The position numbers were made by a program, and so were the translations under genes. From IMG/VR virus record IMGVR_UViG_2541047888_000009: DNA of 40,155 nucleotides. One strand, written 5' to 3'. The stretch comes from a virus. Lineage: Duplodnaviria; Heunggongvirae; Uroviricota; Caudoviricetes. Each line of letters opens with the position of its first letter. Within the stretch, counting starts at the first letter, position 1. Under the pieces are notes generated by a model that saw only the letters and a program-made list of their open reading frames with translations, ran no database searches and had not been told where the DNA came from. Below are positions 1 to 40,155 of the stretch, piece after piece.

Positions 1-516
1 ATGAAATTAAAAAAATGTCTTCTGCCTGTGGCAATGTTAGCGTCATTTACTCTGGCAGGATGCCAGTCAAATGCTGATGATCATGCCGCCGATGTTTATC
101 AAACCGATCAACTGAATACCAAACAAGAAACTAAAACCGTTAATATTATTTCCATTCTTCCCGCAAAAGTTGCCGTAGACAACGCCCAAAATAAACGGAA
201 CGCACAAGCCTTCGGCGCGCTTATTGGCGCTGTCGCTGGCGGTGTTATCGGCCACAACGTCGGGTCTGGCAGCAATTCCGGAACGACAGCAGGTGCAGTT
301 GGCGGCGGAGCTGTTGGCGCAGCAGCGGGTTCTATGGTGAATGATAAAACCTTAGTGGAAGGTGTTTCTTTAACATATAAGGAAGGCACCAAAGTGTATA
401 CCTCCACCCAGGTGGGTAAAGAGTGCCAGTTTACGACAGGTTTAGCCGTTGTTATTACCACGACGTATAACGAAACGCGTATTCAGCCAAATACCAAATG
501 TCCTGAAAAGAGCTAA
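1..516 (+). CDS. Outer-membrane lipoprotein with glycine-zipper domain (SlyB/Pcp-like); host flank or terminal moron
   Basis: Signal peptide ending in lipobox LAGC (MKLKKCLLPVAMLASFTLAGCQS); Gly/Ala-rich stretch GALIGAVAGGVIGHNVGSG...GGGAVGAAAGS typical of glycine-zipper lipoproteins. Family assignment from memory. Confidence 0.6.
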   Translation: MKLKKCLLPVAMLASFTLAGCQSNADDHAADVYQTDQLNTKQETKTVNIISILPAKVAVDNAQNKRNAQAFGALIGAVAGGVIGHNVGSGSNSGTTAGAVGGGAVGAAAGSMVNDKTLVEGVSLTYKEGTKVYTSTQVGKECQFTTGLAVVITTTYNETRIQPNTKCPEKS

Positions 517-531
517 TAATCAGGAGGAGTC

Positions 532-1072
532 ATGAAGAAAGTTTTTCTTTGCGCCATCTTAGCCTCCTTAAGCTATCCGGCTATCGCCTCATCATTGCAG
601 GATCAACTCTCGGCTGTCGCAGAAGCGGAACAGCAAGGTAAAAATGAAGAGCAAAGGCAGCATGACGAATGGGTCGCGGAGCGCAACAGGGAAATCCAGC
701 AAGAGAAGCAACGTCGCGCAAACGCCCAGGCCGCGGCTAATAAAAGAGCGGCAACGGCAGCAGCGAATAAGAAAGCTCGTCAGGATAAACTGGACGCCGA
801 AGCCACTGCGGACAAAAAAACGCGATCAAAGTTATGAAGATGAGCTACGTAGCTTAGAGATTCAGAAGCAAAAACTGGCGCTGGCGAAAGAAGAAGCCCG
901 CGTTAAGCGCGAAAACGAATTTATCGATCAGGAACTGAAGCACAAAGCTGCGCAAACCGATGTGGTGCAATCTGAAGCTGACGCAAACAGAAATATGACT
1001 GAAGGCGGTCGCGATCTGATGAAAAGCGTGGGTAAAGCAGAAGAGAACAAATCGGACAGCTGGTTTAACTAA
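532..1072 (+). pseudogene. Secreted coiled-coil protein split across two frames at an A7 homopolymer (814..820): frameshifted gene, sequencing error or slippage-prone tract
   Basis: ORF 532..837 has a strong RBS (AGGAGG at 521..526) and signal peptide (MKKVFLCAILASLSYPAIASS); the reading frame continues in the +1 frame ORF 644..1072. Removing one A from the A7 run joins them into one ~180-aa protein. Confidence 0.45.
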
Positions 1073-1110
1073 GCGATGTCAGTAACTTCAAGCCTATGAT
1101 TCGTGAGTAT

Positions 1111-1143
1111 AAAAAACCCTCTGTAGTAACAGAGGGTTTTGTT
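1111..1143. terminator. Bidirectional rho-independent terminator between the left-flank genes and the lysis operon
   Basis: AAAAAA-CCCTCTGT-AGTA-ACAGAGGG-TTTT: 8-bp GC-rich stem flanked by an A-run and a T-run, so it reads as hairpin plus U-tract on both strands. Confidence 0.6.
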
Positions 1144-1267
1144 CATTCATAGTACAGGGTTCAAATCATTCCCACTCAATTATTTACGACACACATAACC
1201 AATTGACTGATAACAACTTTCTGCAACCTGATTTTCGCCGTACCGTTTTATATACCGTCACCGGAAA

Positions 1268-1765
1268 TCAGTGCCACGATTTTTGTTTCTTCAGTGAATC
1301 GTATTGCTGTTCGCAGGATTCTCCTGCAATCCGATACTTTTCAGCCTCAGCTGCTGTTGCGTTGTAAACTCGGTTGCTTTCTTCAAGCATGTCGGCGAGC
1401 ACACCGATGACCTTGCTGGCTGACGTGCCAGTGGGGAAAGATCCGGTATAGTGTTCGGCGAGTCGCTTGGTTTTGTCAAGCTCGGCGCGCAGGCTGTCAG
1501 CAGCGGCATTAGCATGCTCAGCATCAACACGCGCCACATCGATACGGGATTGTGCTTCACGTTCAATTTGTGTTTTCTCCTGATCACGTTGTGACCTGGC
1601 CTTATCATCAGCCTGTTTCTGATCTTCCTGTGCCTGTGCATACCCGGCGTCGTACTGACGACTACCGTGTGCATTCCAGGCTACAACTCCTGATATGACC
1701 AGAACAGCAAGCATCGCCATGATAACCAACTGTTTCCAGTATGCTTTTGCGAATGCCCAGATCAT
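1268..1765 (-). CDS. Rz-like inner-membrane spanin (i-spanin)
   Basis: Last gene of the lysis cassette; N-terminal TM helix ([18 protein letters not shown]) followed by a charged coiled-coil region; start overlaps the endolysin stop. Confidence 0.6.
1291..1539 (-). CDS. Rz1-like outer-membrane lipoprotein spanin (o-spanin), embedded in the +1 frame of the Rz-like gene
   Basis: Alternate-frame ORF wholly inside 1268..1765 with signal-like [17 protein letters not shown], lipobox LTAC and a proline-rich mature region. Start codon choice uncertain. Confidence 0.4.
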   Translation of the reverse strand: MWRVLMLSMLMPLLTACAPSLTKPSDSPNTIPDLSPLARQPARSSVCSPTCLKKATEFTTQQQLRLKSIGLQENPANSNTIH

Positions 1766-2391
1766 ACCGCCAGCACCTTACTGGCAGTGATGTATCGCGC
1801 GCGCCGGTCATCAATGCCGTTCCGGCCACCATTGATAAGCAGAGTTACACGTGCAATATCTCCGGTATACTTCATGCAGCCTTTGCTGGAGAAGAACCAC
1901 GCCGCGCTACGAGCCGCGTATTCGTCCTGCGCCAACAGTTCAGGATTCTCCAGCAGGTCCACTTTCAGGCCGTTTCCGCAATCACGATAGTTATTCAAAC
2001 CGGTAATCTGGATAAGTCCGCGACCCCGGTAATTCCAGCCATCGCCGGGGGCATTGTTCCCCATGCGTTTGCTGTACACCAAATTTGCGATCGCACGCTG
2101 GCGCTCGAGTGGTAATGGCGGTTCACCAGCACGGCGACCCAGTGCGTTGGCCTGTCCCTGAGTGAGACGCCCAGCCCGAACAAAGTTAGCCAGTCCGCTG
2201 ACGCTGTAGTTGAAATTTTCCTGCAACCGGGTGAAACCTCCAGACTCATGCCCGACCTGAGCAATAAACATTGCCTGATCTTCTGGTTTGCTGATACCAA
2301 ACTCTTTCATCGCAGAAGTTATATGCGAGAACCAGCGTGCGGCCAGCGCCTCGCTAATACCAGCAGCTCGCTGGAATTGTTTAATCTCCAT
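1762..2391 (-). CDS. Endolysin, glycoside hydrolase family 19 (chitinase-like lysozyme)
   Basis: Start at internal ATG ([11 protein letters not shown]) preceded by a GAGG RBS; GH19-type motif [12 protein letters not shown]...[12 protein letters not shown]. The listed longer ORF (to 2556) is an upstream extension without RBS. Confidence 0.85.
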
Positions 2392-2689
2392 GTTTAGACC
2401 TCGATACTTTGAAAATTTGAACGACGTTACCGCGCGTTTTAATAACCGCAGCGAGCATGACAGCGTTGATAATGACCTCAGATAAATCCACAGCCATTGG
2501 CGTGCGGAACCAGATTGCATAGGCAACACGAACCGGAATACTGGCCGCAGCAACAATCAGGAAATAAGCAAGCCACCCCCCCCATCTTCGATGTTGAGAT
2601 CCGTTACGCCGGAATGTGACAACACGAATTGCTATGCCAGTACAAATAACTGCATTGGTGATAAGCAAAAAAAACTCATGCGTTACCAT
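2381..2689 (-). CDS. Small membrane protein in the lysis cassette (holin or antiholin candidate)
   Basis: 102 aa with 2-3 predicted TM segments; GGAG RBS 8 nt upstream; overlaps the endolysin start by 11 bp, suggesting translational coupling. Confidence 0.5.
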
Positions 2690-3080
2690 CGTCTTTTCTC
2701 CCCGGAATTAACTCGCGTGGATTATCGGAACGGTGGTAGAGCCATATACCAATACGCACAGCAACAATTGCTGACACGAATGCGCCAGCAGAGAAAACAA
2801 TCCCTTTTTCAAAAGAGTCCTGCGTGATAGTAGGGATCAGGCTGGCTATGCCGATAAGAATTGATGCTGCTGGTTTATAAAAAAGAAGGCCGCAGAGAAA
2901 GCTAAGCATCGACAAGAGTACACGACGACGAATGGGATACTCTACCGCAGAGGTAACAAAAATTACCGCTCCAGCCAAAGCCCCCAAAGCAACCTCAGGA
3001 GGAACTCCTGCTATCACCGCCGCCAGAGAACTCATGCTAAGCCACTGATTTAAAGTTTCACTGGTTAGTTGAGCTGACAT
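2676..3080 (-). CDS. Putative holin (multi-TM membrane protein)
   Basis: First gene of the lysis cassette; several hydrophobic helices (LAAVIAGVPPEVALGALAGAVIFV, ILIGIASLIP, FVSAIVAVRIGIWL); ATG at 3080 with GGTGGA RBS, alternative GTG at 3089. Confidence 0.5.
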   Translation of the reverse strand: MSAQLTSETLNQWLSMSSLAAVIAGVPPEVALGALAGAVIFVTSAVEYPIRRRVLLSMLSFLCGLLFYKPAASILIGIASLIPTITQDSFEKGIVFSAGAFVSAIVAVRIGIWLYHRSDNPRELIPGRKDDGNA

Positions 3081-3300
3081 GTTTTCCACCGTTTATATGC
3101 ATAACTACCTCCTGAACAGTAAAGCATTATGCATGATAAACCATTTATGGTTTTTTGTTACTTCAACATCGTCAATCCCCTGTTTTCATGCCGATAATAA
3201 GGCTCACCTTTTACATAACACTGAAGAAACAACAGTACAGAAATGATTCAAACTATGGAGATCGGGTTGAATACCGCGCCATTTGATGGCGCGGTAGCGG

Positions 3301-3585
3301 TCAAATAGAGAAATAAATACAAAAACAAAAAATGACAGGAACAGCAAAATCCAACAGACTTCCCACATCCCACACGCGTGGATCAAAACCTCCCCACCAT
3401 GGCATGTTGATACGTTTCCCTTTCCCAAACTTTTCTATCCAGCGATATTCTGCCTGGGTGTGTTCACGCGCAATGAAGAACGTACAACCGGCTATCGCAC
3501 CGTAAGCCCAGTTTCCGGTAGAAAGGCCAACCAGTATCTGCGCAATAACCGCGCATACTGCATGTGTTATTGGTGTTGTATCCAT
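3301..3585 (-). CDS. Small membrane protein of unknown function between tailspike and lysis genes
   Basis: ATG at 3585 with AAGGA RBS; 94 aa with N- and C-terminal hydrophobic segments (AVCAVIAQILVGL..., LLDFAVPVIFCFCIYF). The listed longer ORF begins at a non-ATG codon. Confidence 0.5.
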   Translation of the reverse strand: MDTTPITHAVCAVIAQILVGLSTGNWAYGAIAGCTFFIAREHTQAEYRWIEKFGKGKRINMPWWGGFDPRVWDVGSLLDFAVPVIFCFCIYFSI

Positions 3586-3621
3586 ATTTTTATCCTTTTT
3601 TAATTTAGCAAATTGATACAA

Positions 3622-6396
3622 TTACACTCCTGATACTTCAATAGATAGTTGAATCTTATTTGGCATCTTGTTGCTTAAATATATGGTTGCAAAGTCAAAC
3701 GAAATATTTAAGTTATTTTCATCACCATCATTATCTGAAAGAACTCCGGTTTTCAATACAACATTTTGCTTATTAATTTCTTTTAAAGGAGAAAAATCAA
3801 TTGCCTCACCACGATGAATAAGAACACCAACTGCAATTACCCCATGAATATCAAGTATGTCGTGCATATCAAGGCGAACACATGGGACATATCCACCAAC
3901 AAGGATACTTGTAGATTTGTTGGCTTCAAGTGTTATTAGATATTTTCCGTCTGGTTGAACTATTGTTCCTGCTATTCCATCTGGCGTGTTGAACATACCG
4001 CAGTATCTGTATCCTGCTCCAACAGGAACAATTCTGTTACCGCCAAGATCATGGAAATTTCGAACAATTATTGCACCAGGAACTGATGAATAAACCATTA
4101 CTGCCTCTGTTTGCCCTGATACAGAGTCTGATGTTTCTGGGTTCGCCATGCATAAATTACCACCAAAATAAATATTTTGGATTAGAGGGGTGAGGCCATC
4201 ATTAACCTCAAAACGTAAAAAGCCCTTGAGAACAGTCCTTGCGGTATTATTCTTAATAACAACAGGAAGTTCTTTATAGTAAGAGTTTCTGTCTGTCTGT
4301 GCCAGAGTTGTTTCAATAAAAACAAAAGGTCTGTGATTACGTTGAGTTGCATTCACAGGTTTGTACCTCAAGTTGTATGGCAAAGACATCTCAGTAAAAC
4401 CATCAATATAATTACAGTTCTGAATCGTGAACCCACCACCACTATATCTTACAAAAAAAGGAGCCGGGCCGCTAAATCCCCTGGCGTTCATTCCATCATA
4501 CACTTCATTTAATCCGCGTATTACACCAGCATAATACAAATTGACTGAATTGCCGCCTGTAAAAGTTGTTTCGTATGATGGGCCGTGTCCACCGCAACAT
4601 GAATTTCTTGTATCGCCATCAGGGAAAAATTTAACTCCATCATATGCAGTTCCACCACCCATCATCGTTGGATTTATAATGTTATTATACAGTGATACCA
4701 TTTGAGTCCCGCTTACATCAAGCCCCCTCCTGCAAGCAAATGCTATCATATCCACGACTGTGCAATAGCTGCTATTGTATATTTCAACACCATAACCAGT
4801 GCCGTTTGTTAAATCATATGCACGGTTTGAGTATTCAATATATGGCTCTATTATTTTCGTTCTGTAGCATGACTCAAGAAAAATTCCAGTTTCTGAAAAG
4901 CCGATTAGTTTTATTCCTTCTATATGCATATCAACAGCGCCATCTATCACAAGACCACGGAACCCCAAATCACCAGGAGATGCGTTCTGCGTGACAGGTC
5001 TTTCAAAATTGAAATCACCGACAATTCTGCCGTAGCATGGTTTTCTTTTATATATATTTGCCTTTCTTGTGATTTTAAACACGTCTCCAACAGATGGTTT
5101 AAACGGGAATGGTCCCTGAGCATATTCAAATTTTGCTGTTTTAGTGTCGTAATCCCAATGAGTTATGTATCTTGATATTCCGGCGTTAGCTCCGGTGACA
5201 CCTGTTACTTTTACCTGATTGTATTGTTTTGTTAATGTTGCATCATTACCAAATGAGAATTCACCTCCGGATACAGATGCTGTTACGGTCGTTGAGTAAT
5301 CATTGCTCGCAGAGTAGAAAAAATAAAATGCACCTGATATCTCCGCTTTTTTTGTTGCATTATCAAAAGCAGTAACAACATGCATTTCACCTTCACAAGC
5401 CTGTCCTCTATTATCTGTCTGAATTAAGCGATTACCATGAATCATAATTATATCGCCTGCATCAAAAGAATATGCTGAGTTAATTGATATTGATGTGTCA
5501 CCAGGATTTATTGTTGAATTATAGTCAATTGGCGTGGCATCTCCACCTTCGAGTCTTATGAAATAATCATCAATCCAGTTTGGACCAAGAGGCTCTTTTG
5601 CGGTTGACTTTAAGACAACCTTGCCATCAGCTACCCAGTCATAGTTATAATTATCCCCGCCGCATTTTATGCGGCTAATCAAATACACACCAGAATCCCA
5701 CTTCAGGCGTTTTCCGTTAGATGCGCAGTAAATGATGGCATTTGTTATTGCGTCTGTATCGTCAGTAATGCCATCCCCTTTTGCACCAAAATCGCGAACA
5801 TTGACGATATCCCGCATCTTATCCTGGAACGTTCGATATACTGCCCCAAAACCATACTGAATAAACCAACCAAAACCACCAACAACCCCGGCGATTGCAG
5901 CATCGACATAATTACGCATTGAGCGATTATTTACAGCATCCTGCTCAAGTGATGGATCTGCAAGGTTAGAAATTCTGTTTTGCTTTGCATCGTAATATTT
6001 TGCAAGCAAAGATGGTTTCATCAATGCACGTCTGAACCACCCAAAACATCGCTGGATCAGCATCGTCAGGTAGTCAAATGCATCCTCATGAACTTCGGGG
6101 AAAAATTTTCCCTGATTGCGAAGATCAGTCTCCTGCACCACATCAAGCACACGCTCTATCGTGATTTTCCAGCCAGCAGCAAGCGGCGACGGAAGAACAA
6201 CAGAACCGCCACTATAAGTGCCCGCCCCAGTTACCGTATAACCGGTATCCAGAACCAATTCTGTTACGTTACCGTTCAGGTCAGACACCTGAACAACCAG
6301 GTCTGTTTTTTTGAAAATGCGGAAGGTATACGGAAATGATGTCGTAACGCCGTTACCTGTGTATTCGTTGTGGTCAACTTCGGTTGAGACCGTCAT
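3622..6396 (-). CDS. Tailspike protein: T7 gp17-like N-terminal adaptor domain fused to a pectate-lyase-like beta-helix (polysaccharide depolymerase type)
   Basis: N-terminus EYTGNGVTTSFPYTFRIFKKTDLVV resembles the T7 tail-fibre N-terminal domain; internal motif NVRDFGAKGDGITDDTDAITNAI is typical of pectate-lyase superfamily beta-helix tailspikes; GGAG RBS. Confidence 0.8.
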   Translation of the reverse strand: MTVSTEVDHNEYTGNGVTTSFPYTFRIFKKTDLVVQVSDLNGNVTELVLDTGYTVTGAGTYSGGSVVLPSPLAAGWKITIERVLDVVQETDLRNQGKFFPEVHEDAFDYLTMLIQRCFGWFRRALMKPSLLAKYYDAKQNRISNLADPSLEQDAVNNRSMRNYVDAAIAGVVGGFGWFIQYGFGAVYRTFQDKMRDIVNVRDFGAKGDGITDDTDAITNAIIYCASNGKRLKWDSGVYLISRIKCGGDNYNYDWVADGKVVLKSTAKEPLGPNWIDDYFIRLEGGDATPIDYNSTINPGDTSISINSAYSFDAGDIIMIHGNRLIQTDNRGQACEGEMHVVTAFDNATKKAEISGAFYFFYSASNDYSTTVTASVSGGEFSFGNDATLTKQYNQVKVTGVTGANAGISRYITHWDYDTKTAKFEYAQGPFPFKPSVGDVFKITRKANIYKRKPCYGRIVGDFNFERPVTQNASPGDLGFRGLVIDGAVDMHIEGIKLIGFSETGIFLESCYRTKIIEPYIEYSNRAYDLTNGTGYGVEIYNSSYCTVVDMIAFACRRGLDVSGTQMVSLYNNIINPTMMGGGTAYDGVKFFPDGDTRNSCCGGHGPSYETTFTGGNSVNLYYAGVIRGLNEVYDGMNARGFSGPAPFFVRYSGGGFTIQNCNYIDGFTEMSLPYNLRYKPVNATQRNHRPFVFIETTLAQTDRNSYYKELPVVIKNNTARTVLKGFLRFEVNDGLTPLIQNIYFGGNLCMANPETSDSVSGQTEAVMVYSSVPGAIIVRNFHDLGGNRIVPVGAGYRYCGMFNTPDGIAGTIVQPDGKYLITLEANKSTSILVGGYVPCVRLDMHDILDIHGVIAVGVLIHRGEAIDFSPLKEINKQNVVLKTGVLSDNDGDENNLNISFDFATIYLSNKMPNKIQLSIEVSGV

Positions 6397-6500
6397 GTTA
6401 AATCTCCAGATAGTCGCAGCACCCGTTGCGCCGCATATCTGGTTATTCTATTACCTGAAAAACCACATATGGATAGAAATACTGTGAATATAAATAGATA

Positions 6501-6515
6501 TTACCTTTTAGGTAA
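6501..6515. promoter_or_regulatory. Copy of the operator palindrome TTACC-N5-GGTAA (TTACCTTTTAGGTAA) upstream of the LexA-controlled moron
   Basis: Exact match to the 15-bp inverted repeat that clusters in the immunity region. Confidence 0.5.
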
Positions 6516-6554
6516 TTTGCAAAACGTGCTGGATAGCAAACAAATTATTTGATA

Positions 6555-6570
6555 CTGTATAAATATACAG
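6555..6570 (+). promoter_or_regulatory. LexA (SOS) box CTGTATAAATATACAG
   Basis: Perfect CTGT-N8-ACAG palindrome with AT-rich centre, 22 bp upstream of the ATG at 6593 and overlapping the probable -10 region. Confidence 0.7.
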
Positions 6571-6592
6571 TTATTGCATGGAGAAGATTAAG

Positions 6593-6850
6593 ATGCAGCA
6601 GTATCACTATCCACTGGAAGACGGATTTACCGAAAGGATTCACACGCCGGGAGGCGTCAAGTCACTGGTGGAGGGATCGCACTTGATGAAATTACTCCGG
6701 GATCTAGATAAGGATGGATTTAATGTCGATGGCCCACTTGCCGAACTGACTGCACTGATTAACTACGTCACCAGCTCACAGATGTCTATGCAGGATCTGC
6801 AAACACATCTCGACTATTGTGCCGAACAATTACGAAAACAAACCACATAA
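6593..6850 (+). CDS. LexA-regulated small protein (85 aa), opposite strand to the virion genes; candidate antirepressor
   Basis: ATG at 6593 preceded by GGAG (6581..6584); LexA box immediately upstream; followed by a hairpin terminator. No family recognised. Confidence 0.6.
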   Translation: MQQYHYPLEDGFTERIHTPGGVKSLVEGSHLMKLLRDLDKDGFNVDGPLAELTALINYVTSSQMSMQDLQTHLDYCAEQLRKQTT

Positions 6851-6856
6851 AGAAAA

Positions 6857-6872
6857 GGCCGCGAAAGCGGCC
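6857..6872. terminator. Hairpin GGCCGC-GAAA-GCGGCC, terminator for the minus-strand membrane-protein gene and probably the plus-strand moron
   Basis: 6-bp GC stem; on the minus strand it is followed by TTTTCTTTAT; on the plus strand the T-run is displaced by the GTGACATGTCAC palindrome. Confidence 0.5.
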
Positions 6873-6873
6873 T

Positions 6874-6885
6874 GTGACATGTCAC
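6874..6885. repeat. 12-bp perfect palindrome GTGACATGTCAC, copy 1 of 3
   Basis: Exact 12-mer also at 24431..24442 and 26882..26893; all three in short intergenic gaps. Confidence 0.8.
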
Positions 6886-7178
6886 GTCCCTTTTCTGAAT
6901 GATAGCCATTCGAAAAATGATGACATTCCACCGCAGACAATAGCAAAGATGATCCCACCAAAGAAGAGAAGGCCAGCCTGCCACCACTCCCACCGCCATA
7001 CATCCACAGCGCCAACCATACCAACAATCGCTCCAACAAATGGAATATAGCTCACGATGAAAGCAATGGGGGCTGCAATTATCCAGTGCAATCCCCACCA
7101 TGATTCAAGCCCAGCCATAATTGCTGCCAACTGAAAAAGACCAACGACGATATAAACAATGAATCCTATAGCTTGCAT
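6882..7178 (-). CDS. Small integral membrane protein (98 aa), unknown function
   Basis: AGGTGA RBS; three hydrophobic helices and a Trp-rich loop (VDVWRWEWWQAG); lies between the last internal virion protein gene and the tailspike. Confidence 0.55.
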   Translation of the reverse strand: MQAIGFIVYIVVGLFQLAAIMAGLESWWGLHWIIAAPIAFIVSYIPFVGAIVGMVGAVDVWRWEWWQAGLLFFGGIIFAIVCGGMSSFFEWLSFRKGT

Positions 7179-7373
7179 GTAGTCACCTATTTACCCAGTA
7201 AAAATAAGAGGCCTCCCCTCAATAAGGCTTGCAACAAGAACTACTCCCTGCACAACAAAGATGAACCAGCAAATAGCTTGAGTCTGAGGGTTAAGAAAAT
7301 ATTTGTAGCGGTCAATAAATAACAATCCACCAGAAATTATCACACTCAAAATAATTAAAAACACAACACTTCC

Positions 7374-9848
7374 TTATTGCGGAGTGACATCCTGAGGTCG
7401 CCACCAGTATGTCTGGTTAAACTCTTTCTTCGAACGTTGCTCCATTTTACGCAAATAGCCTGGTGAAAAATACTCCTGCATCTGGTTAAAGATCATGTGA
7501 TCGAGAGCCGCCTTCAAGTACCAGAGATTCGCACCAGGCATCAAACCTTTCCCCAGCTTCACCAGATCACCACCAGTCTGCTCACTCTTCCCTTCCACAG
7601 CATTTAACGGTATGCCCTGAGCAATCTTCACTACGTCATCAACCAGACCAGCTACCGGGCCAAGCATCGACGCCAGCGCGCCGCTTCCGTACCTAGTGTG
7701 ATCTGACAATAAAAAGTCACCGTAAAGGCCAAGACCACCACCTTTCAGTAGAGCACCAAGCCAGAATTTTGCGGCATCTTCTCCTGTCATCTCTCGAGGA
7801 TTACGACCAGACGCAAGGTCGTTAAGTTGCTGCGACAAAGCGCCAAGAATGGTCGTACTGGCAATAAACGTCGCAATATATGCCGCACGCCCACCAGCAG
7901 ACGGCATACCCATAGCGCGTGACCAGTGACGCATAACAACCGAGATAGGGAACGATTTAAACAGGAAAACACTTCTCGTTAATTCACCTTTCCATGTTCC
8001 ACGCTGAATACCAGAACCGGTTATCAGTTGCTCACGTGCTCCCGGTGTAATAACAGCCATATCAACTTCTTCAGTTACGGCACCGAGCAGTTTACGCATT
8101 GCCTCAAATTTCACGCGTTCAGGCTCACCAAGATGTTTAACTGCTGAATCAGGGATACGCATAATGCTTTCCGGTGTCAGCATCGTATTATTACCGTTCC
8201 CCCAATCCTCCTGTTGCGCCAGCTTCCATACGCTCCAATCTGTGTCAGTAATCCCTTTGCTTTTCAGGATACGAAAATCAGAGTCATCGAGGCTACGAAG
8301 GTCTGGTGTCCGTGACACTACTTCTCCCAGGCTTCCCATCATGGTTACGCCATAGGCGCGCTTGTGCGCATCTGACCATGCTGTAAGCCCACTGGCACGC
8401 ATTACCGCCGTTGCCGCCCAACGAGACACTGACGGCCCCATATTATCCATCGCCCAGCGGTTAACGCTGCCAAGTAGAGATTCCATTGCCAGACCAGCGC
8501 GGCGCGCCCGCGCAAGTTCTGTACGGTTCGTTGGGTCCATAGCTTCAAGCTGGTTGCGGAATAACTGGTTCATTGGAAGGTTGGTAACCTTCGCAGACAG
8601 ATACATGGTTCCAAGATCAGAGAACGATGACAGCAACGCGGATCCGAGTCTGCTGGCAACCAGCCAGTTGCGGATATTGTCAGACCATCGCGCGATGTGC
8701 GGATTCGCTACAGGCTGTGTCTTTCCGGAAATAAAGTTGTACAGATTCTCTGTGTTGTTCGCCAGCCGCTCGACTTTACCGGTTTTACTCGGGTTAGCTG
8801 TTGCCGTTTCTGCCTTAACCTGATCAAGAAGGGAGCGGAAAACATGATCGGGGTTTGGACCATATGTTTCCACCAGAGCAATATCTTTACTGATACCTTC
8901 CAGGTGACCGACCATGATTTCCCATAGAGAGCGATCGCCATAAAGTTGTTGATATTGGAGATAGGAATCTGCATCTTTGAAATGTATCTGTCGTGATGCA
9001 TTACCACGGTTAGCACGTGCGCCGGAAATTCGCATTCCGGTATCAGTAAGCTTATTCAGCCCACCAGTAGCGATCGTGTTATAAGCCTCTCCAAGAAATG
9101 CAGACAACTCGGCATCGTTCATCAGTTGTCCATCGGCTCGGGTATAATATTTGCGATCCAGCTTACCTATAACATCGCTAACCCATTTATCTTTTGATAC
9201 CGCCCCAACCTTTTCCATAGAATGATGTTGAGGGATCCCCCAGTTTTCGAGATAGCCAATGTCCCCACCAGCATCATTAAACCGGCGGCGCAGTAGATCT
9301 GTCACTTCTCTCCACGCCTTAGCACCTTTTCTTGCTTTAGCATTGCCAGTATTTTGCCCTCGCATTTCATATACCAGGTCACGCACGCCCGCTTCATCTT
9401 CAAACAGGCCAAAAAAGCGAGGATCAACTGCTTCAAATGCCTCCTGCAATTGACTCAATGCATAATCACGAGTGGCTTTTGTTCTGGATTCAACAGAGAG
9501 GAAATTCGATTTACCGTCTGCATTAAAAGCAATAGTACGGTTAAGAGCGCCAAGTTTCCCATCAGCCCCTTGATAGCTATTGATAAATTTATCCAATCTC
9601 TGACGTGCGGCTATAGTGAGGGCCACACGACGTTTCTTTAATGCCGCTTCTCGCTGTAATTCTTCAGATGCCAATTGTGCTGCACGATACAACCGTTCTG
9701 ATTCGGAAAGTTGTCGCCACGACATAGGGTCATCACGAGCAATGGAGCGCATATTTCGATAAATGCGGTCTTCAATGTTCTGTATTTCTCGCGCCGTTAA
9801 CGTGCGCTGCGCCGCCTGCTGGACCGCTTGTATACATTCCTGTCTCAT
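7374..9848 (-). CDS. Large internal virion / DNA-ejection protein (824 aa)
   Basis: Position in the T7-like order after the gp15-like gene; GAGAGG RBS; Gly-rich hydrophobic C-terminal region. Function inferred from position and size only. Confidence 0.6.
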   Translation of the reverse strand: MRQECIQAVQQAAQRTLTAREIQNIEDRIYRNMRSIARDDPMSWRQLSESERLYRAAQLASEELQREAALKKRRVALTIAARQRLDKFINSYQGADGKLGALNRTIAFNADGKSNFLSVESRTKATRDYALSQLQEAFEAVDPRFFGLFEDEAGVRDLVYEMRGQNTGNAKARKGAKAWREVTDLLRRRFNDAGGDIGYLENWGIPQHHSMEKVGAVSKDKWVSDVIGKLDRKYYTRADGQLMNDAELSAFLGEAYNTIATGGLNKLTDTGMRISGARANRGNASRQIHFKDADSYLQYQQLYGDRSLWEIMVGHLEGISKDIALVETYGPNPDHVFRSLLDQVKAETATANPSKTGKVERLANNTENLYNFISGKTQPVANPHIARWSDNIRNWLVASRLGSALLSSFSDLGTMYLSAKVTNLPMNQLFRNQLEAMDPTNRTELARARRAGLAMESLLGSVNRWAMDNMGPSVSRWAATAVMRASGLTAWSDAHKRAYGVTMMGSLGEVVSRTPDLRSLDDSDFRILKSKGITDTDWSVWKLAQQEDWGNGNNTMLTPESIMRIPDSAVKHLGEPERVKFEAMRKLLGAVTEEVDMAVITPGAREQLITGSGIQRGTWKGELTRSVFLFKSFPISVVMRHWSRAMGMPSAGGRAAYIATFIASTTILGALSQQLNDLASGRNPREMTGEDAAKFWLGALLKGGGLGLYGDFLLSDHTRYGSGALASMLGPVAGLVDDVVKIAQGIPLNAVEGKSEQTGGDLVKLGKGLMPGANLWYLKAALDHMIFNQMQEYFSPGYLRKMEQRSKKEFNQTYWWRPQDVTPQ

Positions 9849-9853
9849 TTAAT

Positions 9854-11656
9854 TTAACCTCTCAAGAAACACGCCACAGCGACATCAAACAGGCTGGAAT
9901 CCTGTATTGCCTGCTCACTTTCCCTGTTCGCTTCATCCAGCACTTCACGCGCGCTGCGCGATTGTGGATTACCATCATCATCCAGCACGGTGATTATCAT
10001 GTCAGGTGATTCAAGCAGCGAGTCTTCAGCTATGCGCAGATCAATATCTCCTGCCTGATCCGCCATCATTTTTTGTTCTGCATGTTGCAATATTTTATCA
10101 GACTCAAAAGGAGCTACTTCGTCTGGCGTCCTGACCTCTGCTGTTTTATAGAATGAAACAGCCTGAGCATTAAGTTCACTTTCTGCCTGCTGTCTCCGAG
10201 CCAGTTCTGCTCGAGCTTCAAAAAACTGACCGCCAGGCTCATGCGGTGCCAACGCGTTACGGGAAAATTCCAGGCGTTCTTGTGCCTGCCGGATTCGTTG
10301 TTCAATATCGCGAATTCTGGCCTGTTTATCTGATCGAGCACGAGACAAAGCTTTACCGCTACCAGTTGGCTCTTCTGCAAGAATTTGTGCACGCTGTTCA
10401 GTGAGATTTTCAATAATTCGTTGGCTATTAGCGATTTCAGACTGGTAAACCTGTCTATCTCCACGCGGCAAAAGCTGCGCGGCCTGTTCTTCAAGCAACC
10501 GATTTTCTATAGCGCGCGCCGTTACTCCATCATCTACAGATGACAGAGCCTCATTAACTGCCTGAGACAGCAGACTCTTGCGCCCAGGAATTTCACTGAA
10601 AGATGCAGACTCAACAATGCTGGCAACGTCTACAGGTCTCCCCTGGCTAACATCAGACATAGCTTTTCGCAGAGCCTGAATGTGAGAATTGCGCGAAAGC
10701 ACGTTGATCGGCACGCCGGGCGCAATATCAATTTCAGCATGATGAGCGGCATTCGCCGCCAGTGCAGCATCAACATCAACTGGTGAAAAATTTGGTGCGC
10801 TTGTAGACTCGCCGCGAGAGTTAATAAATCTGCCGACTCCACCAAAAGCCACCCCAAGAACAGCATCAATAGCAATTGCCTGTCGATCCAACACATCATA
10901 CTGGTTAGCCATTTCGCTATAGCCACCATCACGAAGCGTTTTTGCAGTAAGCCCGCGCTGTGCCATACCGAACGCAATATTTGTACCTGCGGCATAGGCA
11001 ATATCTGGCGTTGCACGTACTGCTGTTGCCGCGGCGCGTCGCACTGAACTTTCACCCGTCCGCGCAAGCTGAGCCGCCACACCTTCCGCCAGCGCACCAC
11101 CAGCACGTAACCCGAGACTCATAGGGATCAGTGTTCCGGCACCAGCAGTAATACCCTGCACTAATCCCGCTTCCTGCGCCGTCCTGAAATCAACCCCCTG
11201 CGCTGTCAGTCGTTCAAACTCAGAAAAACCCTGTAGCGAAGTTACCGCCGCAGCACCTCCGACCGGACCACCGAGCGTTGTACCGACAACAGCCTGCCCG
11301 CCCATATCGAACAACCCATAAAGAACCTGCCCTGCGGTTCCGGTTGTCGCGGCATCAGGCGTCAGCCGCTTAACCTGCTGCTCTGCTAGTTTTCTCTGCT
11401 CGGCAATGTATGAAACTGAAGTGTCATTGAGCGAGGTGTTTTCGTTAACAAACTGAGCAATCGGGGATACGATTTTATCCATCCCTGCCCATAGCAACTG
11501 ATCTGGCTTTGCCACCAGCCCGGAGTACAAACCAGACAATGCCGCTCCTACAGCATTGTCGAAAAAACCAACATCGCTGTTAAAGCCAACTGGATTTGAT
11601 GCTGCTTCGTCAAGCTGCTGATTCTGGTTTACTGGATTAAGGCCAAAGTAACTCAT
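9854..11656 (-). CDS. Internal virion protein (600 aa)
   Basis: Tightly packed in the virion operon, Ala/Gly-rich, start overlaps the upstream gene stop. No motif recognised. Confidence 0.6.
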   Translation of the reverse strand: MSYFGLNPVNQNQQLDEAASNPVGFNSDVGFFDNAVGAALSGLYSGLVAKPDQLLWAGMDKIVSPIAQFVNENTSLNDTSVSYIAEQRKLAEQQVKRLTPDAATTGTAGQVLYGLFDMGGQAVVGTTLGGPVGGAAAVTSLQGFSEFERLTAQGVDFRTAQEAGLVQGITAGAGTLIPMSLGLRAGGALAEGVAAQLARTGESSVRRAAATAVRATPDIAYAAGTNIAFGMAQRGLTAKTLRDGGYSEMANQYDVLDRQAIAIDAVLGVAFGGVGRFINSRGESTSAPNFSPVDVDAALAANAAHHAEIDIAPGVPINVLSRNSHIQALRKAMSDVSQGRPVDVASIVESASFSEIPGRKSLLSQAVNEALSSVDDGVTARAIENRLLEEQAAQLLPRGDRQVYQSEIANSQRIIENLTEQRAQILAEEPTGSGKALSRARSDKQARIRDIEQRIRQAQERLEFSRNALAPHEPGGQFFEARAELARRQQAESELNAQAVSFYKTAEVRTPDEVAPFESDKILQHAEQKMMADQAGDIDLRIAEDSLLESPDMIITVLDDDGNPQSRSAREVLDEANRESEQAIQDSSLFDVAVACFLRG

Positions 11657-14166
11657 TGCGGAATATCTCCGGAGAATCTCTGACGCTTCTGTGTCAGATC
11701 AAGAACAACGGGAGAACCATCATCTTTTAGCAGATAACCAGTACCAAGTTTCACCAGGTACTGACTATCGCCGTAACTTTGCAAACCATACTGACCAGGC
11801 GGTGTTTTTATCCCTGTGCCAACAACTTGTTCATTCCAAGCCTGATTAACCTGCTTATCGAATTGCTCTGCAGACATTCCCCACGGCAAAAGAACATTCC
11901 CCATTCCGTTATAGTCATGCACGCCACCTGTAGCTACGTTAACAGCCTGTTTCCAGATATCATTGTCAATTTCGCCTGATACCACGCCTTTTTTCGCCAT
12001 CACACCAGCGTAATAGTCCTTTGCGATCTCGTATGCCATTGATGCCCCCTGAGCATCACCAGCAAATGCATCCTTCACCATGTCAGAAAACTCAAGGCGA
12101 AGATCAGCATCTTTAGGCATCGGAATACCTTTCGCGTCATCAGTACCTTTACGAGCCGCCGCGCCAGCAAGAATTGTCTGCGCAGCGGTTTCTGGAGACA
12201 CGGAAACATCCGGATTAAACCAGTTTTTTTCTGCCAAAATACCACCTGGCTTATCCATCAGTATCCCGGCAACGGCAGCAGATGGAGCGTTGGCACTGAT
12301 CTGCTGTAGTGCTGACATATACACCTGCCCACCACCAGTGCTCTGCCTGATGGTATCGAGATATGCTGCCTGTTGGGAAACGGGCGCATCACGAAAGAAA
12401 ACACCGATCTGATTGGCCTCGTCTTTGGAAAAGAACGTCAGTGGAGTGCCATATGACTTAGCAAGGTCACTGACCTGAGCAGCACGCAAGGCAACGCTCT
12501 GTCCAAAGTTATCCTTATTGCTCATGTCGATAGGCTTTGCCTGTCCGGCGGCAAGAGAGAACTGCACAGGATCCGATTGCCGCTGCTTTATCACCTGATT
12601 TGCAGCCGAAACAACGTTGTCATAAAGAGCTGCGCGTGCCGCATACCCCTCCCCTGTCTCACCAGTATCCGGGCGTAATTGCTCAACATATGCTGTAATG
12701 CTGCTTGTCGGCATGTTGCGGAAAGAGCCTATATACTGTCCGGCGATCTGCGTATTCTTAAACTCGGTATATCGCAGGTTTCCTTCTCTGACTCCATAAG
12801 CTGCAATAAAATCAGCCTCACCAGGTGGGTTAGGAAATTCAACTCCACGCATATACGCAGCTGTTGCATCTCGAACCTGGCTGTCAATCATCGTTTTATA
12901 TTCAGCCTGCTGCTGCCGACGCAGTTGACCAGCCTGTCGCATAAAACTTGCCTGCGCCTCAGGAGATGCCGCATCGAATGCTGCATTACCGGTATAGCGT
13001 TTGGTGTTGGTTGGAATTGTTGATAAACCAAGTGCTGCACTGACACCAGCAGTTAACTGCTGATCACTGTATGGCTGGCTACCGTTCTCATGATGGATAA
13101 TGGCTGCACAAAGCGCCTTCAGGGTATCAGGATTTGATGCATCGAGAGGCTCATCAGCAGAAACGCCAAGTTGTTCGCACACCGCTTTGATATACGACAT
13201 TGTGTCATTTTTATCAGTGGGCGGTGCCCAGCGATTAATTATCTCGCTGACGGTATCAATACCCTGCCGCTGATACGACATCAGGTTCCGCCCTAATGCA
13301 CGAATCCCGTGTTCAGGTGTTTCGAATTTAGCAAATCGACCATCATCACCGGTCTGGCCTACCCACGGATTAGTTTTGCTGTATTCGAGATTTCCTGGGT
13401 TATTGTTGCGTATGCCACGGGCACGCTCGGAAGAGTCACTATCTGCTACAGCACGGCGAGCTCCAGCAGCAGTATCACTTAACTCGCCATTACTTTGGAT
13501 GAATGCGGTCGCATTGTTTGCCGACCACTGGGACAATGCAGCATCAGCAACCTTCTCTTTAAACTCGATTTTCTTGGCCTGGATTTGCTCGTCACTCCAG
13601 CCATGTGCAATGCCGTAATCCTCAATTTGCTGGAAAGTTTGCTTATTAGCCAATACGTATGCGGCGTTGTCGCCATACAATGCTGCGGCATTTTTACCAT
13701 TGTTCAGCAGCGTAGCCTGAAACTGGCCTTCTTCGTAGGCATTTATTTGCCCTATCTCGTGCCGCCCTGCCTGCGTAGTGAACTGAATGCGCTGCTGCTG
13801 CGCCTGCTGCATGAAAGCATTACGAGCCTGTTCATCCGGCAGCGACATAGCCAGTTGTTCGACCTGAGCATCAAACTGCTGCGTATACTCATGGCCTTTT
13901 CCAATAGCATTTTTCCCTTTCAGGTTAAGCAATCCTGTTTCAGGATTATTCAGCAGATCACTGCTTATCTGACTGAGGTTAAGAGATGCCTCCTGAGCCA
14001 GAGCGATATTGGCACGCTGTTTTGCCTGACCAAAAACATCAATTGCCTCTGTCCCTGCCCGAACAAAAGCATCACCAATACCTGGCTGAGAAAACGTCTG
14101 CAAGCCTGCTGACTGAACTCCACGGCTCTGAACCTGACGGCCGGATACTGTTGGTACGACTGGCAT
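11653..14166 (-). CDS. Large internal virion protein (about 837 aa), possibly with a cell-wall hydrolase-like region
   Basis: Start placed at the ATG at 14166 (GGAGG RBS), not the listed upstream extension; region ARGIRNNNPGNLEY...W..QTGDDGRFAKF could be a muralytic-type domain (unverified). Confidence 0.6.
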   Translation of the reverse strand: MPVVPTVSGRQVQSRGVQSAGLQTFSQPGIGDAFVRAGTEAIDVFGQAKQRANIALAQEASLNLSQISSDLLNNPETGLLNLKGKNAIGKGHEYTQQFDAQVEQLAMSLPDEQARNAFMQQAQQQRIQFTTQAGRHEIGQINAYEEGQFQATLLNNGKNAAALYGDNAAYVLANKQTFQQIEDYGIAHGWSDEQIQAKKIEFKEKVADAALSQWSANNATAFIQSNGELSDTAAGARRAVADSDSSERARGIRNNNPGNLEYSKTNPWVGQTGDDGRFAKFETPEHGIRALGRNLMSYQRQGIDTVSEIINRWAPPTDKNDTMSYIKAVCEQLGVSADEPLDASNPDTLKALCAAIIHHENGSQPYSDQQLTAGVSAALGLSTIPTNTKRYTGNAAFDAASPEAQASFMRQAGQLRRQQQAEYKTMIDSQVRDATAAYMRGVEFPNPPGEADFIAAYGVREGNLRYTEFKNTQIAGQYIGSFRNMPTSSITAYVEQLRPDTGETGEGYAARAALYDNVVSAANQVIKQRQSDPVQFSLAAGQAKPIDMSNKDNFGQSVALRAAQVSDLAKSYGTPLTFFSKDEANQIGVFFRDAPVSQQAAYLDTIRQSTGGGQVYMSALQQISANAPSAAVAGILMDKPGGILAEKNWFNPDVSVSPETAAQTILAGAAARKGTDDAKGIPMPKDADLRLEFSDMVKDAFAGDAQGASMAYEIAKDYYAGVMAKKGVVSGEIDNDIWKQAVNVATGGVHDYNGMGNVLLPWGMSAEQFDKQVNQAWNEQVVGTGIKTPPGQYGLQSYGDSQYLVKLGTGYLLKDDGSPVVLDLTQKRQRFSGDIPQ

Positions 14167-14711
14167 TATAATCCTCCGGGTAATCTGGTTCCTGCTGCTG
14201 CCCCGATTGGCGCAGGGGTGCTTTGAGTAAACGGACTCCACGTCCCACCAAACATCTGGTACGCACCGTATGCCTTCAGAGGCGCAGTGAGCAATGTTGT
14301 TGCTGCTCCTACATTCCCCTGTTTACGGGCTGAACTGGCTTCTGCTTTATAGTTGGCAGCCTGAACCTGATAACCGTAAGCCTCGCGTTGCGCGTTATTC
14401 ACCGTCGTCAGAGAATCAAGAGCGCCAAACTGGGCAGTGTCGCCAAATATATCCAGCGCGTTACCTGTAGATAAATCAGCGCCGGTAGCCCCCATTGTCG
14501 CCGCCTGTGTACCAAGCCGCTGTCGGGTCTCTCTGCGCCGTTGCTCAGCTTCAGCGTTACCTCTGTTTATTGCATCATTTGCCTGAGCAGTGGCTATATC
14601 TGCGTTCGCTTCTGCAACCTTCGAGGCATACTTTCCCTGTTGGTACTGGGTGTATGCCTGAATGCCACTCATGGCGAGCATTGCGCCACCAGCAATAACC
14701 GGATCGCACAT
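14166..14711 (-). CDS. Internal virion protein (181 aa; T7 gp14-like by position)
   Basis: Synteny only; Ala/Gln-rich; stop overlaps the downstream start. Confidence 0.55.
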   Translation of the reverse strand: MCDPVIAGGAMLAMSGIQAYTQYQQGKYASKVAEANADIATAQANDAINRGNAEAEQRRRETRQRLGTQAATMGATGADLSTGNALDIFGDTAQFGALDSLTTVNNAQREAYGYQVQAANYKAEASSARKQGNVGAATTLLTAPLKAYGAYQMFGGTWSPFTQSTPAPIGAAAGTRLPGGL

Positions 14712-15175
14712 TATTTTCTCTCCATGTGAAATCTGTGGAAATTAAGACCAAGAGCACCATAAGGCGCGGCCTCTTCAAGCCTGAATCCAAGCCAGTGCAG
14801 CCATGCTTTGGCAACATGGTTTCGCTCGTCGACGTAGTTTTCCAGGCGCGGATAAACTGCCAGCATCTGCTGCAATAAAGGTCGGCAGTGGCGAAGAAAT
14901 GTCTTCTGATATTTTTCAATACGGCTGGTTCCGACCAGCCAGGGCGTACCATTGCCACCGATCATTGACGCCGGAGATACGCCAAACATGGTTACCAGTT
15001 CTCCGTTCGCAAATCCTGACCAGGCCATAGTCGCAGTACGCAGACCAACACGCAGCGCATCTTCGGTAGTCATCAGTGATACCGCATACAGTTCGTCAAT
15101 ATCAGCCTGACGAACATCCGGCAAAATCATCTGAAGATGCTCTTCGGTAGCGGGAATAATTCGAACATCGATCAT
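14711..15175 (-). CDS. Virion protein (154 aa; T7 gp13-like by position)
   Basis: Synteny only; coupled to neighbouring genes by overlapping stop/start. Confidence 0.55.
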   Translation of the reverse strand: MIDVRIIPATEEHLQMILPDVRQADIDELYAVSLMTTEDALRVGLRTATMAWSGFANGELVTMFGVSPASMIGGNGTPWLVGTSRIEKYQKTFLRHCRPLLQQMLAVYPRLENYVDERNHVAKAWLHWLGFRLEEAAPYGALGLNFHRFHMERK

Positions 15176-17646
15176 CAGAATCCCCCAACAGTAAGGCGAG
15201 GAATAACGGCAAGAACAGACAGCGGCAACGGGTCAAGCTGACGGATTTTTACACGTCCGTTTTTGCCCCAGTTACTGTCCAGTTTCACTTCTACTTTTCC
15301 GGTAGCGTCATCAACAGGATCATCGTAGAACTCGAATTCACGCTGTGGATATTCGTACCATTTACCGCCGGGCGTAGTCGCCCAGATGCCGCGACTGGCA
15401 TTCACAACCAGAGTAACGGAGGGGATCACCTGTTTTTTGTCCAGCAGCGTTTCCTGTCCGTTAATGTTGATATCCAGTGTTTCGAATTCAGCAGTTATTG
15501 GCAGGCCGATGTGCACTACAGCCCCCGGAGATTCCAGCGTGACGGCACCTCCGGAAACCACTTTCTGTGGTTCCACGTTCGCATCAGAGAGAATGTTTAC
15601 GGTCTGGCCTTCAAGATGAGACAGGCCTCCAAATGTCCGGCGCGCCATCTGCCAGTTCGTGGTGGCCACATTCCTGAGGGATGGCGGGACGTTCCTGTTA
15701 GCACGAACCACTACAGCGGTATTGCTGGTTACAGAAATAATGTCGCAACGTAATTCTTTTGACACTTCATCGCCAGTATCAGGAACAGTTCCGGTATAAG
15801 GGAACTGTAGTTGCGCACCGACATCACTACTGGTGAAGTACGCACCACCAGAAACACTGATTGTATATTCCGCGCGGTAATCCCATTCGCCAGAACCACC
15901 AGTGATTGTCATCGTTCTGTCAGACGTATTTCTTCCATCATAGCTAAGGCCAGAATCAACAAAGAAAGCGTCTTCATCGCTGGTAAATAAACGGCTGGAC
16001 AGCCGTTCGATGTATCTCACTGTTTGCCCGTTAACGGTTCGGTTAACGACGAAATACACCGCATCTTCATTGCCTTCGCTGATACTGCATGTGCTTTCAT
16101 ATTTTCCGGTACTGGATTGTGGTGCCCATGCAAAAACCTGCTGATCACGCAAATAGGTCATCACCAGTAATTTACCGTCATCACGAATGCAGAAGGCGCT
16201 GGAGTAAGGGACAATCGAGAAGCACCAGTCAACAATGCTGTGCTTCTGAAAAAGATGATTGGCAAGGATGGTCAGGTCGTTCCCCTGATAGCCGTCAACA
16301 TCGAATGAGTAGGCCAGATCACGGACAACACTGCCTTTCTCCTGGACGAACAGAGCAATATTCGCCACGGCAATTGGTGGGACATTGCTCGAGCCATTTG
16401 ATCCCTGAGAGCTGAATGCAAATGATGATGGGGTAAGCACTTTGTTCTGGTCGCCAGTGATGACGTACTCACCTCCGGAAGTCAGCGCCACCAGCGAACC
16501 AACATCAATCAGGTGACGGATCTCATTAACCTGACGCCCGGCATAGGTGTAGATAATTCTGTCGTCATCCTGCGTAGGATTGCTTTTGCCAAAATCCTTA
16601 TAATCCCCGGTACGGCTGGCCCAGATAGTCTGAGGGAACGCAGTCGATGCGGCGAAGTAAAGGCGTTGTTGATAATAAACAACAGTGCCAGGATAACCGT
16701 TAATACTGTTCCAGGCATATTTAGCCCATTTATAGCTGGCATTATCCTCGCCAACTACCTGCGAAGGGATATAGGAAATCACCTCGGCAGTTGCAGTAGT
16801 TCCATTTGCAGCAGAGATACGGGCAATGCCAAAACCACTGTGCAGATACTCCCACTCAATGCCGGTATCATCATCACCGGATCCGCCCCAGCCATCCCAT
16901 GATGTGCCTTCTGTATGCGAAGGGCGCAAAGTGCCTGTTTTGCCTGCTGTAACGGCGCGATAGTAGTTACTGTCTGCACGGCGAATATCGCCAATCGACG
17001 TACTCTTACTGGTTTCCCATACCGGCACAGAATCCACTGCAGGCTGTTCCAGATAGAACAATTTGCCTACCTGCTCCGCGCCAAAAATTGAGGCGCTTGC
17101 CGTTAACGTAATTGTCCCGGTGCTGGCGCTGGCATAAACCGTCACTGACTCGTCAATATTGATATCTTCAAATGGCCCGTTCTTCGTTACCACATCAACC
17201 AGTTGCCAGTTGTCATGCGCATAGCGGCGCAACTCTTTCGGCGGGTATGCCGGATGAACCAGCGTAAGCACGTCTGCGCTTTGCGTGAATTTAATTCGGA
17301 ACAGATCGGCTTCAGTATATGGCGTGGCAATTTCATAAATAACATTGCTGCTGTTCAGCACCAACGCACCATCTTTGATAACGCGCATGTACTGGTGTCC
17401 GAACTCCAGAGCATAAGTCTGAACCGTCGAGAACTGGAACGGGATCAGGCGGCATTTCCGATTTGGGTATTTGGCGGCACCGACAAAACGCGTACCAGGT
17501 CGATTCTCAACGCCGCCATACTGCCGCACGATAAAGTTATCGCACTTGCGCAATGCCACCTGGTACTTCGCCATGTCGATACGACCGTACAACGACGGTC
17601 CAATCTCACCACCGGCAAAGCTGGGCTGGATCCAACTGATAGCCAT
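15175..17646 (-). CDS. Tail tubular protein B-like (nozzle; T7 gp12-like)
   Basis: 823 aa directly downstream of the gp11-like gene; size and position match podovirus tail tubular protein B. Weak motif recall. Confidence 0.6.
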   Translation of the reverse strand: MAISWIQPSFAGGEIGPSLYGRIDMAKYQVALRKCDNFIVRQYGGVENRPGTRFVGAAKYPNRKCRLIPFQFSTVQTYALEFGHQYMRVIKDGALVLNSSNVIYEIATPYTEADLFRIKFTQSADVLTLVHPAYPPKELRRYAHDNWQLVDVVTKNGPFEDINIDESVTVYASASTGTITLTASASIFGAEQVGKLFYLEQPAVDSVPVWETSKSTSIGDIRRADSNYYRAVTAGKTGTLRPSHTEGTSWDGWGGSGDDDTGIEWEYLHSGFGIARISAANGTTATAEVISYIPSQVVGEDNASYKWAKYAWNSINGYPGTVVYYQQRLYFAASTAFPQTIWASRTGDYKDFGKSNPTQDDDRIIYTYAGRQVNEIRHLIDVGSLVALTSGGEYVITGDQNKVLTPSSFAFSSQGSNGSSNVPPIAVANIALFVQEKGSVVRDLAYSFDVDGYQGNDLTILANHLFQKHSIVDWCFSIVPYSSAFCIRDDGKLLVMTYLRDQQVFAWAPQSSTGKYESTCSISEGNEDAVYFVVNRTVNGQTVRYIERLSSRLFTSDEDAFFVDSGLSYDGRNTSDRTMTITGGSGEWDYRAEYTISVSGGAYFTSSDVGAQLQFPYTGTVPDTGDEVSKELRCDIISVTSNTAVVVRANRNVPPSLRNVATTNWQMARRTFGGLSHLEGQTVNILSDANVEPQKVVSGGAVTLESPGAVVHIGLPITAEFETLDININGQETLLDKKQVIPSVTLVVNASRGIWATTPGGKWYEYPQREFEFYDDPVDDATGKVEVKLDSNWGKNGRVKIRQLDPLPLSVLAVIPRLTVGGF

Positions 17647-18254
17647 CAGGACAACCTCGCAATGGTAAACTCGTCAACCGGTGGCTGTGGTTCCTGTGAT
17701 TCATTCTGGCTATGCGAGCCAGCACTAAGAATCACGCGATTGTACATATTGAGGGCAAACGTACCGAGGTCTGCATTCCCAGTCAGCGCCATGTTAATAG
17801 CTGCCGCAAGACGCCAGGCCAACGCCTCCATAAAAATGGCATCAAACATGTTCACATCTGAAACGCGAGAGACATACTTGAGCCATGCCTGCGGCTGGTC
17901 TGTGTAGATCAACTTTCCTGTTCCGTCGGTGTCTGCACCAACTTCGTACTGAACGCGCATTGCTGCTGTTGGATTGCGAACACCGGGAAGCATGATTTCA
18001 GTGATGCGCAGGCAATCAGACGGGTACTGATACGCATACGCCCAGTCAGGCGGTGGATTGCTCGTATCTGCAAGCGCCACGCGTTTGGTAGCAAAGTTCC
18101 AGTCAAAATCAGAAAGCACAGCATCACGACAGGCATCGAAATGCAGGGAACACTCCCCCGCCTCTTTGCTGGCCTCAGTCAGGCTATTGATGCTGCGACT
18201 GTTGCCGATATTCGACAGCGCGCGGTTGCAGATCTCGACAACAGAAGCCATCAC
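17646..18254 (-). CDS. Tail tubular protein A-like (adaptor; T7 gp11-like)
   Basis: 202 aa; N-terminal pattern NRALSNIGNSRSINSLTEA and C-terminal FDAIFMEALAWRL resemble T7 gp11; position ahead of the gp12-like gene. Confidence 0.6.
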   Translation of the reverse strand: MMASVVEICNRALSNIGNSRSINSLTEASKEAGECSLHFDACRDAVLSDFDWNFATKRVALADTSNPPPDWAYAYQYPSDCLRITEIMLPGVRNPTAAMRVQYEVGADTDGTGKLIYTDQPQAWLKYVSRVSDVNMFDAIFMEALAWRLAAAINMALTGNADLGTFALNMYNRVILSAGSHSQNESQEPQPPVDEFTIARLS

Positions 18255-18580
18255 TCACCCCCGTTACCGTAAAGGGTTTCAGCAGCGGATTTATCCGGCT
18301 CGCCGGTTGCAGGTGCGATCGCCATGTCGGTGATCTGCAGGTCTGCGCTACGGTTAACGCCGTCATCAGTTTCGCGGGCAGACAGTCCGCGAATTACCGC
18401 CTTAGCAGTAATCATCACTTCGGTTCCTACACCCTGCGGTTGCGCCTTGAGCTTATTCAGCGTGTCATTGTTCAACGTGATGCAAAGCCCCCATGGATAT
18501 TCGTCGCGGTTTTTGGTTTCTCCGCTCTCGTCCTGGTAGCTGTCGGTGCCGATTTTGAGGTTGACCAGTTCCATATACAC
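18251..18580 (-). CDS. Small virion-associated protein (109 aa)
   Basis: Open frame in the capsid-to-tail interval; function unknown. Confidence 0.5.
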   Translation of the reverse strand: MYMELVNLKIGTDSYQDESGETKNRDEYPWGLCITLNNDTLNKLKAQPQGVGTEVMITAKAVIRGLSARETDDGVNRSADLQITDMAIAPATGEPDKSAAETLYGNGGE

Positions 18581-18624
18581 TCCTGCAATAAAGGGGCCGA
18601 AGCCCCTTGTCTGATACGCGAGGC

Positions 18625-18960
18625 TTACACGCCCAGTTCTTTGCGCTTATCTGCGATTTTCTCGCGAAGCGTTTCGGCTTTGGCGTTATGGTGCGGCTTC
18701 TCGTTAAAGAGCAGTTCATACTCTTCGCGGATCTTATCCAGATCGCCATCTTCGGCTGCATCGTTGATGGGTTTGGCACTGGTTACGGTTTCTGCTGCTT
18801 TACCTGTAACCTTTGCTTTCGCCGCCTTCGCTGCATCGTTGATGGGCTCCAGTGCACTACCTGGCTCGCCGTCGTATTCAATTTCAGAGCCCTCCGGCCA
18901 CAGGTTATTGTGGATATGAGAGAGGCGCAGAACGCGGTACTTCGGTTTCTCACCTGACAT
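18625..18960 (-). CDS. Small capsid-associated protein (111 aa), possible decoration/staple protein
   Basis: Position just downstream of the capsid gene; Lys/Ala-rich repeated segment (PINDAAKAAKAK...PINDAAEDG). Confidence 0.5.
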   Translation of the reverse strand: MSGEKPKYRVLRLSHIHNNLWPEGSEIEYDGEPGSALEPINDAAKAAKAKVTGKAAETVTSAKPINDAAEDGDLDKIREEYELLFNEKPHHNAKAETLREKIADKRKELGV

Positions 18961-18970
18961 CGATATCCCC

Positions 18971-19408
18971 TTAGCCGGTTACTTTGGAGCGGATCGGATA
19001 CGGCGTATTTGCATCAACATCCAGGTTAATGCCGGAAGTGAATTTGCCGGCCGTTAGTGGGCCAGTTGCGACGGAGTAGTTAACACGCAGATATCGCTGA
19101 ACACCGGCAGGCACCTTTGCAGAAACAACTCGTTTACCTGCTGTCAGGGTAGCCTTTGCCAGTGCGCCACTATCATAAATAGTGGACCATGAGCTGTTAT
19201 TCTCACTCGTCTGCAACTGGATGTTTACAGTTGCCTCACCACTTGCCGTGGCGGCTTCGTTAACCAGCGCCCAAAACTCAAGCGGGTAACCCACGCCGAT
19301 ATCGCGACGATTTCCATCAATTGGACCGAGATCGATTACGTCAGTAGAAGCCGCGGTATCAGTTACCGCCTGTGCTTCGGAGAACATCAACAGTTTGTCG
19401 GTGATCAT
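18971..19408 (-). CDS. Capsid-associated protein (145 aa)
   Basis: Immediately downstream of the major capsid gene; beta-rich Thr/Ser/Val composition. Confidence 0.5.
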   Translation of the reverse strand: MITDKLLMFSEAQAVTDTAASTDVIDLGPIDGNRRDIGVGYPLEFWALVNEAATASGEATVNIQLQTSENNSSWSTIYDSGALAKATLTAGKRVVSAKVPAGVQRYLRVNYSVATGPLTAGKFTSGINLDVDANTPYPIRSKVTG

Positions 19409-19459
19409 CTTCTTTCTCCATTAGTGGGTCTGTTACGACCCACTGGTTAATAACAGGCG

Positions 19460-20452
19460 TTACACCACACGGGCTTCTGTTTCCAGAAGCGCATCAGTTT
19501 CACGGATTGGTACACCACGGAATGAAGTCCACCACTCGCCTTCTGTCTCTTTTACGCTGATCGCCAGAGATGTTTTCTCCAGAGATTGCAGATCAAGAGC
19601 CTGGCCTACAGTGCGGTTCATGTAGAACACCGGGCGACCCATTCCACGGTTTGGAATGCGATGCAGTGCTTTAACCATCAACTTCGCAATATTTGCGGCA
19701 GAGGAAGGTTCTGAAAGATTGCTGACATCGATGTTTGCAATGCGAACAACATAACGCCAGTCACGCAGAGCAAGTCCGTTGTCCCATTTGTAATGGGTGC
19801 GATAGCCTTCGTACTTGCCGCCATTAGCATCTTCCAGTGTCACCTGGCCTTTATCTTCCATCTGGATGCCAGCCTTCTGCCCTTTCGGGAAGATGCCATG
19901 CACGGTGTTTTCGCCCCACACCACTAACCAGATTGAGGTGTTATCTGTACCCGTGCCACCAGCATCAATGATGTTCTGAGCATTACCCGCAGACAGGCTG
20001 GAATAGCGGGAGGACAGTCCCATAAACTGCTGAGGGTTAACGCTGGAATCACCATAAAACAGTGTCTGCGCCATCTGCTGATTCATCGCTTCAATAAATG
20101 CGCGGTCTTCAGACAGGCGGAATTCGGCGGTATTACCGTTCAGATCAGCCAGTGACTTATCGACTTCAGCATAGGTTTCCAGCATGCCAACGTAATCGGT
20201 GACCTGCACTGTGGTTGATTTGCTTGGCTGTACGCCATAGTTCAGCAAACGCCAGGTAGCTGAAGGTAAACCAGAACGAATGGTGGTTCGGTGTCCGGTA
20301 GGAAGGTTCCCTTCGACAAAAGGCATATCCTGAAGGATCGGGTTAGTTTGACCGAGAAGCTCGATAATCTTATCGACTTTCCCGTTTGGATCGACGCGCT
20401 TACCCCAGTCAGCCAGCGTTAGCGCAGTTAAGCCTTTAACAGACATTGTCAT
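19460..20452 (-). CDS. Major capsid protein
   Basis: 330 aa, directly after the scaffold-like gene and before small head proteins; a hairpin follows the stop. Assignment by position and composition. Confidence 0.75.
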   Translation of the reverse strand: MTMSVKGLTALTLADWGKRVDPNGKVDKIIELLGQTNPILQDMPFVEGNLPTGHRTTIRSGLPSATWRLLNYGVQPSKSTTVQVTDYVGMLETYAEVDKSLADLNGNTAEFRLSEDRAFIEAMNQQMAQTLFYGDSSVNPQQFMGLSSRYSSLSAGNAQNIIDAGGTGTDNTSIWLVVWGENTVHGIFPKGQKAGIQMEDKGQVTLEDANGGKYEGYRTHYKWDNGLALRDWRYVVRIANIDVSNLSEPSSAANIAKLMVKALHRIPNRGMGRPVFYMNRTVGQALDLQSLEKTSLAISVKETEGEWWTSFRGVPIRETDALLETEARVV

Positions 20453-20460
20453 TTCCTCTC

Positions 20461-21162
20461 TTATTTGCCATAGAGCACTTCGGCCGCACTACGCTGGCCT
20501 TCATTACCACCGGTGACCATGCCATCTTCAGACATCGCCTTTCCGATTTTCACGAACGTTTTGACCAGATCAGGGTGATTACCCAGCCCGGTGGTGTTCA
20601 GATATTCTTTGAGTTCAGGTGTCCCGAACTGGTCAAGCGCACGCTGTGCGGCGCTAAGGTTAGAAATCAACTTGTCGCCACCGATTTCTTTGTCAGCTTT
20701 TACATCCGCAGCCCACTGCTCGGTTGTTTTCTGCCAGGCTTCTGCCTGGCGCTGCTGAACACCTGCCAGAATCTTCGGATAAGCATCAACCAGCTTTTGC
20801 GCTTGCTCGTTGGTCAGGTTTAGTTCTCGCGCCACCGGCTCGAATTCCTTCAACGCTTCTGTATCCAGCTCTACGCCTTCGGCAGCCTGAAACTCGTACT
20901 TCTCAGGCGCACCATCTGGTTTATCGCCGTCCTTTTTTTCATCCTGCTTATCGTTTTCAGGCTTTTTGTCATCAGCAGGTTTATCGCCATCAGCAACAGG
21001 TTGTGGCTTATCACCTTCCGGTTGTGATGGATCACCAACTGGAGCAGGGTTATCACCTGCAGGCGCTGACGGTTCTGACGCAGCCGGAGCTGCTCCACCA
21101 TCGACTGGTTGCTCATTGCAAAGACGGCGATACAGCAAACGCTCAAATAAATTCATGATCAC
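20461..21162 (-). CDS. Scaffolding-like protein (acidic, Pro/Asp/Lys-rich N-terminus)
   Basis: 233 aa between portal and capsid genes; low-complexity acidic N-terminal half (GDKPQPVADGDKPADDKKPENDKQDEKKDGDKPDG). Confidence 0.55.
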   Translation of the reverse strand: MIMNLFERLLYRRLCNEQPVDGGAAPAASEPSAPAGDNPAPVGDPSQPEGDKPQPVADGDKPADDKKPENDKQDEKKDGDKPDGAPEKYEFQAAEGVELDTEALKEFEPVARELNLTNEQAQKLVDAYPKILAGVQQRQAEAWQKTTEQWAADVKADKEIGGDKLISNLSAAQRALDQFGTPELKEYLNTTGLGNHPDLVKTFVKIGKAMSEDGMVTGGNEGQRSAAEVLYGK

Positions 21163-21455
21163 TCCTGTTCACTGGCCTCTTTGGCCATCTTCAAATACTG
21201 TTCAGGGCAATGCGCCATAACGCGCTGAAACAGTTCCAGCGCCAGATTGCGTTGCCCCTCATTAAATGCCATTGCCATAGCGTCCATCGGTGAGATAGCG
21301 GAAAACACACGGCCTTTCTCCAGCACCGACCAGACAACGCGACGCCCCTGTTCACTGCTCATGACAAAGCGAATGTCATCAATTTCACGCTGTGCCATGT
21401 CACGTTGCTTACGGGCGTTTTCTTCTTTCAGTTGATCATCTTCGTAATCTGTCAT
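21159..21455 (-). CDS. Small head-module protein (98 aa), unknown function
   Basis: Sits between portal and scaffold genes with overlapping stop/start. Confidence 0.5.
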   Translation of the reverse strand: MTDYEDDQLKEENARKQRDMAQREIDDIRFVMSSEQGRRVVWSVLEKGRVFSAISPMDAMAMAFNEGQRNLALELFQRVMAHCPEQYLKMAKEASEQE

Positions 21456-23131
21456 TGTGATTGCCCACCCTGACCACTAACTGCATTCGCCATAGCTGAC
21501 AAAACACTCGGATCCGAAGTTTTAGCTTCGCTTAGCGTCTTGGCGCCCTGTGCCGCCGCCATTCCCATCGCCATCATTTGTTGCTGCTGTTGCTGCTGTG
21601 CCCGTTGCTGGCGAGCCTGCTCAACCTGTTCCTGCGGAACAATGACGGTTGGAGACACTCCGGACATATCAGCGAATGCATCGATCGCCTGATCAACATT
21701 GAGTTTGTCGAGAGCTTCTGGTTTCGCTTGCGCAAGTTGACCAATGAAGTTGACCGTAGACGCCAGACTGGACAGGCCGATAGACTTCTGCGCCTGAGCC
21801 ATGACGGAAATGTATTCGACCTTCAGGGGCATACCTTCCATCGCGTCAGGCGGTGGCGGCAGCATGTTTTTACGCACCATCATCGAGAAAGCGCGGTCAA
21901 TGAGAGGATTAAGACATTCGTCGTTCAGACGCTCCAGAACCGGCCCCAACATCAGAAGTTTTTCTTCTTTCATTTCGATCACCGCTTCAACAGGCATCGA
22001 GCGGGTATTGATGTTCTGCAACATCATGAACAGATCGACAAAGTAGGCGCTGTTAATGATTTGACGAGTGTCCTGAATGTCTGCCACCAAATCTGCTGTA
22101 CTGGGGTTAACCAGATAAGCAGGCCTGAAGCCATCCTGACCAGTAATCTGATCGATATACGTGATGTCGCCAGGAAGAAGGGAGGCGCGCTGATTCTTGA
22201 GGGAAGTCGGAGCAACCATCGGCGGATTGGTGGCTTTATCAATCAACTGCGACTTGCGCTTCTGGAGAAGCTGCAATGCCTTAACAGGTCCAAGCGCCAG
22301 CATACCCGGGCATGATGATCCATAAACATCTTCGCCGTTAACTTCCCAGCGCGGAGCCATAATTGGAAACTCATCGAATCCGGACTCACGCAACAACTTG
22401 TCGTTATCTCCACCAACCTCGTAATAAACCGATTTGAATGGCTTGTTCTTGCTATCCAGCTTCGATGTATCGCGGTCAATGTTCGGGTAAACCGAATGCA
22501 TCACTTCGATCCACTTCTCGTAGGTGCCGCTTTCCCACATGCTTTTTACGGATTCGCTGACGTTATTTAGCCCGAACTCCTGAACAAGCTGACGAACAGT
22601 CATAGAGAACTTGCGAAAACAGGTGTCAACACTGCCACGAGGTGAGTTAGCCAGGTAGTAACTGCCTATCGGGAATGGCATTGTGCGAATGATGTCCTCG
22701 TCATCCTCCAGCACTGCCATTGCACCAGTGCTGTATGTGCCGAGGCTTCCGTATAACTGCGGAAGAGACTGGTAGAGATTCGACTTATTGAACATATCGT
22801 TCATGCGGTTCTGAACTGCCTCAAGCCACAACTTAACAGGGCCATAATCCATCATTTCAGGATCTGGCGTAGCCAGGCGAAACCACGGACGCGCAGGGCT
22901 TGTGATGCCTGACATCATGCCGCTGGCGAGAGTGCGCGCCGCCATAGTCCCGGTCGAATCAATAATGCGTGTATTGCGTCGATCGTTACGGTTGACCTCA
23001 GAAGTCAGAAAGCGGGAACCACGCGGGTTGATGTAATCACTCAACTCGCGCCAGTGCGGCTCGAACGACTGACGCTCGCTTTCAAGTTGTGCGAACTGTT
23101 TGTTCAATCGCTCTTTAGTTGTTTCCGCCAT
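21452..23131 (-). CDS. Portal protein
   Basis: 559 aa, first gene of the head module; poly-Gln C-terminal tail (QQRAQQQQQQQ). Confidence 0.8.
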   Translation of the reverse strand: MAETTKERLNKQFAQLESERQSFEPHWRELSDYINPRGSRFLTSEVNRNDRRNTRIIDSTGTMAARTLASGMMSGITSPARPWFRLATPDPEMMDYGPVKLWLEAVQNRMNDMFNKSNLYQSLPQLYGSLGTYSTGAMAVLEDDEDIIRTMPFPIGSYYLANSPRGSVDTCFRKFSMTVRQLVQEFGLNNVSESVKSMWESGTYEKWIEVMHSVYPNIDRDTSKLDSKNKPFKSVYYEVGGDNDKLLRESGFDEFPIMAPRWEVNGEDVYGSSCPGMLALGPVKALQLLQKRKSQLIDKATNPPMVAPTSLKNQRASLLPGDITYIDQITGQDGFRPAYLVNPSTADLVADIQDTRQIINSAYFVDLFMMLQNINTRSMPVEAVIEMKEEKLLMLGPVLERLNDECLNPLIDRAFSMMVRKNMLPPPPDAMEGMPLKVEYISVMAQAQKSIGLSSLASTVNFIGQLAQAKPEALDKLNVDQAIDAFADMSGVSPTVIVPQEQVEQARQQRAQQQQQQQMMAMGMAAAQGAKTLSEAKTSDPSVLSAMANAVSGQGGQSQ

Positions 23132-23145
23132 TTCAATGACTCCGG

Positions 23146-23352
23146 TTACTGACCAAGCAGCGTTTTACCGCTGGTATTAGCGGTTGATGTGTCGCCCTGA
23201 GAACCGGTAAGCAGCGTAGAACTACGACCAGCAGCAGCGCGACGGCGACGTGTTTCTTCGTCGCGGGCATCAACAACGGCGGCATCCTGCTCCTGTGGTG
23301 CTGCCTGAACTTCTGGTGTTGCAGGCACTGATGGTGAGCTACCCATGCACAT
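23146..23352 (-). CDS. Small Ser/Thr/Arg-rich protein upstream of portal
   Basis: ATG with GGAG RBS 8 nt upstream; 68 aa; low complexity. Confidence 0.4.
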   Translation of the reverse strand: MCMGSSPSVPATPEVQAAPQEQDAAVVDARDEETRRRRAAAGRSSTLLTGSQGDTSTANTSGKTLLGQ

Positions 23353-23420
23353 ATCAATGACTCCGTACGCAATTAAATCATTACCAATTTAACCACATAT
23401 GATTTATTTATCGTAGAATG

Positions 23421-23457
23421 TTGACATTTAACGCGTGAATTATTACCTTTCAGGTAA
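23421..23457 (+). promoter_or_regulatory. Candidate moron promoter: -35 TTGACA (23421..23426), 17-bp spacer, -10-like TACCTT inside an operator palindrome (23443..23457, TTACCTTTCAGGTAA)
   Basis: Consensus -35 hexamer; the -10 candidate coincides with the left half-site of the repressor operator motif. Confidence 0.4.
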
Positions 23458-23779
23458 CTAAAGAGCTCATTCTGGTTACTAACCTGACTGGCTTGTCGTT
23501 AAATTAAACAGGTGGAGTGAGCTTTTATTTTGAGCAGTACGGCGTATGGCACATGCGCCGATAGCGGTCTGGATACGTTTAAGGGGCACCCTCCCTTGCT
23601 CGGGCAAACGAACCAGGTAGCCGGAATGTGCAAGTCGAGCGGTTTTATTCCGCGCACGGGGATTCACCATCCCGGCGATTCGGTGTGACGCCTCGGAAGA
23701 GACGAGGGTACAACGATGAGAGCATTTATGGAGCCGCGACAAAGTGTGGCGCCTTAACAGGCTAAGTGCTCTCAGCGTT

Positions 23780-23856
23780 GTGGCATTAGCTCAGTCGGAC
23801 AGAGCAACCGCCTTCTAAGCGGTTGGTCGCAGGTTCGAATCCTGCATGCCACGCCA
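23780..23856 (+). tRNA. tRNA-Arg (anticodon UCU, reads AGA)
   Basis: Full cloverleaf folded by hand: acceptor GTGGCAT/ATGCCAC, D-arm GCTC-AGTCGGACA-GAGC, anticodon arm ACCGC-CTTCTAA-GCGGT, T-arm GCAGG-TTCGAAT-CCTGC, discriminator G, encoded CCA. Confidence 0.85.
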
Positions 23857-23899
23857 GAATCACGCCTAAGGACCGTGATGCCAGAAGTTCCAGGGGCTT

Positions 23900-23942
23900 G
23901 GCGGTGATGGTTTCCCTTGAAGGACTATCACCGCCCTTTTTA
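23900..23942 (+). terminator. Hairpin plus T-run downstream of the tRNA
   Basis: GGCGGTGAT ... ATCACCGCC (9-bp stem, long loop) followed by CTTTTTA. Confidence 0.45.
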
Positions 23943-24019
23943 CAGCAGGACGCCATTGCGATGACTTCATGCTGTAAACCCGTACAGCCACGGAAGGCAT
24001 AACTCATTGCTTCCAGTTC

Positions 24020-24043
24020 GCCCGGTTCGCCGGGCATTTTTTT
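24020..24043 (+). terminator. Strong intrinsic-terminator-like hairpin immediately upstream of the gp49-like gene RBS
   Basis: GCCCGG-TTCG-CCGGGC followed by ATTTTTTT; the AAGGTGA RBS and the ATG at 24055 follow directly. Confidence 0.5.
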
Positions 24044-24054
24044 AAGGTGAGATT

Positions 24055-24426
24055 ATGAACGACAAGCAAATCGAAAAAGAAATCGTTGAGAAAGGCAAAA
24101 CGGCACCGCGCGTTACGCCAGACCATATCGAAGGCATTATTGCTCAGGAGGCATATTTCACAGCAGAAGATGGTGCCTTTGGCAAAGCCATAAAAGCGAA
24201 ACATACTGGCGGAGAGGTAAACTACCAGCCGCACGAATCACTTTCTCTGCTGACGTTCTGCGTCCTGGTGCTGCGCAACGGCTTCACCGTCACCGGAGAG
24301 AGCGCCTGTGCAAGCCCGGAAAACTTTGATGCAGAAATTGGTCGGAAGATTGCCCGGCAGAATGCTGTAAACAAAATCTGGATGCTCGAAGGTTACTTGC
24401 TGAAGCAGAAGCTAAGCGAGCAATAA
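24055..24426 (+). CDS. Moron protein, probably of the phage gp49-like family (N4 Gp49 / Sf6 gene 66)
   Basis: 123 aa, opposite strand to the flanking terminase and portal genes; AAGGTGA RBS; segment TAEDGAFGKAIKAKHTGGEVNYQPHESLSLLTFCVLVLRNGFTVTGESACASPENFDAEIGRKIARQNA resembles that family. Family from memory. Confidence 0.6.
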   Translation: MNDKQIEKEIVEKGKTAPRVTPDHIEGIIAQEAYFTAEDGAFGKAIKAKHTGGEVNYQPHESLSLLTFCVLVLRNGFTVTGESACASPENFDAEIGRKIARQNAVNKIWMLEGYLLKQKLSEQ

Positions 24427-24430
24427 CACC

Positions 24431-24442
24431 GTGACATGTCAC
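24431..24442. repeat. 12-bp perfect palindrome GTGACATGTCAC, copy 2 of 3
   Basis: Exact repeat, 5 bp after the stop of the gp49-like gene and just before its terminator hairpin. Confidence 0.8.
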
Positions 24443-24446
24443 AAAC

Positions 24447-24474
24447 AGCCAGCCTATGAGCTGGCTTTGTTTTA
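24447..24474 (+). terminator. Rho-independent terminator of the tRNA/gp49-like moron
   Basis: AGCCAGC-CTATGA-GCTGGCT followed by TTGTTTT. Confidence 0.65.
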
Positions 24475-24516
24475 TCCTCATCAGAGGATATCAACGACAT
24501 TATCCCCACCAGCGGA

Positions 24517-25992
24517 TTAAGCATAGGGATCGTAATCTGTGATGGCCTTGCCTTGCTGGTTCTGCTGCCCGGGAATTCGCAGACGCTTCGACACAGGGAA
24601 CGCAAACGTCAGCAGTAGCGCATCGCCTTTACCAGGCGAACGCCCAAGCCGCTCCTTGATATCTTCCTTCGGTTCGATAACGATTTTACCGTCCACTCGA
24701 ACTTTGTACTCTGCCGCCGACAGATCGTCCGCTGTTTCCTGGTCATCCAGCATCCCTCCCAGCCTCAGCCATGTCTTGCATGAGTTGAACATCTCCCCAC
24801 GCTTGTTGAGCATCTGCTGGTCAGTAGACGCGCCACCGAACGGAACAAGTTGCCATGTACGACCCCAGCCGTCACCGATTGACTTCAAACCGGTTCCGTA
24901 ACCGAAGTCGATGAACACCGCGTCAGCCTGATACTGGTCTTCAAAGTCAGCGATACGCTTCGCCATAATCAGATCGTCGGTAGTCTTGTTGCCAGTCCAC
25001 AGCACCTTACTGTGTAGCCCCTGCCGCAGGTATATCACAGCGTCATCAACGCCGGAGTATGCCGGGTCAACGCCGATTATCACCGGAGCATGTGCAACCT
25101 GCGCAGCGGTGACCACCCGTTTCATTGCCTCGTCAGTAAGTCCGGTAGGGATAAACTGCAATTCAGATGCATCCGGGAATATGCCGCGCACACGGATTTT
25201 AACGAAGTCGCTGTCTTCCCCGTAGTCATCAACCCATTTCTGCAACTGCTGTTTGTTAGTGCCTTCCACCGTCCGGCTGTCAATCTGCGCAGTTTTCCAG
25301 CGGTGTTTATATTTGCGGAAACATTCGCGGAAACGCCCGGTGTTACGTGTAGGGTTTCCGAACGCCACCCAGATAATCTCAGTGTCTTCGTCCGTAAGCG
25401 CACCCTCAGCAACTTCCCACACCAGATCCGCAATGTTCGACGCTTCATCGAATACCACGATGATGCGTTTGCGCTCGTTGTGTAGTCCGGCGAATGCCTC
25501 AGTGTTGTGCTCAGACCAGGGGATTGCGTCAGCTCGCCACCGCTTGTCGTGCCCAGGATCATTGCTGTACATCGCGGTAGCGGTACAGGTAAACCAGTCT
25601 TTCGTGATAGCAAGGTTCGACCACTTGATAATTTCCGGCCAGGTCTTCGTTCGTAGCTGGTTGTCGGTGTTGGCGGTCACCACGACCTTACAATCCTCGC
25701 AAGTGGACATGCCCCAGTTGATCAGCATTGAGATGAATGCGGATTTACCAATACCGTGACCAGAAGCGCGTGCCAGCATAAGCGGCTGATAGCGCGTCGC
25801 TGGATTCTGCAGGTGATCACGTATCTCTCGGAACGCATCAGCCTGCCACTGACGTGGGCCGGTAGCATGTGCCAGTTCAGTCCCTTCTTCCCCCCACGGG
25901 AACGCATAGAGGGCATAGCCAAGCGGATCGTGAGTGAACCCTGCAATATCCTCGATCAACTGCTCTTCAGGAGATAACGCTGTATCTGTCAC
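24517..25992 (-). CDS. Terminase large subunit
   Basis: 491 aa; Walker A-like ARASGHGIGKS; acidic nuclease-type C-terminal half; start overlaps the small-subunit stop. Confidence 0.85.
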   Translation of the reverse strand: MTDTALSPEEQLIEDIAGFTHDPLGYALYAFPWGEEGTELAHATGPRQWQADAFREIRDHLQNPATRYQPLMLARASGHGIGKSAFISMLINWGMSTCEDCKVVVTANTDNQLRTKTWPEIIKWSNLAITKDWFTCTATAMYSNDPGHDKRWRADAIPWSEHNTEAFAGLHNERKRIIVVFDEASNIADLVWEVAEGALTDEDTEIIWVAFGNPTRNTGRFRECFRKYKHRWKTAQIDSRTVEGTNKQQLQKWVDDYGEDSDFVKIRVRGIFPDASELQFIPTGLTDEAMKRVVTAAQVAHAPVIIGVDPAYSGVDDAVIYLRQGLHSKVLWTGNKTTDDLIMAKRIADFEDQYQADAVFIDFGYGTGLKSIGDGWGRTWQLVPFGGASTDQQMLNKRGEMFNSCKTWLRLGGMLDDQETADDLSAAEYKVRVDGKIVIEPKEDIKERLGRSPGKGDALLLTFAFPVSKRLRIPGQQNQQGKAITDYDPYA

Positions 25993-26588
25993 TGATTGCC
26001 ATCCTGACGTTCTTTCAGTCTCTTCCTGGCTGCCGCTATGCGATCAGCAATTGTCACATTCACATTAACATCCAGGCGTTCTTTGAACGCGTTGACATCA
26101 ACATGCTTACCAATCAGCTCAAGGTTCTTCACCTTGTCAGGCCATTTAATTTTTTTGAGGATTGTCTCTATCGAATCCTCGTTCATGTTCATGATGGTCG
26201 ATGACAGATCAAAGCCGCTAAGCGTAGTGCGCCAGATTTTCGGCCACTCACGGATTGGTTTAAGGCTCCCATCGTCGTTGAGGATGTCGATCACGTCCAT
26301 CTGGTCGATCTCCACCAGGCGCATGAGAACGTAATCAGCACTGACGCGCATTCGTTTGTTGCGCTCCTCCATCAACTCGGCAATCCGTTTTTGAATGCGT
26401 TCATCGCGCATCATGACACTGGCTTTAACTGCCGCTGTATTTGGGGAGAATCCTGCGTTAATCGCTGCCTGAGTCTGGTTTTCAGGCGTTTTGATGTATG
26501 ACTGGCAATAAGCCTCCTGCATTGCTGTTAGTGGCTTAAATTGCGTTGATTTGCGTTTATAGGTTTTAGGTTCAGCAGGCATCATAAC
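25989..26588 (-). CDS. Terminase small subunit
   Basis: Immediately upstream of and overlapping the large subunit; segment LTAMQEAYCQSYIKTPENQTQAAINAGFSPNTAAVKASVMM matches the small-terminase pattern. Start at internal Met assumed. Confidence 0.7.
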   Translation of the reverse strand, partial: VMMPAEPKTYKRKSTQFKPLTAMQEAYCQSYIKTPENQTQAAINAGFSPNTAAVKASVMMRDERIQKRIAELMEERNKRMRVSADYVLMRLVEIDQMDVIDILNDDGSLKPIREWPKIWRTTLSGFDLSSTIMNMNEDSIETILKKIKWPDKVKNLELIGKHVDVNAFKERLDVNVNVTIADRIAAARKRLKERQDGNQ

Positions 26589-26659
26589 CACCGTGGTAAT
26601 AGTTACCGTTGTGGTAATAGTACCATGCAAAATAAAGCCGCCATAGTTGGCGGCAGTAT

Positions 26660-26872
26660 TCAAAGTCCATCAAATTCATCGTAAAAACTCTCGTCAAGAT
26701 ACCCTTCCCATTTACCGCGAATGAAAATTACATCCTCGCCGCAAGGGTGCTGACTGTCGATAACTATATCCCTCCTGGCGCAACCATACTTATGCATGAG
26801 AAATTTAACCTCTTTCGGAAAATTTGCTGAGTTATCTCTCATATCTTCAAGGTCGTAGCGTATTTTTGGCAT
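26660..26872 (-). CDS. Small hypothetical protein upstream of the terminase genes
   Basis: ATG at 26872 (MPKIRYDLEDM...); the listed ORF extends to a GTG inside the 12-bp palindrome, which is unlikely to be the true start. Confidence 0.45.
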   Translation of the reverse strand: MPKIRYDLEDMRDNSANFPKEVKFLMHKYGCARRDIVIDSQHPCGEDVIFIRGKWEGYLDESFYDEFDGL

Positions 26873-26881
26873 AACACCTTC

Positions 26882-26893
26882 GTGACATGTCAC
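26882..26893. repeat. 12-bp perfect palindrome GTGACATGTCAC, copy 3 of 3
   Basis: Exact repeat in the gap between the Zn-ribbon gene (stop 26890) and the small gene starting at 26872. Confidence 0.8.
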
Positions 26894-27237
26894 ACTATTA
26901 ATTTCGTTTCATGCCAGCCTTTAGTCACCCAGCATTGCGAGTCACCATTACACGGGCATGAATTAACGGGAACTCTCTCGCCGCACTTACCGCAAAGTTT
27001 TCTGCTGATCGATTTTATACGCCCGCGCACACGTGCATCATCCTGGCGGATCAGCAGCGCGATGTACTCGGCCATTTCATAGGGATCGCGACCAGGGCGC
27101 CGGGCGGCGCAGTTCCGCGCCAGCATTTCCTGCTCCTGCTTATCCAGCACCAGTTCAATTTTGCGCTCACCGGCGGCGGACTGCCGAGCGCGCTGCGCGG
27201 CTTTGCGTTCTGCGGGGGATTTAGCCACGAATCGCAC
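26890..27237 (-). CDS. Cys-rich (zinc-ribbon-like) basic protein; possible late-gene regulator
   Basis: 115 aa; basic N-terminus (KAAQRARQSAAGERK) and cluster CGKCGERVPVNSCPCNGDSQC; last sizeable gene before the terminase operon. Confidence 0.5.
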   Translation of the reverse strand: MRFVAKSPAERKAAQRARQSAAGERKIELVLDKQEQEMLARNCAARRPGRDPYEMAEYIALLIRQDDARVRGRIKSISRKLCGKCGERVPVNSCPCNGDSQCWVTKGWHETKLIV

Positions 27238-27343
27238 TCCACGCCAGATTGATTAATGACTCCCAGGCAATATAAACCCGGATACCAGCAGCCAGGCCGA
27301 AACCAATCACCATGGCATAAAGCAGAGCATTGCACTTGTTCAT
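27221..27343 (-). CDS. Possible 40-aa single-TM peptide
   Basis: ATG overlapping the upstream stop (ATGA); MNKCNALLYAMVIGFGLAAGIRVYIAW is hydrophobic. Short, so weakly supported. Confidence 0.3.
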   Translation of the reverse strand: MNKCNALLYAMVIGFGLAAGIRVYIAWESLINLAWSAIRG

Positions 27344-28101
27344 CACTTCACCTCCTGCGGCGGTTCCGGTAGCGGCATCCAGAACAAGGCGTTCCCTAAC
27401 CACGATAAAGTGCCGTCGCTCAACTCCACGTATTCCCCTTGTACCTGTCCTGCCATATACTCGCCGTGCTTTGAATAAATTAAAATCCAATCATCTTGAG
27501 CGGGCATTCGCTCACTACAGCTTATCCAACCATCCGGAGTTACCGGAGAGTTGCCAGCCTGAACAGTAGGCATATCAGGACCTTTGCGAATCGCCCTGGC
27601 AAGATCGATTGGGTCGTCGTACAACCAGTCACCTGTTTGCGGATGATTGGCTTCTGCCAATTGTGCAGCCCACTCCAGGCCGTCTTTGTGTCCTTGCAGA
27701 TAGTCCAGCGGTAACTCATCACTATTACTTACAGGTTCGGCCTGAAGCATGGCGGCGCGATAGGCGTTCCAGCCGACAGCTTTTCCGTGTTCAAACGCGC
27801 TGTCAAAGTCATCATCAATTTCCATCGCAGCGGGCACAGATACCGGCGCTGGCGGGGCGGTGTAAAGCGGCGTTACTTCTCGCAGCGGGTCGGCATAAGC
27901 ATTGCCACTATCGAAGCTGACGTTGTTTTTTGCCCCGCCTCCTGACAGCAACCACGCCACCGGCTCTGCTTCCAGCGATGTCAGCGCAATCCGCGCCAGT
28001 TCTTCCGCTTCTTCTGCTGGCAGTACAACGTTGCTACCAGGTCCGTATGTTTCGCGCCACTGCTTGATTGTCAGTAGTCGCTCTTTGGTAATAGTGATCA
28101 T
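27343..28101 (-). CDS. Hypothetical protein with DUF551-like C-terminal domain
   Basis: C-terminal segment DGWISCSERMPAQDDWILIY...WMPLPEPP resembles the DUF551 domain common in lambdoid early regions. Confidence 0.6.
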   Translation of the reverse strand: MITITKERLLTIKQWRETYGPGSNVVLPAEEAEELARIALTSLEAEPVAWLLSGGGAKNNVSFDSGNAYADPLREVTPLYTAPPAPVSVPAAMEIDDDFDSAFEHGKAVGWNAYRAAMLQAEPVSNSDELPLDYLQGHKDGLEWAAQLAEANHPQTGDWLYDDPIDLARAIRKGPDMPTVQAGNSPVTPDGWISCSERMPAQDDWILIYSKHGEYMAGQVQGEYVELSDGTLSWLGNALFWMPLPEPPQEVK

Positions 28102-28613
28102 GCCGCGTTTCCTTCTTTCTTATTAACAATTACACCGTCATATATTTCATTAAGGTGCCCTCTCAACTCCATGCGCCTTAATGCAGATAACATGTAATCG
28201 CATTCAACCTGCTTATTCCCAATAAAAGGTTTATCTTCAGGGTTACCCCAACAGCAATTCCCCTTGGGCCATCCATGTACTTTCCGTACTCTTCCGTTAA
28301 CAACGTGAAGTAATCCCCAGCCGGGAGGTAAATCCTCAACTGAAATAATTCCCGGCTCACTAATAAAGAATCGCCAGTCGCCCATTCCAAGAGATGGATT
28401 TTTACGAAAACGCTTTTTTCTATCTGCCAACAAGTCAGCACGAGAACACTTCGCCTCTATCAGGCATGATGCTGAATTTCTGAACCCCATAGCATCTGGC
28501 TGTTCTCCGGTACTGGTTACAGCTATAAAGCGGTCATGAAAACAAACCTTGAACCCGTTGCGCTTAAGGAACTTATACGCAATCTGACAGAGTTCGCGGT
28601 GTGTTAACGCCAT
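28098..28613 (-). CDS. Hypothetical protein with a possible PD-(D/E)xK nuclease-like motif
   Basis: Start at ATG 28613 with AAGGAG RBS; motif ...GEQPD...CLIEAKCS... fits a PD-ExK arrangement. Speculative. Confidence 0.5.
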   Translation of the reverse strand: MALTHRELCQIAYKFLKRNGFKVCFHDRFIAVTSTGEQPDAMGFRNSASCLIEAKCSRADLLADRKKRFRKNPSLGMGDWRFFISEPGIISVEDLPPGWGLLHVVNGRVRKVHGWPKGNCCWGNPEDKPFIGNKQVECDYMLSALRRMELRGHLNEIYDGVIVNKKEGNAA

Positions 28614-28614
28614 A

Positions 28615-28803
28615 TCACTCTCCTTTAGTGCGCAAGTGGTTTTTCCAGCGGTTTTGCGCCGCGCTGGGCTTTTTGCAAAAACCACAATCCATCATCCCGT
28701 AATATTTCATCAACCCCATCCGTCGGTTGCTGAGTCTCACCCACTGCCAGACGCCAGGAGCGTTTCTACGAACTAACAGAATCTTTGCTTTACGGTTTTT
28801 CAT
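28615..28803 (-). CDS. Small basic protein (62 aa), paralog B of a tandem pair
   Basis: Begins MKNRKAKILLVRR; start overlaps the upstream stop (ATGA); shares N-terminal heptapeptide and about 20 nt of start-region DNA with 28800..28976. Confidence 0.4.
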   Translation of the reverse strand: MKNRKAKILLVRRNAPGVWQWVRLSNRRMGLMKYYGMMDCGFCKKPSAAQNRWKNHLRTKGE

Positions 28804-28976
28804 CTTACAGCGTACCCTTTCTTCCGCCTGTTCTGTGACGCAGTAGGCTTACGCTTTGCGGCAAAAGCCACCTGACCAAATGGATGGAGTACCGCTATCT
28901 TATGGTTGCTAATAACCAGCTCCACCACACGCACAGGTCGCTGTAAAAAAAGTCGTTTTGCCTTACGGTTTTTCAT
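28800..28976 (-). CDS. Small basic protein (58 aa), paralog A of a tandem pair
   Basis: Hand translation: MKNRKAKRLFLQRPVRVVELVISNHKIAVLHPFGQVAFAAKRKPTASQNRRKKGYAVR; ATGA overlaps at both ends. Not in the supplied ORF track (under its length cutoff). Confidence 0.4.
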   Translation of the reverse strand: MKNRKAKRLFLQRPVRVVELVISNHKIAVLHPFGQVAFAAKRKPTASQNRRKKGYAVR

Positions 28977-29149
28977 CGCTTTGCTCTCCTGCGTCTCTTT
29001 GCTGCTCGTCGTGCCGCTGCAATACCGGTATGGCGGCGCTTTGGTGACGGGATGATGTTGTCAGCCATCAGTACATGTGGCTTTGCAATTAGCGCAGAAG
29101 CCCAAAAACGAGTCGGGTACGGTAACAAGCCGATACATGCCACACGCAT
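28973..29149 (-). CDS. Small protein (58 aa) with an extremely basic C-terminus
   Basis: Hand translation: MRVACIGLLPYPTRFWASALIAKPHVLMADNIIPSPKRRHTGIAAARRAAKRRRRAKR; GGAGG RBS; TAATG overlap with the upstream stop. Confidence 0.35.
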   Translation of the reverse strand: MRVACIGLLPYPTRFWASALIAKPHVLMADNIIPSPKRRHTGIAAARRAAKRRRRAKR

Positions 29150-29742
29150 TACTCACCTCCTTTGATGCGAATGCCAGCGGTGCGTGGCACATTAACTTCC
29201 ACGATGCGCACAGTTGGTTTGTACATCTCAATCGCTGTCAGCCAGTCAGCGCCAGTCATGCGCTTTTCTGCATCGCCATTAGTCCAATTAACCGGTACAC
29301 CAATAGCCTTCATCGCGATTTCTATTTCCCCGGCAATGGCGCTTTTTCCGCAACCAGTAAAACCAGATACAACGACCAGAACTTCACCTTTGGCTGGTTT
29401 TATTTCCCGCGCTTCCAGTTCTGCTATGCGCTTACTTCCATCCGAGATAACACCTTCGTAATACTCACGCTGCTCGTTGAGTTTTGATTTTGTCTCCTCA
29501 AGCTCAACTCTCAGCTTCCCTACCGTTAGCGCAATATCCTCGTTCTCCTGGTCGCGGCGTTTGATGTATTGCTGGTTTCTTTCCAGTTCATCCAGCAGTG
29601 CCAGCGCGATATCTGGCGAAAAGTGCTTCATAAAATCGTTAAGCGCATTAATTCGCTGATCGAAGGGCATTACAGGTGCTTCACCAGCAATTTTTGTTTT
29701 TTCAGCGATTTCACGAAGCTTTTGATAATCAATCTTGCTCAC
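29149..29742 (-). CDS. Ea22-like coiled-coil protein
   Basis: N-terminus MSKIDYQKLREIAEK and a long coiled-coil region, as in lambdoid ead/Ea22 proteins. Confidence 0.55.
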   Translation of the reverse strand: MSKIDYQKLREIAEKTKIAGEAPVMPFDQRINALNDFMKHFSPDIALALLDELERNQQYIKRRDQENEDIALTVGKLRVELEETKSKLNEQREYYEGVISDGSKRIAELEAREIKPAKGEVLVVVSGFTGCGKSAIAGEIEIAMKAIGVPVNWTNGDAEKRMTGADWLTAIEMYKPTVRIVEVNVPRTAGIRIKGGE

Positions 29743-30494
29743 TGGTTGCCTCCTTTGCGAAGCTGGGCAGCAAAGTCAACTAACCACTCAGTCATTTCAA
29801 CCTTCCCTACCAGGTCTGAACCAGGGTGCATACAGCAATCACTCTGCGCCGCTTTGAAATCCTTATACTCATATTCTTGGGCCACCAGATTTTTTGCAGC
29901 TTCTATAGCAGCATCCACGCCCTGCGCCCGCACTTCAGCCAGGAAAGCATCGGTGGCTGGGATTTCGACATTAGGTCGAAGCTCATAATCACAAACTCTT
30001 TCAATCCATGGTGATACTCTGTCGCATTTCCTCTTCTTGCGTTCACCGACCTTGGTTGCCTGCTGAATAATTACCCCCCAGCAAATGCTTTCGACCTCTT
30101 CGCTCCATCCATCGCAAGCATCGCCTCTATAGTCGTCAATTGCAGCCTCAGCAGCAGCGATAGCCTCCTCAGCAGTTTTGTGACACTCGAAACTAAATTC
30201 AGAGCCATATGAGAAATACATAGCCCCGGCCTTCAGCGCCGCATTCTCAGCCGCCAGCGCCGAAAACTTCTCGTGTGCCAACTTAACAGCCGAATCAGCC
30301 TGCTTAATTGACTCAATCGCTTTCTGCTGGTCTTCGGCCAGCGCATTAGCACGCGCCAGTTGCACTTCCAGTTGCGTTGCCAAATCGCTGATCAGCTTTG
30401 CCACACTACGCATATCAACGGCACCACATTCTGCTTTCAGTTCCGAAGCCATCTCATGCCCGGCGGCAACTAACCCTTTGATATTACTTTCCAT
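29739..30494 (-). CDS. Ea22-like protein
   Basis: Coiled-coil N-terminal half plus Cys-containing C-terminal half; tandem with the preceding Ea22-like gene. Confidence 0.55.
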   Translation of the reverse strand: MESNIKGLVAAGHEMASELKAECGAVDMRSVAKLISDLATQLEVQLARANALAEDQQKAIESIKQADSAVKLAHEKFSALAAENAALKAGAMYFSYGSEFSFECHKTAEEAIAAAEAAIDDYRGDACDGWSEEVESICWGVIIQQATKVGERKKRKCDRVSPWIERVCDYELRPNVEIPATDAFLAEVRAQGVDAAIEAAKNLVAQEYEYKDFKAAQSDCCMHPGSDLVGKVEMTEWLVDFAAQLRKGGNQ

Positions 30495-30555
30495 CTTTAC
30501 CCTCGCTTATCCACATAACTTATTGATTACATTGATAACTAAAAAGATCGTCGAT

Positions 30556-30900
30556 TCAGAACTCTTCGATGTTCCAGCCACCACCTGCTTTCTTTGGTTT
30601 AACCGTTACCCCGATGATTCGGAACGGATACTGATCTGCGGCGACTTTGGTTTTCACCCTGGCGTCGTCGGTCCAGAAACCTTTCACTTCGTGCAGTTCC
30701 ATCTCTCCGGTGGCGAGCATCACAGCGAAATCGGGCGTATAGAACGTGTTGTCAGCTAACCGCAACTTGATACCCTCGAATCGATACCAGGCGATTTCCC
30801 CTGCACGTTTACGCTGCTCAAGGTGCTGGCAATACGCAGATTCTGTTTTGTTCATCTGGCCTGTTTTGAGTCGACCAAGAGCCTGTATCTGTTTTCTCAT
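30556..30900 (-). CDS. DUF1064-like phage protein
   Basis: 114 aa; pattern SKxEAxYxxxLE...GEIxxWxFE...YTPDFxV...ExHEVKG matches recalled DUF1064 sequences. Confidence 0.55.
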   Translation of the reverse strand: MRKQIQALGRLKTGQMNKTESAYCQHLEQRKRAGEIAWYRFEGIKLRLADNTFYTPDFAVMLATGEMELHEVKGFWTDDARVKTKVAADQYPFRIIGVTVKPKKAGGGWNIEEF

Positions 30901-30903
30901 GAT

Positions 30904-30980
30904 TTACCTCTAAGGTAATTAAAAACCACATAAGACACGAAATCAATAGAGTTTAGAATGTTTTGTTACCTGATAGGTAA
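30904..30980 (-). promoter_or_regulatory. Internal promoter flanked by two operator palindromes (30904..30918 TTACCTCTAAGGTAA; 30966..30980 TTACCTGATAGGTAA)
   Basis: On the minus strand: -35 TTGATT, 17-bp spacer, -10 TTTAAT, with one operator over the -10/+1 and one upstream of the -35. Confidence 0.5.
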
Positions 30981-30992
30981 TTATTGAGACGT

Positions 30993-31012
30993 AAAAAAAT
31001 GCGCTATCGCGC
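30993..31012 (-). terminator. Terminator-like hairpin after the P-like gene
   Basis: Minus strand GCGCGATAGCGC hairpin followed by TTTTTTT. Confidence 0.45.
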
Positions 31013-31017
31013 TGGTA

Positions 31018-31818
31018 TTACTTGATAAATCCTGCCGCCTTTCCCCGCCTGTATTCCTCCATCAGCCACTGCGCCGGTGTTATTCCCCCCAGGGTAGCGG
31101 CGTTAGGCATACACCCGAAACTTCGCCCTGGTGGATGGTAAACGTCTCTCCCTGTGTCCGGAGGCGTACTCATGGGCTCTGGCTTTGCCTGTATGCTGAT
31201 CACCGGATCGGGTATCTGCTGTCCGGAAGCCACCTTTTTCGCCCAATCATCGAGCAGCCTGCGTGCGTGTTTCTCAACCTCAATCTCGCTAAGCTGGCGC
31301 TGATACATTGCACGGCGGGTATCACATACGACCCAGTACATAACCGGATGTCGCCACGGGAATCTTTCGGGACCACCAGGATATAAACTTTTTTCCTTGC
31401 TGTACCGGTGAAACTCCGCCATCACATCGTCAATGGTGACGCCAAGAACCATCTTGCTGTCTTTACACCACTTGATAAATTGCCCTGGAGACGGCCAGAA
31501 CGGAGATTCACTGGCGCGGGCGTGGCGCATACCAGCAGAAACCTGTTCACGGGTTCGGATCCCCCCTTCGGCAAACGCAGCAATCCACTGCTGTTTTGCA
31601 GCAACTTCCTGCTCTGGCGTCTTCAGGTTGGTTACCACTGCCGCCGGAAACAGTTGTTTCAACTGTTTGAAAAGGGCATCAACAAGCCTCTCTGCTGACA
31701 TGTTCACTACGTTGTCATTGTTGGTGTACTGATGCTCATAACCTGACATGCGAGAAAGGGCTTCTCCGTCACGGTTTTGTATCGCGGTAAAAACGTTGTT
31801 CACAAGAAATCCTCCCAT
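31018..31818 (-). CDS. Replication protein P-like (helicase loader)
   Basis: Segment QQWIAAFAEGGIRTREQVSAGMRHARASESPFWPSPGQFIKWCK aligns by eye with lambda P (RRQWVLAFRENGITTMEQVNAGMRVARRQNRPFLPSPGQFVAWCR). Confidence 0.8.
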   Translation of the reverse strand: MGGFLVNNVFTAIQNRDGEALSRMSGYEHQYTNNDNVVNMSAERLVDALFKQLKQLFPAAVVTNLKTPEQEVAAKQQWIAAFAEGGIRTREQVSAGMRHARASESPFWPSPGQFIKWCKDSKMVLGVTIDDVMAEFHRYSKEKSLYPGGPERFPWRHPVMYWVVCDTRRAMYQRQLSEIEVEKHARRLLDDWAKKVASGQQIPDPVISIQAKPEPMSTPPDTGRDVYHPPGRSFGCMPNAATLGGITPAQWLMEEYRRGKAAGFIK

Positions 31819-32615
31819 GCTTCAGGGCTGTTCCAGTGCGGAACGTTGTTATCAGGTAATGTTGATTGCTTCTGTCTGCTAATCTGCAGCCGCCTTGCCA
31901 GCTTCTGCTCCCACTGTGCCTGATGGTATGCCTTACCCTCAGCCATCCAGTAAATTCTGAACTCTGCAAGTTCCTGTGCCGTTGGCAGACTGTCCAGGTA
32001 GATCCCCTGCAATGAGCTTTTCCGAAGAAAGTCATCTGATGGTTGCCATTGTTCATGCATGACAAATTTGCCTAATTGCCCTGGCCCACCAGGAGGAACA
32101 AAGTTATTCATCACGGCGTTGTTTGCGCCGGGGTCATGAGGCACAGAATCCCCGCTTTTTGTCCTGCTCTCCCTCTCTTGGTTAAATGACTGGTTATATG
32201 ACTGGTTCTGGATCCCGTTTTTGGGATCATTCAACATCCCGTTTTTGGGATCATTCAACATCCCGTTTTTGGGTATATTCCCGTTTTCGGTAACATTACC
32301 GTTTTCGGGTTCATTACCCCCTTCCCGGTTGCCTTTAATGTTCCCGTTTTTGGTTATATTAAGAGAGAAAACCCGCACTCTTTTCGTCGCTCCCTTTCTC
32401 TCTCCGGTATCTGAAATAAGCCCCATTTTCATGAGCGATATAAGCCCGGCCTGCACGGTTTTTTTATTCAGGCAAGTGTCTTTAACGAGGCGTTCTATGC
32501 TGGGGTAGCAGAGGTTATATTCATCGGCTCTGTCAGCCATCGAGAGCAGTATGAGCTTTAATGACGAGCTACCTGGATCTGTCTCCCAGGCCCAATCTGT
32601 TGCATGTCTGCTCAT
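31800..32615 (-). CDS. Replication initiator, O-like (N-terminal winged-helix domain, repeat-encoded linker, DnaT-like C-terminus)
   Basis: GGAG RBS; N-terminal LKLILLSMADRADEYNLCYPSIERLVKDT...; internal Asn/Gly repeats encoded by the iteron DNA; immediately upstream of and overlapping the P-like gene. Confidence 0.7.
   Translation of the reverse strand: MSRHATDWAWETDPGSSSLKLILLSMADRADEYNLCYPSIERLVKDTCLNKKTVQAGLISLMKMGLISDTGERKGATKRVRVFSLNITKNGNIKGNREGGNEPENGNVTENGNIPKNGMLNDPKNGMLNDPKNGIQNQSYNQSFNQERESRTKSGDSVPHDPGANNAVMNNFVPPGGPGQLGKFVMHEQWQPSDDFLRKSSLQGIYLDSLPTAQELAEFRIYWMAEGKAYHQAQWEQKLARRLQISRQKQSTLPDNNVPHWNSPEAWEDFL
32212..32360. repeat. Iteron-like direct repeats (candidate replication origin) inside the O-like gene
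   Basis: ATCCCGTTTTTGGGATCATTCAAC appears twice exactly in tandem, followed by degenerate copies (CCCGTTTTTGGGTATATTC, CCGTTTTCGGTAACATTAC, CGTTTTCGGGTTCATTACC, CCCGTTTTTGGTTATATT). Confidence 0.6.
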
Positions 32616-32630
32616 GATTAATCTCCGCTA

Positions 32631-32831
32631 TCAGCTTGAATGTTGTGGGGAGGAATTAATCATGATCTGCTTAATCTCTGCCCTGATACGACGGTTTGAT
32701 TCCATGGTGCACTCAACACAGTGTCCGTTGTAAACCCAGCGTTCACTGTCATGTCCGTGCTTACATGTTTTTCCGGTGTAGTAGCGTTTAAGTCCGCGCT
32801 TTGCGGCATCAATACGTGTAATGATTTCCAT
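32631..32831 (-). CDS. Small Cys/His-rich protein (about 66 aa) after the Cro-like gene
   Basis: ATG at 32831 (MEIITRIDAAKRGLKRYYTGKTCKHGHDSERWVYNGHCVEC...); weak RBS; function unknown. Confidence 0.4.
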   Translation of the reverse strand: MEIITRIDAAKRGLKRYYTGKTCKHGHDSERWVYNGHCVECTMESNRRIRAEIKQIMINSSPQHSS

Positions 32832-32911
32832 GGTAAGCCCTGTTATTAGTATTGGGATTACGGTTATTTTGTGCTGACACAAAAAAAAGATCAACCATAT
32901 TTGGTTTTTTA

Positions 32912-32926
32912 TTACCTTTGAGGTAC
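32912..32926. promoter_or_regulatory. Operator palindrome copy (TTACCTTTGAGGTAC) downstream of the Cro-like gene
   Basis: 14/15 match to the operator consensus, next to the terminator-like hairpin. Confidence 0.45.
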
Positions 32927-32934
32927 GAATAGAT

Positions 32935-32960
32935 ATGAAAAGACCGCCGGATGGCGGTCT
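32935..32960 (-). terminator. tR1-like terminator hairpin downstream of the Cro-like gene
   Basis: AGACCGCC-GGAT-GGCGGTCT stem-loop followed on the minus strand by TTTTCA (short U-tract). Confidence 0.4.
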
Positions 32961-32981
32961 ACAGAGGGTTGTGGCTGGATA

Positions 32982-33212
32982 TCATGAGTAGAAGAAGTAT
33001 GCCAGTTCTGCTTTTGAGCGCAGCCATTGTCTTGATTTACAGGCTTTAAAAAGCCCATCCATCAATACCTTACCTGGCATTTTGCGCTTACCTGTTAAGT
33101 GAGTCTGGATATAGTGACTCGTCGTTCCGGCTTCCTGTGCGAAGGCTTCACGCTCATCCGGAGTAAGTGCAAGCCAGTGCTTTTTGAAATCGAAATGTCC
33201 GTTATCGCTCAT
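32982..33212 (-). CDS. Cro-like HTH regulator
   Basis: 76 aa, divergent from the repressor gene across the operator cluster; HTH-like segment REAFAQEAGTTSHYIQTHLTGKRK. Confidence 0.55.
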   Translation of the reverse strand: MSDNGHFDFKKHWLALTPDEREAFAQEAGTTSHYIQTHLTGKRKMPGKVLMDGLFKACKSRQWLRSKAELAYFFYS

Positions 33213-33237
33213 AGCTATTGCCTGATATTTATTTCAG

Positions 33238-33311
33238 ATAATAAATATTCACCTATAAGGTAACAAAAATCAAGGATAGTTACCCATGAGGTGCATTTAC
33301 CTGTTGGGTAA
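33238..33311. promoter_or_regulatory. OR-like region: three operator palindromes (33249..33263, 33280..33294, 33297..33311) and a PR-like promoter reading leftward
   Basis: Sites TCACCTATAAGGTAA, TTACCCATGAGGTGC, TTACCTGTTGGGTAA; on the minus strand -35 TTGTTA (33261..33266), 17-bp spacer, -10 TATTAT (33238..33243), about 25 bp before the Cro-like ATG. Confidence 0.65.
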
Positions 33312-33366
33312 TATTGCTTTAAATTGAATCATCTACTGATTCATATATGAGGCGATTTTCCAGAAA

Positions 33367-33951
33367 ATGAAAAGTATCCAGGACGTCCGCAGGCAAAATC
33401 TCAACGACTTGATCGACCGTGAATTCAATGGTGTTCAGACGCGGATGGCCGAAAAACTTGGAACTCAGGCAAATCTGGTAAACCGCTGGGCTCTTGGTAA
33501 GAAGGTTATCGGCGATCAGGTTGCGCGAAAAATTGAAGCTGCCGCCAATAAACCCCGTAACTGGCTTGATATCGATCGCTCGCTTTCTCAGGAAGGTTTT
33601 CAGCCTGTCGGCCCAAGCGACATTGGCCAGCTGGCGGCTCACAACCTGGAACGCTGGATGAGCGAAAGCCGCGACCTTTCAACACAGGGAAAACTTCACC
33701 GCGCATCCGGCGTAGCCCAGGTGACAATCAGCCGCCTGTTAAACAATGAGGTCAGCGTTTCCATTTCCACCCTGGAGAATGTTGCATCTGCATTCGGGCG
33801 TCACGGATATGAACTACTGATTCACCCGCACGACCCTGCAACTATCAACTATGACCGCTCGCGCTACGCATTGTTACCTGAAACAGAGAAAGCAAAGATC
33901 GAAAGTTACATTGAATTTGTCATCAACCAGAACGAAAAAAGCAAACAATAA
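33367..33951 (+). CDS. Prophage repressor (CI-like), tandem XRE-type HTH domains, no recognisable S24 peptidase domain
   Basis: Two HTH-like segments (QTRMAEKLGTQANLVNRWALGKK and ASGVAQVTISRLLNNEVSVSISTLENVASAFG); sits between operator clusters, divergent from the Cro-like gene; terminator follows; no SD before the ATG. Confidence 0.65.
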   Translation: MKSIQDVRRQNLNDLIDREFNGVQTRMAEKLGTQANLVNRWALGKKVIGDQVARKIEAAANKPRNWLDIDRSLSQEGFQPVGPSDIGQLAAHNLERWMSESRDLSTQGKLHRASGVAQVTISRLLNNEVSVSISTLENVASAFGRHGYELLIHPHDPATINYDRSRYALLPETEKAKIESYIEFVINQNEKSKQ

Positions 33952-33971
33952 AACTATAGTTTTCAGCAAGT

Positions 33972-33997
33972 AAGCCGCCTCATGGCGGCTTTTTTAT
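33972..33997 (+). terminator. Rho-independent terminator after the repressor gene
   Basis: AAGCCGCC-TCAT-GGCGGCTT followed by TTTTTATT. Confidence 0.7.
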
Positions 33998-34008
33998 TGC
34001 CAGATAGA

Positions 34009-34085
34009 TTACCTTACGGGTAATTTTTTTAACTCATATCTATTGACACCAAACCAAATAAGCATAATTATTACCTCAACGGTAA
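34009..34085 (+). promoter_or_regulatory. OL/PL-like region: operators at 34009..34023 (TTACCTTACGGGTAA) and 34071..34085 (TTACCTCAACGGTAA) flanking a -35 TTGACA (34043..34048)
   Basis: Consensus -35, AT-rich -10 region (CATAATTAT) about 16 bp downstream, operator over the +1 region; heads the rightward early operon. Confidence 0.6.
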
Positions 34086-34104
34086 CAGACCGAGGTAACA
34101 AGTT

Positions 34105-34254
34105 ATGCAGTGGAAAATCATCAACGGTTGGTACTGCGTTACTGCATGCGGATTCATGAGCTGGAAGTTCCGCACCTTACAGGAAGGCATCAAGTGGGCT
34201 TTCATCAGCAAAGAAGCTCGCGATGTGGCAAACGATAACGAGATATGGGAGTAG
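34105..34254 (+). CDS. First small gene of the early-left operon (49 aa)
   Basis: GAGGTAA RBS; hand translation MQWKIINGWYCVTACGFMSWKFRTLQEGIKWAFISKEARDVANDNEIWE; below the ORF-track cutoff. Confidence 0.4.
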   Translation: MQWKIINGWYCVTACGFMSWKFRTLQEGIKWAFISKEARDVANDNEIWE

Positions 34255-34262
34255 GTTAGCAA

Positions 34263-35297
34263 ATGAGTGAATTATCAATCATCGAAATCACACCAGACAT
34301 GGCACCAAGAATTTACGTTGAAAAAGGGCTGGAAAAGTTTCTCGAGCAGATCCGTGAAGGTGTTAATGAAGTGCCTGACATTAGCACAGACAAAGGCAGA
34401 AAGCGCATTGCATCTCTGGCTGCGAAGGTTTCAAGAAGTAAAACAGCGGTAGAAAAACCAGGACGTGATTATCTGAAACGCCTGAAAGAACAGCCGAAAG
34501 TAGTTGAAGCAGAGTTACGACGCTTCGTAACCGAATGCGATCGGCTTCGTGATGAAGTACGCCGCCCACTCACCGAGTGGGAAAATGCTGAGAAATTACG
34601 CACTGAAGCACTGCAACAACGCCTGACAAATTTGCGAGCACTAGCTGACGTGATCGATCTCTCCGGAAACTATTTGCCATCATCTGATATTCAGGAACGA
34701 ATTCAAGAGGCTAAATCAGTAGCACTTGATGAAAGTTGGCAGGAGTACGCAGCAGAAGCTGGAGTAGCCAAGGATTCAACCATCCAGAAACTGGAAGAAT
34801 CACTCGCAGTAGCTCAAAAACGCGAGCATGAAGCCGCTGAGCTGGAGCGACTTCGCAAAGAAGCGGAGGAAAAAGCGCGCATTGAGCGAGAAGAGAATAT
34901 CCGACGGGAAGCTGCTGAACAGGCCAGGCTCGAAGCTGAACAAAAAGCGAAAGCTGAAATTGAGGCTGCGGCACGCCTGGCGGCGGAAGAAAAAGCACGT
35001 GCTGAAGTAGCAGAACGTCAGCGAATTGAAGCAGAGCAGCGTGCACGACGCGAAAAAGAAGAAGCCGTTGCCGAGGAACGCCGACGCCAAGAGGCGGCAG
35101 AAAAAGCCCGCCTTGACGAACAGAAGCGTATCGCCGACGAAGAAGCGCGCCGAGCTGCAGATAAAGAGCATCGCCGTACCGTTAACCGCAGAGTAATCGC
35201 AGATCTGATAGCCCAAGGCATTCACGAAGAATTCGCGCAGAAAGCAATGTTGGCTATCGCTGGCGGCAAAGTGCAGGACGCGTATATCAAATATTGA
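34263..35297 (+). CDS. Coiled-coil protein with a TolA-like Glu/Arg/Lys/Ala-rich helical repeat region
   Basis: 344 aa; central low-complexity region (ERLRKEAEEKARIEREENIRREAAEQARLEAEQKAKAEIEAAARLAAEEKARAE...). Confidence 0.6.
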   Translation: MSELSIIEITPDMAPRIYVEKGLEKFLEQIREGVNEVPDISTDKGRKRIASLAAKVSRSKTAVEKPGRDYLKRLKEQPKVVEAELRRFVTECDRLRDEVRRPLTEWENAEKLRTEALQQRLTNLRALADVIDLSGNYLPSSDIQERIQEAKSVALDESWQEYAAEAGVAKDSTIQKLEESLAVAQKREHEAAELERLRKEAEEKARIEREENIRREAAEQARLEAEQKAKAEIEAAARLAAEEKARAEVAERQRIEAEQRARREKEEAVAEERRRQEAAEKARLDEQKRIADEEARRAADKEHRRTVNRRVIADLIAQGIHEEFAQKAMLAIAGGKVQDAYIKY

Positions 35298-35298
35298 G

Positions 35299-35604
35299 GT
35301 GGGTATGAACGTTAATCAGCAGAAAAATCTTCAAAAAATCATGCTGGCATTCGACAAGGACTACCGCCTGTCAGAACAGCTATATGACCGACAAGTTGAA
35401 CTGATCGATAGCATCCGGCTTCATCAACTGGCCTCAACTTTTGACGCTGTAACAGGCAAAGGAGTTCGCCAGGAAGTACTGGAGGCTGCTAAAGACAGCC
35501 CTGAGTTCGAAGAACTGATGGATGCCTACCGGCGAGAGGCAATGGCAATTATCGCCCGCTGGGATCTGGCGGATCGGATTGATGGGCAGAGGGAAGCGGC
35601 ATGA
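35299..35604 (+). CDS. Small protein, possibly Gam-like (RecBCD inhibitor) by position and weak resemblance
   Basis: 101 aa directly upstream of the exonuclease gene; C-terminal SPEFEELMDAYRREAMAIIARW loosely resembles lambda Gam ([22 protein letters not shown]). Confidence 0.35.
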   Translation: MGMNVNQQKNLQKIMLAFDKDYRLSEQLYDRQVELIDSIRLHQLASTFDAVTGKGVRQEVLEAAKDSPEFEELMDAYRREAMAIIARWDLADRIDGQREAA

Positions 35605-36422
35605 AACCGGGAATTTATTTCGACATCAGCAATGAGGACTACCACGCCGGTGACGGCGTGAGTAAGTCGCAACTGGACATGGTTGCCAAGAATCCGGCGC
35701 TTCTTAAATGGGTTCAGGCAGCACCAGAAGACGAAGAGAAAAAGTCTGCACTGGATATGGGAACCGCATTGCACTGTCTGCTTCTGGAGCCTGGAGAGTT
35801 CGACAAACGCTTCATTGTTTCACCGAAATTCGATCGTCGGACGAAACAAGGTAAAGCTGACGAAGAGGCATTTCTTCGTGATGTGGCGGATATGGGGATT
35901 ACGGTACTTGATGCCGAGCAGTGGCGGAAACTGGAGCTGATGCGTGATAGCGCAATGGCTCACCCGGCGGCACGCTGGATGCTGGAAGCCCCTGGTTACT
36001 GCGAAGCATCAATGTACTGGAACGATGAAGAGACGGGGGAGTTGTGCCGAATTCGTCCAGACAAATGGCTGAACGAGCACAACGTGATCGTCGACGTGAA
36101 AAAGGTTGCAGATATGGACCGTTTTGCACGCCACATCGAGGAATTCCGCTACCACGTGCAGGACGCAATGTACCGCGAAGGCGCAATGAGGGTTACTGGT
36201 CAGCCGCATGGTTTTTTCTTTCTTGCCGTGAGCGAAAGCATTGATTGTGGTCGGTATCCGGTACGCGTGTTCGAGCTGGATGCGCAGGATGTCGATGCCG
36301 GGCACGCTCTGTTCCGCCGGGATCTGAATACCTATCACGAATGCCGCATCAATGATGAATGGGGCGGTGTGGAAATCATTAAACGCCCTGAGTGGGCACG
36401 CAAACAGGATATGTACATATGA
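35601..36422 (+). CDS. Recombination exonuclease (RecE/YqaJ-like PD-(D/E)xK nuclease)
   Basis: 273 aa immediately upstream of and overlapping the RecT-like gene; motif region IVDVKKVADMDRFARHIEEFRYHVQDAMY consistent with a D..E.K nuclease core. Confidence 0.6.
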   Translation: MKPGIYFDISNEDYHAGDGVSKSQLDMVAKNPALLKWVQAAPEDEEKKSALDMGTALHCLLLEPGEFDKRFIVSPKFDRRTKQGKADEEAFLRDVADMGITVLDAEQWRKLELMRDSAMAHPAARWMLEAPGYCEASMYWNDEETGELCRIRPDKWLNEHNVIVDVKKVADMDRFARHIEEFRYHVQDAMYREGAMRVTGQPHGFFFLAVSESIDCGRYPVRVFELDAQDVDAGHALFRRDLNTYHECRINDEWGGVEIIKRPEWARKQDMYI

Positions 36423-37360
36423 GCAACGACATCGCAAACATCAACGCACCAGTAGACACAGCAATCGCTGGAACTGCTGCAACTATTTTCAGCCCAGACG
36501 GCTTGAACCAACTGATGAAATTCGCCGAGGTAATGGCGCAAAGCCGCGTAACGGTACCGGCGCACCTCGCCGGGAAACCAGCTGATTGCATGGCCGTGGC
36601 AATGCAGGCTGCGCAGTGGGGAATGAACCCGTTTGCCGTGGCTCAGAAAACCCATGTTGTGAACGGCACGCTAGGTTATGAAGCCCAATTAGTAAACGCA
36701 GTTATCTCAACGATGTCGCCAACAAAAGATCGCATCAACTACGAGTGGTTCGGGCCGTGGGAACGCGTGATCGGTAAGTTTGTTGAGAAAACATCCAAAA
36801 ACGGCAATCCATATATCGCACCAGGCTGGACTCTAAAAGACGAAGAAGGCTGCGGTGTTCGCGTATGGGCAACCATGAAGGGCGAGGATCAACCTCGAGT
36901 GCTTGAGTTAATGCTGTCTCAAGCACAGGTAAGAAACTCCACACTTTGGGCCAGTGATCCGAAACAACAACTCGCATACCTTGCGACAAAACGCTGGTCT
37001 CGCCTGCACTGTCCTGACGTAATCATGGGCGTCTACACCCCAGACGAATTACAGGAAACGGCACCGCGCGTTGAGCGAGACATTACTCCGCAAACGACCA
37101 CTGCTGCGGGAATGAACAGTCTGATCAACGCTAAACCAGCGAAAAAGCCTGATGAGCAAACGCGTAAAGCGGATAGCCGTGATCCAGAAGAAATGCTGAT
37201 GGCCTTTACCAGCGCAGCGATGAATTACAGCACTGTCTCCGAACTGGATAAGGCTTACAAATACATTGCACAAAAACTTTCAGATGATGACGAACTGCTG
37301 GCAAAAGCCACCGACGTTTACAGCGTTCGTCGGGCAGAATTAAACGAAACATCTATGTAA
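36419..37360 (+). CDS. RecT-like single-strand annealing protein
   Basis: Start at ATG 36419 (MSNDIANI..., ATGA overlap with the exonuclease stop); C-terminal pattern W..DPKQQLAYLATKRWSRL..P resembles RecT family proteins. Confidence 0.6.
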   Translation: MSNDIANINAPVDTAIAGTAATIFSPDGLNQLMKFAEVMAQSRVTVPAHLAGKPADCMAVAMQAAQWGMNPFAVAQKTHVVNGTLGYEAQLVNAVISTMSPTKDRINYEWFGPWERVIGKFVEKTSKNGNPYIAPGWTLKDEEGCGVRVWATMKGEDQPRVLELMLSQAQVRNSTLWASDPKQQLAYLATKRWSRLHCPDVIMGVYTPDELQETAPRVERDITPQTTTAAGMNSLINAKPAKKPDEQTRKADSRDPEEMLMAFTSAAMNYSTVSELDKAYKYIAQKLSDDDELLAKATDVYSVRRAELNETSM

Positions 37361-37409
37361 CCACCACCGCGGCGCCACGCGCGCCGCACTGCAACCAAGA
37401 GAGGTATTT

Positions 37410-37658
37410 ATGAAAGGTGCATTAGGTAAGAAGGAACTCCTGGCGGTGGTGCCACTGTCATGGAGCACTATCGACCGTATGGAGCGCGCAGGGGAATTTC
37501 CTAAACGCTGGTATATCACCGATAAACGCTGCGCATGGAACCGTGATGAAGTTGAGCGTTGGCTTGATGAACGTCAGGCAGCAAGCCCGGCAGAGTTCCA
37601 GGGTAAAAAACCTCCTGTTCAGCAACGTGTATATCGTCCTGTGAGCAACGCTGCATGA
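37410..37658 (+). CDS. AlpA-family excisionase / transcriptional regulator
   Basis: 82 aa; LLAVVPLSWSTIDRMERAGEFPKRWYITDKRCAWNRDEVERWLDE matches the AlpA/Xis-type MerR-like HTH usually paired with P4-type integrases. Confidence 0.7.
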   Translation: MKGALGKKELLAVVPLSWSTIDRMERAGEFPKRWYITDKRCAWNRDEVERWLDERQAASPAEFQGKKPPVQQRVYRPVSNAA

Positions 37659-37767
37659 GTGCGCTGCTAAGGCACTGGAGCAAATGGTCAGGATGGTACT
37701 TATTCCTGGCCTCTGTTTCAGCATGGCTTTATCTGCTGGCATTAATTTTCAGAGAGGGTTGGATTAA

Positions 37768-38067
37768 GTGAGAAAGTTAAGCCGACTTGAAAAATATCAC
37801 ATGAACAAGGTTTCAATGCGCAGCCATTCAAAGGTTGTTGCCGTTACTCCTGCGGCGATAGAGATCGAAAAACGCGCGATTGAAAGAGAGAAAAAAGGGC
37901 AGTTCCGCATTGCCGCCCACCTTTGGCTTCAGTGTATGGATGTTGCTTCTGGTGATGTTGAGCGTGCAAGGATCGCGGTTCGCAGGGACCAATGTATCAC
38001 AAAAGGTAACGGCCTTCGCCGTGGCGACTATAGCGGCATAGGATGTTGTGGGGTGGTTTATGACTAA
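37768..38067 (+). CDS. Hypothetical small protein (possible regulator)
   Basis: 99-aa ORF overlapping the methyltransferase start; start codon ambiguous; no motif recognised. Confidence 0.4.
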   Translation: MRKLSRLEKYHMNKVSMRSHSKVVAVTPAAIEIEKRAIEREKKGQFRIAAHLWLQCMDVASGDVERARIAVRRDQCITKGNGLRRGDYSGIGCCGVVYD

Positions 38068-38710
38068 GAAATACACACTAATCTATGCAGATCCACCCTG
38101 GGTATACCGGGACAAAGCCGCAGATGGTAATCGCGGTGCCGGTTTTAAATATCCGGTTATGAGTGTGCTGGATATCTGCCGCCTTCCTGTGTGGGATTTG
38201 GCCGGTGAAAACTGTCTGTTGGCCATGTGGTGGGTGCCAACACAACCACTCGAAGCACTAAAAGTTGTTGAAGCCTGGGGATTCCGTCTGATGACCATGA
38301 AGGGCTTCACGTGGATAAAATGTGGTAGTCGACAACCAGATAAACTTGTTATGGGTATGGGACACATGACTCGCGCCAATAGTGAAGATTGCCTGTTTGC
38401 GGTAAAGGGAAAACTACCTACGCGCATTAATGCAGGGATCGTTCAGTCATTTACCGCACCGCGGCTTGAGCATTCAAGAAAGCCAGATATCGTTCGTGAA
38501 AAACTTGTGCAATTATTAGGCGATGTTTCTCGCATTGAACTGTTCGCCCGCCAGACGTCTCATGGCTTCGATGTTTGGGGTAATCAGTGCGAAGACCCGG
38601 CAGTGCAACTACACCCTGGATACGCGTTGGATATTGGCGGATTAACAAATGCATTCAGCAATGCTCCGCTGTCACCAACAGACAACCAGGGGCGGGAGCG
38701 TGCAGCATGA
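38060..38710 (+). CDS. DNA N6-adenine methyltransferase, MT-A70 family
   Basis: Start at ATG 38060 (MTKKYTLIYADPPW...); catalytic DPPW motif in an MT-A70-like context. Confidence 0.8.
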   Translation: MTKKYTLIYADPPWVYRDKAADGNRGAGFKYPVMSVLDICRLPVWDLAGENCLLAMWWVPTQPLEALKVVEAWGFRLMTMKGFTWIKCGSRQPDKLVMGMGHMTRANSEDCLFAVKGKLPTRINAGIVQSFTAPRLEHSRKPDIVREKLVQLLGDVSRIELFARQTSHGFDVWGNQCEDPAVQLHPGYALDIGGLTNAFSNAPLSPTDNQGRERAA

Positions 38711-38901
38711 ACAGGGCATCACCAGCAGATTTAAGGAAATGCCTTGAAACTGCAAACATGCTTGCACACAGCGGGATCAGGTTTGTTCCAATTCCCGCTG
38801 TCACTGATGCTGAATTTGCAACGCTGTCAGCAATATTCGCAGACAAAATTGAATCACTGGCAGCAGAAGCCGAGATGGAAGAAAATCAGCAGAACTATTA
38901 A
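38707..38901 (+). CDS. Small hypothetical protein (64 aa)
   Basis: ATG overlapping the methyltransferase stop (ATGA); ends 4 bp before the convergent integrase stop. Confidence 0.4.
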   Translation: MNRASPADLRKCLETANMLAHSGIRFVPIPAVTDAEFATLSAIFADKIESLAAEAEMEENQQNY

Positions 38902-38904
38902 ACG

Positions 38905-40155
38905 TTATTCTCCCGCCATCCACTTCTCAAACTTCGACGGGGAGAACGGAATCAGATCCGTATGCTCCCCGTCAATCCAGGAATCAATCATATCGGCCCA
39001 CTGCTGCAACATGTAGGCGCGCTGTCTGGCGTATTCCGCTTTGTTATATACGGCGCGCACACCTTTCTGCTCATGTGCCAGAGCCTTTTCAATCCAGTCT
39101 GAAGGATAACCAGCCTCATGCAACAACGTACTGGCTGTACGGCGCATATCATGTACGGTGAAGTCCTGAATATGCTCACCATCTTCATTTATTATTTTCA
39201 CCGTTCTGTCGATCAGAGAGTTCAGCGCGGCATTAGATAATGGCTTCCGGAAATTGTAACGCCCAGGAACAAGATATTCACTTCCACCAGCGCACATCTG
39301 CAACCCAACCAATATATCCTGTGCCTGTTTAGGCAGGTAAATAACGTGCGCCCGGCTTCCCTTCATGCGGTATGAAGGAATTGTCCATGTCCATTTTTTA
39401 AAATCTATTTCATCCCACGTTGCATTGGTGAATTCGCCTTTACGAACCATAGTGATAAGCACCAGCTTTAAAGCCATTTTCATAGTGCCCATAGCACCAA
39501 TGGCATCCAGCGTGCGGAAGAACAGGCCAATTTCTTCTGGTGTCAGTGTTCGCTCTCGTGGTTTAAATATGGCGATAGACGAAGGTTTAATGTCAGCCGC
39601 AGGATTAAACAAACCATGACCACGGTCATTGGCGTGACGGTATACGCTGCTGATGATCTCCCTGGCCTGTACTGCTGTTGCCCGACCACCACGTTCGACA
39701 ATCCGGTCACACAAATCACGAACCATCGATGTGGTAATTTCAGCCATCATTTTGTTGCCAAGAACCGGAAGTATGTCACGGTCGATCACCGCCTGCTTCA
39801 TTGCGCGGGTACTGTCAGCCAGGATGACGTGTTTCATATAACTGTCGGTATGTACCGCAAACGTCTCGGCACCACGAATCTTTTTGATACCGTCACGTTT
39901 AGCCGCAGCCGGTGACTGGCCTGCTTTAAGCAGCTTCTTTGCAGCAATCAGTTCTTCTCGCGCTTCTGCCAGGCTGATACCGTCACGCCCATACTGCCCG
40001 ATTACCAGTGTTTCGCGGCGACCGTTGATACGGTAGTCATAGCGAAACGAGACCGTGCCTGACGTAAGCACAGCTACATACAGCCCGTCACGATCGGAGA
40101 CCTTGTACAGTTTGTCCTGCGGCTTGAGGTTTTTTAATTTTGTATCGGTAAGCAC
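38905..40155 (-). CDS. int: Tyrosine integrase, P4-type; N-terminus at or beyond the window edge
   Basis: N-terminal LTDTKLKNLKPQDKLYKVSDRDGLYVAV and C-terminal HDMRRTASTLLHEAGYPSDWIEKALAHE with RAVYNKAEY (catalytic Tyr region); the first codon in the window is GTG at 40153..40155, so the true start may lie outside. Confidence 0.85.
   Translation of the reverse strand: MLTDTKLKNLKPQDKLYKVSDRDGLYVAVLTSGTVSFRYDYRINGRRETLVIGQYGRDGISLAEAREELIAAKKLLKAGQSPAAAKRDGIKKIRGAETFAVHTDSYMKHVILADSTRAMKQAVIDRDILPVLGNKMMAEITTSMVRDLCDRIVERGGRATAVQAREIISSVYRHANDRGHGLFNPAADIKPSSIAIFKPRERTLTPEEIGLFFRTLDAIGAMGTMKMALKLVLITMVRKGEFTNATWDEIDFKKWTWTIPSYRMKGSRAHVIYLPKQAQDILVGLQMCAGGSEYLVPGRYNFRKPLSNAALNSLIDRTVKIINEDGEHIQDFTVHDMRRTASTLLHEAGYPSDWIEKALAHEQKGVRAVYNKAEYARQRAYMLQQWADMIDSWIDGEHTDLIPFSPSKFEKWMAGE

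Follow-up and report, generated by a model that had tools for sequence, protein, structure and literature searches.

A predicted zinc-binding ribbon-helix-helix regulator of an epsilon15-like phage and the 12-bp palindrome that accompanies its gene

Several described systems lie close to the locus analysed here. Ribbon-helix-helix (RHH) repressors are exemplified by P22 Arc and Mnt, CopG, plasmid R1 CopB/RepB, AmrZ and omega. Antiterminators of the lambda Q type (Q-lambda, Q82 and Q21) act in the QBE/PR'/tR' setting, and Q-lambda contains a zinc-binding motif. In mycobacteriophage L5, the numerous and asymmetric stoperators are bound by the immunity repressor. LacI bound at the operator in the 3' end of lacI acts as a roadblock, and the truncated product is SsrA-tagged. 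The RinA/ArpU/LtrC late activators of Gram-positive temperate phages are encoded by a small regulator gene just upstream of terS, with the target located between the two, and RinA binds a defined late promoter (PMC3152322). Here, we describe a small cysteine-rich protein encoded ahead of the terminase genes of a temperate podophage, together with a palindrome linked to its gene, and compare both with these systems. Literature searches returned no functional study on the protein or the 12-mer; the paper on vB_EcoP_ZX5 concerns other regulators.

The window, which is the whole stretch of 40,155 nucleotides that was analysed, is a temperate podophage of the epsilon15/phiV10/TL-2011b type (Uetakevirus-type), and the genes relevant here lie on its minus strand. 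The Escherichia phages EC.W1-9 and TL-2011b match positions 26400-28800 at ~94% identity (megablast), and the window is colinear with the annotated neighbourhoods in the records of both. The features are collected in Table 1. The region that carries the gene of interest also contains ea22, DUF551 and other accessory genes. The true start of TerS is at about 26585/26582, and TerL is followed by the portal, head, tail, tailspike and lysis genes. An Rfam scan of positions 23000-28000 gave a tRNA as the only match. Phages of the epsilon15/phiV10 type are common prophages in E. coli, Salmonella and Klebsiella, and no regulator identified in the window explains their late-gene control.

Table 1. Features of the window and their positions, counted from the first letter of the whole stretch.
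Feature	Position	Strand	Remarks
Family gene (epsilon15 gp49 / N15 gp46 family)	26890..27228	-	112 aa from GTG 27228; alternative GTG 27237 gives 115 aa
Palindrome S1, GTGACATGTCAC	26882..26893	.	perfect over 12 bp; holds the TGA of the family gene (26892-26890); predicted cognate site
Palindrome S2	24431..24442	.	TerL stop on one side, convergent moron (+) on the other
Palindrome S3	6874..6885	.	holds the TGA of the 98-aa ORF, in the same register as S1
One-mismatch copy, GTGCCATGTCAC	21392..21403	.	within a coding region; no epsilon15 equivalent; status uncertain
98-aa ORF	6882-7178	-	unrelated to the family gene
Terminator at S3	6873-6856	-	AGGCCGCtttcGCGGCCT, then TTTCTTT
Moron terminator at S2	24447-24466	+
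Variable cargo ORF	26660..26893	-	77 aa listed; probable ATG 26872 (about 70 aa); phrog_1541, E=3e-39
Intrinsic terminator before TerS	26628..26654	-	GCCGCCAACTATGGCGGC (26654..26637), then TTTATTTTG; between early operon and TerS
Two adjacent CI-type operators (TTACC-N5-GGTAA)	26585..26617	.	directly upstream of the TerS start; include the 11-nt direct repeat ACTATTACCAC twice
TerS, first late gene	25989..26585	-	Pfam Terminase_2, E=1e-29; 197 aa in the TL-2011b annotation
TerS and TerL	24517-26585	-	downstream of the family gene, same strand
Replication genes (DnaT/HTH and lambda-P-like)	31018-32615	-
cro-like gene	32982-33212	-
CI-type repressor	33367-33951	+
PerC-like protein	37768-38067	+	sole other activator candidate

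The minus-strand open reading frame with CGKCGERVPVNSCPCNGDSQC, originally taken as a 115-aa gene, is present. Its real start is probably the internal GTG, because nearly all homologues are 112 aa long (120 listed among 728 found). In this shorter form the protein has a pI of 9.6, 23 K+R residues and 6 Cys, which agrees with its description as Cys-rich and basic. A full-length profile match (E=1.2e-53, residues 5-114 on profile positions 3-114 of 115) assigns it by sequence to the epsilon15 gp49 / N15 gp46 family (PHROG 536), whose profile, phrog_536, carries the label 'transcriptional regulator'. The window protein shares 80% identity with epsilon15 gp49 and 39% with N15 gp46 (tblastn). It had zero matches in Pfam (E<=0.1) and NCBIfam, and a phmmer search of the PDB with the single protein returned noise only. 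A HMMER search of 1.84 billion cluster representatives (50%-identity library) yielded 149 clusters at E<=0.001, a figure that includes many fragments or frameshifted products and at least one false positive (P0243, a HEAT-repeat protein). Apart from this false positive, the screening of longer homologues for domain fusions gave no informative partner, and the distant member P0208, used as a query for related loci, returned no viral contigs.

The conserved residues were determined from an alignment of 55 diverse full-length members. The N-terminal basic motif ERKxxQRxR contains an invariant R13 and a nearly invariant R8, and a helix with the sequence PYxxxEYxxxLI is conserved. C79, C82 and C99 are invariant, while the fourth Cys shifts in position (C91/C93 in the window protein); the spacing here is C-x2-C-x8/10-C-x5/7-C. 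The AlphaFold2 model of the monomer built on this alignment (pLDDT 90.6) comprises a helix at residues 5-18, an extended segment at ~22-28, helices at 30-42 and 52-74, a Cys knuckle at 78-99 and a last helix at 100-108. The layout is thus a basic N-terminal helix, an RHH core, a Cys4 knuckle and a C-terminal helix. The modelled core has the beta-alpha-alpha arrangement of the RHH (Arc/MetJ/CopG) superfamily, and the RHH fold is predicted with confidence. Weak Pfam matches to RHH families were found for a few members (RHH_5 in 2/55, E=0.013; RepB-RCR_reg in 2/55, E=0.028; RHH_1 in 1/55) and for the window protein none. Foldseek searches of the PDB and BFVD gave nothing significant except one fragment from the same family. 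Because of the invariant C79, C82 and C99 with the fourth Cys, and of the confidently predicted RHH core, the protein is very probably a zinc-binding nucleic-acid-binding regulator. The long helix and knuckle recall the C4 finger of DksA and TraR, which provided the best, though weak, PDB sequence-profile matches (YbiI, E=0.023; TraR, E=0.037) and an hhalign probability of 42%. The window protein has the first CxxC with G-x2-L-P, but in place of the second CxxC it has a single Cys at 91/93 and another at 99. The C-x2-C-x17-C-x2-C finger is thus absent, and fold searches returned neither TraR nor DksA.

A 12-bp palindrome had been placed after the stop codon of the gene. The palindrome exists, but it overlaps the stop: the TGA is formed by its bases 2-4. 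The window holds three exact copies of GTGACATGTCAC, against 0.03 for GTGACNNGTCAC in shuffled sequences, and all three stand at ORF ends or junctions. S2 is separated by 4 nt on one side from the stop of the N4-gp49-like moron (plus strand) and by 4 nt on the other from the terminator of this moron, while S3 abuts its terminator with zero gap. Two of the three sites thus adjoin intrinsic terminators, and the order ORF stop, palindrome, terminator recurs at the junctions. Phage epsilon15 keeps S1, S2 and S3 exactly, at the equivalent junctions (39612, 2142 and 19517, respectively); its site at 19517 is located at the gp18 stop, with an annotated terminator after it.

The palindrome was then followed across other phages. 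The 12-mer is present at the family gene stop in 77/80 IMG/VR relatives (82-100% protein identity), and S2 was found in 51/76 related loci and is missing in 25/76. In nearly all lineages examined, including those with as little as about 28-35% protein identity, a site occurs at or near the stop of the family gene; the chance expectation is 0.03-0.04 sites per 40 kb. In the case of Pectobacterium myovirus ZF40, GTGACATGTCAC stands 5 nt past the stop. N15 and phiKO2 have GTGACTGGTCAC over the TGA, and the same sequence is found at the gene end in Enterobacter phage MStein (an unannotated record). The TGA is likewise covered by GTGACCTGTCAC in Pantoea AH07, by GTGACAGGTCAC in Vibrio 10N.237 and the metagenomic locus L008, and by GTGACGCGTCAC (annotated TGA) in a Yersinia P2-like phage. 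At L098 and L099, GTGACAGGTCAC lies 15 nt past the stop, and L100 has a one-mismatch variant, GTGTCCGGTCAC, 17 nt past it. The site is farther downstream in K308 (226 nt) and L101 (138 nt); L009-L011 and L068 have no site at the family gene end. K308 and L101 have a second site 11-19 nt ahead of the TerS start codon, the first standing between the family gene and the holin gene, and in N15 and L009 a site is located inside repA. Sites are few in complete genomes: the window, epsilon15, N15 and K308 have three each, and the Yersinia phage has a single one. Among the genes annotated near the sites, the family gene is the most consistent neighbour in every lineage examined. Gene and site thus travel together as one unit among unrelated phages. 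Since the two co-occur so consistently, we infer that the family protein binds GTGAC-NN-GTCAC.

The half-sites GTGAC and GTCAC are invariant, whereas the central 2 bp are free to vary, which argues for a symmetric dimer on duplex DNA and not for an RNA hairpin. A boxB/N-like hairpin had been considered because of the arginine-rich N-terminus. It was rejected as the main model: the bases of the stem are the invariant ones while the centre varies, the stem would have 4 to 5 bp at most and with 5 bp would leave a 2-nt loop, and the L100 variant disrupts pairing without compensation. A CRP/FNR-type host site is ruled out by the 2-bp half-site spacing. Across the 55-member alignment, the beta-strand residues, which in RHH proteins usually contact the bases, vary while the half-site stays constant; recognition would therefore proceed through the conserved N-terminal helix or the zinc module.

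The sequence around the sites is highly variable. In the original prediction, the gene was regarded as the last sizeable one before the terminase genes. This does not hold, because the cargo ORF that intervenes belongs to a real family. It is inserted between S1 and the terminator in 29/77 related loci and is absent from TL-2011b and EC.W1-9. In 43 of the 77 loci S1 is followed by the terminator only, 40-41 nt on, and in the remaining 5 by a LexA-box promoter with an umuD-like or other gene. The distance from S1 to the terminator on the late strand is 227 nt here, compared with 40-41 nt in the cargo-less relatives and 0 nt at S3. The epsilon15 record annotates a rho-independent terminator at the equivalent place before TerS. 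At S2 both flanks vary between loci, with at least six cargo genes. The flanks of S1 and S2 thus differ completely between loci while the 12-mer itself is exact, and it forms an exactly conserved island at variable junctions. It marks the exchange points of morons (umuD-like genes, tRNAs and antirepressor-like genes), which is of use in annotating and engineering prophages.

As a target of the family protein, the 11-nt direct repeat in front of TerS was considered and rejected, as it is part of the two TTACC-N5-GGTAA operators. This motif has 13 matches in the window against 0.47 expected; besides those at the immunity operators, further copies precede the portal unit (23443) and lie close to the tailspike/ant-like region (6501). 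In epsilon15, a 'repressor' site is annotated at the corresponding position ahead of TerS. Part of the control of the late units may hence come directly from the repressor, and the expectation of a dedicated late activator at this position loses some of its force.

The protein had been put forward as a zinc-ribbon late activator or antiterminator in a phage without a lambda Q-like gene. The latter part was confirmed within the ORFs of the two early operons (right and left) and of a few morons, for which Pfam and PHROG searches gave no Q-type match. As for the former, the zinc-binding RHH regulator described above is very probable, but a classical zinc ribbon was rejected and homology to Q or Ogr/Delta was not found. 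The profile searches proposed at the outset against Q, Ogr/Delta and other late-activator families were run, and Pfam gave no homology. The Q families PF03589, PF06530 and PF06323 do not occur among the 25 listed of the 41 families matched at E<=1 by the 55 members. The hhalign probability was 0.1% against N15 Q and 0.3% against P2 Ogr, and we therefore place the protein outside the Q and Ogr/Delta families. Membership in Ogr/Delta/B (PF04606) is further contradicted by the Cys spacing, which differs from the C-x2-C-x22-C-x4-C zinc finger of these activators of about 70-90 aa. Judged from its sequence, the family protein is thus a regulator that appears neither Q-like nor Ogr-like. Assignment to the Q, Ogr/Delta and TraR finger families failed.

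The location of the sites suggests that the family protein is likely to be a transcription regulator bound at junctions. More specifically, we tentatively favour a zinc-containing RHH protein that acts on the palindromes to regulate read-through at module junctions, quite possibly as a roadblock or insulator. The protein would be a small DNA-binding dimer that carries the basic helix at its N-terminus and a Zn(Cys)4 knuckle at its C-terminus. It would be expressed from the early rightward operon, which runs on the minus strand of the window, and its cognate site would be built into, or placed just past, its own stop codon. It would occupy three junctions, one where the early operon ends ahead of TerS, one after TerL, and one before the tailspike/lysis block. 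Once bound, it would set how much transcription crosses each of them. The leaning toward a roadblock or insulator comes from the placement of the sites, which overlap the gene's own stop codon, precede a ribosome-binding site or sit inside a coding region. The repA sites of N15 and L009 and the sites just before TerS in K308 and L101 are easier to reconcile with an elongation block than with activation of a promoter. If RNA polymerase stalled at S1, the family-gene transcripts would lack a stop codon, and negative autoregulation would result, comparable to that by LacI at the lacI 3' operator. Insulation would in this way separate the early, late and moron units. A roadblock that lowers late read-through from the early operon offers no obvious gain in lytic growth, and where convincing sigma-70 late promoters are lacking, insulation is not evidently needed.

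The protein could alternatively be a positive late regulator that turns on TerS-TerL and the head/tail and tailspike/lysis genes, either as an antiterminator loaded at a DNA site, analogous to Q or RfaH, which would carry RNA polymerase from the early promoter past the adjacent terminators, or as an activator of late promoters a short way downstream. We regard this as unlikely, although the gene order speaks for it. The original prediction placed the protein where a late regulator is expected, and this holds for the Uetakeviruses and Vibrio-type phages. There, in other phages (L006/L102, L101 and L098 were examined among the Vibrio-type and other phages) and in K308, the family gene closes the series of early genes, ahead of those for lysis/packaging; the stretches examined of K308, L101 and L098 contain no called or annotated Q-like gene, and the associated palindrome copies stand between the family gene and the lysis/packaging genes, as with the holin and TerS genes of K308 and L101. 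It fails in N15 (gene 40), ZF40 (gp25) and L009, an N15-like prophage, where the homologues coexist with Q-like genes and lie mid-operon; in N15 and phiKO2 the family gene is also away from the annotated Q-type late promoters. The family is therefore no general substitute for Q.

The transcription signals are similarly divided. In the promoter scan, the late region showed no excess of sigma-70-like promoters and no convincing sigma-70 late promoter, and several terminators have to be crossed; terminators follow S1 and S3 on the late strand. These observations are consistent with an antiterminator, as is a weak GTGACA-18-CATGAT followed by a terminator at S1, read by eye in the cargo-less variant only, which resembles the promoter-plus-terminator layout of Q-type systems. 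The weak similarity of the C-terminal helix and knuckle to the RNA polymerase-binding TraR/DksA finger points in the same direction. However, the consensus promoter scan gave none at S1, and the cargo insertion in the window destroys the candidate -10 element. The palindromes keep no fixed distance to promoters or terminators, and at S2 the terminator comes before the palindrome on the late strand. The sites within repA, the lack of homology to Q, Ogr/Delta and the Pfam late activators, and the single site of the Yersinia P2-like phage, instead of one per late operon, also argue against a positive late regulator; a search of the small ORFs of this phage for an Ogr homologue, as a further case of coexistence, gave none.

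A different explanation, which we consider doubtful, is that the palindrome is a recombination junction or boundary for moron exchange, or the site of another factor, and that the protein is employed otherwise, as a CopB/RepB-like replication regulator or a TraR-like factor of the RNA polymerase secondary channel. The sequence past S1 and around S2 is indeed swapped wholesale between similar phages, with breakpoints a few nt from the 12-mer, and at least three cargo states were seen at S1 and six or more cargo genes at S2. The family gene and the unrelated 98-aa ORF both end in a TGA supplied by the palindrome, in identical register. Against exchange at the palindrome, 12 bp are too short for homologous recombination, no recombinase co-occurs across the lineages, and the family gene remains the steadiest neighbour of the site in podoviruses, a myovirus, P2-like, N15-like and Vibrio phages. 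Another role for the protein is suggested by the YbiI/TraR matches and by one homologue annotated as 'RepB-like', but the missing second CxxC of the TraR finger opposes a TraR-like one. Gene and palindrome might also form a portable regulator-plus-operator cassette, with the operator inside the regulator's stop codon, whose protein marks the junctions of moron swapping and decides whether RNA polymerase passes the adjacent terminators; this we likewise hold to be improbable. An architectural or directionality factor for excision/integration, with its site at the edge of attP or beside int/xis, is very improbable. In its favour, the integrase gene is immediately followed by the family gene in L008 and L096 and is no more than three genes away in K308, L098 and L101, and in Pantoea AH07 the family gene is directly upstream of xis/int. 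A stretch with little coding sequence comes after the site in K308, L096 and L098, and ACCAC(A/G)AAA direct repeats, potential arm-type sites, come after it in K308, L098 and L101. However, gene and sites are far from int/attP in the Uetakeviruses, N15 and the P2-like phage, N15 is non-integrating, and three dispersed sites per genome contrast with a single attP.

If the portable cassette is correct, it would represent a Q-independent switch or insulator not described before, acting on late and cargo genes and common to podoviruses, myoviruses, P2-like and telomere phages, and its protein might contact RNA polymerase through a TraR-like zinc module. For a widespread family, a fold and a 12-bp target can now be predicted, together with a reproducible genomic grammar in which an ORF stop is followed by the palindrome, a terminator and a variable cargo slot. 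So far uncharacterised, the family is predicted to consist of RHH-Zn regulators with a distinctive operator-in-stop-codon arrangement.

With the RHH repressors, the family protein shares the predicted beta-alpha-alpha core, the small size and a short palindromic DNA site nearby. It differs from them in the additional conserved basic N-terminal helix and the C-terminal Cys4 knuckle with its helix, in a site placed where its own gene ends and where operons adjoin, not at a promoter, and in beta-strand residues that are unconserved despite the conserved site. The DksA/TraR C4 finger proteins (TraR and YbiI) have in common with it the long helix followed by C-x2-C-G-x2-[LI]-P. The lambda-type Q proteins resemble it in being encoded by the last early gene, as the family protein is in several phage groups, with a putative site just 3' to the gene and a terminator that precedes the late genes. 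In contrast, the family protein lacks any sequence or profile similarity to Q and is about half its size, its site does not appear to lie within a promoter of recognisable form that has a pause element, and some members coexist with real Q genes. The position is also that of the RinA/ArpU/LtrC activators, whose fold and family are unrelated (no Pfam match here) and whose kind of late promoter is not evident in the window.

Like the roadblock operators of L5 and lacI, the palindromes are short repeated sites at gene boundaries inside transcription units, present here in three exact copies that are conserved in epsilon15, and one of them overlaps the coding end of the regulator's own gene; the roadblock itself is a prediction in this case. 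The L5 stoperators differ in that their counterpart here, the immunity-type operator TTACC-N5-GGTAA, is a separate motif. By analogy, the locus thus appears to resemble RHH repressors in fold, Q and RinA in position, and the roadblock operators in the placement of its sites.

The repressor-type operator motif TTACC-N5-GGTAA, scanned with at most one mismatch, was found at 13 places between positions 2942 and 34085 of the window, against 0.47 expected. The motif marks the OR/OL region, and further copies are located directly upstream of TerS, the portal unit and the tailspike/ant-like region. In the epsilon15 record, repressor-binding sites are annotated at equivalent places. This suggests that the late units are under direct repressor control or a stoperator-like control. 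The 9-nt repeat TATGTGGTT was detected in four exact copies (about 0.15 expected per strand). They are confined to the late-gene strand, are intergenic, and lie near the repressor operators or just past the terminator at S3, a copy of the palindrome GTGAC-NN-GTCAC. The repeat may act as a promoter, as an RNA element or as a site for a host factor.

Positions of the regulatory and cargo features in the window and in related phages
Feature	Position	Strand	Remark
TTACC-N5-GGTAA	e.g. 33249, 33297, 34009, 34071, 30904, 30966, 26585, 26603, 23443, 6501		motif scan
TATGTGGTT	6461-6469, 6841-6849, 23391-23399, 30924-30932	-	all copies
Intrinsic terminator AGACCGCCATCCGGCGGTCT	32941-32960	-	strong; followed by TTTCAT
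PerC-family transcriptional activator homologue	37768-38067	+	Pfam PerC, E=6e-7; phrog_868
Moron between TerL and portal gene	23780-24466	+	opposite strand
tRNA-Arg(TCT) in moron	23780-23856	+
N4-gp49/Sf6-gp66-like gene in moron	24055-24426	+
LexA box AACTGTATATTTATACAGTA	6553-6572	+	near-consensus
90-aa ORF	6578-6850	+	5 nt downstream of LexA box
(T/G)ACCAC(A/G)AAA repeats	33240-33400; 5560-5620; 5430-5470		L102 (Vibrio phage K308); L101; L098
GTGAC-NN-GTCAC in N15 (L013)	28550, 33237, 39269		three sites

The early operon must already be subject to some antitermination, N-like or RNA-based, since a strong terminator directly after the cro-like gene separates it from the replication genes. No N-like gene was identified. 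The PerC homologue, which is encoded in the early-left operon, is a second candidate regulator besides the family protein (epsilon15 gp49/N15 gp46 family); to our knowledge, nobody has tied it to late genes.

Variable cargo accompanies the palindromes. In the moron between TerL and portal, the N4-gp49/Sf6-gp66-like gene is followed by palindrome S2 and then by a terminator, and across related loci the slot was seen to hold six or more different cargo genes. The slot after S1, the palindrome at the family-gene stop, is occupied by a 77-aa ORF in the window and by a umuD-like gene (MGFPSPA...) in some relatives (L062, L066, L086 and L091). Ahead of the latter gene, a LexA box overlaps a TTGACT-N15-TATACT promoter; these features lie about 0-120 nt past the palindrome. 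In the window, the LexA box and the 90-aa ORF are accompanied by a repressor operator at 6501-6515. The ORF looks like a small antirepressor-type moron, SOS- and repressor-controlled and convergent with the late operon.

In locus L050, a natural deletion removes the last codons of the family gene, S1 and half of the terminator, and joins the family ORF to the TerS leader to give a 135-aa product (P0004). This locus could be used in comparisons as a naturally S1-less variant. Vibrio-type and related phages carry (T/G)ACCAC(A/G)AAA direct repeats past the palindrome that lies downstream of the family gene, and have their integrase gene no more than a few genes upstream. Arm-type sites of attP and late-promoter elements are both possible roles for these repeats.

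Of the N15 palindromes, one is at the stop of gp46 and one within repA; the third lies past gene 33 and ahead of the terminator of the antirepressor operon. The repA-internal site, about 620 nt from the repA start, has an identically placed counterpart in the N15-like prophage L009 (position 1092). In telomere phages, such placement points tentatively to a role in replication or in the control of anti-immunity. Separately, GGGACCATGGTCCC is present in three copies in 12 kb of L009. It is unrelated to the palindrome and resembles the dispersed centromere sites of SopB type in N15/F.

Follow-up and report, generated by a model that had tools for sequence, protein, structure and literature searches.

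Chained small basic genes, among them an MKNRKAK-family array, in the early-right operon of a phiV10/epsilon15-like phage

Genes and setting of the locus

The window, i.e., the whole 40,155-nt stretch of viral DNA analyzed (IMG/VR record IMGVR_UViG_2541047888_000009), represents a phiV10/epsilon15-like temperate podophage with a Uetakevirus-type genome. Three small genes, ORF1–ORF3, lie there on the minus strand between an Ea22-like gene and a larger downstream frame, ORF4. In order of reading, the locus comprises:

29149-29742, minus strand: Ea22-like gene, 197 aa (Pfam Ead_Ea22, 6.9e-28), upstream of ORF1
28973-29149, minus strand: ORF1, ATG start, 58 aa, pI 12.0, phrog_13831
28800-28976, minus strand: ORF2, ATG start, 58 aa, pI 12.0, phrog_1380, body subtype B
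28615-28803, minus strand: ORF3, ATG start, 62 aa, pI 11.3, phrog_1380, body subtype A
28098-28613, minus strand: ORF4, 171 aa, phrog_631 and phrog_9263, downstream of ORF3

An earlier note, made from the letters alone, had described the three small frames as chained by ATGA/TAATG overlaps, rich in Arg and Lys and nin-like in position, and the present analysis agrees on each point. ATGA overlaps join ORF1 to ORF2 and ORF2 to ORF3, while TAATG combines the stop of the Ea22-like gene with the start of ORF1. Lys and Arg make up 26–28% of the residues of ORF1–ORF3, with a net charge of +14 to +15 and a pI of 11.3–12.0; the basic ending ascribed to one of the frames is the C-terminus of ORF1, RRAAKRRRRAKR. 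DnaT-like, P-like and DUF1064 replication genes precede the three genes, and the terminase genes follow them. A PR-like promoter is located at 33266-33238; from the replication genes to the gene for the small terminase, the sequence contains a single terminator-like site, a weak one, at 30228-30200. ORF1–ORF3 are real accessory genes of the early-right operon, situated between the replication and packaging genes.

ORF4 is context and lies outside the conserved module: its slot is variable, and other genes replace it at the identical junction in related loci. Its PD…(I)EAK motif suggests a PD-(D/E)xK nuclease fold; searches of Pfam, NCBIfam and the PDB gave no match for ORF4. A programmed frameshift from ORF3 into ORF4 was considered, as phrog_9263 represents an ORF3–ORF4 fusion and no stop interrupts the ORF4 frame upstream as far as 28685. 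A slippery site suited to a +1 shift was not seen, and P0177, the only fused entry examined, looks like a plain frameshift mutant.

A close DNA match to the locus occurs in 602 of 5426 complete E. coli genomes (11%), as well as in Stx phages, including 933W and VT2-Sakai, and in P1-like plasmids; plasmid p1303_95 carries the identical 535 bases. Annotated examples are p49–p51 of phiV10, L0068 of 933W and RefSeq WP_000797279.1 (ORF3, 'hypothetical protein'); elsewhere the locus is annotated as hypothetical or left blank, with ORF1 and ORF2 unannotated in several records. The suspicion that such genes are easily missed proved well founded, PGAP having annotated ORF3 alone on p1303_95 and the 933W record lacking an annotation of the ORF1 homolog. 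A literature search by accession numbers and L0068 returned nothing relevant. Members of phrog_1380 and phrog_13831, both catalogued only as 'unknown function', have the same neighbors in related phages, Ea22-like upstream and EaA/DUF551 downstream. Resident prophages commonly carry a frameshifted ORF1 without its Arg-rich tail (P0127, 95 contigs). The closest sequenced phage, phiv142-3, has only one family-sized ORF at this position (192 nt, judged by size); therefore, none of ORF1–ORF3 is essential.

ORF1, the MKNRKAK family and the junctions of the array

ORF1 matches the phrog_13831 profile over its full length (2.2e-41, residues 1–58 on profile positions 1–58 of 58). It combines a Pro- and aromatic-rich N-terminal half with a predicted Arg-rich C-terminal helix (TGIAAARRAAKRRRRAKR), placed at residues 40–57 in an AlphaFold2 model with a pLDDT of 61.9. 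Homologs form 82 clusters, whose named source organisms are Escherichia (E. coli, E. albertii) or Salmonella. A paralogous relation of ORF1 to ORF2 and ORF3 was rejected: hhalign gave a probability of only 1.8%, and its family is unrelated to theirs.

The proposed paralogy of ORF2 and ORF3 was upheld, their BLASTP alignment of 37% identity over 54 aa (E=5e-10) being far beyond chance. Both match phrog_1380, ORF2 with 6.5e-23 (residues 1–58 on profile positions 1–60 of 62) and ORF3 with 1e-40 (residues 1–62 on 1–62 of 62). The near-identity reported for their 5' DNA was likewise found, the first 20 nt differing only by one synonymous A/G, and it forms part of a 21-nt direct repeat, 95% identical, with a spacing of 173 nt:

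28957-28977, minus strand: direct repeat copy 1, ORF2 5' end, covering ATGAAAAACCGTAAGGCAAA
28784-28804, minus strand: direct repeat copy 2, ORF3 5' end

Motifs derived in the present analysis define the family by a basic N-terminus, M-K-N-R-K-A-K-x-L, a central [RK]-[ILV]-S-N-[RH]-[RK] and a C-terminal K-P-S-A-A-Q-N-R-W-K-N-H, with a hypervariable core between them. ORF2 and ORF3 both contain the first two motifs together with K-x-[ST]-A-[AS]-Q-N-R and, judged from their sequences, are old paralogs.

At least seven body subtypes exist in the MKNRKAK family, in one to three copies per locus. The family is narrow, being confined to Escherichia and Salmonella phages among the sources that name an organism. 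Searched exhaustively with the family HMM, 1.84 billion representative proteins yielded only 48 clusters, without an annotated distant relative; a 264-aa repetitive match (P0166) looks spurious, and a few database entries (P0054, P0060, P0177) are double-frameshifted or fused variants. A protein-pattern scan of GTDB representative genomes confirmed no family member. The corresponding DNA-pattern scan picked up almost exclusively unrelated proteins that resemble the N-terminus by chance, the exception being a 228-bp contig, probably a contaminant, with two tandem B-type copies.

The genes of the locus are connected by signals that overlap coding sequence:

29153-29162, minus strand: Shine-Dalgarno of ORF1, AAGGAGGTGA, 3 nt upstream of the ATG, read from the sequence
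28986-28990, minus strand: Shine-Dalgarno of ORF2, AGGAG, inside the Arg-rich C-terminal codons of ORF1
28611-28640, minus strand: constant junction AAAAACCACTTGCGCACTAAAGGAGAGTGAtATG, comprising the last codons of ORF3, AAGGAG, TGA, one base and the downstream ATG

The Shine-Dalgarno of ORF1 lies within the last codons (…IKGGE) of the Ea22-like gene and is kept in related loci, where the start codon is GTG in some cases; the TAATG junction is present in 39 of 57 related contexts. An MKNRKAK ORF follows ORF1 through an ATGA overlap in all 57 contexts, and the leader 'ACGCAGGAGAGCAAAGCGATG' is found upstream of family copies in loci with and without ORF1. Shine-Dalgarno sequences are good for ORF1, ORF2 and ORF4 and weak for ORF3, which has the ATGA overlap with ORF2. 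In the constant junction, AAGGAG occupies 28620-28625, and the identical junction precedes at least five unrelated downstream genes in related loci.

Tails follow a strict rule: …QNRRKKGYAVR stands before another copy and …QNRWKNHLRTKGE before a different gene. ORF2 accordingly ends in the 'internal' tail, followed by the ATGA overlap with the next copy, and ORF3 in the 'terminal' one. Across 111 distinct contexts, all chained non-terminal copies had the r-tail and all terminal copies the w-tail, and one body subtype can bear either (e.g., Ar60 and Aw62). As the C-terminal tail also contains the ribosome-binding site of the following gene, it is set by the place of a copy in the array; such double use, in which last codons serve as the next Shine-Dalgarno or start as well, accounts for both the ATGA overlaps and the position-dependent tails. 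In the last four codons of the family, synonymous variation is nearly absent (ACT for 55 of 55 Thr, GGA for 57 of 58 Gly), whereas internal Gly37 codons vary (GGG 35, GGA 29, GGT 16); their role as the downstream Shine-Dalgarno explains why the nucleotides themselves are fixed here. The Ea22-like gene, ORF1 and one to three chained MKNRKAK copies constitute a conserved mini-module, and recombination reshuffles bodies and tails among phages.

Selection on the reading frames

Loss of the frames in related genomes, along with a lack of detected translation, had been named beforehand as the outcome that would speak against the three genes; in related phages, the frames are kept, and they are the same frames. 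Read in the named frames, variant sites among close alleles comprise 27 synonymous and 25 nonsynonymous changes (P=1.3e-5, with 24% synonymous expected under neutrality), compared with synonymous-to-nonsynonymous ratios of 11:41 and 5:47 in the other two. Codon usage across 86 distinct family DNA sequences revealed invariant residues written with several codons: Ser26 as AGC/AGT, Asn27 as AAC/AAT (54:32) and Arg53 as CGC/AGG/AGA. Within the family, pS and pN are 0.44 and 0.047 for the N-terminal motif, 0.70 and 0.16 for the C-terminal motif, and 0.76 and 0.48 for the core. Since pN is far below pS in the conserved motifs even though pS reaches 0.44–0.70, the ends are old and protein-constrained and were not recently homogenized. 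ORF2 and ORF3 differ by a dN/dS of ~0.28, with dS saturated, and ORF1 has a dN/dS of 0.43–0.62 against divergent alleles, some ORF1 alleles bearing in-frame 21-nt and 3-nt indels. The frames of ORF1–ORF3 are under purifying selection and represent genuine genes.

Possible roles and comparison with known systems

Profile searches provided little guidance on function. ORF1, ORF2 and ORF3 matched no Pfam family above cut-off and nothing in NCBIfam; PADLOC defense profiles had no match to ORF1–ORF4, and the family profile found no PDB sequence at E<=10. AlphaFold2 placed three strands and a helix in ORF3 with low confidence (pLDDT 60.5), and the best Foldseek hit of this model in the PDB (E 1.5) is meaningless. 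A C2H2 zinc finger (zf-C2H2_jaz) scored 13.3 bits in ORF3 against a cut-off of 22.6 bits (E=0.096). ORF3 has a single His after its CxxC, compared with the C-x2-C…H-x3-5-H pattern, and the Cys columns are unconserved in the family and absent from ORF2; the match was rejected because the ligand residues are not conserved.

On balance, we consider it probable that ORF1–ORF3 are chained, early accessory polycations that bind nucleic acid and modulate host physiology. They would be made early from the long early transcript, in roughly coupled amounts, as non-essential proteins carrying +14 to +15 charges in ~60 residues. Most plausibly, the target would be host RNA or the ribosome, with a specific DNA operator less likely; through such binding, they could alter host physiology while the phage infects or is induced. 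The nucleic-acid binding or host takeover suggested in the earlier note stays conjectural, drawing on the basic charge, the predicted Arg-rich helix of ORF1 and a weak likeness to the host protein Sra. High positive charge is by itself no proof of nucleic-acid binding.

An unlikely alternative is that the three proteins regulate the phage life cycle or host defense by acting on DNA or protein, for instance as lysis-lysogeny modulators like the neighboring exo-xis genes, as anti-defense proteins or as host-takeover factors, the hypervariable core reflecting an arms race with a host target. The module of Stx phages immediately follows ea22 in the exo-xis region; this region as a whole, like several of its individual genes, influences the lysis-lysogeny decision (PMC8614690, PMC7093339). 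Early expression and non-essentiality fit this alternative, and at least seven body subtypes in one to three copies are a typical pattern of host-interacting accessory genes. Nevertheless, neither PADLOC nor any regulator family gave a match, the low-confidence models predict neither a helix-turn-helix nor another DNA-binding fold, and the module has no fixed partner gene except ORF1. The core also shows dN<dS, albeit with saturation, rather than positive selection.

A more specific proposal, which we regard as rather improbable, is that ORF2 and ORF3 are phage counterparts, homologous or convergent, of Sra (RpsV), a stationary-phase protein of enterobacteria associated with 30S, and would bind the small ribosomal subunit early in infection, thereby changing how stable ribosomes are or how the host translates. 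According to PMC10502375, Sra is a tight 30S binder without a known function; it is described as likely of de novo origin within Enterobacteriaceae (bioRxiv 10.1101/2025.11.04.686544). Three motifs align in the same order in the N-terminal half of the two families: NR[KQ]A[KR]x[IL]L, [KR]ISN[QR][RK]vV and RK[PR]xA. Profile–profile alignment by hhalign gave P=8-9e-4 (probability 22–25%), values that need an approximately tenfold correction because Sra was picked post hoc among ~10 small basic proteins. None of 600 column-shuffled Sra profiles reached the real score of 21.0 (mean 9.5, sd 2.2, max 20.0), and only one of 500 sequence shuffles did. With the family HMM, Sra proteins outscored each of the 1017 true basic six-frame decoys; the sole sequence above them is a family fragment itself. 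Both families are small and very basic and, among sources naming an organism, restricted to enterobacteria or their phages.

Against this stands a signal of only ~14 bits, in an alignment that requires an 8-residue gap (an insertion in the phage proteins) and leaves AAQNRWKNH, the family's most conserved motif, without a counterpart in Sra. Pfam SRA_like (PF08136; gathering threshold 25 bits, genuine Sra scoring 108 bits) did not match any of 24 family members, including ORF2 and ORF3, even at E<=10. When the Sra HMM and hhalign profile were run against the six-frame ORFs of the window, ORF2 and ORF3 ranked 66th and 84th of 868. These failed reverse searches make the link a lead only. No Sra structure on which the contacts could be checked was found in the PDB copy searched. 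MKNRKAK proteins further differ from Sra in being phage-encoded, in their early-operon position and in occurring as tandem copies. We consider it equally doubtful that they are true relatives of Sra, in which case one to three diversified ribosome-binding copies would manipulate or protect host ribosomes early in infection, with an origin shared by domestication or capture. If the resemblance were true, it would provide a testable function for the MKNRKAK genes and bear on the role and origin of Sra.

It is highly improbable that the ORFs are non-functional, their frames incidental and their conserved ends either an RNA element or DNA-level features maintained through homologous exchange, namely recombination 'linkers' and ribosome-binding sites where mosaic genes meet. 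The last 57 nt of ORF3 do recur at 91–98% identity on otherwise unrelated bodies (e.g., P0179) before unrelated genes, the last four codons are nucleotide-fixed as a downstream Shine-Dalgarno, and body/tail recombination and the few double-frameshifted or fused entries fit as well, but the synonymous excess is confined to the named frames, invariant amino acids have differing codons, including CGC versus AGG/AGA, and indels are in frame. Rfam has no match within 28615-29149 at E<=1, contrary to an RNA element; over 27000-31000, its sole match is a sub-threshold snoR12 at 30904-30980. Given the frame-specific evidence, what the linker idea explains is therefore limited to the mosaic joints and the final 4 to 6 codons and does not extend to the genes.

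Apart from the weak and unproven resemblance to Sra, ORF1–ORF3 are ordinary phage 'dark matter', belonging to conserved and catalogued families. Small accessory early genes are often skipped by annotation pipelines, and ORF1 and ORF2, identical copies of which are unannotated in RefSeq, merit annotation. Motifs and an array grammar are now defined for a family at a locus matched in roughly every ninth complete E. coli genome, and the locus offers a concrete case of how overlap between coding sequence and ribosome-binding sites shapes the C-termini of chained genes.

Small basic phage proteins that bind ribosomes or RNA include phage bS21 homologs and lambda N with its arginine-rich motif. ORF1–ORF3, read as accessory polycations, would share with them the concept of a short polycation acting on host RNA, with ORF1 contributing its predicted Arg-rich C-terminal helix; neither homology nor a boxB-like RNA target was identified for ORF1–ORF3. 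Another parallel is with the lambda/Stx exo-xis genes (orf60a, orf63, orf61, orf73, ea8.5, orf55) and the lambda nin genes, which are likewise short, early, non-essential and packed or overlapping. Structures have been predicted for six exo-xis proteins, several with reported phenotypes, and ORF1–ORF3 fall into what the same paper terms the 'variable set of downstream genes', which is uncharacterized (PMC8614690). Unlike NinB–H, Orf60a/61/63/73 and Ea8.5, they have no Pfam membership, and the resemblance is one of position only: in 933W the module directly follows ea22, and in the present phage it comes behind the replication genes. Mosaic exchange at gene boundaries is common to the ORF1–ORF3 locus and the exo-xis and nin regions.

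Three chained genes in the early-right operon

The three small open reading frames proposed in the earlier note are present on the minus strand, all with ATG starts, between an Ea22-like gene and a further ORF:

29149-29742, minus: Ea22-like gene (Pfam Ead_Ea22, 6.9e-28)
28973-29149, minus: ORF1, 58 aa, ATG start
28800-28976, minus: ORF2, 58 aa, ATG start
28615-28803, minus: ORF3, 62 aa, ATG start
28098-28613, minus: ORF4, 171 aa, directly after ORF3
33266-33238: PR-like promoter match
30228-30200: weak terminator-like site, the only one from the replication genes to the small terminase gene

The genes are laid out for translational coupling. As described previously, ATGA overlaps join ORF1 to ORF2 and ORF2 to ORF3; the TAATG overlap lies instead between the Ea22-like gene and ORF1. 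Good Shine-Dalgarno sequences serve ORF1, ORF2 and ORF4 and a weak one ORF3, translation of which is probably dependent on coupling to ORF2. The AGGAG for ORF2 sits inside the Arg-rich 3' end of ORF1, and AAGGAGGTGA, serving ORF1, inside the 3' end of the Ea22-like gene; with ribosome-binding sites inside the ends of preceding genes, the C-termini of the chained genes are therefore dual-coded. All three products are indeed Arg/Lys-rich (K+R 26-28%, net charge +14 to +15, pI 11.3-12.0). Several AGA and AGG codons occur in these ORFs; a tRNA-Arg with anticodon TCT, which reads AGA, lies ahead of the large terminase gene at 23780-23856 (plus strand), opposite in orientation to the flanking structural and packaging genes.

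The genome is that of a phiV10/epsilon15-like temperate podophage of the genus Uetakevirus, with phiv142-3 and TL-2011b as its best full-length relatives. DnaT-like, P-like and DUF1064 genes, a 251-aa ORF and the Ea22-like gene precede ORF1-ORF2-ORF3, which are followed by ORF4, an EaA/DUF551 gene, a 115-aa ORF and the terminase genes. ORF1-ORF3 belong to the early-right operon, and "nin-like region" is a fair positional label, with replication genes upstream and terminase genes downstream. In the Shiga-toxin phage 933W, the homologous module lies in the exo-xis region, immediately downstream of the Ea22-like L0069. In the window, a Walker-A-like motif, VVVSGFTGCGKSAIAG, occurs in the C-terminal half of the Ea22-like protein, and residues 117-158 weakly match Pfam APS_kinase and AAA_16; these features suggest that the Ead/Ea22 coiled coil is joined to a small P-loop domain.

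ORF4 contains the motif PD…(I)EAK (…EQPDAMGF…CLIEAKCS…), and a PD-(D/E)xK nuclease fold is suggested for it. Sequence searches returned no Pfam, NCBIfam or PDB match, and phrog_5429, a "DNA repair protein" family, matched weakly. In phrog_9263 (230 aa), an ORF3-type N-terminus is fused to an ORF4-type protein. ORF4 is intact here, unlike its copy on plasmid p1303_95, a frameshifted pseudogene according to PGAP (99.9% identity over a 1.8-kb query).

Coding evidence, families and distribution

ORF1-ORF3 are real genes, and their frames are conserved in related genomes. Variant sites among near-identical alleles from 80 viral contigs comprised 27 synonymous and 25 nonsynonymous changes in the named frames (P=1.3e-5 against a 24% neutral expectation), with no excess in the second (11 vs 41) or third frame (5 vs 47). 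In the ORF2/ORF3 family (86 distinct DNA sequences), each of several invariant residues uses multiple codons: AGC and AGT for Ser26, AAC (54) and AAT (32) for Asn27, GGG (35), GGA (29) and GGT (16) for Gly37, and CGC, AGG and AGA for Arg53. The values of pS and pN were 0.44 and 0.047 in the N-terminal motif, 0.70 and 0.16 in the C-terminal motif, and 0.76 and 0.48 in the core. Constraint on ORF1 is weaker (dN/dS 0.43-0.62 against alleles of 62-67% identity); its frame is kept across 21-nt and 3-nt indels, and in its homologs a strong Shine-Dalgarno sequence precedes an ATG or GTG start. No Rfam RNA family matched the region. In a frameshifted ORF1 variant (proteins P0125 and P0127), the Arg-rich tail is replaced by …HQSAAIPVLHRHDEQQRNAGEQNDEKP and the frame terminates within the first codons of the next gene; P0127 is widespread (95 contigs, O111:H8 chromosomes among them), which suggests resident-prophage decay or a tolerated alternative C-terminus.

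The paralogy claimed for ORF2 and ORF3 holds (BLASTP, 37% identity over 54 aa, E=5e-10), as does the near-identity of their starts: the first 20 nt are equal save for one synonymous A/G difference, and a repeat search returned their 5' ends as a 21-nt direct repeat (95% identity, spacing 173 nt). Since dS is saturated and dN/dS is about 0.28, these are old paralogs rather than a recent duplication. Both match phrog_1380 (6.5e-23 and 1e-40), referred to here as the MKNRKAK family, and ORF1 matches phrog_13831 (2.2e-41). Relatedness of ORF1 to ORF2/ORF3 was ruled out (hhalign probability 1.8%). None of the three has a matching family in Pfam, NCBIfam or PADLOC; a zf-C2H2_jaz reading of ORF3 (13.3 bits, cut-off 22.6) was rejected because Cys and His positions vary within the family.

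Only 48 clusters came out of an exhaustive profile search against 1.84 billion representative proteins, and all homologs with a named organism belong to Escherichia or Salmonella. By megablast, 602 of the 5426 complete E. coli genomes closely match the 535-bp region, at 418 chromosomal and 297 plasmid places; 125 of these genomes carry all three ORFs. The 139 matching phage records include 933W, VT2-Sakai, Stx2 phages I and II, TL-2011b/c, RCS47 and P1-like genomes. Annotation is uneven: phiV10 lists p49-p51 as hypothetical proteins; PGAP calls ORF3 alone (WP_000797279.1) in the 100% identical 535-bp stretch of p1303_95; and in the 933W record the ORF1 homolog is left unannotated and that of ORF3 lengthened to 95 aa (L0068). 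The block is accessory, since phiv142-3, the closest whole-genome relative, has just one 192-nt ORF, likened to one family copy by size alone, in the interval from its Ea22-like gene to Eaa. Both families had been catalogued before, as of unknown function, and are ordinary phage accessory "dark matter"; new here are the frame-specific selection demonstrated for each of the three ORFs, the definition of the motifs and of the array and tail grammar, and the strict linkage of ORF1 to the MKNRKAK family.

Array grammar and a constant junction

Three motifs, separated by hypervariable segments, define the MKNRKAK family: M-K-N-R-K-A-K-x-L-L at the N-terminus, [RK]-[ILV]-S-N-[RH]-[RK] in the centre and K-P-S-A-A-Q-N-R-W-K-N-H near the C-terminus. 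At least seven body subtypes were distinguished, and copy number was 1-3 across 111 distinct genomic contexts. Without exception in these contexts, a copy chained to another has the tail …QNRRKKGYAVR with an ATGA overlap, and the last copy the tail …QNRWKNHLRTKGE. Either tail can occur on one body subtype (e.g., subtype A in Ar60 and Aw62), so recombination joins bodies to tails inside the conserved K-P-S-A-A-Q-N-R stretch. ORF1 was followed by a family copy via an ATGA overlap in 57/57 contexts, and the pair is kept even in divergent phages, where it closely precedes the lysis genes; the family lacks an accompanying ORF1 in about one-third of contexts. A 228-bp Acinetobacter idrijaensis contig (JQCU01000388.1, locus L320), probably contamination from an E. 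coli phage, carries two tandem B-type copies encoding the ORF2 protein and establishes that B-B arrays exist.

The last-copy tail leads into a constant element:

28611-28640, minus: junction AAAGGAGAGTGAtATGGC, also present in loci L003-L082

At least five unrelated genes follow this junction: the nuclease-like ORF of 171 aa, a Cys-rich ORF of 69 aa (MAIAASYTMHLYCDC…), a DUF4014 protein and two more. The mosaic breakpoint coincides exactly with the start codon, clearly exemplifying exchange at a gene boundary whose sequence is conserved. Synonymous variation is nearly absent from the final four codons of the junction (ACT 55/55, GGA 57/58) because these bases double as the Shine-Dalgarno sequence for the gene that follows. 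In other phages, the 57-nt 3' end of ORF3 (…AAQNRWKNHLRTKGE together with the ribosome-binding site) recurs at 91-98% identity on unrelated protein bodies, so tail plus junction acts as a portable module; stand-alone examples occur in Stx2a phages near 5174-5230, in Salmonella phage Sasha at 51179-51231 and in protein P0179.

Function and the resemblance to Sra

In the best-supported reading, ORF1-ORF3 are non-essential early polycations that bind nucleic acid, as their charge and conserved basic motifs suggest; they would be made in coupled amounts off the early transcript. AlphaFold2 models are of low confidence: three short strands and a C-terminal helix for ORF3 (pLDDT 60.5), with no Foldseek match at E<1, and an Arg-rich helix at 40-57 for ORF1 (pLDDT 61.9). 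The exact MKNRKAK N-terminus also occurs in unrelated bacteria on proteins that we take to be bS18 (locus L310) and bL35 (L316); such basic tails are typical of rRNA-binding proteins, and the match is not evidence of homology.

A more specific proposal, that MKNRKAK proteins work like E. coli Sra (RpsV), appears improbable to us. Tight binding to the 30S subunit is documented for Sra, a basic protein of 45 aa whose function is not known (PMC10502375); according to a recent preprint, it originated within Enterobacteriaceae, likely de novo (10.1101/2025.11.04.686544). The Sra sequence used here scores 108 bits on PF08136. The likeness lies in the N-terminal half of the family, where conserved residues align with Sra (NR[KQ]A[KR]x[IL]L, [KR]ISN[QR][RK], RK[PR]xA). 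Profile-profile comparison with hhalign gave P=8-9e-4 and a probability of 22-25%; the real score was reached by 0/600 column-shuffled Sra profiles and 1/500 sequence shuffles. With the family HMM, Sra proteins outranked every true basic decoy in a set of 1018, the sole higher scorer of the set being itself a family fragment. However, the signal amounts to ~14 bits, PF08136 matches 0/24 family members even at E<=10, and Sra-model searches of the window's ORFs placed ORF2 and ORF3 only 66th and 84th of 868. The strongest family motif, AAQNRWKNH, is without a Sra counterpart, and Sra was picked post hoc. ORF2 and ORF3 are therefore not filed as Sra family members, and a Sra-like mode of action is kept as an improbable hypothesis. 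Still unproven, the Sra-like reading is the only path to high interest for ORF1-ORF3, and a common origin of Sra and a phage family, if confirmed, would be noteworthy.

What the first reader, a model, noticed from the sequence alone, without database searches (positions are those of the whole stretch)
30904..30980. Operator-flanked internal promoter between the P-like gene and the downstream early genes
After a terminator-like hairpin that follows the P-like gene, two further operator copies bracket a candidate promoter (TTGATT-17-TTTAAT) reading into the DUF1064/Ea22/small-ORF block. This implies a second repressor-controlled transcription unit, not a single long PR transcript.
Basis: inference. 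Interest (0 to 1): 0.5.

Follow-up and report, generated by a model that had tools for sequence, protein, structure and literature searches.

The report
Repressor-guarded internal promoter in prophage
Two repressor-binding palindromes bracket a weak-looking promoter just after the replication genes of a common phiV10/epsilon15-type E. coli prophage; this is a conserved copy of the phage's own early-left promoter design and is ordinary for this phage group.

Summary
After the P-like gene stop (31018) come a 4-bp GCGC hairpin plus T7, then operator O1 (30980..30966) and 19 nt. Next are TTGATT, 17 nt, TTTAAT and operator O2 (30918..30904, containing the ribosome-binding site), then the DUF1064 ATG (30900).

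The palindrome TTACC-N5-GGTAA occurs 13 times in the window against 0.47 expected. The layout and the 62-bp operator spacing are identical to the phage's PL region (34009..34085).

The window is a phiV10-like Uetakevirus. It encodes homologues of the crystallised SPC32H repressor (Rep) and antirepressor (Ant), with a LexA box before ant. The cassette is conserved in:
- about 78 of 80 distinct relatives;
- 6 of 6 prophages found only through Rep homology;
- SPC32H itself;
- 529 of 5,426 complete E. coli genomes.

The epsilon15 RefSeq record already marks the homologous O1 as a repressor site.

Caveats:
- The promoter hexamers alone are not significant, and the -10 lacks the key A.
- The hairpin is weak, so PR read-through is not excluded.
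- A similar cassette follows cro, so this is one of several units.

Verdict: a new member of a known kind, of modest interest.

The parts
31018..31818 (-). P-like replication gene that ends just upstream of the cassette
   Evidence: Pfam Phage_lambda_P, E=1.5e-56. The ORF is listed.
30993..31012 (-). Weak intrinsic-terminator-like element: GCGC-GATA-GCGC hairpin (31012..31001), A, then T7 (30999..30993)
   Evidence: Sequence read. The hairpin is -7.4 kcal/mol, against -13.8 to -14.8 for neighbouring terminators. phiV10 annotates it as a putative rho-independent terminator. Across 78 distinct relatives the stem and T7 are invariant, the loop takes 10 different forms, and the T-run ends 12 nt before O1 in 77 of 78.
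30966..30980 (.). Upstream operator O1, TTACCTATCAGGTAA (perfect palindromic half-sites)
   Evidence: The homologous site in epsilon15 is annotated 'protein_bind: repressor' (sequence). The half-sites are invariant while the central 5 bp take 31 different forms in 75 distinct relatives.
30941..30946 (-). Candidate -35 hexamer TTGATT, preceded by the conserved CTA
   Evidence: CTATTGA is invariant in 75 relatives and is also present at PL.
30918..30923 (-). Candidate -10 hexamer TTTAAT, 17-nt spacer, last T shared with O2
   Evidence: Family variants are TTTAAT (34), TTAAAT (30), ATAAAT (9), GTAAAT (1) and TTATAT (1). It lacks A at position 2.
30904..30918 (.). Downstream operator O2, TTACCTTAGAGGTAA. 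It overlaps the -10 end and the predicted +1 (about 30912..30910) and holds the DUF1064 Shine-Dalgarno GAGG (30910..30907)
   Evidence: In relatives the O2 centre is restricted to purine-rich, SD-like sequences.
30556..30900 (-). DUF1064 gene, the first gene of the downstream block (followed by an Ead/Ea22-like gene and small ORFs)
   Evidence: Pfam DUF1064 E=3.4e-07 and Ead_Ea22 E=6.9e-28.
33367..33951 (+). Repressor (Rep), the protein inferred to bind O1 and O2
   Evidence: phmmer hit to PDB 5D50 chain A (SPC32H repressor), E=3.5e-42 over residues 1-190.
34009..34085 (+). PL cassette with the same blueprint: O, 19 nt, TTGACA, 17 nt, AATTAT abutting O; operator centres 62 bp apart
   Evidence: Aligned position by position.
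33249..33311 (.). OR region between rep and the cro-like gene: three operators (33311..33297 perfect, 33294..33280 with 2 mismatches, 33263..33249 with 1 mismatch). The third lies in the spacer of the PR candidate TTGATT (33273..33268)
6501..6850 (+). Antirepressor module that would release Rep from all operators: Rep operator 6501..6515, LexA box 6555..6570, ant gene 6578..6850
   Evidence: Ant matches PDB 5D50 chain E with E=4.1e-47. The LexA box is CTGTATAAATATACAG.

Best explanation
The 77-bp element is a repressor-controlled internal promoter cassette of a phiV10/epsilon15-type (Uetakevirus) prophage. It is built on the same blueprint as the phage's PL.

In the lysogen (inferred): the SPC32H-type repressor Rep occupies O2 and O1. 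O2 covers the end of the -10, the start site and the first transcribed bases. O1 lies 62 bp upstream, about six helical turns, so on the same face of the DNA. The literature describes Rep as working as a tetramer, which I infer gives it two palindrome-binding units. One tetramer probably clamps both operators and wraps the promoter in a small loop, keeping RNA polymerase off.

After DNA damage (from the literature on SPC32H, applied here by homology): LexA releases the ant promoter. Ant then splits Rep tetramers into weakly binding dimers. This promoter opens together with PL and PR. It transcribes DUF1064, the Ea22-like gene and the small ORFs on an mRNA with a very short leader of about 10 nt.

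The short hairpin plus T7 just upstream partly insulates this unit from transcription arriving through the replication genes.

Shown here: the sequence elements, their excess over chance, the identity of layout with PL, conservation in relatives, and the homology of Rep and Ant.

Inferred, not shown: Rep binding at these two sites, promoter activity and strength, looping, and the efficiency of the terminator.
For: 1. Operator identity and excess. There are 13 hits against 0.47 expected, and all eight perfect sites are non-coding. The same motif forms OR and PL.

2. Same blueprint as PL. Both have O, 19 nt, TTGAnn, 17 nt, and a -10 whose last T is the first T of the next O, with centres 62 bp apart.

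3. Conservation with a footprint pattern.
- All five GenBank relatives carry the cassette: phiV10, BUCT554, SPN1S, epsilon15 and Tyrion.
- So does SPC32H, the experimentally studied phage.
- The upstream gene varies (P, DnaT-like or another replication gene) and the downstream gene varies (DUF1064 or RuvC).
- 78 of 80 distinct hairpin-anchored regions from viral contigs carry the exact cassette.
- Half-sites, CTATTGA and the AAT of the -10 are invariant, while the O1 centre (31 variants in 75) and the spacers vary.

4. Ascertainment by protein only. All 6 enterobacterial prophages found through Rep homology (41-74% identity) have both an internal pair and a PL pair 61-63 bp apart. De novo palindrome counting recovers TTACC-N5-GGTAA as the top palindrome.

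5. An informative exception. L065 lacks the usual layout but has TTGCAA-17-AATTAT with one operator in the spacer and one after the -10. A repressible promoter is therefore kept even when the layout changes.

6. The repressor system is present. Rep matches 5D50_A at E=3.5e-42. Ant matches 5D50_E at E=4.1e-47. There is a LexA box before ant.

7. Literature.
- Rep binds palindromic DNA as a tetramer and Ant breaks the tetramer (PMC9638917).
- Rep carries a looping-type tetramerisation domain, and its two pairs of dimerisation domains are about 100 A apart (PMC9986798).
- Overexpressing the repressor of the close relative ZX5, which that paper says is identical to phiV10's, cut endolysin and holin transcripts by >99.9% (PMC9782041).

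8. Curators of epsilon15 already marked the homologous O1 as a repressor site.
Against: - There is no transcript 5'-end, footprint or reporter data for this site in any relative that I could find.
- The primary SPC32H and epsilon15 papers are not in the library.
- The hexamers alone are not significant.
- TTTAAT lacks the A at position 2 that sigma-70 promoters almost always have (established knowledge). In 75 of 75 family variants the 17-nt register has T there. An 18-nt register gives TAAATT in 40 of 75, but TTAATT in this window's clade.
- The predicted leader is only about 10 nt, with the SD at its very 5' end.
- The upstream hairpin is weak, so downstream genes could be served mainly by read-through.
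- Whether one tetramer bridges O1 and O2 is pure inference.
Confidence: 0.65

Rival explanations
1. The operators act without a working internal promoter. Rep bound at O1 and O2 would be a roadblock or loop anchor that reinforces the weak hairpin terminator in the lysogen. Downstream genes would be expressed by read-through from PR or the post-cro promoter once Rep is removed. On this reading the element is a repressor-assisted, conditional terminator.
For: - The -10 lacks A at position 2, and the hexamers are not significant.
- The hairpin is only 4 bp at -7.4 kcal/mol and is never stronger in 78 relatives.
- The T7 run ends 12 nt before O1 in 77 of 78. From my memory of the roadblock literature, a protein block stalls RNA polymerase about 14 nt upstream of its site, which would put the stall at the U-tract.
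- PL and the late unit also have an operator 19 nt after a terminator stem.
Against: - A pure roadblock does not explain why CTATTGA and the AAT of the -10 stay invariant at fixed distances while neighbouring positions vary.
- It does not explain the identity of layout with PL, which must be a promoter.
- It does not explain why L065 keeps a different but complete promoter.
- There are almost no indels anywhere in the cassette, so the fixed 12-nt distance is not specific evidence.
- The two roles are not mutually exclusive.
Confidence: 0.2
2. The regulated promoter between the operators points the other way, on the + strand: AAGACA (30932), 16 nt, TAGAAT (to 30959). It would make an antisense RNA into the 3' end of the P-like gene.
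For: The consensus scan lists it at 9/12, with A at position 2 and T at position 6 of the -10. It also lies between O2 and O1.
Against: - The hexamers are not conserved outside the phiV10 clade. In BUCT554, epsilon15 and SPN1S the corresponding bases are ATGCGC/GCGCAT.
- The minus-strand TTGA is invariant.
- There is no downstream + strand gene or terminator.
- The PL paralogue fixes the orientation relative to O1 and O2.
Confidence: 0.05
3. The palindromes act at the RNA level. As hairpins, or by O1:O2 pairing in read-through mRNA, they would modulate the DUF1064 ribosome-binding site that lies inside O2.
For: O2 contains the SD sequence. The minimum-free-energy fold of the 91-nt region pairs O1 with O2.
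Against: - The fold is no better than shuffled sequence (z = -0.60).
- Each palindrome alone gives only -3.5 kcal/mol.
- The same motif occurs at OR, PL and before ant, where O1-type copies are not transcribed in that sense.
- There is no Rfam match. The only hit, to a eukaryotic snoRNA family, is below the gathering threshold.
Confidence: 0.05
4. Chance similarity or a decaying relic with no function.
For: The promoter hexamers by themselves are at chance level.
Against: - The motif excess is 13 against 0.47.
- The spacing is an exact duplicate of PL.
- The cassette is conserved in about 78 of 80 distinct relatives and in 6 of 6 prophages found through Rep alone, across five genera.
- It is present in 529 of 5,426 complete E. 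coli genomes.
Confidence: 0.02

Closest known systems
Rep/Ant lysis-lysogeny switch of Salmonella phage SPC32H (Kim & Ryu 2013; Kim et al. 2016; PDB 5D50 and 5D4Z)
   Same: The window encodes clear homologues of both proteins, with a LexA box before ant. SPC32H itself carries the same internal cassette between its replication gene and its DUF1064-type gene.
   Different: As far as secondary sources tell, the published work concerns the proteins and antirepression. I found no description of this internal operator pair or its promoter, and I could not read the primary papers. The window's Rep is only about 43% identical to the SPN1S/SPC32H-type Rep.
Repressor-binding sites annotated in the epsilon15 RefSeq record NC_004775.2 (Kropinski et al. 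2007 genome)
   Same: The record marks ATTACCAAAAGGGTAAT at 35906..35922 as 'protein_bind: repressor'. This site lies between the replication gene and the next gene and is the homologue of O1.
   Different: Only O1 is annotated there. O2, the -35/-10 pair and the upstream hairpin are not. The downstream gene there is a RuvC-type resolvase rather than DUF1064.
The phage's own PL, and lambda-type PL/PR operator-promoter regions
   Same: Palindromic operators overlap a sigma-70 promoter, and the design is identical to PL in this window.
   Different: Lambda has operators only at OL and OR, and it reaches downstream genes by N/Q antitermination (established knowledge). Here operator-guarded promoters recur after terminators along the early-right arm and before terS.
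Dispersed-operator regulons of temperate phages (P1 C1 repressor; N15 CB; phiC31 repressor sites), cited from memory
   Same: One immunity repressor has operators at many separate promoters around the genome.
   Different: The protein families and site types are unrelated. Here the sites come as phased pairs 62 bp apart or as tandem pairs 17-20 bp apart.
Mycobacteriophage L5 'stoperators' (gp71 roadblocks), cited from memory
   Same: Repressor sites lie inside transcription units and downstream of other genes, and could stop elongating polymerase.
   Different: L5 sites are asymmetric, orientation-dependent and mostly without a promoter. The sites here are palindromic and bracket a conserved -35/-10.
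Small repression loops formed by tetrameric repressors (lac, gal), cited from memory
   Same: Two operators on the same DNA face flank or overlap a promoter, and the repressor is a tetramer with two DNA-binding units.
   Different: A 62-bp loop is at the small end of what is known. Looping by Rep is untested.

Membership tests
SPC32H-type Rep/Ant switch | Repressor homologous to SPC32H Rep over its whole length (N-terminal HTH, middle dimerisation domain, C-terminal tetramerisation domain) | tested here: met
   phmmer against PDB 5D50_A: E=3.5e-42, residues 1-190 of 194. Alignment with four relatives.
SPC32H-type Rep/Ant switch | Small antirepressor homologous to SPC32H Ant | tested here: met
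   The product of 6578..6850(+) matches 5D50_E with E=4.1e-47.
SPC32H-type Rep/Ant switch | LexA box at the ant promoter | tested here: met
   CTGTATAAATATACAG at 6555..6570, 8 nt before the ant ORF.
SPC32H-type Rep/Ant switch | Rep physically binds the TTACC-N5-GGTAA palindromes, including O1 and O2 | not testable with these tools
   Only indirect support is available: the motif excess, its position at OR and PL, the epsilon15 curators' 'repressor' features, and the statement that Rep binds palindromic sites as a tetramer (PMC9638917).
Sigma-70 promoter under operator control | -35 and -10 hexamers with a 16-18 nt spacer, including A at position 2 and T at position 6 of the -10 | tested here: inconclusive
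   TTGATT-17-TTTAAT matches 9/12, but position 2 of the -10 is T. The scanner therefore did not call it. Some relatives have TAAATT in an 18-nt register.
Sigma-70 promoter under operator control | An operator overlaps the core promoter or the start site | tested here: met
   O2 shares its first base with the -10 and covers the predicted +1. The same relation holds at PL and at the late extended -10.
Sigma-70 promoter under operator control | Promoter elements conserved against a variable background in relatives | tested here: met
   CTATTGA and the AAT of the -10 are invariant in 75 distinct sequences, while the O1 centre and the spacers vary. All 6 Rep-ascertained prophages show it.
Sigma-70 promoter under operator control | A mapped transcription start that responds to the repressor | not testable with these tools
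   No TSS data were found.
Intrinsic (rho-independent) terminator | GC-rich stem-loop followed directly by a U-run, placed after a stop codon | tested here: inconclusive
   The T7 run and the position are right. The stem is only 4 bp (-7.4 kcal/mol), below the scanner's 5-bp minimum and about half the stability of neighbouring terminators. It is conserved in 78 relatives and annotated as putative in phiV10.
L5-type stoperator | Asymmetric, orientation-dependent repressor site inside an operon without an associated promoter | tested here: not met
   The sites are perfect palindromes and flank a conserved -35/-10.
Lambda-type N antitermination site (nut) | boxA/boxB RNA element and an N-like protein | not tested
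   No search for nut-like elements was made. Rfam at gathering threshold found only a tRNA in the window.

The most novel reading that the evidence does not exclude
The hairpin-T7-O1 arrangement may be a repressor-assisted, conditional terminator fused to a micro-looped promoter.

In the lysogen, a Rep tetramer clamping O1 and O2 (62 bp apart) would silence the promoter. It would also stall any incoming polymerase on the U-tract of a deliberately weak 4-bp hairpin, because the T-run ends 12 nt before O1. That would make termination efficient.

Once Ant splits Rep, the promoter would fire and the terminator would become leaky.

More broadly, Uetakeviruses would run their whole lytic programme as a chain of terminator-insulated units, each directly locked by the same tetrameric repressor: PL, PR, post-cro, this one, the late/terS unit and ant. 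This would replace a lambda-style antitermination cascade.
Probability: 0.2. Interest if true: 0.55.

Novelty: new member of a known kind. Interest (0 to 1): 0.3.

Why it matters
The cassette shows that in this very common prophage type, about one in ten complete E. coli genomes, the immunity repressor probably guards several separate promoters rather than one switch region.

The rigid 62-bp operator pairing gives a concrete, testable DNA target for the unusual tetrameric SPC32H-type repressor. A 2023 structural paper says the way this repressor represses genes 'has not been extensively characterized'.

For annotation, it argues for marking O1, O2 and the promoter in phiV10-like genomes. Beyond that it is an expected feature of the family, not a surprise.

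Tried and rejected
1. Primary literature. The epsilon15 genome paper and both SPC32H papers are not held under PMC id, DOI or PubMed id. I could not check which operators were tested experimentally.

2. Literal search for six operator sequences in full texts: no paper.

3. The ZX5 paper mentions four predicted promoters but gives no positions in the text.

4. Covariation of operator sequence with repressor type.
- All full-length Rep homologues found (41-78% identity) use the same TTACC/GGTAA half-sites, so no heteroimmune test was possible.
- The distant hits (Paraburkholderia, Hydrogenovibrio, Thiomicrospira) match only the N-terminal 70 residues and show no enriched palindrome.
- A test of A/T-richness of operator centres between PL and the internal O1 was weak: 26/4/5/2.

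5. Residual homology between PL and the internal cassette outside the half-sites is marginal: 23 of 57 positions, with 1,169 of 20,000 shuffles as good. This points to a shared design rather than a recent duplication.

6. Rfam found nothing relevant.

7. A known RNA structure or an RNA fold of the region was rejected (z = -0.60).

8. The + strand promoter candidate was rejected as not conserved.

9. The hairpin-anchored set is partly biased, because the loci came from a pattern scan and the hairpin regular expression fixes the stem. The Rep-ascertained set is the unbiased control.

Full report
**What the window is**

The early region is 98% identical to Escherichia phages phiv142-3, PAS61 and phiV10, genus Uetakevirus, the epsilon15-like temperate podoviruses. 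The early-right genes run on the MINUS strand:
- repressor, 33367..33951 (+);
- cro-like gene, 32982..33212 (-);
- a small gene starting at 32831;
- DnaT/HTH 'O-like' gene, 31800..32615;
- P-like gene, 31018..31818 (Pfam Phage_lambda_P, E=1.5e-56);
- a 117-nt gap;
- DUF1064, 30556..30900;
- an unassigned ORF, then an Ead/Ea22-like gene and small ORFs.

**Checking the observation**

Read on the minus strand, the gap contains these elements in order:
- TAA stop, 31020..31018.
- GCGC-GATA-GCGC hairpin, 31012..31001.
- A, then T7, 30999..30993.
- 12 nt.
- O1 TTACCTATCAGGTAA, 30980..30966.
- 19 nt.
- TTGATT, 30946..30941.
- 17 nt.
- TTTAAT, 30923..30918.
- O2 TTACCTTAGAGGTAA, 30918..30904.
- ATC, then the ATG at 30900.

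The palindrome TTACC-N5-GGTAA has 13 matches at <=1 mismatch against 0.47 expected, and none of 100 shuffles reached that number. All eight perfect matches are non-coding. A repeat finder independently reports the two copies 62 bp apart.

The promoter hexamers match the consensus 9/12. Such pairs occur about 0.85 per kb per strand here, so alone they prove nothing. The consensus scan skipped this pair because position 2 of the -10 is T.

The hairpin has only four base pairs at -7.4 kcal/mol. The three neighbouring terminators have 7-8 pairs at -13.8 to -14.8 kcal/mol.

**The key anatomical result**

The early-left promoter region on the + strand has these elements in order:
- the strong rep terminator;
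- O, 34009..34023;
- 19 nt;
- TTGACA, 34043..34048;
- 17 nt;
- AATTAT, 34066..34071;
- O, 34071..34085.

Every distance is the same as in the finding. That includes the shared T between the -10 and the downstream operator, and the 62-bp centre-to-centre spacing, which is about six helical turns.

Outside the half-sites the two cassettes share mainly TCTATTGA (23 of 57 positions, a marginal result). They therefore share a design rather than being a recent duplication.

**Who binds**

- The repressor matches the crystallised repressor of Salmonella phage SPC32H: PDB 5D50 chain A, E=3.5e-42, residues 1-190.
- The 90-aa product of 6578..6850 (+) matches the SPC32H antirepressor, chain E, E=4.1e-47.
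- A perfect LexA box, CTGTATAAATATACAG, lies at 6555..6570.

According to papers I could read:
- Rep binds palindromic DNA as a tetramer, dimers bind weakly, and the Ant tetramer breaks the Rep tetramer (PMC9638917).
- Rep carries a p53-like 'looping' tetramerisation domain, with two pairs of dimerisation domains about 100 A apart. The same paper notes that its mechanism of gene repression 'has not been extensively characterized' (PMC9986798).
- In the close relative ZX5, whose repressor that paper says is identical to phiV10's, repressor overexpression cut endolysin and holin transcripts by >99.9% (PMC9782041).

**Comparative evidence**

The hairpin-T7-O-promoter-O cassette is present in phiV10, BUCT554, SPN1S, epsilon15 and Tyrion and in SPC32H itself. 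The upstream gene there is P, a DnaT-like gene or another replication gene. The downstream gene is DUF1064 or a RuvC-type resolvase.

A pattern scan of viral contigs returned more than 120 loci. These fall into a PL class and an internal class. Anchoring on the hairpin instead of the operators gave 80 distinct regions, of which 78 have the exact cassette.

In 75 distinct sequences aligned without gaps:
- the half-sites, CTATTGA, the AAT of the -10, the hairpin stem and the T7 are invariant;
- the O1 centre takes 31 different forms;
- the hairpin loop takes 10 forms;
- the spacers vary.

This is a footprint pattern and not simply low divergence.

The O2 centre is limited to purine-rich sequences because O2 doubles as the ribosome-binding site.

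The two exceptions are informative:
- L046 has one mismatch in O2.
- L065 has TTGCAA-17-AATTAT with one operator in the spacer and one after the -10. That is a PR-like layout that still gives a repressible promoter.

As a control free of DNA-pattern bias, I searched bacterial genomes with a Rep protein alignment. Six enterobacterial prophages, from Superficieibacter, Erwinia, Klebsiella, two Citrobacter species and Scandinavium, have Rep 41-74% identical. All six have TTACC-N5-GGTAA as their top palindrome by de novo counting. All six have both a PL pair and an internal pair preceded by the GCGC hairpin and T7. The spacing is 62 bp except in:
- the Scandinavium prophage, which has 61 bp in both cassettes, with 16-nt promoter spacers in both;
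- the Klebsiella prophage, which has 63 bp at PL.

The 161-bp region occurs in 529 of 5,426 complete E. coli genomes. Under it, only the two flanking genes are annotated.

**What was already known**

- The epsilon15 RefSeq record marks four 'protein_bind: repressor' features. Three are at PL. One is at 35906..35922, between the replication gene and the next gene, and is the homologue of O1.
- phiV10's record marks the hairpin as a putative rho-independent terminator.
- O2, the promoter and the PL-like design are not annotated in any record I saw, including SPC32H.
- I could not obtain the primary papers. A text search for operator sequences found nothing.

**Most likely mechanism (inference built on the above)**

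In the lysogen:
- Rep occupies O2, blocking the -10 and start site.
- Rep also occupies O1 on the same DNA face.
- One tetramer probably clamps both operators.

After DNA damage:
- LexA cleavage lets Ant be made.
- Ant splits the Rep tetramers.
- This promoter opens along with PL and PR, and transcribes the DUF1064/Ea22 block from about 30911.

The weak hairpin partly separates this unit from upstream transcription.

My confidence is about 0.65 for a working Rep-controlled promoter. It is higher, about 0.85, that O1 and O2 are genuine Rep sites.

**Weak points**

- TTTAAT lacks the A at position 2. All 75 family variants have T there in the 17-nt register. An 18-nt register gives TAAATT in 40 of 75, but TTAATT in this clade.
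- The predicted leader is only about 10 nt.
- The terminator is weak, so read-through may supply much of the downstream expression.

**Rivals**

1. Operators without a promoter, acting as a roadblock or loop anchor, possibly making the weak hairpin a Rep-dependent terminator. The T-run ends 12 nt before O1 in 77 of 78. From memory, roadblocked polymerase stalls about 14 nt before the block. This does not explain the conserved -35/-10 or the L065 variant, but it could coexist with a promoter.
2. A + strand promoter, AAGACA-16-TAGAAT. It is not conserved outside the phiV10 clade.
3. An RNA-level role. The fold is no better than shuffled sequence, and there is no relevant Rfam hit.
4. Chance. This is excluded by the counts and the conservation.

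**Wider pattern seen on the way**

- The same logic recurs after the cro terminator. An operator with one mismatch lies at 32926..32912, then 17 nt, TTGATC, 17 nt and CAAAAT, followed in relatives by a degenerate operator.
- It also recurs before terS. After a terminator comes an extended -10, TGgTACTAT, whose last T starts operator 26617..26603. A second operator, 26599..26585, holds the terS ribosome-binding site. This layout is conserved in viral contigs.
- Perfect operators also lie before ant (6501..6515) and at 23443..23457.

**Verdict**

The element is a further, well-conserved copy of a known operator-promoter design in a known repressor system. The homologous upstream operator is already flagged in epsilon15.

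I rate it a new member of a known kind, with interest 0.3. The most novel reading still open is a Rep-clamped micro-loop combined with a repressor-assisted conditional terminator, within a genome-wide chain of such units. I give that a probability of about 0.2 and an interest of about 0.55 if true.

Noticed in passing
window 6440..6850: This is the antirepressor module. The ant gene (6578..6850, +) is homologous to SPC32H Ant. A perfect LexA box, CTGTATAAATATACAG, lies at 6555..6570. A perfect Rep operator lies at 6501..6515, about 50 bp upstream. ant may therefore be under both LexA and Rep control, which could give a positive feedback loop on induction.
   Followed up: partly
window 26585..26660: This is the start of the late operon. 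A terminator hairpin lies at 26654..26637. It is followed by an extended -10-like TGgTACTAT (26625..26617), whose last T begins operator 26617..26603. A second operator with one mismatch, 26599..26585, contains the terS ribosome-binding site, and the terS ATG is at 26582. The TG-n-TA-nn-AT|TACC layout is conserved in viral contigs. The late genes may be directly repressed by Rep.
   Followed up: partly
window 32850..32960: After the cro-like gene's strong terminator (32960..32941) comes another cassette. It has an operator with one mismatch (32926..32912), 17 nt, TTGATC (32894..32889), 17 nt and CAAAAT (32871..32866). In BUCT554 and SPN1S a degenerate operator follows the -10. The next gene probably starts at the ATG at 32831, not at the TTG listed at 32894.
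   Followed up: partly
window 23132..24516: A 1.4-kb island lies between the large terminase gene and the portal gene. It holds tRNA-Arg(tct) at 23780..23856 (+), a Phage_gp49_66 family ORF at 24055..24426 (+), a perfect Rep operator at 23443..23457 upstream of a 68-aa ORF, and a second CTGT-N8-ACAG at 23972..23987. The island is shared with phiV10.
   Followed up: partly
window 32179..32318: There are tandem direct repeats inside the DnaT/O-like gene: period 24, 2.6 copies, 100% identical, at 32212..32273; period 18, 3.1 copies, at 32263..32318; and period 12 at 32179..32207. They encode the repeated NG..N peptide stretch. They look like origin iterons inside the initiator gene, as in lambda.
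   Followed up: no
L130 (Scandinavium sp. prophage) 6561..6636 and 10640..10715: In this one prophage both the internal and the PL operator pairs are 61 bp apart instead of 62, each with a 16-nt promoter spacer. This could be a coordinated change, or it could be coincidence.
   Followed up: no
L065 6353..6460: This is a variant internal cassette. Two operators 18 bp apart sit directly before a RuvC-type gene, with TTGCAA-17-AATTAT overlapping them. It is a PR-like layout in place of the usual PL-like one.
   Followed up: partly
window 2942..2956 and 6269..6283: Two one-mismatch operator-like sites lie inside coding sequence. The second is in the tailspike gene. They are compatible with the roughly 0.5 chance hits expected.
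   Followed up: no

Follow-up and report, generated by a model that had tools for sequence, protein, structure and literature searches.

Does the array of short direct repeats within the replication initiator gene of a phiV10-like phage serve as the origin from which its genome is replicated? The stretch of DNA that we analyzed (40,155 bases; hereafter the window) is a phiV10-like Uetakevirus, an E. coli phage, and the phiV10 RefSeq record carries no origin annotation at the initiator gene. Likewise, neither a description of a phiV10-type origin or of HTH_36-family iterons nor experimental data on such an origin in the phage or a homologue were found in the searchable literature, which did not include the paper on the genome of phiV10 (Perry et al., 2009).

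Genetic context of the repeats and domain organization of the initiator

The early operon follows a lambda-like order (repressor, cro-like gene, terminator, small ORF, initiator, P-type loader), in which the initiator gene lies directly upstream of the loader gene and overlaps it by 19 nt. The pertinent features are as follows:

31018-31818, minus strand: lambda-P-type helicase-loader gene (PF06992, E=1.5e-56; PHROG 109, 'P-like helicase loader')
31800-32615, minus strand: initiator gene, 271 amino acids (ORF list; Pfam; PHROG)
31860-32066, minus strand: coding part for the DnaT-like C-terminal domain, residues 184-252 (PF17948; PDB matches to DnaT)
32352-32615, minus strand: coding part for the N-terminal DNA-binding domain, residues 1-88 (from N-domain homologues)
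32941-32960, minus strand: intrinsic-terminator-like hairpin in the gap that separates the cro-like gene from the initiator operon (terminator scan; context only)
33238-33266, minus strand: sigma-70-like promoter in a pR-like position, upstream of the cro-like gene and directed towards the initiator (context only)
33367-33951: repressor gene, position reference for the pR-like promoter (ORF list; Pfam)

The hairpin carries a terminator annotation in the phiV10 record; the promoter matches the consensus at 9 of 12 positions, and the number of such hits is no better than expected by chance.

The initiator matches PHROG 1032 ('replication initiation protein'; E=1e-108) and comprises two recognizable domains: a winged-helix domain at residues 18-67 (Pfam HTH_36, PF13730; E=1.8e-10) and a DnaT domain at residues 184-252 (PF17948; E=1.2e-15). 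They are joined by a linker of 63 residues (86-148), 41% of which are Asn or Gly, as opposed to 11% in the remaining protein. AlphaFold2 run on the single initiator sequence gave a mean pLDDT of 38, and no structural conclusions were drawn from this model. Several GenBank records name the protein 'primosomal protein I / DnaT'. Its C-terminal 70-85 or so residues do match the single-stranded DNA-binding domain of DnaT, a three-helix domain (PF17948; PDB entries 4OU6, 6AEP and 9ZBT), but the PDB matches to 4OU6 and 6AEP (E about 1e-20) align query residues 180-265 with DnaT residues 85-170 only. DnaT has no counterpart of the winged-helix domain that makes up the N-terminal half of the initiator, and the initiator gene resides in a phage initiator-loader module. 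The protein is not a DnaT orthologue, and the misleading product name can be corrected; the DnaT-like domain presumably contributes partner interaction, binding of single-stranded DNA, or both. Nor is the protein a homologue of lambda O, since it does not match the lambda O family (PF04492, Phage_rep_O) even at E<=1, and a BLASTP comparison with lambda O yielded nothing significant (best E 0.07 over 17 residues). A preliminary description of this locus had called the initiator 'O-like', which is apt for its architecture and role but not for its family. No match to the Rep_3 domain of iteron plasmid initiators was found in the protein either.

Six iterons are embedded in the linker-coding part of the initiator gene

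Six copies of TCCCGTTTTYGG are present at 32211-32355, corresponding to nt 261-405 of the initiator gene, between the HTH_36 and DnaT domains. When one mismatch was allowed, six copies were found within 32213-32353 and a single one elsewhere in the window; in 100 shuffled windows the mean count was 0.37 and the maximum 2, so that none reached the observed seven. Tandem Repeats Finder reported a repeat of period 24 at 32212-32273 (2.6 copies, 100% match) and one of period 18 at 32263-32318 (3.1 copies, 78%). A repeat search placed six in-register copies at 32212, 32236, 32260, 32278, 32296 and 32341, with spacings of 24, 24, 18, 18 and 45 nt. Numbered along the gene and scored with a PWM built from this window's copies, the sites read on the gene strand are:

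32340-32355, minus strand: iteron 1, farthest from the pentamer element described below, AACCAAAAACGGGAAC (repeat search; PWM)
32319-32336, minus strand: possible seventh iteron, strongly degenerate and doubtful, AAAGGCAACCGGGAAGGG (read from the sequence; below the PWM threshold)
32295-32310, minus strand: iteron 2, ACCCGAAAACGGTAAT (repeat search; PWM 20.0 bits)
32277-32292, minus strand: iteron 3, TACCGAAAACGGGAAT (repeat search; PWM 21.0 bits)
32259-32274, minus strand: iteron 4, ACCCAAAAACGGGATG (Tandem Repeats Finder; repeat search; PWM)
32235-32250, minus strand: iteron 5, an exact 24-bp unit, TCCCAAAAACGGGATG (Tandem Repeats Finder; repeat search; PWM)
32211-32226, minus strand: iteron 6, adjoining the pentamer element, TCCCAAAAACGGGATC (PWM 22.7 bits)

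The arms of iteron 6 (ATCCC/GGGAT) are inverted repeats, and such perfect 5-bp arms are present in three of the six iterons. Iteron 1 starts 4 nt before the homology of the N-terminal domain ends. All six copies lie within the ORF 31800-32615 and encode (K/E)-N-G in one frame, with the Asn codon AAC in every core and the Gly codon GGG in five of the six; the doubtful seventh copy is out of frame with the others, and its distances to the neighbouring iterons are 26 and 19 nt. A second iteron array was not found in the 40,155 bases of the window. Three GATC (Dam) sites fall within 42 bp (32211-32252), a clustering of which a rough estimate predicts about two instances per window by chance.

The preliminary description had reported two exact tandem 24-bp units followed by at least four degenerate repeats, situated in coding sequence for an Asn/Gly-rich linker, and both statements are borne out by these data. 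In the motif that it gave, CCGTTTT(T)GG, the variable base is T or C rather than an optional T; the interval 32212-32360 that it proposed left out an adjoining 12-bp repeat (32179-32207), to which we return below.

The iterons are conserved as DNA and follow the initiator N-terminal domain

The same core, CCC-AAAAAC-GGG, follows a homologous N-terminal domain in phages of E. coli, Klebsiella, Edwardsiella, Vibrio, Acinetobacter and Burkholderia; these N-domains are 39-100% identical, and each of them is followed by an array. The window-derived PWM scored high only in the linkers behind such domains (GF-2, Vibrio Cla, Acinetobacter AB1/Ab105, PPompW and a Klebsiella homologue, the latter with five sites at 18-23 bits), and it found no matches in the initiator genes of ZX5, Tyrion and lambda, which possess other N-domains. 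The frame in which the motif is read varies: in the Klebsiella gene it encodes TQKRE/YQKRD as opposed to PENG/PKNG, the repeat periods of 17 and 22 nt in Bcep176 place the sites in three reading frames, and more than one frame is used by the iterons of 24 of the 37 distinct N-domain variants. Hence, the comparison across these phages shows that the repeats are conserved as DNA and not as peptide. The number of units is variable as well; close relatives carry 5, 6 or 7 iterons, the change being in frame, and the region, present in 422 of 5,426 E. coli genomes, has a length of 327, 345, 351, 369 or 375 nt.

A motif-first scan of IMG/VR, in which loci were selected for having two sites, yielded 120 arrays. 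In 102 of these, the array sits in an ORF with the homologous N-domain, the iterons lying between 4 nt ahead of its end and 247 nt beyond it; 554 of the 651 strong sites fall inside the N-domain ORF, which represents 8.8% of the DNA, although these enrichment figures overstate independence because of the two-site selection and the relatedness of many members. A search of protein databases with the 92-residue N-domain returned almost exclusively truncated fragments of 52-158 residues, an indication that the iteron array is a frequent breakpoint of gene calls or assemblies.

Natural exchanges of replication modules lead to the same picture. In phage Tyrion, the P gene and the C-terminal end of the initiator are kept while the segment 31847-32660 is replaced; in ZX5 and TL-2011b, the replaced segment is 31549-32888. 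The array is gone in each case. The O protein of the Edwardsiella phage GF-2 is a natural hybrid: its N-domain plus linker share 52% identity with the window protein, and it matches residues 156-299 of lambda O with 62% identity. The iterons and pentamers of GF-2 align with the four annotated iterons and the A+T-rich tract of lambda. As judged from these sequences, the iteron type is inherited together with the initiator N-domain in natural hybrids and is lost when this domain is replaced.

A second element of three phased pentamers abuts the last iteron

Tandem Repeats Finder detected a 12-bp repeat at 32179-32207 (2.4 copies), directly beyond iteron 6. Together with the comparison of homologues, it delineates the following features, whose pentamers are 12 nt apart:

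32175-32210, minus strand: second element, abutting iteron 6, CAGAACCAGTCATATAACCAGTCATTTAACCAAGAG
32204-32208, minus strand: pentamer GAACC
32192-32196, minus strand: pentamer TAACC
32180-32184, minus strand: pentamer TAACC

A phased triplet of DAAYC pentamers is present in 9 of 10 homologues. Among the 37 distinct N-domain variants, 31 have it; the background frequency of the triplet is 0.029 per kb. The triplet of the window fits the general pattern of three such pentamers spaced by 10-14 nt and starting 2-5 nt after the last iteron. By this comparison, the 12-bp repeat is shown to belong to the same element as the iterons, and the segment 32175-32210 can be regarded as a candidate unwinding or single-strand-binding element; by alignment, it occupies the position of the A+T-rich tract of lambda.

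We use the term HTH_36-type initiator with an iteron-plus-pentamer element for a grouping defined in this analysis, into which the window fits with iterons of the core CCC-(A/T)6-GGG that begin no more than about 140 nt behind the N-domain. The complete element is also found outside long ORFs in six contigs, where the longest stop-to-stop ORF spans 59-119 codons; one contig (L087) carries an intragenic and a non-coding array. A gene of the true Phage_rep_O family (L060; PF04492, E=1.5e-31) has intragenic iterons with the same core, CCCAAAAACGGG. Two small plasmid records may be mentioned: an 8.6-kb Klebsiella record is linear and probably a prophage fragment, and a circular E. coli record of 8,461 bp is suggestive only.

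The array as part of a probable replication origin

Taken together, we consider it probable, from the sequence comparisons and the analogy with lambda, that the array provides the initiator-binding sites of the vegetative replication origin and that this origin thus lies within the gene for the initiator itself. The preliminary description had proposed a likely origin here on the parallel with the iterons inside lambda gene O, and this proposal gains support from the ori-lambda layout, the conservation of the motif across frames and genera, its linkage to the N-domain, the GF-2 hybrid and the non-coding copies.

An alternative, which we regard as improbable, is that the initiator binds these sites for autoregulation, copy control or the exclusion of related phages, while opening of the DNA and helicase loading take place elsewhere, for instance in an A+T-rich intergenic region. 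Iteron plasmids are known to use the same sites for initiation and for control (PMC6090056), and the physical properties of the pentamer tract accord with this alternative: the tract is not markedly A+T-rich (GC 0.42-0.46 beside the iterons versus about 0.48 locally), the stability of the duplex at 32172-32211 falls below the mean of the window by no more than 1.4 sd, and no pronounced minimum adjoins the iterons in the stability profile. Fifteen other segments of 40 bp have a far lower stability, among them 33224-33263, 33309-33348 and 30506-30545, and there is no DnaA box at the pentamer element, the only perfect one of the window being located 1.7 kb away at 30507-30515. However, the nearby unstable regions belong to the control region of repressor and cro and to the ends of genes. 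Moreover, the pentamers are held in register with the last iteron in the large majority of variants, accompany the iterons into non-coding copies, and stand in GF-2 exactly in place of the lambda A+T-rich tract; this conservation in register and joint movement fit one compact functional unit.

It is less probable still that the repeats merely reflect replication slippage in a disordered Asn/Gly-rich linker and lack a function as DNA. The two identical 24-bp units, the strain-dependent unit number and the single frame of all six copies would agree with such an origin, and a codon test for DNA-level constraint within the window was not significant (p=0.13 and 0.16). Slippage is nevertheless largely refuted by the frame-independent conservation seen in the relatives, which retain the motif rather than the peptide in two or three frames; it also leaves the dyad symmetry of the sites, their occurrence in non-coding DNA, and the loss of the array along with the N-domain, while the linker position stays, unaccounted for. 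That the inter-iteron dyads and the T-runs of the plus strand act as antisense terminators or another RNA-level element, as a scan flagging 32222-32241 and 32246-32265 on that strand might imply, is hardly credible, given stems of 6 pairs with 3 G-C and an 8-nt loop, four terminator-like hits versus 2.7 +/- 1.7 by chance, no Rfam family match at the array, and relatives that retain the iteron core but not the hairpin.

Returning to the array as an origin, we infer binding, unwinding of the pentamer element and origin activity in the following manner. The winged-helix N-domain would bind, probably as a dimer, to each quasi-palindromic (A/T)CCC-AAAAAC-GGG(A/T) site, and several occupied iterons could then form a nucleoprotein complex resembling the lambda O-some. 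Such a complex may strain and open the adjoining 36-bp element with its three phased (G/T)AACC pentamers (32175-32210), to which the DnaT-like C-domain and the P-type protein might bring the host DnaB helicase. The peptide encoded by the array is likely a tolerant low-complexity linker, which would leave the DNA free to carry binding sites and to gain or lose units.

A broader reading, which we offer tentatively and hold to be somewhat doubtful, is that a two-part origin of iterons and pentamers is common to a large, taxonomically wide group of initiators, comprising the HTH_36 type and at least one true lambda-O type. The pentamers might then be a sequence-specific strand-opening or single-strand-binding element rather than merely easily melted DNA, the unit would be kept whatever the C-domain or loader, and stand-alone non-coding copies would be possible; a non-coding copy could represent a second origin, or the origin of an element that borrows the initiator.

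The locus is very probably a further case, to be expected though not described before, of the known lambda-type intragenic origin design. It offers a concrete candidate origin for phiV10-type phages. Such phages serve as reporters for E. coli O157, and about 8% of the complete E. coli genomes harbour the region in prophages. In lambda, the location of the binding sites inside the gene makes origin specificity move together with the N-terminal half of the initiator; this rule would thereby extend to a different initiator family that is far more widespread. The pentamers may be the route by which such origins open DNA that lacks a strongly A+T-rich tract, and the pentamer element could serve in annotation as a signature of phage origins and for predicting replicon compatibility.

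Comparison with known origins

Among known systems, the window's initiator can be compared with other HTH_36-type phage initiators of PHROG 1032 and related families (GF-2, the Vibrio H20-like Cla/H8, AB1/Ab105, the Qin/PPompW-type E. coli prophages and Bcep176). Their N-domains are homologous to that of the window, with 40-58% identity; an identical iteron core comes directly behind the domain, and the last iteron is again followed by the pentamer triplet. They differ in their C-terminal domains, partner genes, and the number, spacing and frame of the iterons: GF-2 has a lambda-O-type C-domain plus P where the window protein has a DnaT-like domain, AB1 and Ab105 have a DnaB-type helicase gene next to the initiator, and Cla has no adjacent loader.

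Since the initiator lies outside the lambda O family, the analogy with ori-lambda, and with the corresponding origins of phi80, 82 and the Stx phages 933W/P27, is one of architecture. Both kinds of origin consist of 4-6 iterons about 18-24 bp apart with dyad symmetry, in which C/G-rich inverted arms surround an A-tract (lambda, ATCCCTCAAAACGAGGGA; here, TCCCAAAAACGGGAT). The iterons lie mid-gene, between the parts for the DNA-binding and partner-binding domains (nt 349-433 of 900 in lambda gene O), encode a linker, and are followed on the transcription-downstream side by a second element and then by the P-type helicase-loader gene. Lambda possesses four iterons whereas Stx phages have six (PMC7466680), and the number also varies among the relatives of the window. 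Unlike lambda O, a Phage_rep_O protein, the initiator described here combines HTH_36 with a DnaT-like C-domain; the inner spacer of the iterons is 6 nt instead of 9, and three phased pentamers of ordinary composition stand in place of the 40-bp A+T-rich tract.

Intragenic origins are also known from other phages. The Bacillus phage SPP1, with its initiator G38P, carries repeats inside the initiator gene and a second, extragenic copy elsewhere (oriL/oriR), and the origins of lactococcal and staphylococcal phages lie inside rep genes; such origins are reportedly covered by Weigel and Seitz in their 2006 review on the replication modules of phages. SPP1 resembles the window in having initiator-binding repeats in the initiator's own gene, and its pair of intragenic and extragenic copies resembles that of contig L087. 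The initiator families, repeat sequences and hosts of the SPP1, lactococcal and staphylococcal origins are unrelated to those of the window, in which no second array was found.

Iteron plasmids (pSC101, R6K, RK2, P1, F) likewise combine direct repeats and a winged-helix initiator with short phased repeats nearby. They differ from the window in their Rep_3 initiators, in iterons that are not intragenic, and in the DnaA boxes at the element; helicase loading in the phage presumably proceeds via its P-type protein. The 13-mers of these plasmids, at which the DNA opens, are bound on one strand by the Rep proteins (PMC4081077, PMC10602881), and under the broader two-part reading the pentamer triplet would be comparable to these plasmid 13-mers and to the DnaA-trios.

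The early operon and its initiator gene

The window represents a temperate podovirus of E. coli, a phiV10-like member of the genus Uetakevirus, and its segment 31000-33400 is 98-99% identical to the corresponding DNA of phages phiv142-3, PAS61 and phiV10. The early operon is transcribed from the minus strand and is lambda-like in order (cro-like gene, terminator, 66-aa ORF, initiator, P-type gene):

33367-33951, plus strand: two-HTH repressor gene
32982-33212, minus strand: cro-like gene, facing the repressor gene
32941-32960, minus strand: terminator within the early operon
between terminator and initiator gene, minus strand: 66-aa ORF
31800-32615, minus strand: initiator gene (271 aa)
31018-31818, minus strand: lambda-P-family gene (PF06992, E=1.5e-56), overlapping the initiator gene by 19 nt

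A tRNA-Arg gene (anticodon TCT; 23780-23856) is situated amid the late genes.

The product of gene 31800-32615 is a phage replication initiator. It comprises a HTH_36 winged-helix domain (aa 18-67; N-domain) and a DnaT-type domain (aa 184-252) according to Pfam, and belongs to PHROG family 1032, 'replication initiation protein'. The designation as an O-like initiator in the preliminary description is thus apt as to replication initiation but not as to lambda O family membership: the protein does not match PF04492 at a threshold as loose as E<=1, and a BLASTP comparison with lambda O returned nothing significant. Public records name the gene 'primosomal protein I', 'DnaT' or 'DnaT-like ssDNA-binding domain-containing protein'. 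The resemblance to DnaT is limited to the C-terminal ~85 residues and, because the PDB matches of the initiator cover no part of E. coli DnaT other than its C-terminal ssDNA-binding domain (DnaT residues 85-170), the names 'primosomal protein I / DnaT' in GenBank are misleading.

Six iterons and an adjoining pentamer element

Tandem Repeats Finder and a repeat search both recovered the array inside the initiator gene: exact 24-bp units (2.6 copies; 32212-32273) are continued by 18-bp units to 32318, yielding six in-register copies in total, the last at 32341. The 12-mer TCCCGTTTTYGG (at most one mismatch) occurs six times in the array and once in the rest of the 40 kb; shuffled sequences contained 0.37 copies on average, and none of 100 reached seven. 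On the gene strand the consensus of the units is (A/T)CCC(A/G)AAAACGG(G/T)A, with perfect inverted arms ATCCC...GGGAT in the three units closest to the C-terminal side. Translated, the units give (K/E)-N-G, in a 63-residue stretch with 41% Asn+Gly. The repeats and this Asn/Gly-rich stretch had been correctly described from the outset; the interval proposed for them missed an adjoining 12-bp repeat at 32179-32207. The last iteron is directly followed by CAGAACCAGTCATATAACCAGTCATTTAACCAAGAG (from 32210 down to 32175), a pentamer element in which GAACC, TAACC and TAACC are spaced 12 nt apart.

Because the unit reads AATGATCCC, three Dam sites (GATC; 32211, 32225, 32249) are clustered within 42 bp where the iterons and the pentamer element meet; the cluster, which is not significant by a rough estimate, is seen again in GF-2 and AB1 and is absent from Cla. 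The single perfect DnaA box of the window, TTATCCACA (30507-30515), is located in an A+T-rich intergenic gap 1.7 kb downstream of the iterons; 3.9 such boxes are expected by chance, so that their number is below the chance level. A terminator scan flagged plus-strand hairpins (GGGAT...ATCCC followed by T5) between neighbouring iterons at 32222-32241 and 32246-32265; these antisense hairpins probably result incidentally from the dyad symmetry of the iterons.

Close relatives carry five, six or seven iterons, and phiV10 has one additional 12-mer. Of 5,426 complete E. coli genomes, 422 contain the array region; its length is 327, 345, 351, 369 or 375 nt, and the frame is always kept. Database proteins matching the N-domain (P0001-P0038) are mostly fragments of 52-158 aa that end close to the array, which suggests that frameshifts, assembly breaks or miscalled genes are frequent at the iterons in short-read assemblies. 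NZ_CP079768.1 and NZ_CP079771.1, circular 'plasmid' records of 41,027 bp, encode an N-domain identical to that of the window, match a phiV10-like genome in size and are probably phiV10-like phage genomes. PP488543.1 (phage BP9, 138 kb, Vequintavirus; one 24-bp iteron fewer) and PP350014.1 (PH444, 115 kb) contain a phiV10-like initiator/P segment with 97.6-98.7% identity; these records of large virulent-type phages may be chimeric assemblies.

The iterons are conserved as DNA

Homologues of the N-domain (40-58% identity) are found in Edwardsiella GF-2, Vibrio Cla, Acinetobacter AB1 and Ab105, Qin-type E. coli prophages (PPompW), Burkholderia Bcep176 and Moraxella Mcat8, and more distant ones in Min27-type Stx2a phages. 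In every one of these genes a repeat array directly follows the N-domain. A matrix built from the six window copies alone gave strong matches just after the N-domain and none elsewhere in those loci; the initiator genes of ZX5, Tyrion and lambda contained no such matches.

Matches to the window iteron matrix in homologous loci
GF-2: 22.7 and 15.3 bits
Cla: ~14 bits, six sites
AB1: 19.3 bits
PPompW: 19.9 bits
Ab105: 18.1 bits
Klebsiella homologue: five sites, 18-23 bits

Judged from these sequences, the iteron motif is not tied to one reading frame: ACCCAAAAACGGGA of the Klebsiella gene reads TQKRE and YQKRD at two sites but PENG/PKNG at three, and the repeats of Bcep176 have periods of 17 and 22 nt, so that one DNA motif is read in three frames.

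A motif-first scan of IMG/VR for two CCAAAAACGGG cores with 6-24 nt between them, made with no protein reference, returned at least 120 loci. In 102 of the 120 listed, the array lies within an ORF whose N-domain is homologous to that of the window (BLASTP, 39-100% identity; 37 distinct sequences), with iterons between 4 nt upstream and 247 nt downstream of the domain's end. Among the matches listed, 554 of 651 strong sites fall inside that ORF, which accounts for 8.8% of the DNA, and 24 of the 37 N-domain variants use more than one frame; since the loci were chosen by motif and many are related, these numbers describe a pattern and not independent trials.

The remaining 18 listed loci are of four kinds. 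Nine (L030, L041, L045, L073, L098, L110, L115, L124, L131) encode an HTH_36 initiator of Firmicute-like type; the same core CCCAAAAACGGG is read there in two frames, and a DnaB-type helicase gene follows. One, L060, encodes a true Phage_rep_O initiator (PF04492, E=1.5e-31); its intragenic iterons, TTACCCAAAAACGGGTA, share the core CCCAAAAACGGG, and the next gene is for an IstB/DnaC-type ATPase. This DNA recognition motif may thus predate the divergence of the HTH_36 and Phage_rep_O initiator families. Two (L044, L068) have truncated or frameshifted initiator ORFs. In the last six (L042, L087, L095, L099, L106, L112) the whole iteron-plus-pentamer element lies outside long ORFs (longest ORF 59-119 codons in any frame). 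L087 (IMGVR_UViG_2684622683_000014) possesses an initiator gene (209-985) with intragenic iterons (517-616) and, 7.3 kb away, a second, inverted, extragenic array (~7874-7970), a pair reminiscent of oriL/oriR of SPP1. Such extragenic arrays might act as second origins, or as those of elements relying on a borrowed initiator.

The pentamer element accompanies N-domain and iterons

Three (G/T/A)AA(C/T)C pentamers, 10-14 nt apart and beginning 2-5 nt past the last iteron, are present in nine of ten homologues and, among the matches listed, in 31 of the 37 distinct N-domain variants, against a background of 0.029 triples per kb. Their period is often no multiple of three (13 in Cla, 10 in PPompW and Stx2a_F403). 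Since the element is kept where C-domains and partner genes differ, and likewise adjoins the non-coding arrays, it goes with the N-domain and iterons and not with the helicase-loading part. Judging by its position, we suggest that strand opening or single-strand binding would take place here. The element is not strongly A+T-rich: its GC content is 0.25-0.52 across homologues and 0.42-0.46 in our phage depending on window size (0.46 in a 48-nt tract), and its stability is just 1.4 sd below the window average.

Natural module swaps

Enterobacter phage Tyrion has kept the P gene and flanks (~80% DNA identity), while the DNA corresponding to 31847-32660, N-domain plus linker, is replaced. In ZX5 and TL-2011b the replacement (31549-32888) takes in the small upstream ORF, the entire initiator gene and the beginning of P (~90 codons). 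A DnaT-type C-domain joined to a different N-domain is encoded by each of these three phages, as is a P-type loader, and none of them has the array. The alternative initiator gene of ZX5 and TL-2011b has no tandem array; two 19-bp palindromes GTAACGCnnnnnGCGTTAC, 209 bp apart in ZX5 (L003; 1722-1740 and 1931-1949), are candidate binding sites for its N-domain.

Over residues 1-139 the GF-2 initiator (L006, 1501-2343) matches the window protein at 52% identity; its similarity to lambda O covers lambda residues 156-299, with 62% identity. By its sequence, it is a natural hybrid of a phiV10-type N-domain, iterons and pentamers with a lambda-O-type C-terminal half. In a three-way DNA alignment its iterons and short repeats occupy the place of the four annotated iterons and the A+T-rich tract of lambda; the junction lies at the lambda ori inverted repeat, CGTCnGAGAATTCTGnCGAATCCTCnGAC, from which the sequence continues lambda-like. 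Taken together with the swaps, this alignment makes the array the positional equivalent of the ori-lambda iterons, which bears out the parallel with lambda drawn in the preliminary description, and the N-domain and array therefore behave as a single exchangeable unit.

The array as a probable replication origin

Our data support the interpretation of the array as an intragenic iteron origin. We consider it likely that the N-domain would bind the quasi-palindromic iterons, that the bound iterons would form an O-some-like complex, that the adjoining pentamer element would open, and that the C-domain and the P-type protein would recruit host DnaB. That the iterons bind the initiator for control only, with strand opening elsewhere, appears unlikely. 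Pure slippage in a disordered linker is a very improbable source of the repeats, as it is contradicted by their conservation across frames and in non-coding DNA, and a role of the iteron dyads as antisense terminators is hardly credible.

No description of this origin came up in the literature searched, nor is an origin annotated in the RefSeq record of phiV10. We interpret the array as an intragenic iteron origin of a known type, served by an initiator family other than lambda O; the moderately novel aspect is limited to the family-wide two-part layout of iterons and pentamers. The variation in iteron number among close relatives resembles that of lambda and the Stx phages, where four iterons compare with six and the extra iterons matter for replication (PMC7466680). 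The circular 8,461-bp E. coli 'plasmid' pZ1323HEC0067-2 (L015) is a Qin-type prophage early region with just two replication genes, one for a homologous initiator and one of P type; its resemblance to lambda-dv plasmids is a lead only. In lambdoid hybrid phages, the origin specificity of lambda, phi80 and 82 is inherited as just such a unit of N-domain and iterons.

What the first reader, a model, noticed from the sequence alone, without database searches (positions are those of the whole stretch)
33238..34085. Lambda-like immunity region built on a 15-bp operator TTACC-N5-GGTAA with tripartite OR and bipartite OL
Three operator copies lie between the divergent Cro-like and repressor genes (33249, 33280, 33297) and two flank a -35 TTGACA promoter downstream of the repressor (34009, 34071). 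A clean PR-like promoter (TTGTTA-17-TATTAT) overlaps the first site. The repressor has tandem HTH domains, so one monomer might span one palindrome, which would be an unusual architecture for a lambda-style switch.
Basis: partly seen in the sequence, partly recalled or inferred. Interest (0 to 1): 0.65.

Follow-up and report, generated by a model that had tools for sequence, protein, structure and literature searches.

The report
Known phiV10/epsilon15-type phage repressor operators
This is the immunity switch of a common phiV10/epsilon15-like E. coli prophage: its palindromic repressor sites are real, but they are already annotated in a sister phage, and the repressor's second "HTH" domain holds the protein together rather than reading DNA.

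Summary
TTACC-N5-GGTAA occurs perfectly 8 times in the window, against 0.02 expected. Three sites lie between the divergent repressor and cro-like genes, and two bracket a TTGACA-17-AATTAT promoter downstream of the repressor.

The window is a Uetakevirus prophage, 97% identical to phiV10. The same region is found in 562 of 5426 complete E. coli genomes. The epsilon15 RefSeq record already annotates this palindrome (ATTACC-N5-GGTAAT) as repressor-binding sites.

The repressor is a full-length homologue of SPC32H Rep (PDB 5D50). In Rep the N-terminal HTH binds DNA, the second HTH-like domain dimerises the protein, and the C-terminal tail tetramerises it and binds the antirepressor Ant. The window also carries an Ant gene 87% identical to SPC32H Ant, behind a perfect LexA box.

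So the "one monomer spans one palindrome" idea is not supported. The half-sites are symmetric, the two domains are unrelated in sequence, and only the N-terminal recognition helix is conserved along with the operator.

It also sits upstream of the first gene after P, terS, the head operon and ant/tailspike. Operator pairs 62 bp apart bracket two promoters. Verdict: correct, but ordinary and essentially already known.

The parts
33367..33951 (+). Repressor gene rep (194 aa): N-terminal HTH DNA-binding domain (about 1-70), flexible linker (71-88), HTH-like middle dimerisation domain (about 89-152), C-terminal tetramerisation/Ant-binding tail (about 153-190)
   Evidence: Full-length match to SPC32H Rep 5D50 (E 3.5e-42). 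Foldseek top hits are 5D50 and 5D4Z. 99.5% identical to the phiV10 and ZX5 repressors. Domain roles are taken from PMC9986798.
32982..33212 (-). Cro-like gene (76 aa), homologue of epsilon15 gp39
   Evidence: phrog_35 'transcriptional repressor', E 8.7e-13. 78-97% identical across six phages.
33249..33263 (.). OR site nearest cro (TCACCTATAAGGTAA, 1 mismatch), inside the core of the PR-like promoter
   Evidence: Imperfect in one half-site in all six genomes.
33280..33294 (.). Middle OR site (TTACCCATGAGGTGC, 2 mismatches)
   Evidence: Positional homologue of a perfect site in epsilon15, SPC32H and BUCT711, 17 bp from the next site.
33297..33311 (.). OR site nearest rep (perfect)
   Evidence: Perfect in all six genomes plus L006-L008.
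33238..33273 (-). PR-like promoter for cro. Either TTGTTA(33266-61)-17-TATTAT(33243-38), or the -35 TTGATT (33273-68) that is conserved in all genomes
   Evidence: Scan hit, 9 of 12. My own weight-matrix scan of six genomes. The AATCAA block is conserved.
33296..33325 (+). Candidate rep promoter: TTTACC-18-TAAATT, with the perfect OR site in its -35/spacer (inferred)
   Evidence: Best rep-sense candidate, at the same position in all six genomes. Not found by the stricter scan.
33972..33991 (+). Intrinsic terminator after rep
34009..34023 (.). Distal OL site (perfect), 19 nt upstream of the -35
34043..34071 (+). PL-like promoter TTGACA-17-AATTAT
   Evidence: 10 of 12. Conserved in six genomes.
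34071..34085 (.). Proximal OL site (perfect). It starts at the last base of the -10 and covers the expected transcription start. It lies 62 bp from the distal site
34105..34254 (+). First gene of the PL operon (49 aa, epsilon15 gp37 homologue)
   Evidence: phrog_898.
32912..32926 (.). Imperfect operator (1 mismatch) just downstream of the cro terminator (32941-32960)
   Evidence: Position conserved, and always imperfect, in all six genomes.
30904..30980 (-). Second bracketed promoter, after replication gene P: operator 30980-66, TTGATT(30946-41)-17-TTTAAT(30923-18), operator 30918-04. The two operators are 62 bp apart, and the proximal one contains the Shine-Dalgarno of the DUF1064 gene
   Evidence: Same architecture in six genomes.
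26585..26617 (-). Operator pair 18 bp apart (perfect, and 1 mismatch), between a terminator and the terS start. Preceded by TGgTACTAT
   Evidence: Conserved in phiV10, epsilon15 and Tyrion.
23443..23457 (.). Operator upstream of the head operon (gp3 homologue)
   Evidence: Annotated as a repressor site at the homologous position in epsilon15.
6501..6515 (.). Operator between the divergent tailspike and ant genes
   Evidence: Conserved in all six genomes.
6555..6570 (+). Perfect LexA box CTGTATAAATATACAG, immediately upstream of ant
   Evidence: Conserved in position.
6593..6850 (+). Antirepressor gene ant (85 aa)
   Evidence: 87% identical to SPC32H Ant (E 3e-57).

Best explanation
The region is the immunity switch of a phiV10/epsilon15-type (Uetakevirus) prophage.

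Binding. Rep binds the 17-bp palindrome ATTACC-N5-GGTAAT with pairs of identical N-terminal HTH domains. The HTH-like middle domain and the C-terminal tail hold the protein together as a dimer of dimers.

Repression. Bound operators lie inside or right after the core promoter elements, so they block RNA polymerase.
- At PR, which drives cro and the replication genes, the operator lies between -35 and -10.
- At PL, which drives the recombination genes, one operator starts at the end of the -10 and another lies 62 bp upstream.
- The same operator also sits upstream of the first gene after P, terS, the head operon and the tailspike/ant genes. One protein therefore silences most of the genome directly.
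- The perfect site nearest rep probably overlaps rep's own promoter and gives negative autoregulation.

Induction. Rep is not cleaved. DNA damage removes LexA from the box in front of ant, and Ant then takes the Rep tetramer apart.

Shown here: the sites, their enrichment and conservation, the promoter overlaps, and the homologies.
Taken from the literature on close homologues: repressor function (ZX5), domain roles, tetramer binding and Ant action (SPC32H).
Inferred: which site does what, and the rep promoter.
For: Enrichment and conservation:
- 8 perfect sites against 0.02 expected.
- 55 perfect sites in six Uetakevirus genomes, at homologous non-coding positions.
- In phiV10, 7 of 8 perfect sites fall in the 6.5% of the genome that is non-coding (P about 4e-8).

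Prior annotation: the epsilon15 RefSeq 'protein_bind: repressor' features are exactly this motif.

Promoter overlap.

Rep:
- Homologous to 5D50 over its full length.
- Domain roles and tetramer binding to palindromic sites are reported in PMC9986798 and PMC9638917.
- NLVNRW is invariant, while the middle-domain helix is variable.
- The flanks are symmetric, A at -1 and T at +16, and the centre of the spacer is A or T.
- No S24 peptidase domain.

Induction and function:
- Ant is 87% identical to SPC32H Ant, and a perfect LexA box lies in front of it.
- Overexpressing the 99.5%-identical ZX5 repressor abolished free phage and cut holin and endolysin transcripts by more than 99.9%.
Against: - No binding experiment on these exact sites was available to me. 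The primary SPC32H and epsilon15 papers are not in the library, so which operators were tested is unknown to me.
- The strict scan found no consensus sigma-70 promoter at the terS, head or ant/tailspike sites. Repression there is inferred from position only.
- The strongest OR site overlaps the candidate rep promoter, not PR. This is the opposite of lambda and remains unexplained.
- The highly conserved Cro-like protein could share these sites.
Confidence: 0.8

Rival explanations
1. Each Rep monomer reads a whole palindrome, with one half-site per HTH domain (N-terminal plus second domain), like a natural single-chain repressor.
For: Two HTH-like folds lie in one chain. The linker between them is flexible (pLDDT below 50 at residues 74-83). 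The half-site centres are 10 bp apart.
Against: - The half-sites and flanks are dyad-symmetric, whereas the two domains have no detectable similarity (E 0.7).
- The second-domain 'recognition helix' is 18% identical between the window and SPC32H, although the operators are identical. The N-terminal helix core is invariant.
- In SPC32H Rep the second domain is described as a dimerisation domain, and DNA is bound by N-terminal pairs of a tetramer, with dimers binding weakly.
Confidence: 0.04
2. The palindromes are mainly the sites of the Cro-like protein, or of another phage regulator, and Rep acts elsewhere.
For: The Cro-like protein is more conserved than Rep (78% against 43% between the window and epsilon15). 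The operator is likewise invariant. The protein matches a 'transcriptional repressor' PHROG.
Against: - The sites are annotated as repressor sites in epsilon15.
- They occupy PL, PR and the late operons, which is what a lysogenic repressor must silence.
- The Rep N-terminal recognition helix is invariant alongside the operator.
- In lambda-type switches Cro and the repressor share operators, so Cro binding would add to Rep binding rather than replace it.
Confidence: 0.06
3. The motif is a promoter or structural element, or a host-factor site, rather than an operator. Its AT-rich flanks often form part of -10 hexamers.
For: The flanking A and T merge with -10-like hexamers (TATTACC, AATTACC, GGTAATAAT). 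The epsilon15 record predicts IHF sites next to some of them.
Against: - A G+C-containing 5+5 palindrome is conserved exactly while its spacers and surroundings diverge.
- It occurs at different positions relative to -35/-10 in different promoters.
- It also occurs as tandem or triple arrays, which is typical of operators.
Confidence: 0.03

Closest known systems
Salmonella phage SPC32H Rep / Ant / LexA switch (PDB 5D50, 5D4Z; Kim & Ryu 2013; Kim et al. 2016)
   Same: - Rep is a full-length homologue (E 3.5e-42, about 43% identity).
- Ant is 87% identical, with a LexA box in front of it.
- The same operator palindrome sits at the same genome positions.
- Same genus.
   Different: - The Rep middle and C-terminal domains have diverged (34-47% identity).
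- The window has two OL sites, against three in SPC32H.
- The middle OR site is degenerate here.
- Binding has not been tested for the phiV10-type protein.
Salmonella phage epsilon15 gp38 repressor and its annotated 'protein_bind: repressor' sites (NC_004775.2; Kropinski et al. 2007)
   Same: Identical motif, ATTACC-N5-GGTAAT, at terS, the head operon, the tail fibre gene, OL and downstream of the replication genes.
   Different: The epsilon15 record does not annotate the three OR sites, the second post-replication site or the lysis-cassette site that my scan finds. The window has no lysis-cassette site.
Escherichia phages phiV10 and vB_EcoP_ZX5
   Same: 97% DNA identity across the region and a 99.5% identical repressor. 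The phiV10 record already notes 'two helix-turn-helix motifs'. The ZX5 repressor and anti-repressor were verified by overexpression.
   Different: No operators are annotated or mapped in those records or in that paper.
Lambda CI/Cro with OR1-3 and OL1-3
   Same: Divergent repressor and cro genes, a tripartite OR, operators overlapping PR and PL, and the same gene order (recombination genes leftward, replication genes rightward).
   Different: - There is no S24 autocleavage domain.
- Oligomerisation uses an HTH-like domain plus a p53-like tetramerisation tail.
- The best OR site lies next to rep rather than PR.
- Operators also sit at late operons.
- Induction is by an antirepressor.
Phage P1 C1 repressor with operators dispersed round the genome (from my own knowledge)
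   Same: One repressor has many operators scattered across the transcription units.
   Different: The protein is unrelated, the P1 operator is asymmetric, and the immunity circuitry is different.
pLS20 Rco and the p53-type TetDloop tetramerisation domain (PMC9986798)
   Same: An N-terminal HTH DNA-binding domain plus a C-terminal tetramerisation module linked to DNA looping, controlled by an anti-repressor.
   Different: Rco lacks the middle HTH-like dimerisation domain, and it is a plasmid conjugation regulator.

Membership tests
SPC32H-type Rep/Ant/LexA immunity system (Uetakevirus) | Repressor homologous to SPC32H Rep over all three domains | tested here: met
   phmmer against 5D50: residues 1-190 align with 2-197, E 3.5e-42. 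Foldseek top hits are 5D50 and 5D4Z.
SPC32H-type Rep/Ant/LexA immunity system (Uetakevirus) | Small antirepressor Ant encoded next to the tailspike gene | tested here: met
   Window 6593-6850 is 87% identical to SPC32H Ant.
SPC32H-type Rep/Ant/LexA immunity system (Uetakevirus) | LexA box overlapping the ant promoter | tested here: met
   Perfect CTGT-N8-ACAG at 6555-6570, 7 nt before the ORF at 6578. Position conserved.
SPC32H-type Rep/Ant/LexA immunity system (Uetakevirus) | Rep binds operator DNA as a tetramer through N-terminal domain pairs, and Ant disassembles it | not testable with these tools
   Known only from descriptions of Kim et al. 2016 in citing papers.
epsilon15-type repressor operator (ATTACC-N5-GGTAAT) | Same palindrome at homologous intergenic positions | tested here: met
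Lambda-type CI (LexA-like, self-cleaving) repressor | C-terminal S24 peptidase domain with a cleavage site | tested here: not met
   No Peptidase_S24 hit in Pfam. The C-terminal part is an HTH_3-like domain plus a helical tail.
Lambda-type CI (LexA-like, self-cleaving) repressor | Divergent repressor/cro genes with a tripartite OR, and operators at PL | tested here: met
   The half-sites and flanks are symmetric. The two domains are unrelated (E 0.7), and the second-domain helix is not conserved alongside the operator. The literature assigns the second domain to dimerisation.

The most novel reading that the evidence does not exclude
The two DNA-binding heads of one Rep tetramer may be matched to the operator pairs that bracket the -35/-10 of PL and of the promoter after gene P. 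Those pairs are 62 bp apart in all six genomes (63 bp at the OL pair of BUCT711). Binding both would close a micro-loop of about six helical turns around the promoter.

Together with the operators at terS, the head operon and ant/tailspike, this would make a P1-like dispersed regulon. Its 13 or more sites may have frozen operator specificity across the whole family: the operator is identical while Rep identity ranges from 43% to 100%. If so, immunity could not diversify through operator change as it does in lambdoid phages.
Probability: 0.35. Interest if true: 0.45.

Novelty: already known. Interest (0 to 1): 0.2.

Why it matters
It matters little as a discovery. The phage group is sequenced many times over and is present in about a tenth of complete E. 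coli genomes. The operator motif is annotated in epsilon15, and the repressor/antirepressor mechanism has been solved structurally in SPC32H.

It has some practical value. The analysis gives a complete operator and promoter map for the phiV10-type prophage, including the OR sites that the epsilon15 record omits. It also corrects a tempting misreading of the "tandem HTH" annotation.

The conserved 62-bp bracketing pairs and the invariant operator across a diverged repressor family are modest, testable leads on promoter micro-looping and on why this genus may form a single immunity group.

Tried and rejected
1. I tried to read the primary papers: Kropinski 2007 (PMC2698709), Kim & Ryu 2013 (PMC3807360) and Kim et al. 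2016 (PMC4983836). None is held. Mechanistic statements therefore rest on citing papers and on the GenBank/RefSeq annotation.

2. I looked for covariation between the recognition helix and the operator in distant homologues: Serratia P0080, and P0070 and P0078, which carry NLVSRW or NLISRW. The operator is unchanged in all of them, so no specificity test is possible.

3. I ran the strict sigma-70 scan at the terS, head and ant/tailspike operators. It found no consensus promoter. Only weaker or extended -10 candidates are visible by eye.

4. I looked for an operator upstream of the lysis cassette, as in phiV10 and epsilon15. The window has none, because that region has been replaced.

5. I considered the hairpin reported at 34068-34101 to be a terminator and rejected this. 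It arises from repeated GGTAAC half-sites around the Shine-Dalgarno sequence.

6. I tested helical phasing as an argument for looping. A 62-bp spacing fits about 5.9 turns. However, the third OL site in epsilon15 (76 bp away) and the Serratia pair (75 bp apart) are not in phase, so the argument is weak.

Full report
**What the window is.** The 1.4-kb region around the finding is 97% identical to Escherichia phages phiv142-3, phiV10, ZX5, TL-2011b and others. It occurs in 562 of 5426 complete E. coli genomes. A whole-window comparison shows a phiV10-type (genus Uetakevirus, epsilon15-like podophage) prophage in reverse orientation. It runs from the lysis cassette (about 1160) to the start of the integrase gene at the window end.

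**Check of the observation.**
- TTACC-N5-GGTAA is perfect at 33297, 34009 and 34071. The site at 33249 has one mismatch and the site at 33280 has two.
- Perfect matches number 8 in the window, against 0.02 expected from shuffles.
- At up to 2 mismatches there are 40 matches against 10.8 expected. The two imperfect OR sites therefore need other support.
- That support comes from conservation. In phiV10, epsilon15, SPC32H, Tyrion and BUCT711 the rep-cro gap holds three sites with the same 17 + 30/31 bp spacing. The middle site is perfect in epsilon15, SPC32H and BUCT711.
- A -35 TTGATT seven bases further upstream (33273-33268) is the element conserved in all six genomes. In the epsilon15 group it pairs with AATAAT. 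Either way, the operator nearest cro lies in the core promoter.

**The motif is already annotated.** The epsilon15 RefSeq record carries seven "protein_bind: repressor, lysogeny" features. Every one reads (A)TTACC-N5-GGTAA(T). Across six genomes there are 55 perfect sites. They show a symmetric preference for A at -1 and T at +16, and an A or T at the centre of the spacer in 54 of 55. The operator is therefore a 17-bp dyad.

**The motif is genome-wide, not confined to the immunity region.** The other perfect sites in the window are at homologous positions in all the genomes compared:
- 30966 and 30904, after replication gene P.
- 26603 (with a one-mismatch partner at 26585), between a terminator and the terS start.
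- 23443, upstream of the head operon.
- 6501, between the divergent tailspike and ant genes.
- An imperfect site at 32912, just after the cro terminator, is also positionally conserved.

In phiV10, 7 of 8 perfect sites fall in the 6.5% of the genome that is non-coding (P about 4e-8).

**Promoter architecture.**
- At PL the proximal operator begins at the last base of the -10. The distal operator lies 19 nt upstream of the -35, so the two are 62 bp apart.
- The promoter after gene P has the same geometry: operator, 19 nt, TTGATT, 17 nt, TTTAAT, operator.
- This 62-bp spacing holds in all six genomes, except for 63 bp at the OL pair of BUCT711. It also holds in two more distant relatives.
- The best rep-sense promoter candidate is TTTACC-18-TAAATT (33296-33325). 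It sits at the same position in all six genomes and has the perfect OR site in its -35/spacer. This suggests negative autoregulation. It is an inference, because the stricter scan does not report this promoter.

**The repressor.**
- The 194-aa protein has a Pfam HTH_3 hit at residues 106-147. The N-terminal HTH gives only a weak, sub-threshold hit. There is no S24 peptidase domain.
- It aligns over its full length with SPC32H Rep (PDB 5D50, E 3.5e-42; the C-terminal fragment is 5D4Z).
- An AlphaFold model (pLDDT 76) shows two helical HTH-type domains joined by a low-confidence linker (residues 74-83), followed by a C-terminal helix. Its best structural matches are 5D50 and 5D4Z.
- Papers citing the structural study describe an N-terminal DNA-binding domain, a middle dimerisation domain and a C-terminal tetramerisation/Ant-binding domain. 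They report binding to palindromic sites as a tetramer, with the N-terminal pairs coming from different dimers, and weak binding by dimers. The tetrameric Ant splits the Rep tetramer into two dimers.
- The ZX5 repressor is 99.5% identical to the window's. Overexpressing it abolished free phage and cut holin and endolysin mRNA by more than 99.9%.

**Test of the "one monomer per palindrome" idea.**
- The two domains share no detectable similarity (E 0.7).
- The N-terminal domain is 54-56% identical between the phiV10 and epsilon15/BUCT711 groups, with N36-L-V-N-R-W41 invariant.
- The equivalent helix of the second domain is 18% identical to that of SPC32H, although the operators are the same.
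- Two different reading heads would not be expected to select two identical half-sites with symmetric flanks.

Together with the published domain roles, this makes the proposal very unlikely.

**Induction.** The window encodes an Ant homologue (6593-6850) that is 87% identical to SPC32H Ant. A perfect LexA box, CTGTATAAATATACAG, lies at 6555-6570 directly upstream, and a Rep operator lies about 40 bp further upstream. This is the SPC32H-type, LexA-controlled antirepressor circuit, not RecA-stimulated repressor cleavage.

**Wider family.** A database search found 86 homologues in Escherichia, Citrobacter, Lelliottia, Pluralibacter, Raoultella, Superficieibacter and Serratia. Three distant loci (52-59% identity, recognition helix NLVSRW or NLISRW) keep the same operator and the same tripartite OR. 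No helix-operator covariation is available, so operator specificity appears frozen across the family.

**Verdict.** But the system is a known one: epsilon15 operators and the SPC32H Rep/Ant/LexA switch, in a very common prophage. The one unusual claim, a tandem-HTH monomer spanning a palindrome, is not supported. The remaining leads are modest: the conserved 62-bp promoter-bracketing pairs, the dispersed regulon, and a second conserved palindrome noted in passing.

Noticed in passing
window 3139-3152, 32893-32906 (perfect); 6461-6474, 23391-23404 (1 mismatch): There is a second palindrome, AACCA-N4-TGGTT, with 9 hits at up to 1 mismatch against 1.1 expected (0 of 100 shuffles). Hits lie upstream of the lysis cassette, just after the cro terminator and its imperfect Rep site, in the tailspike promoter region and in the head-operon leader. 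Their positions are conserved in the other Uetakevirus genomes. It may be the site of a second (late?) regulator, or an extended -10-like element.
   Followed up: partly
window 30924-30931, 23391-23398, 6461-6468 (- strand); compare 26620-26627: A shared core, ATGTGGTT (ATGGTA before terS), lies next to Rep operators at the post-P, head and tailspike promoters. In the head and tailspike regions a lone GGTAAT half-site follows 5 nt later. On its own it is weak statistically (4 against 1.5 expected), but its position is conserved in six genomes.
   Followed up: partly
window about 23353-23425 (- strand): A non-coding block of about 75 nt upstream of the gp3-like first gene of the head operon is almost invariant across all six genomes, including the distant Klebsiella phage BUCT711, while its flanks diverge. 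It may be a structured leader or an activator-dependent late promoter.
   Followed up: no
window 6593-6850 compared with 33367-33951: Ant is 87% identical to SPC32H Ant, while its target Rep is only 43% identical (47% in the Ant-binding tail). The antirepressor is far more constrained than the repressor it inactivates.
   Followed up: partly
window 30904-30918 and 26585-26599: The promoter-proximal operators contain the ribosome-binding sites of the downstream genes (TTACCTTAGAGGTAAatcATG; TTACCACGGTGGTTAtgATG). Operator and translation signals are packed into the same bases, and this arrangement is conserved in the other genomes.
   Followed up: no
window 34263-35297: A 344-aa coiled-coil, Glu/Arg/Ala-rich protein (phrog_1376, no Pfam hit) is inserted in the PL operon. 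It is absent from phiV10, but some E. coli prophage annotations list it as a 'coiled-coil domain-containing protein'.
   Followed up: no
window 6850-7371: The Bro-N type 'anti-immunity' gene of phiV10 (p23), and the extra Rep operator in front of it, are replaced here by two small ORFs on the - strand that look like membrane proteins. The window therefore keeps only the small SPC32H-type Ant.
   Followed up: no
window 1-1160: The sequence beyond the lysis cassette encodes a glycine-zipper/TraT-like lipoprotein-type ORF (1-516) and DUF5384 ORFs, and it does not align with phiV10. It is either prophage cargo or host flank. The window ends exactly at the integrase start codon, so the conserved imperfect site upstream of int in the other genomes lies outside it.
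   Followed up: no
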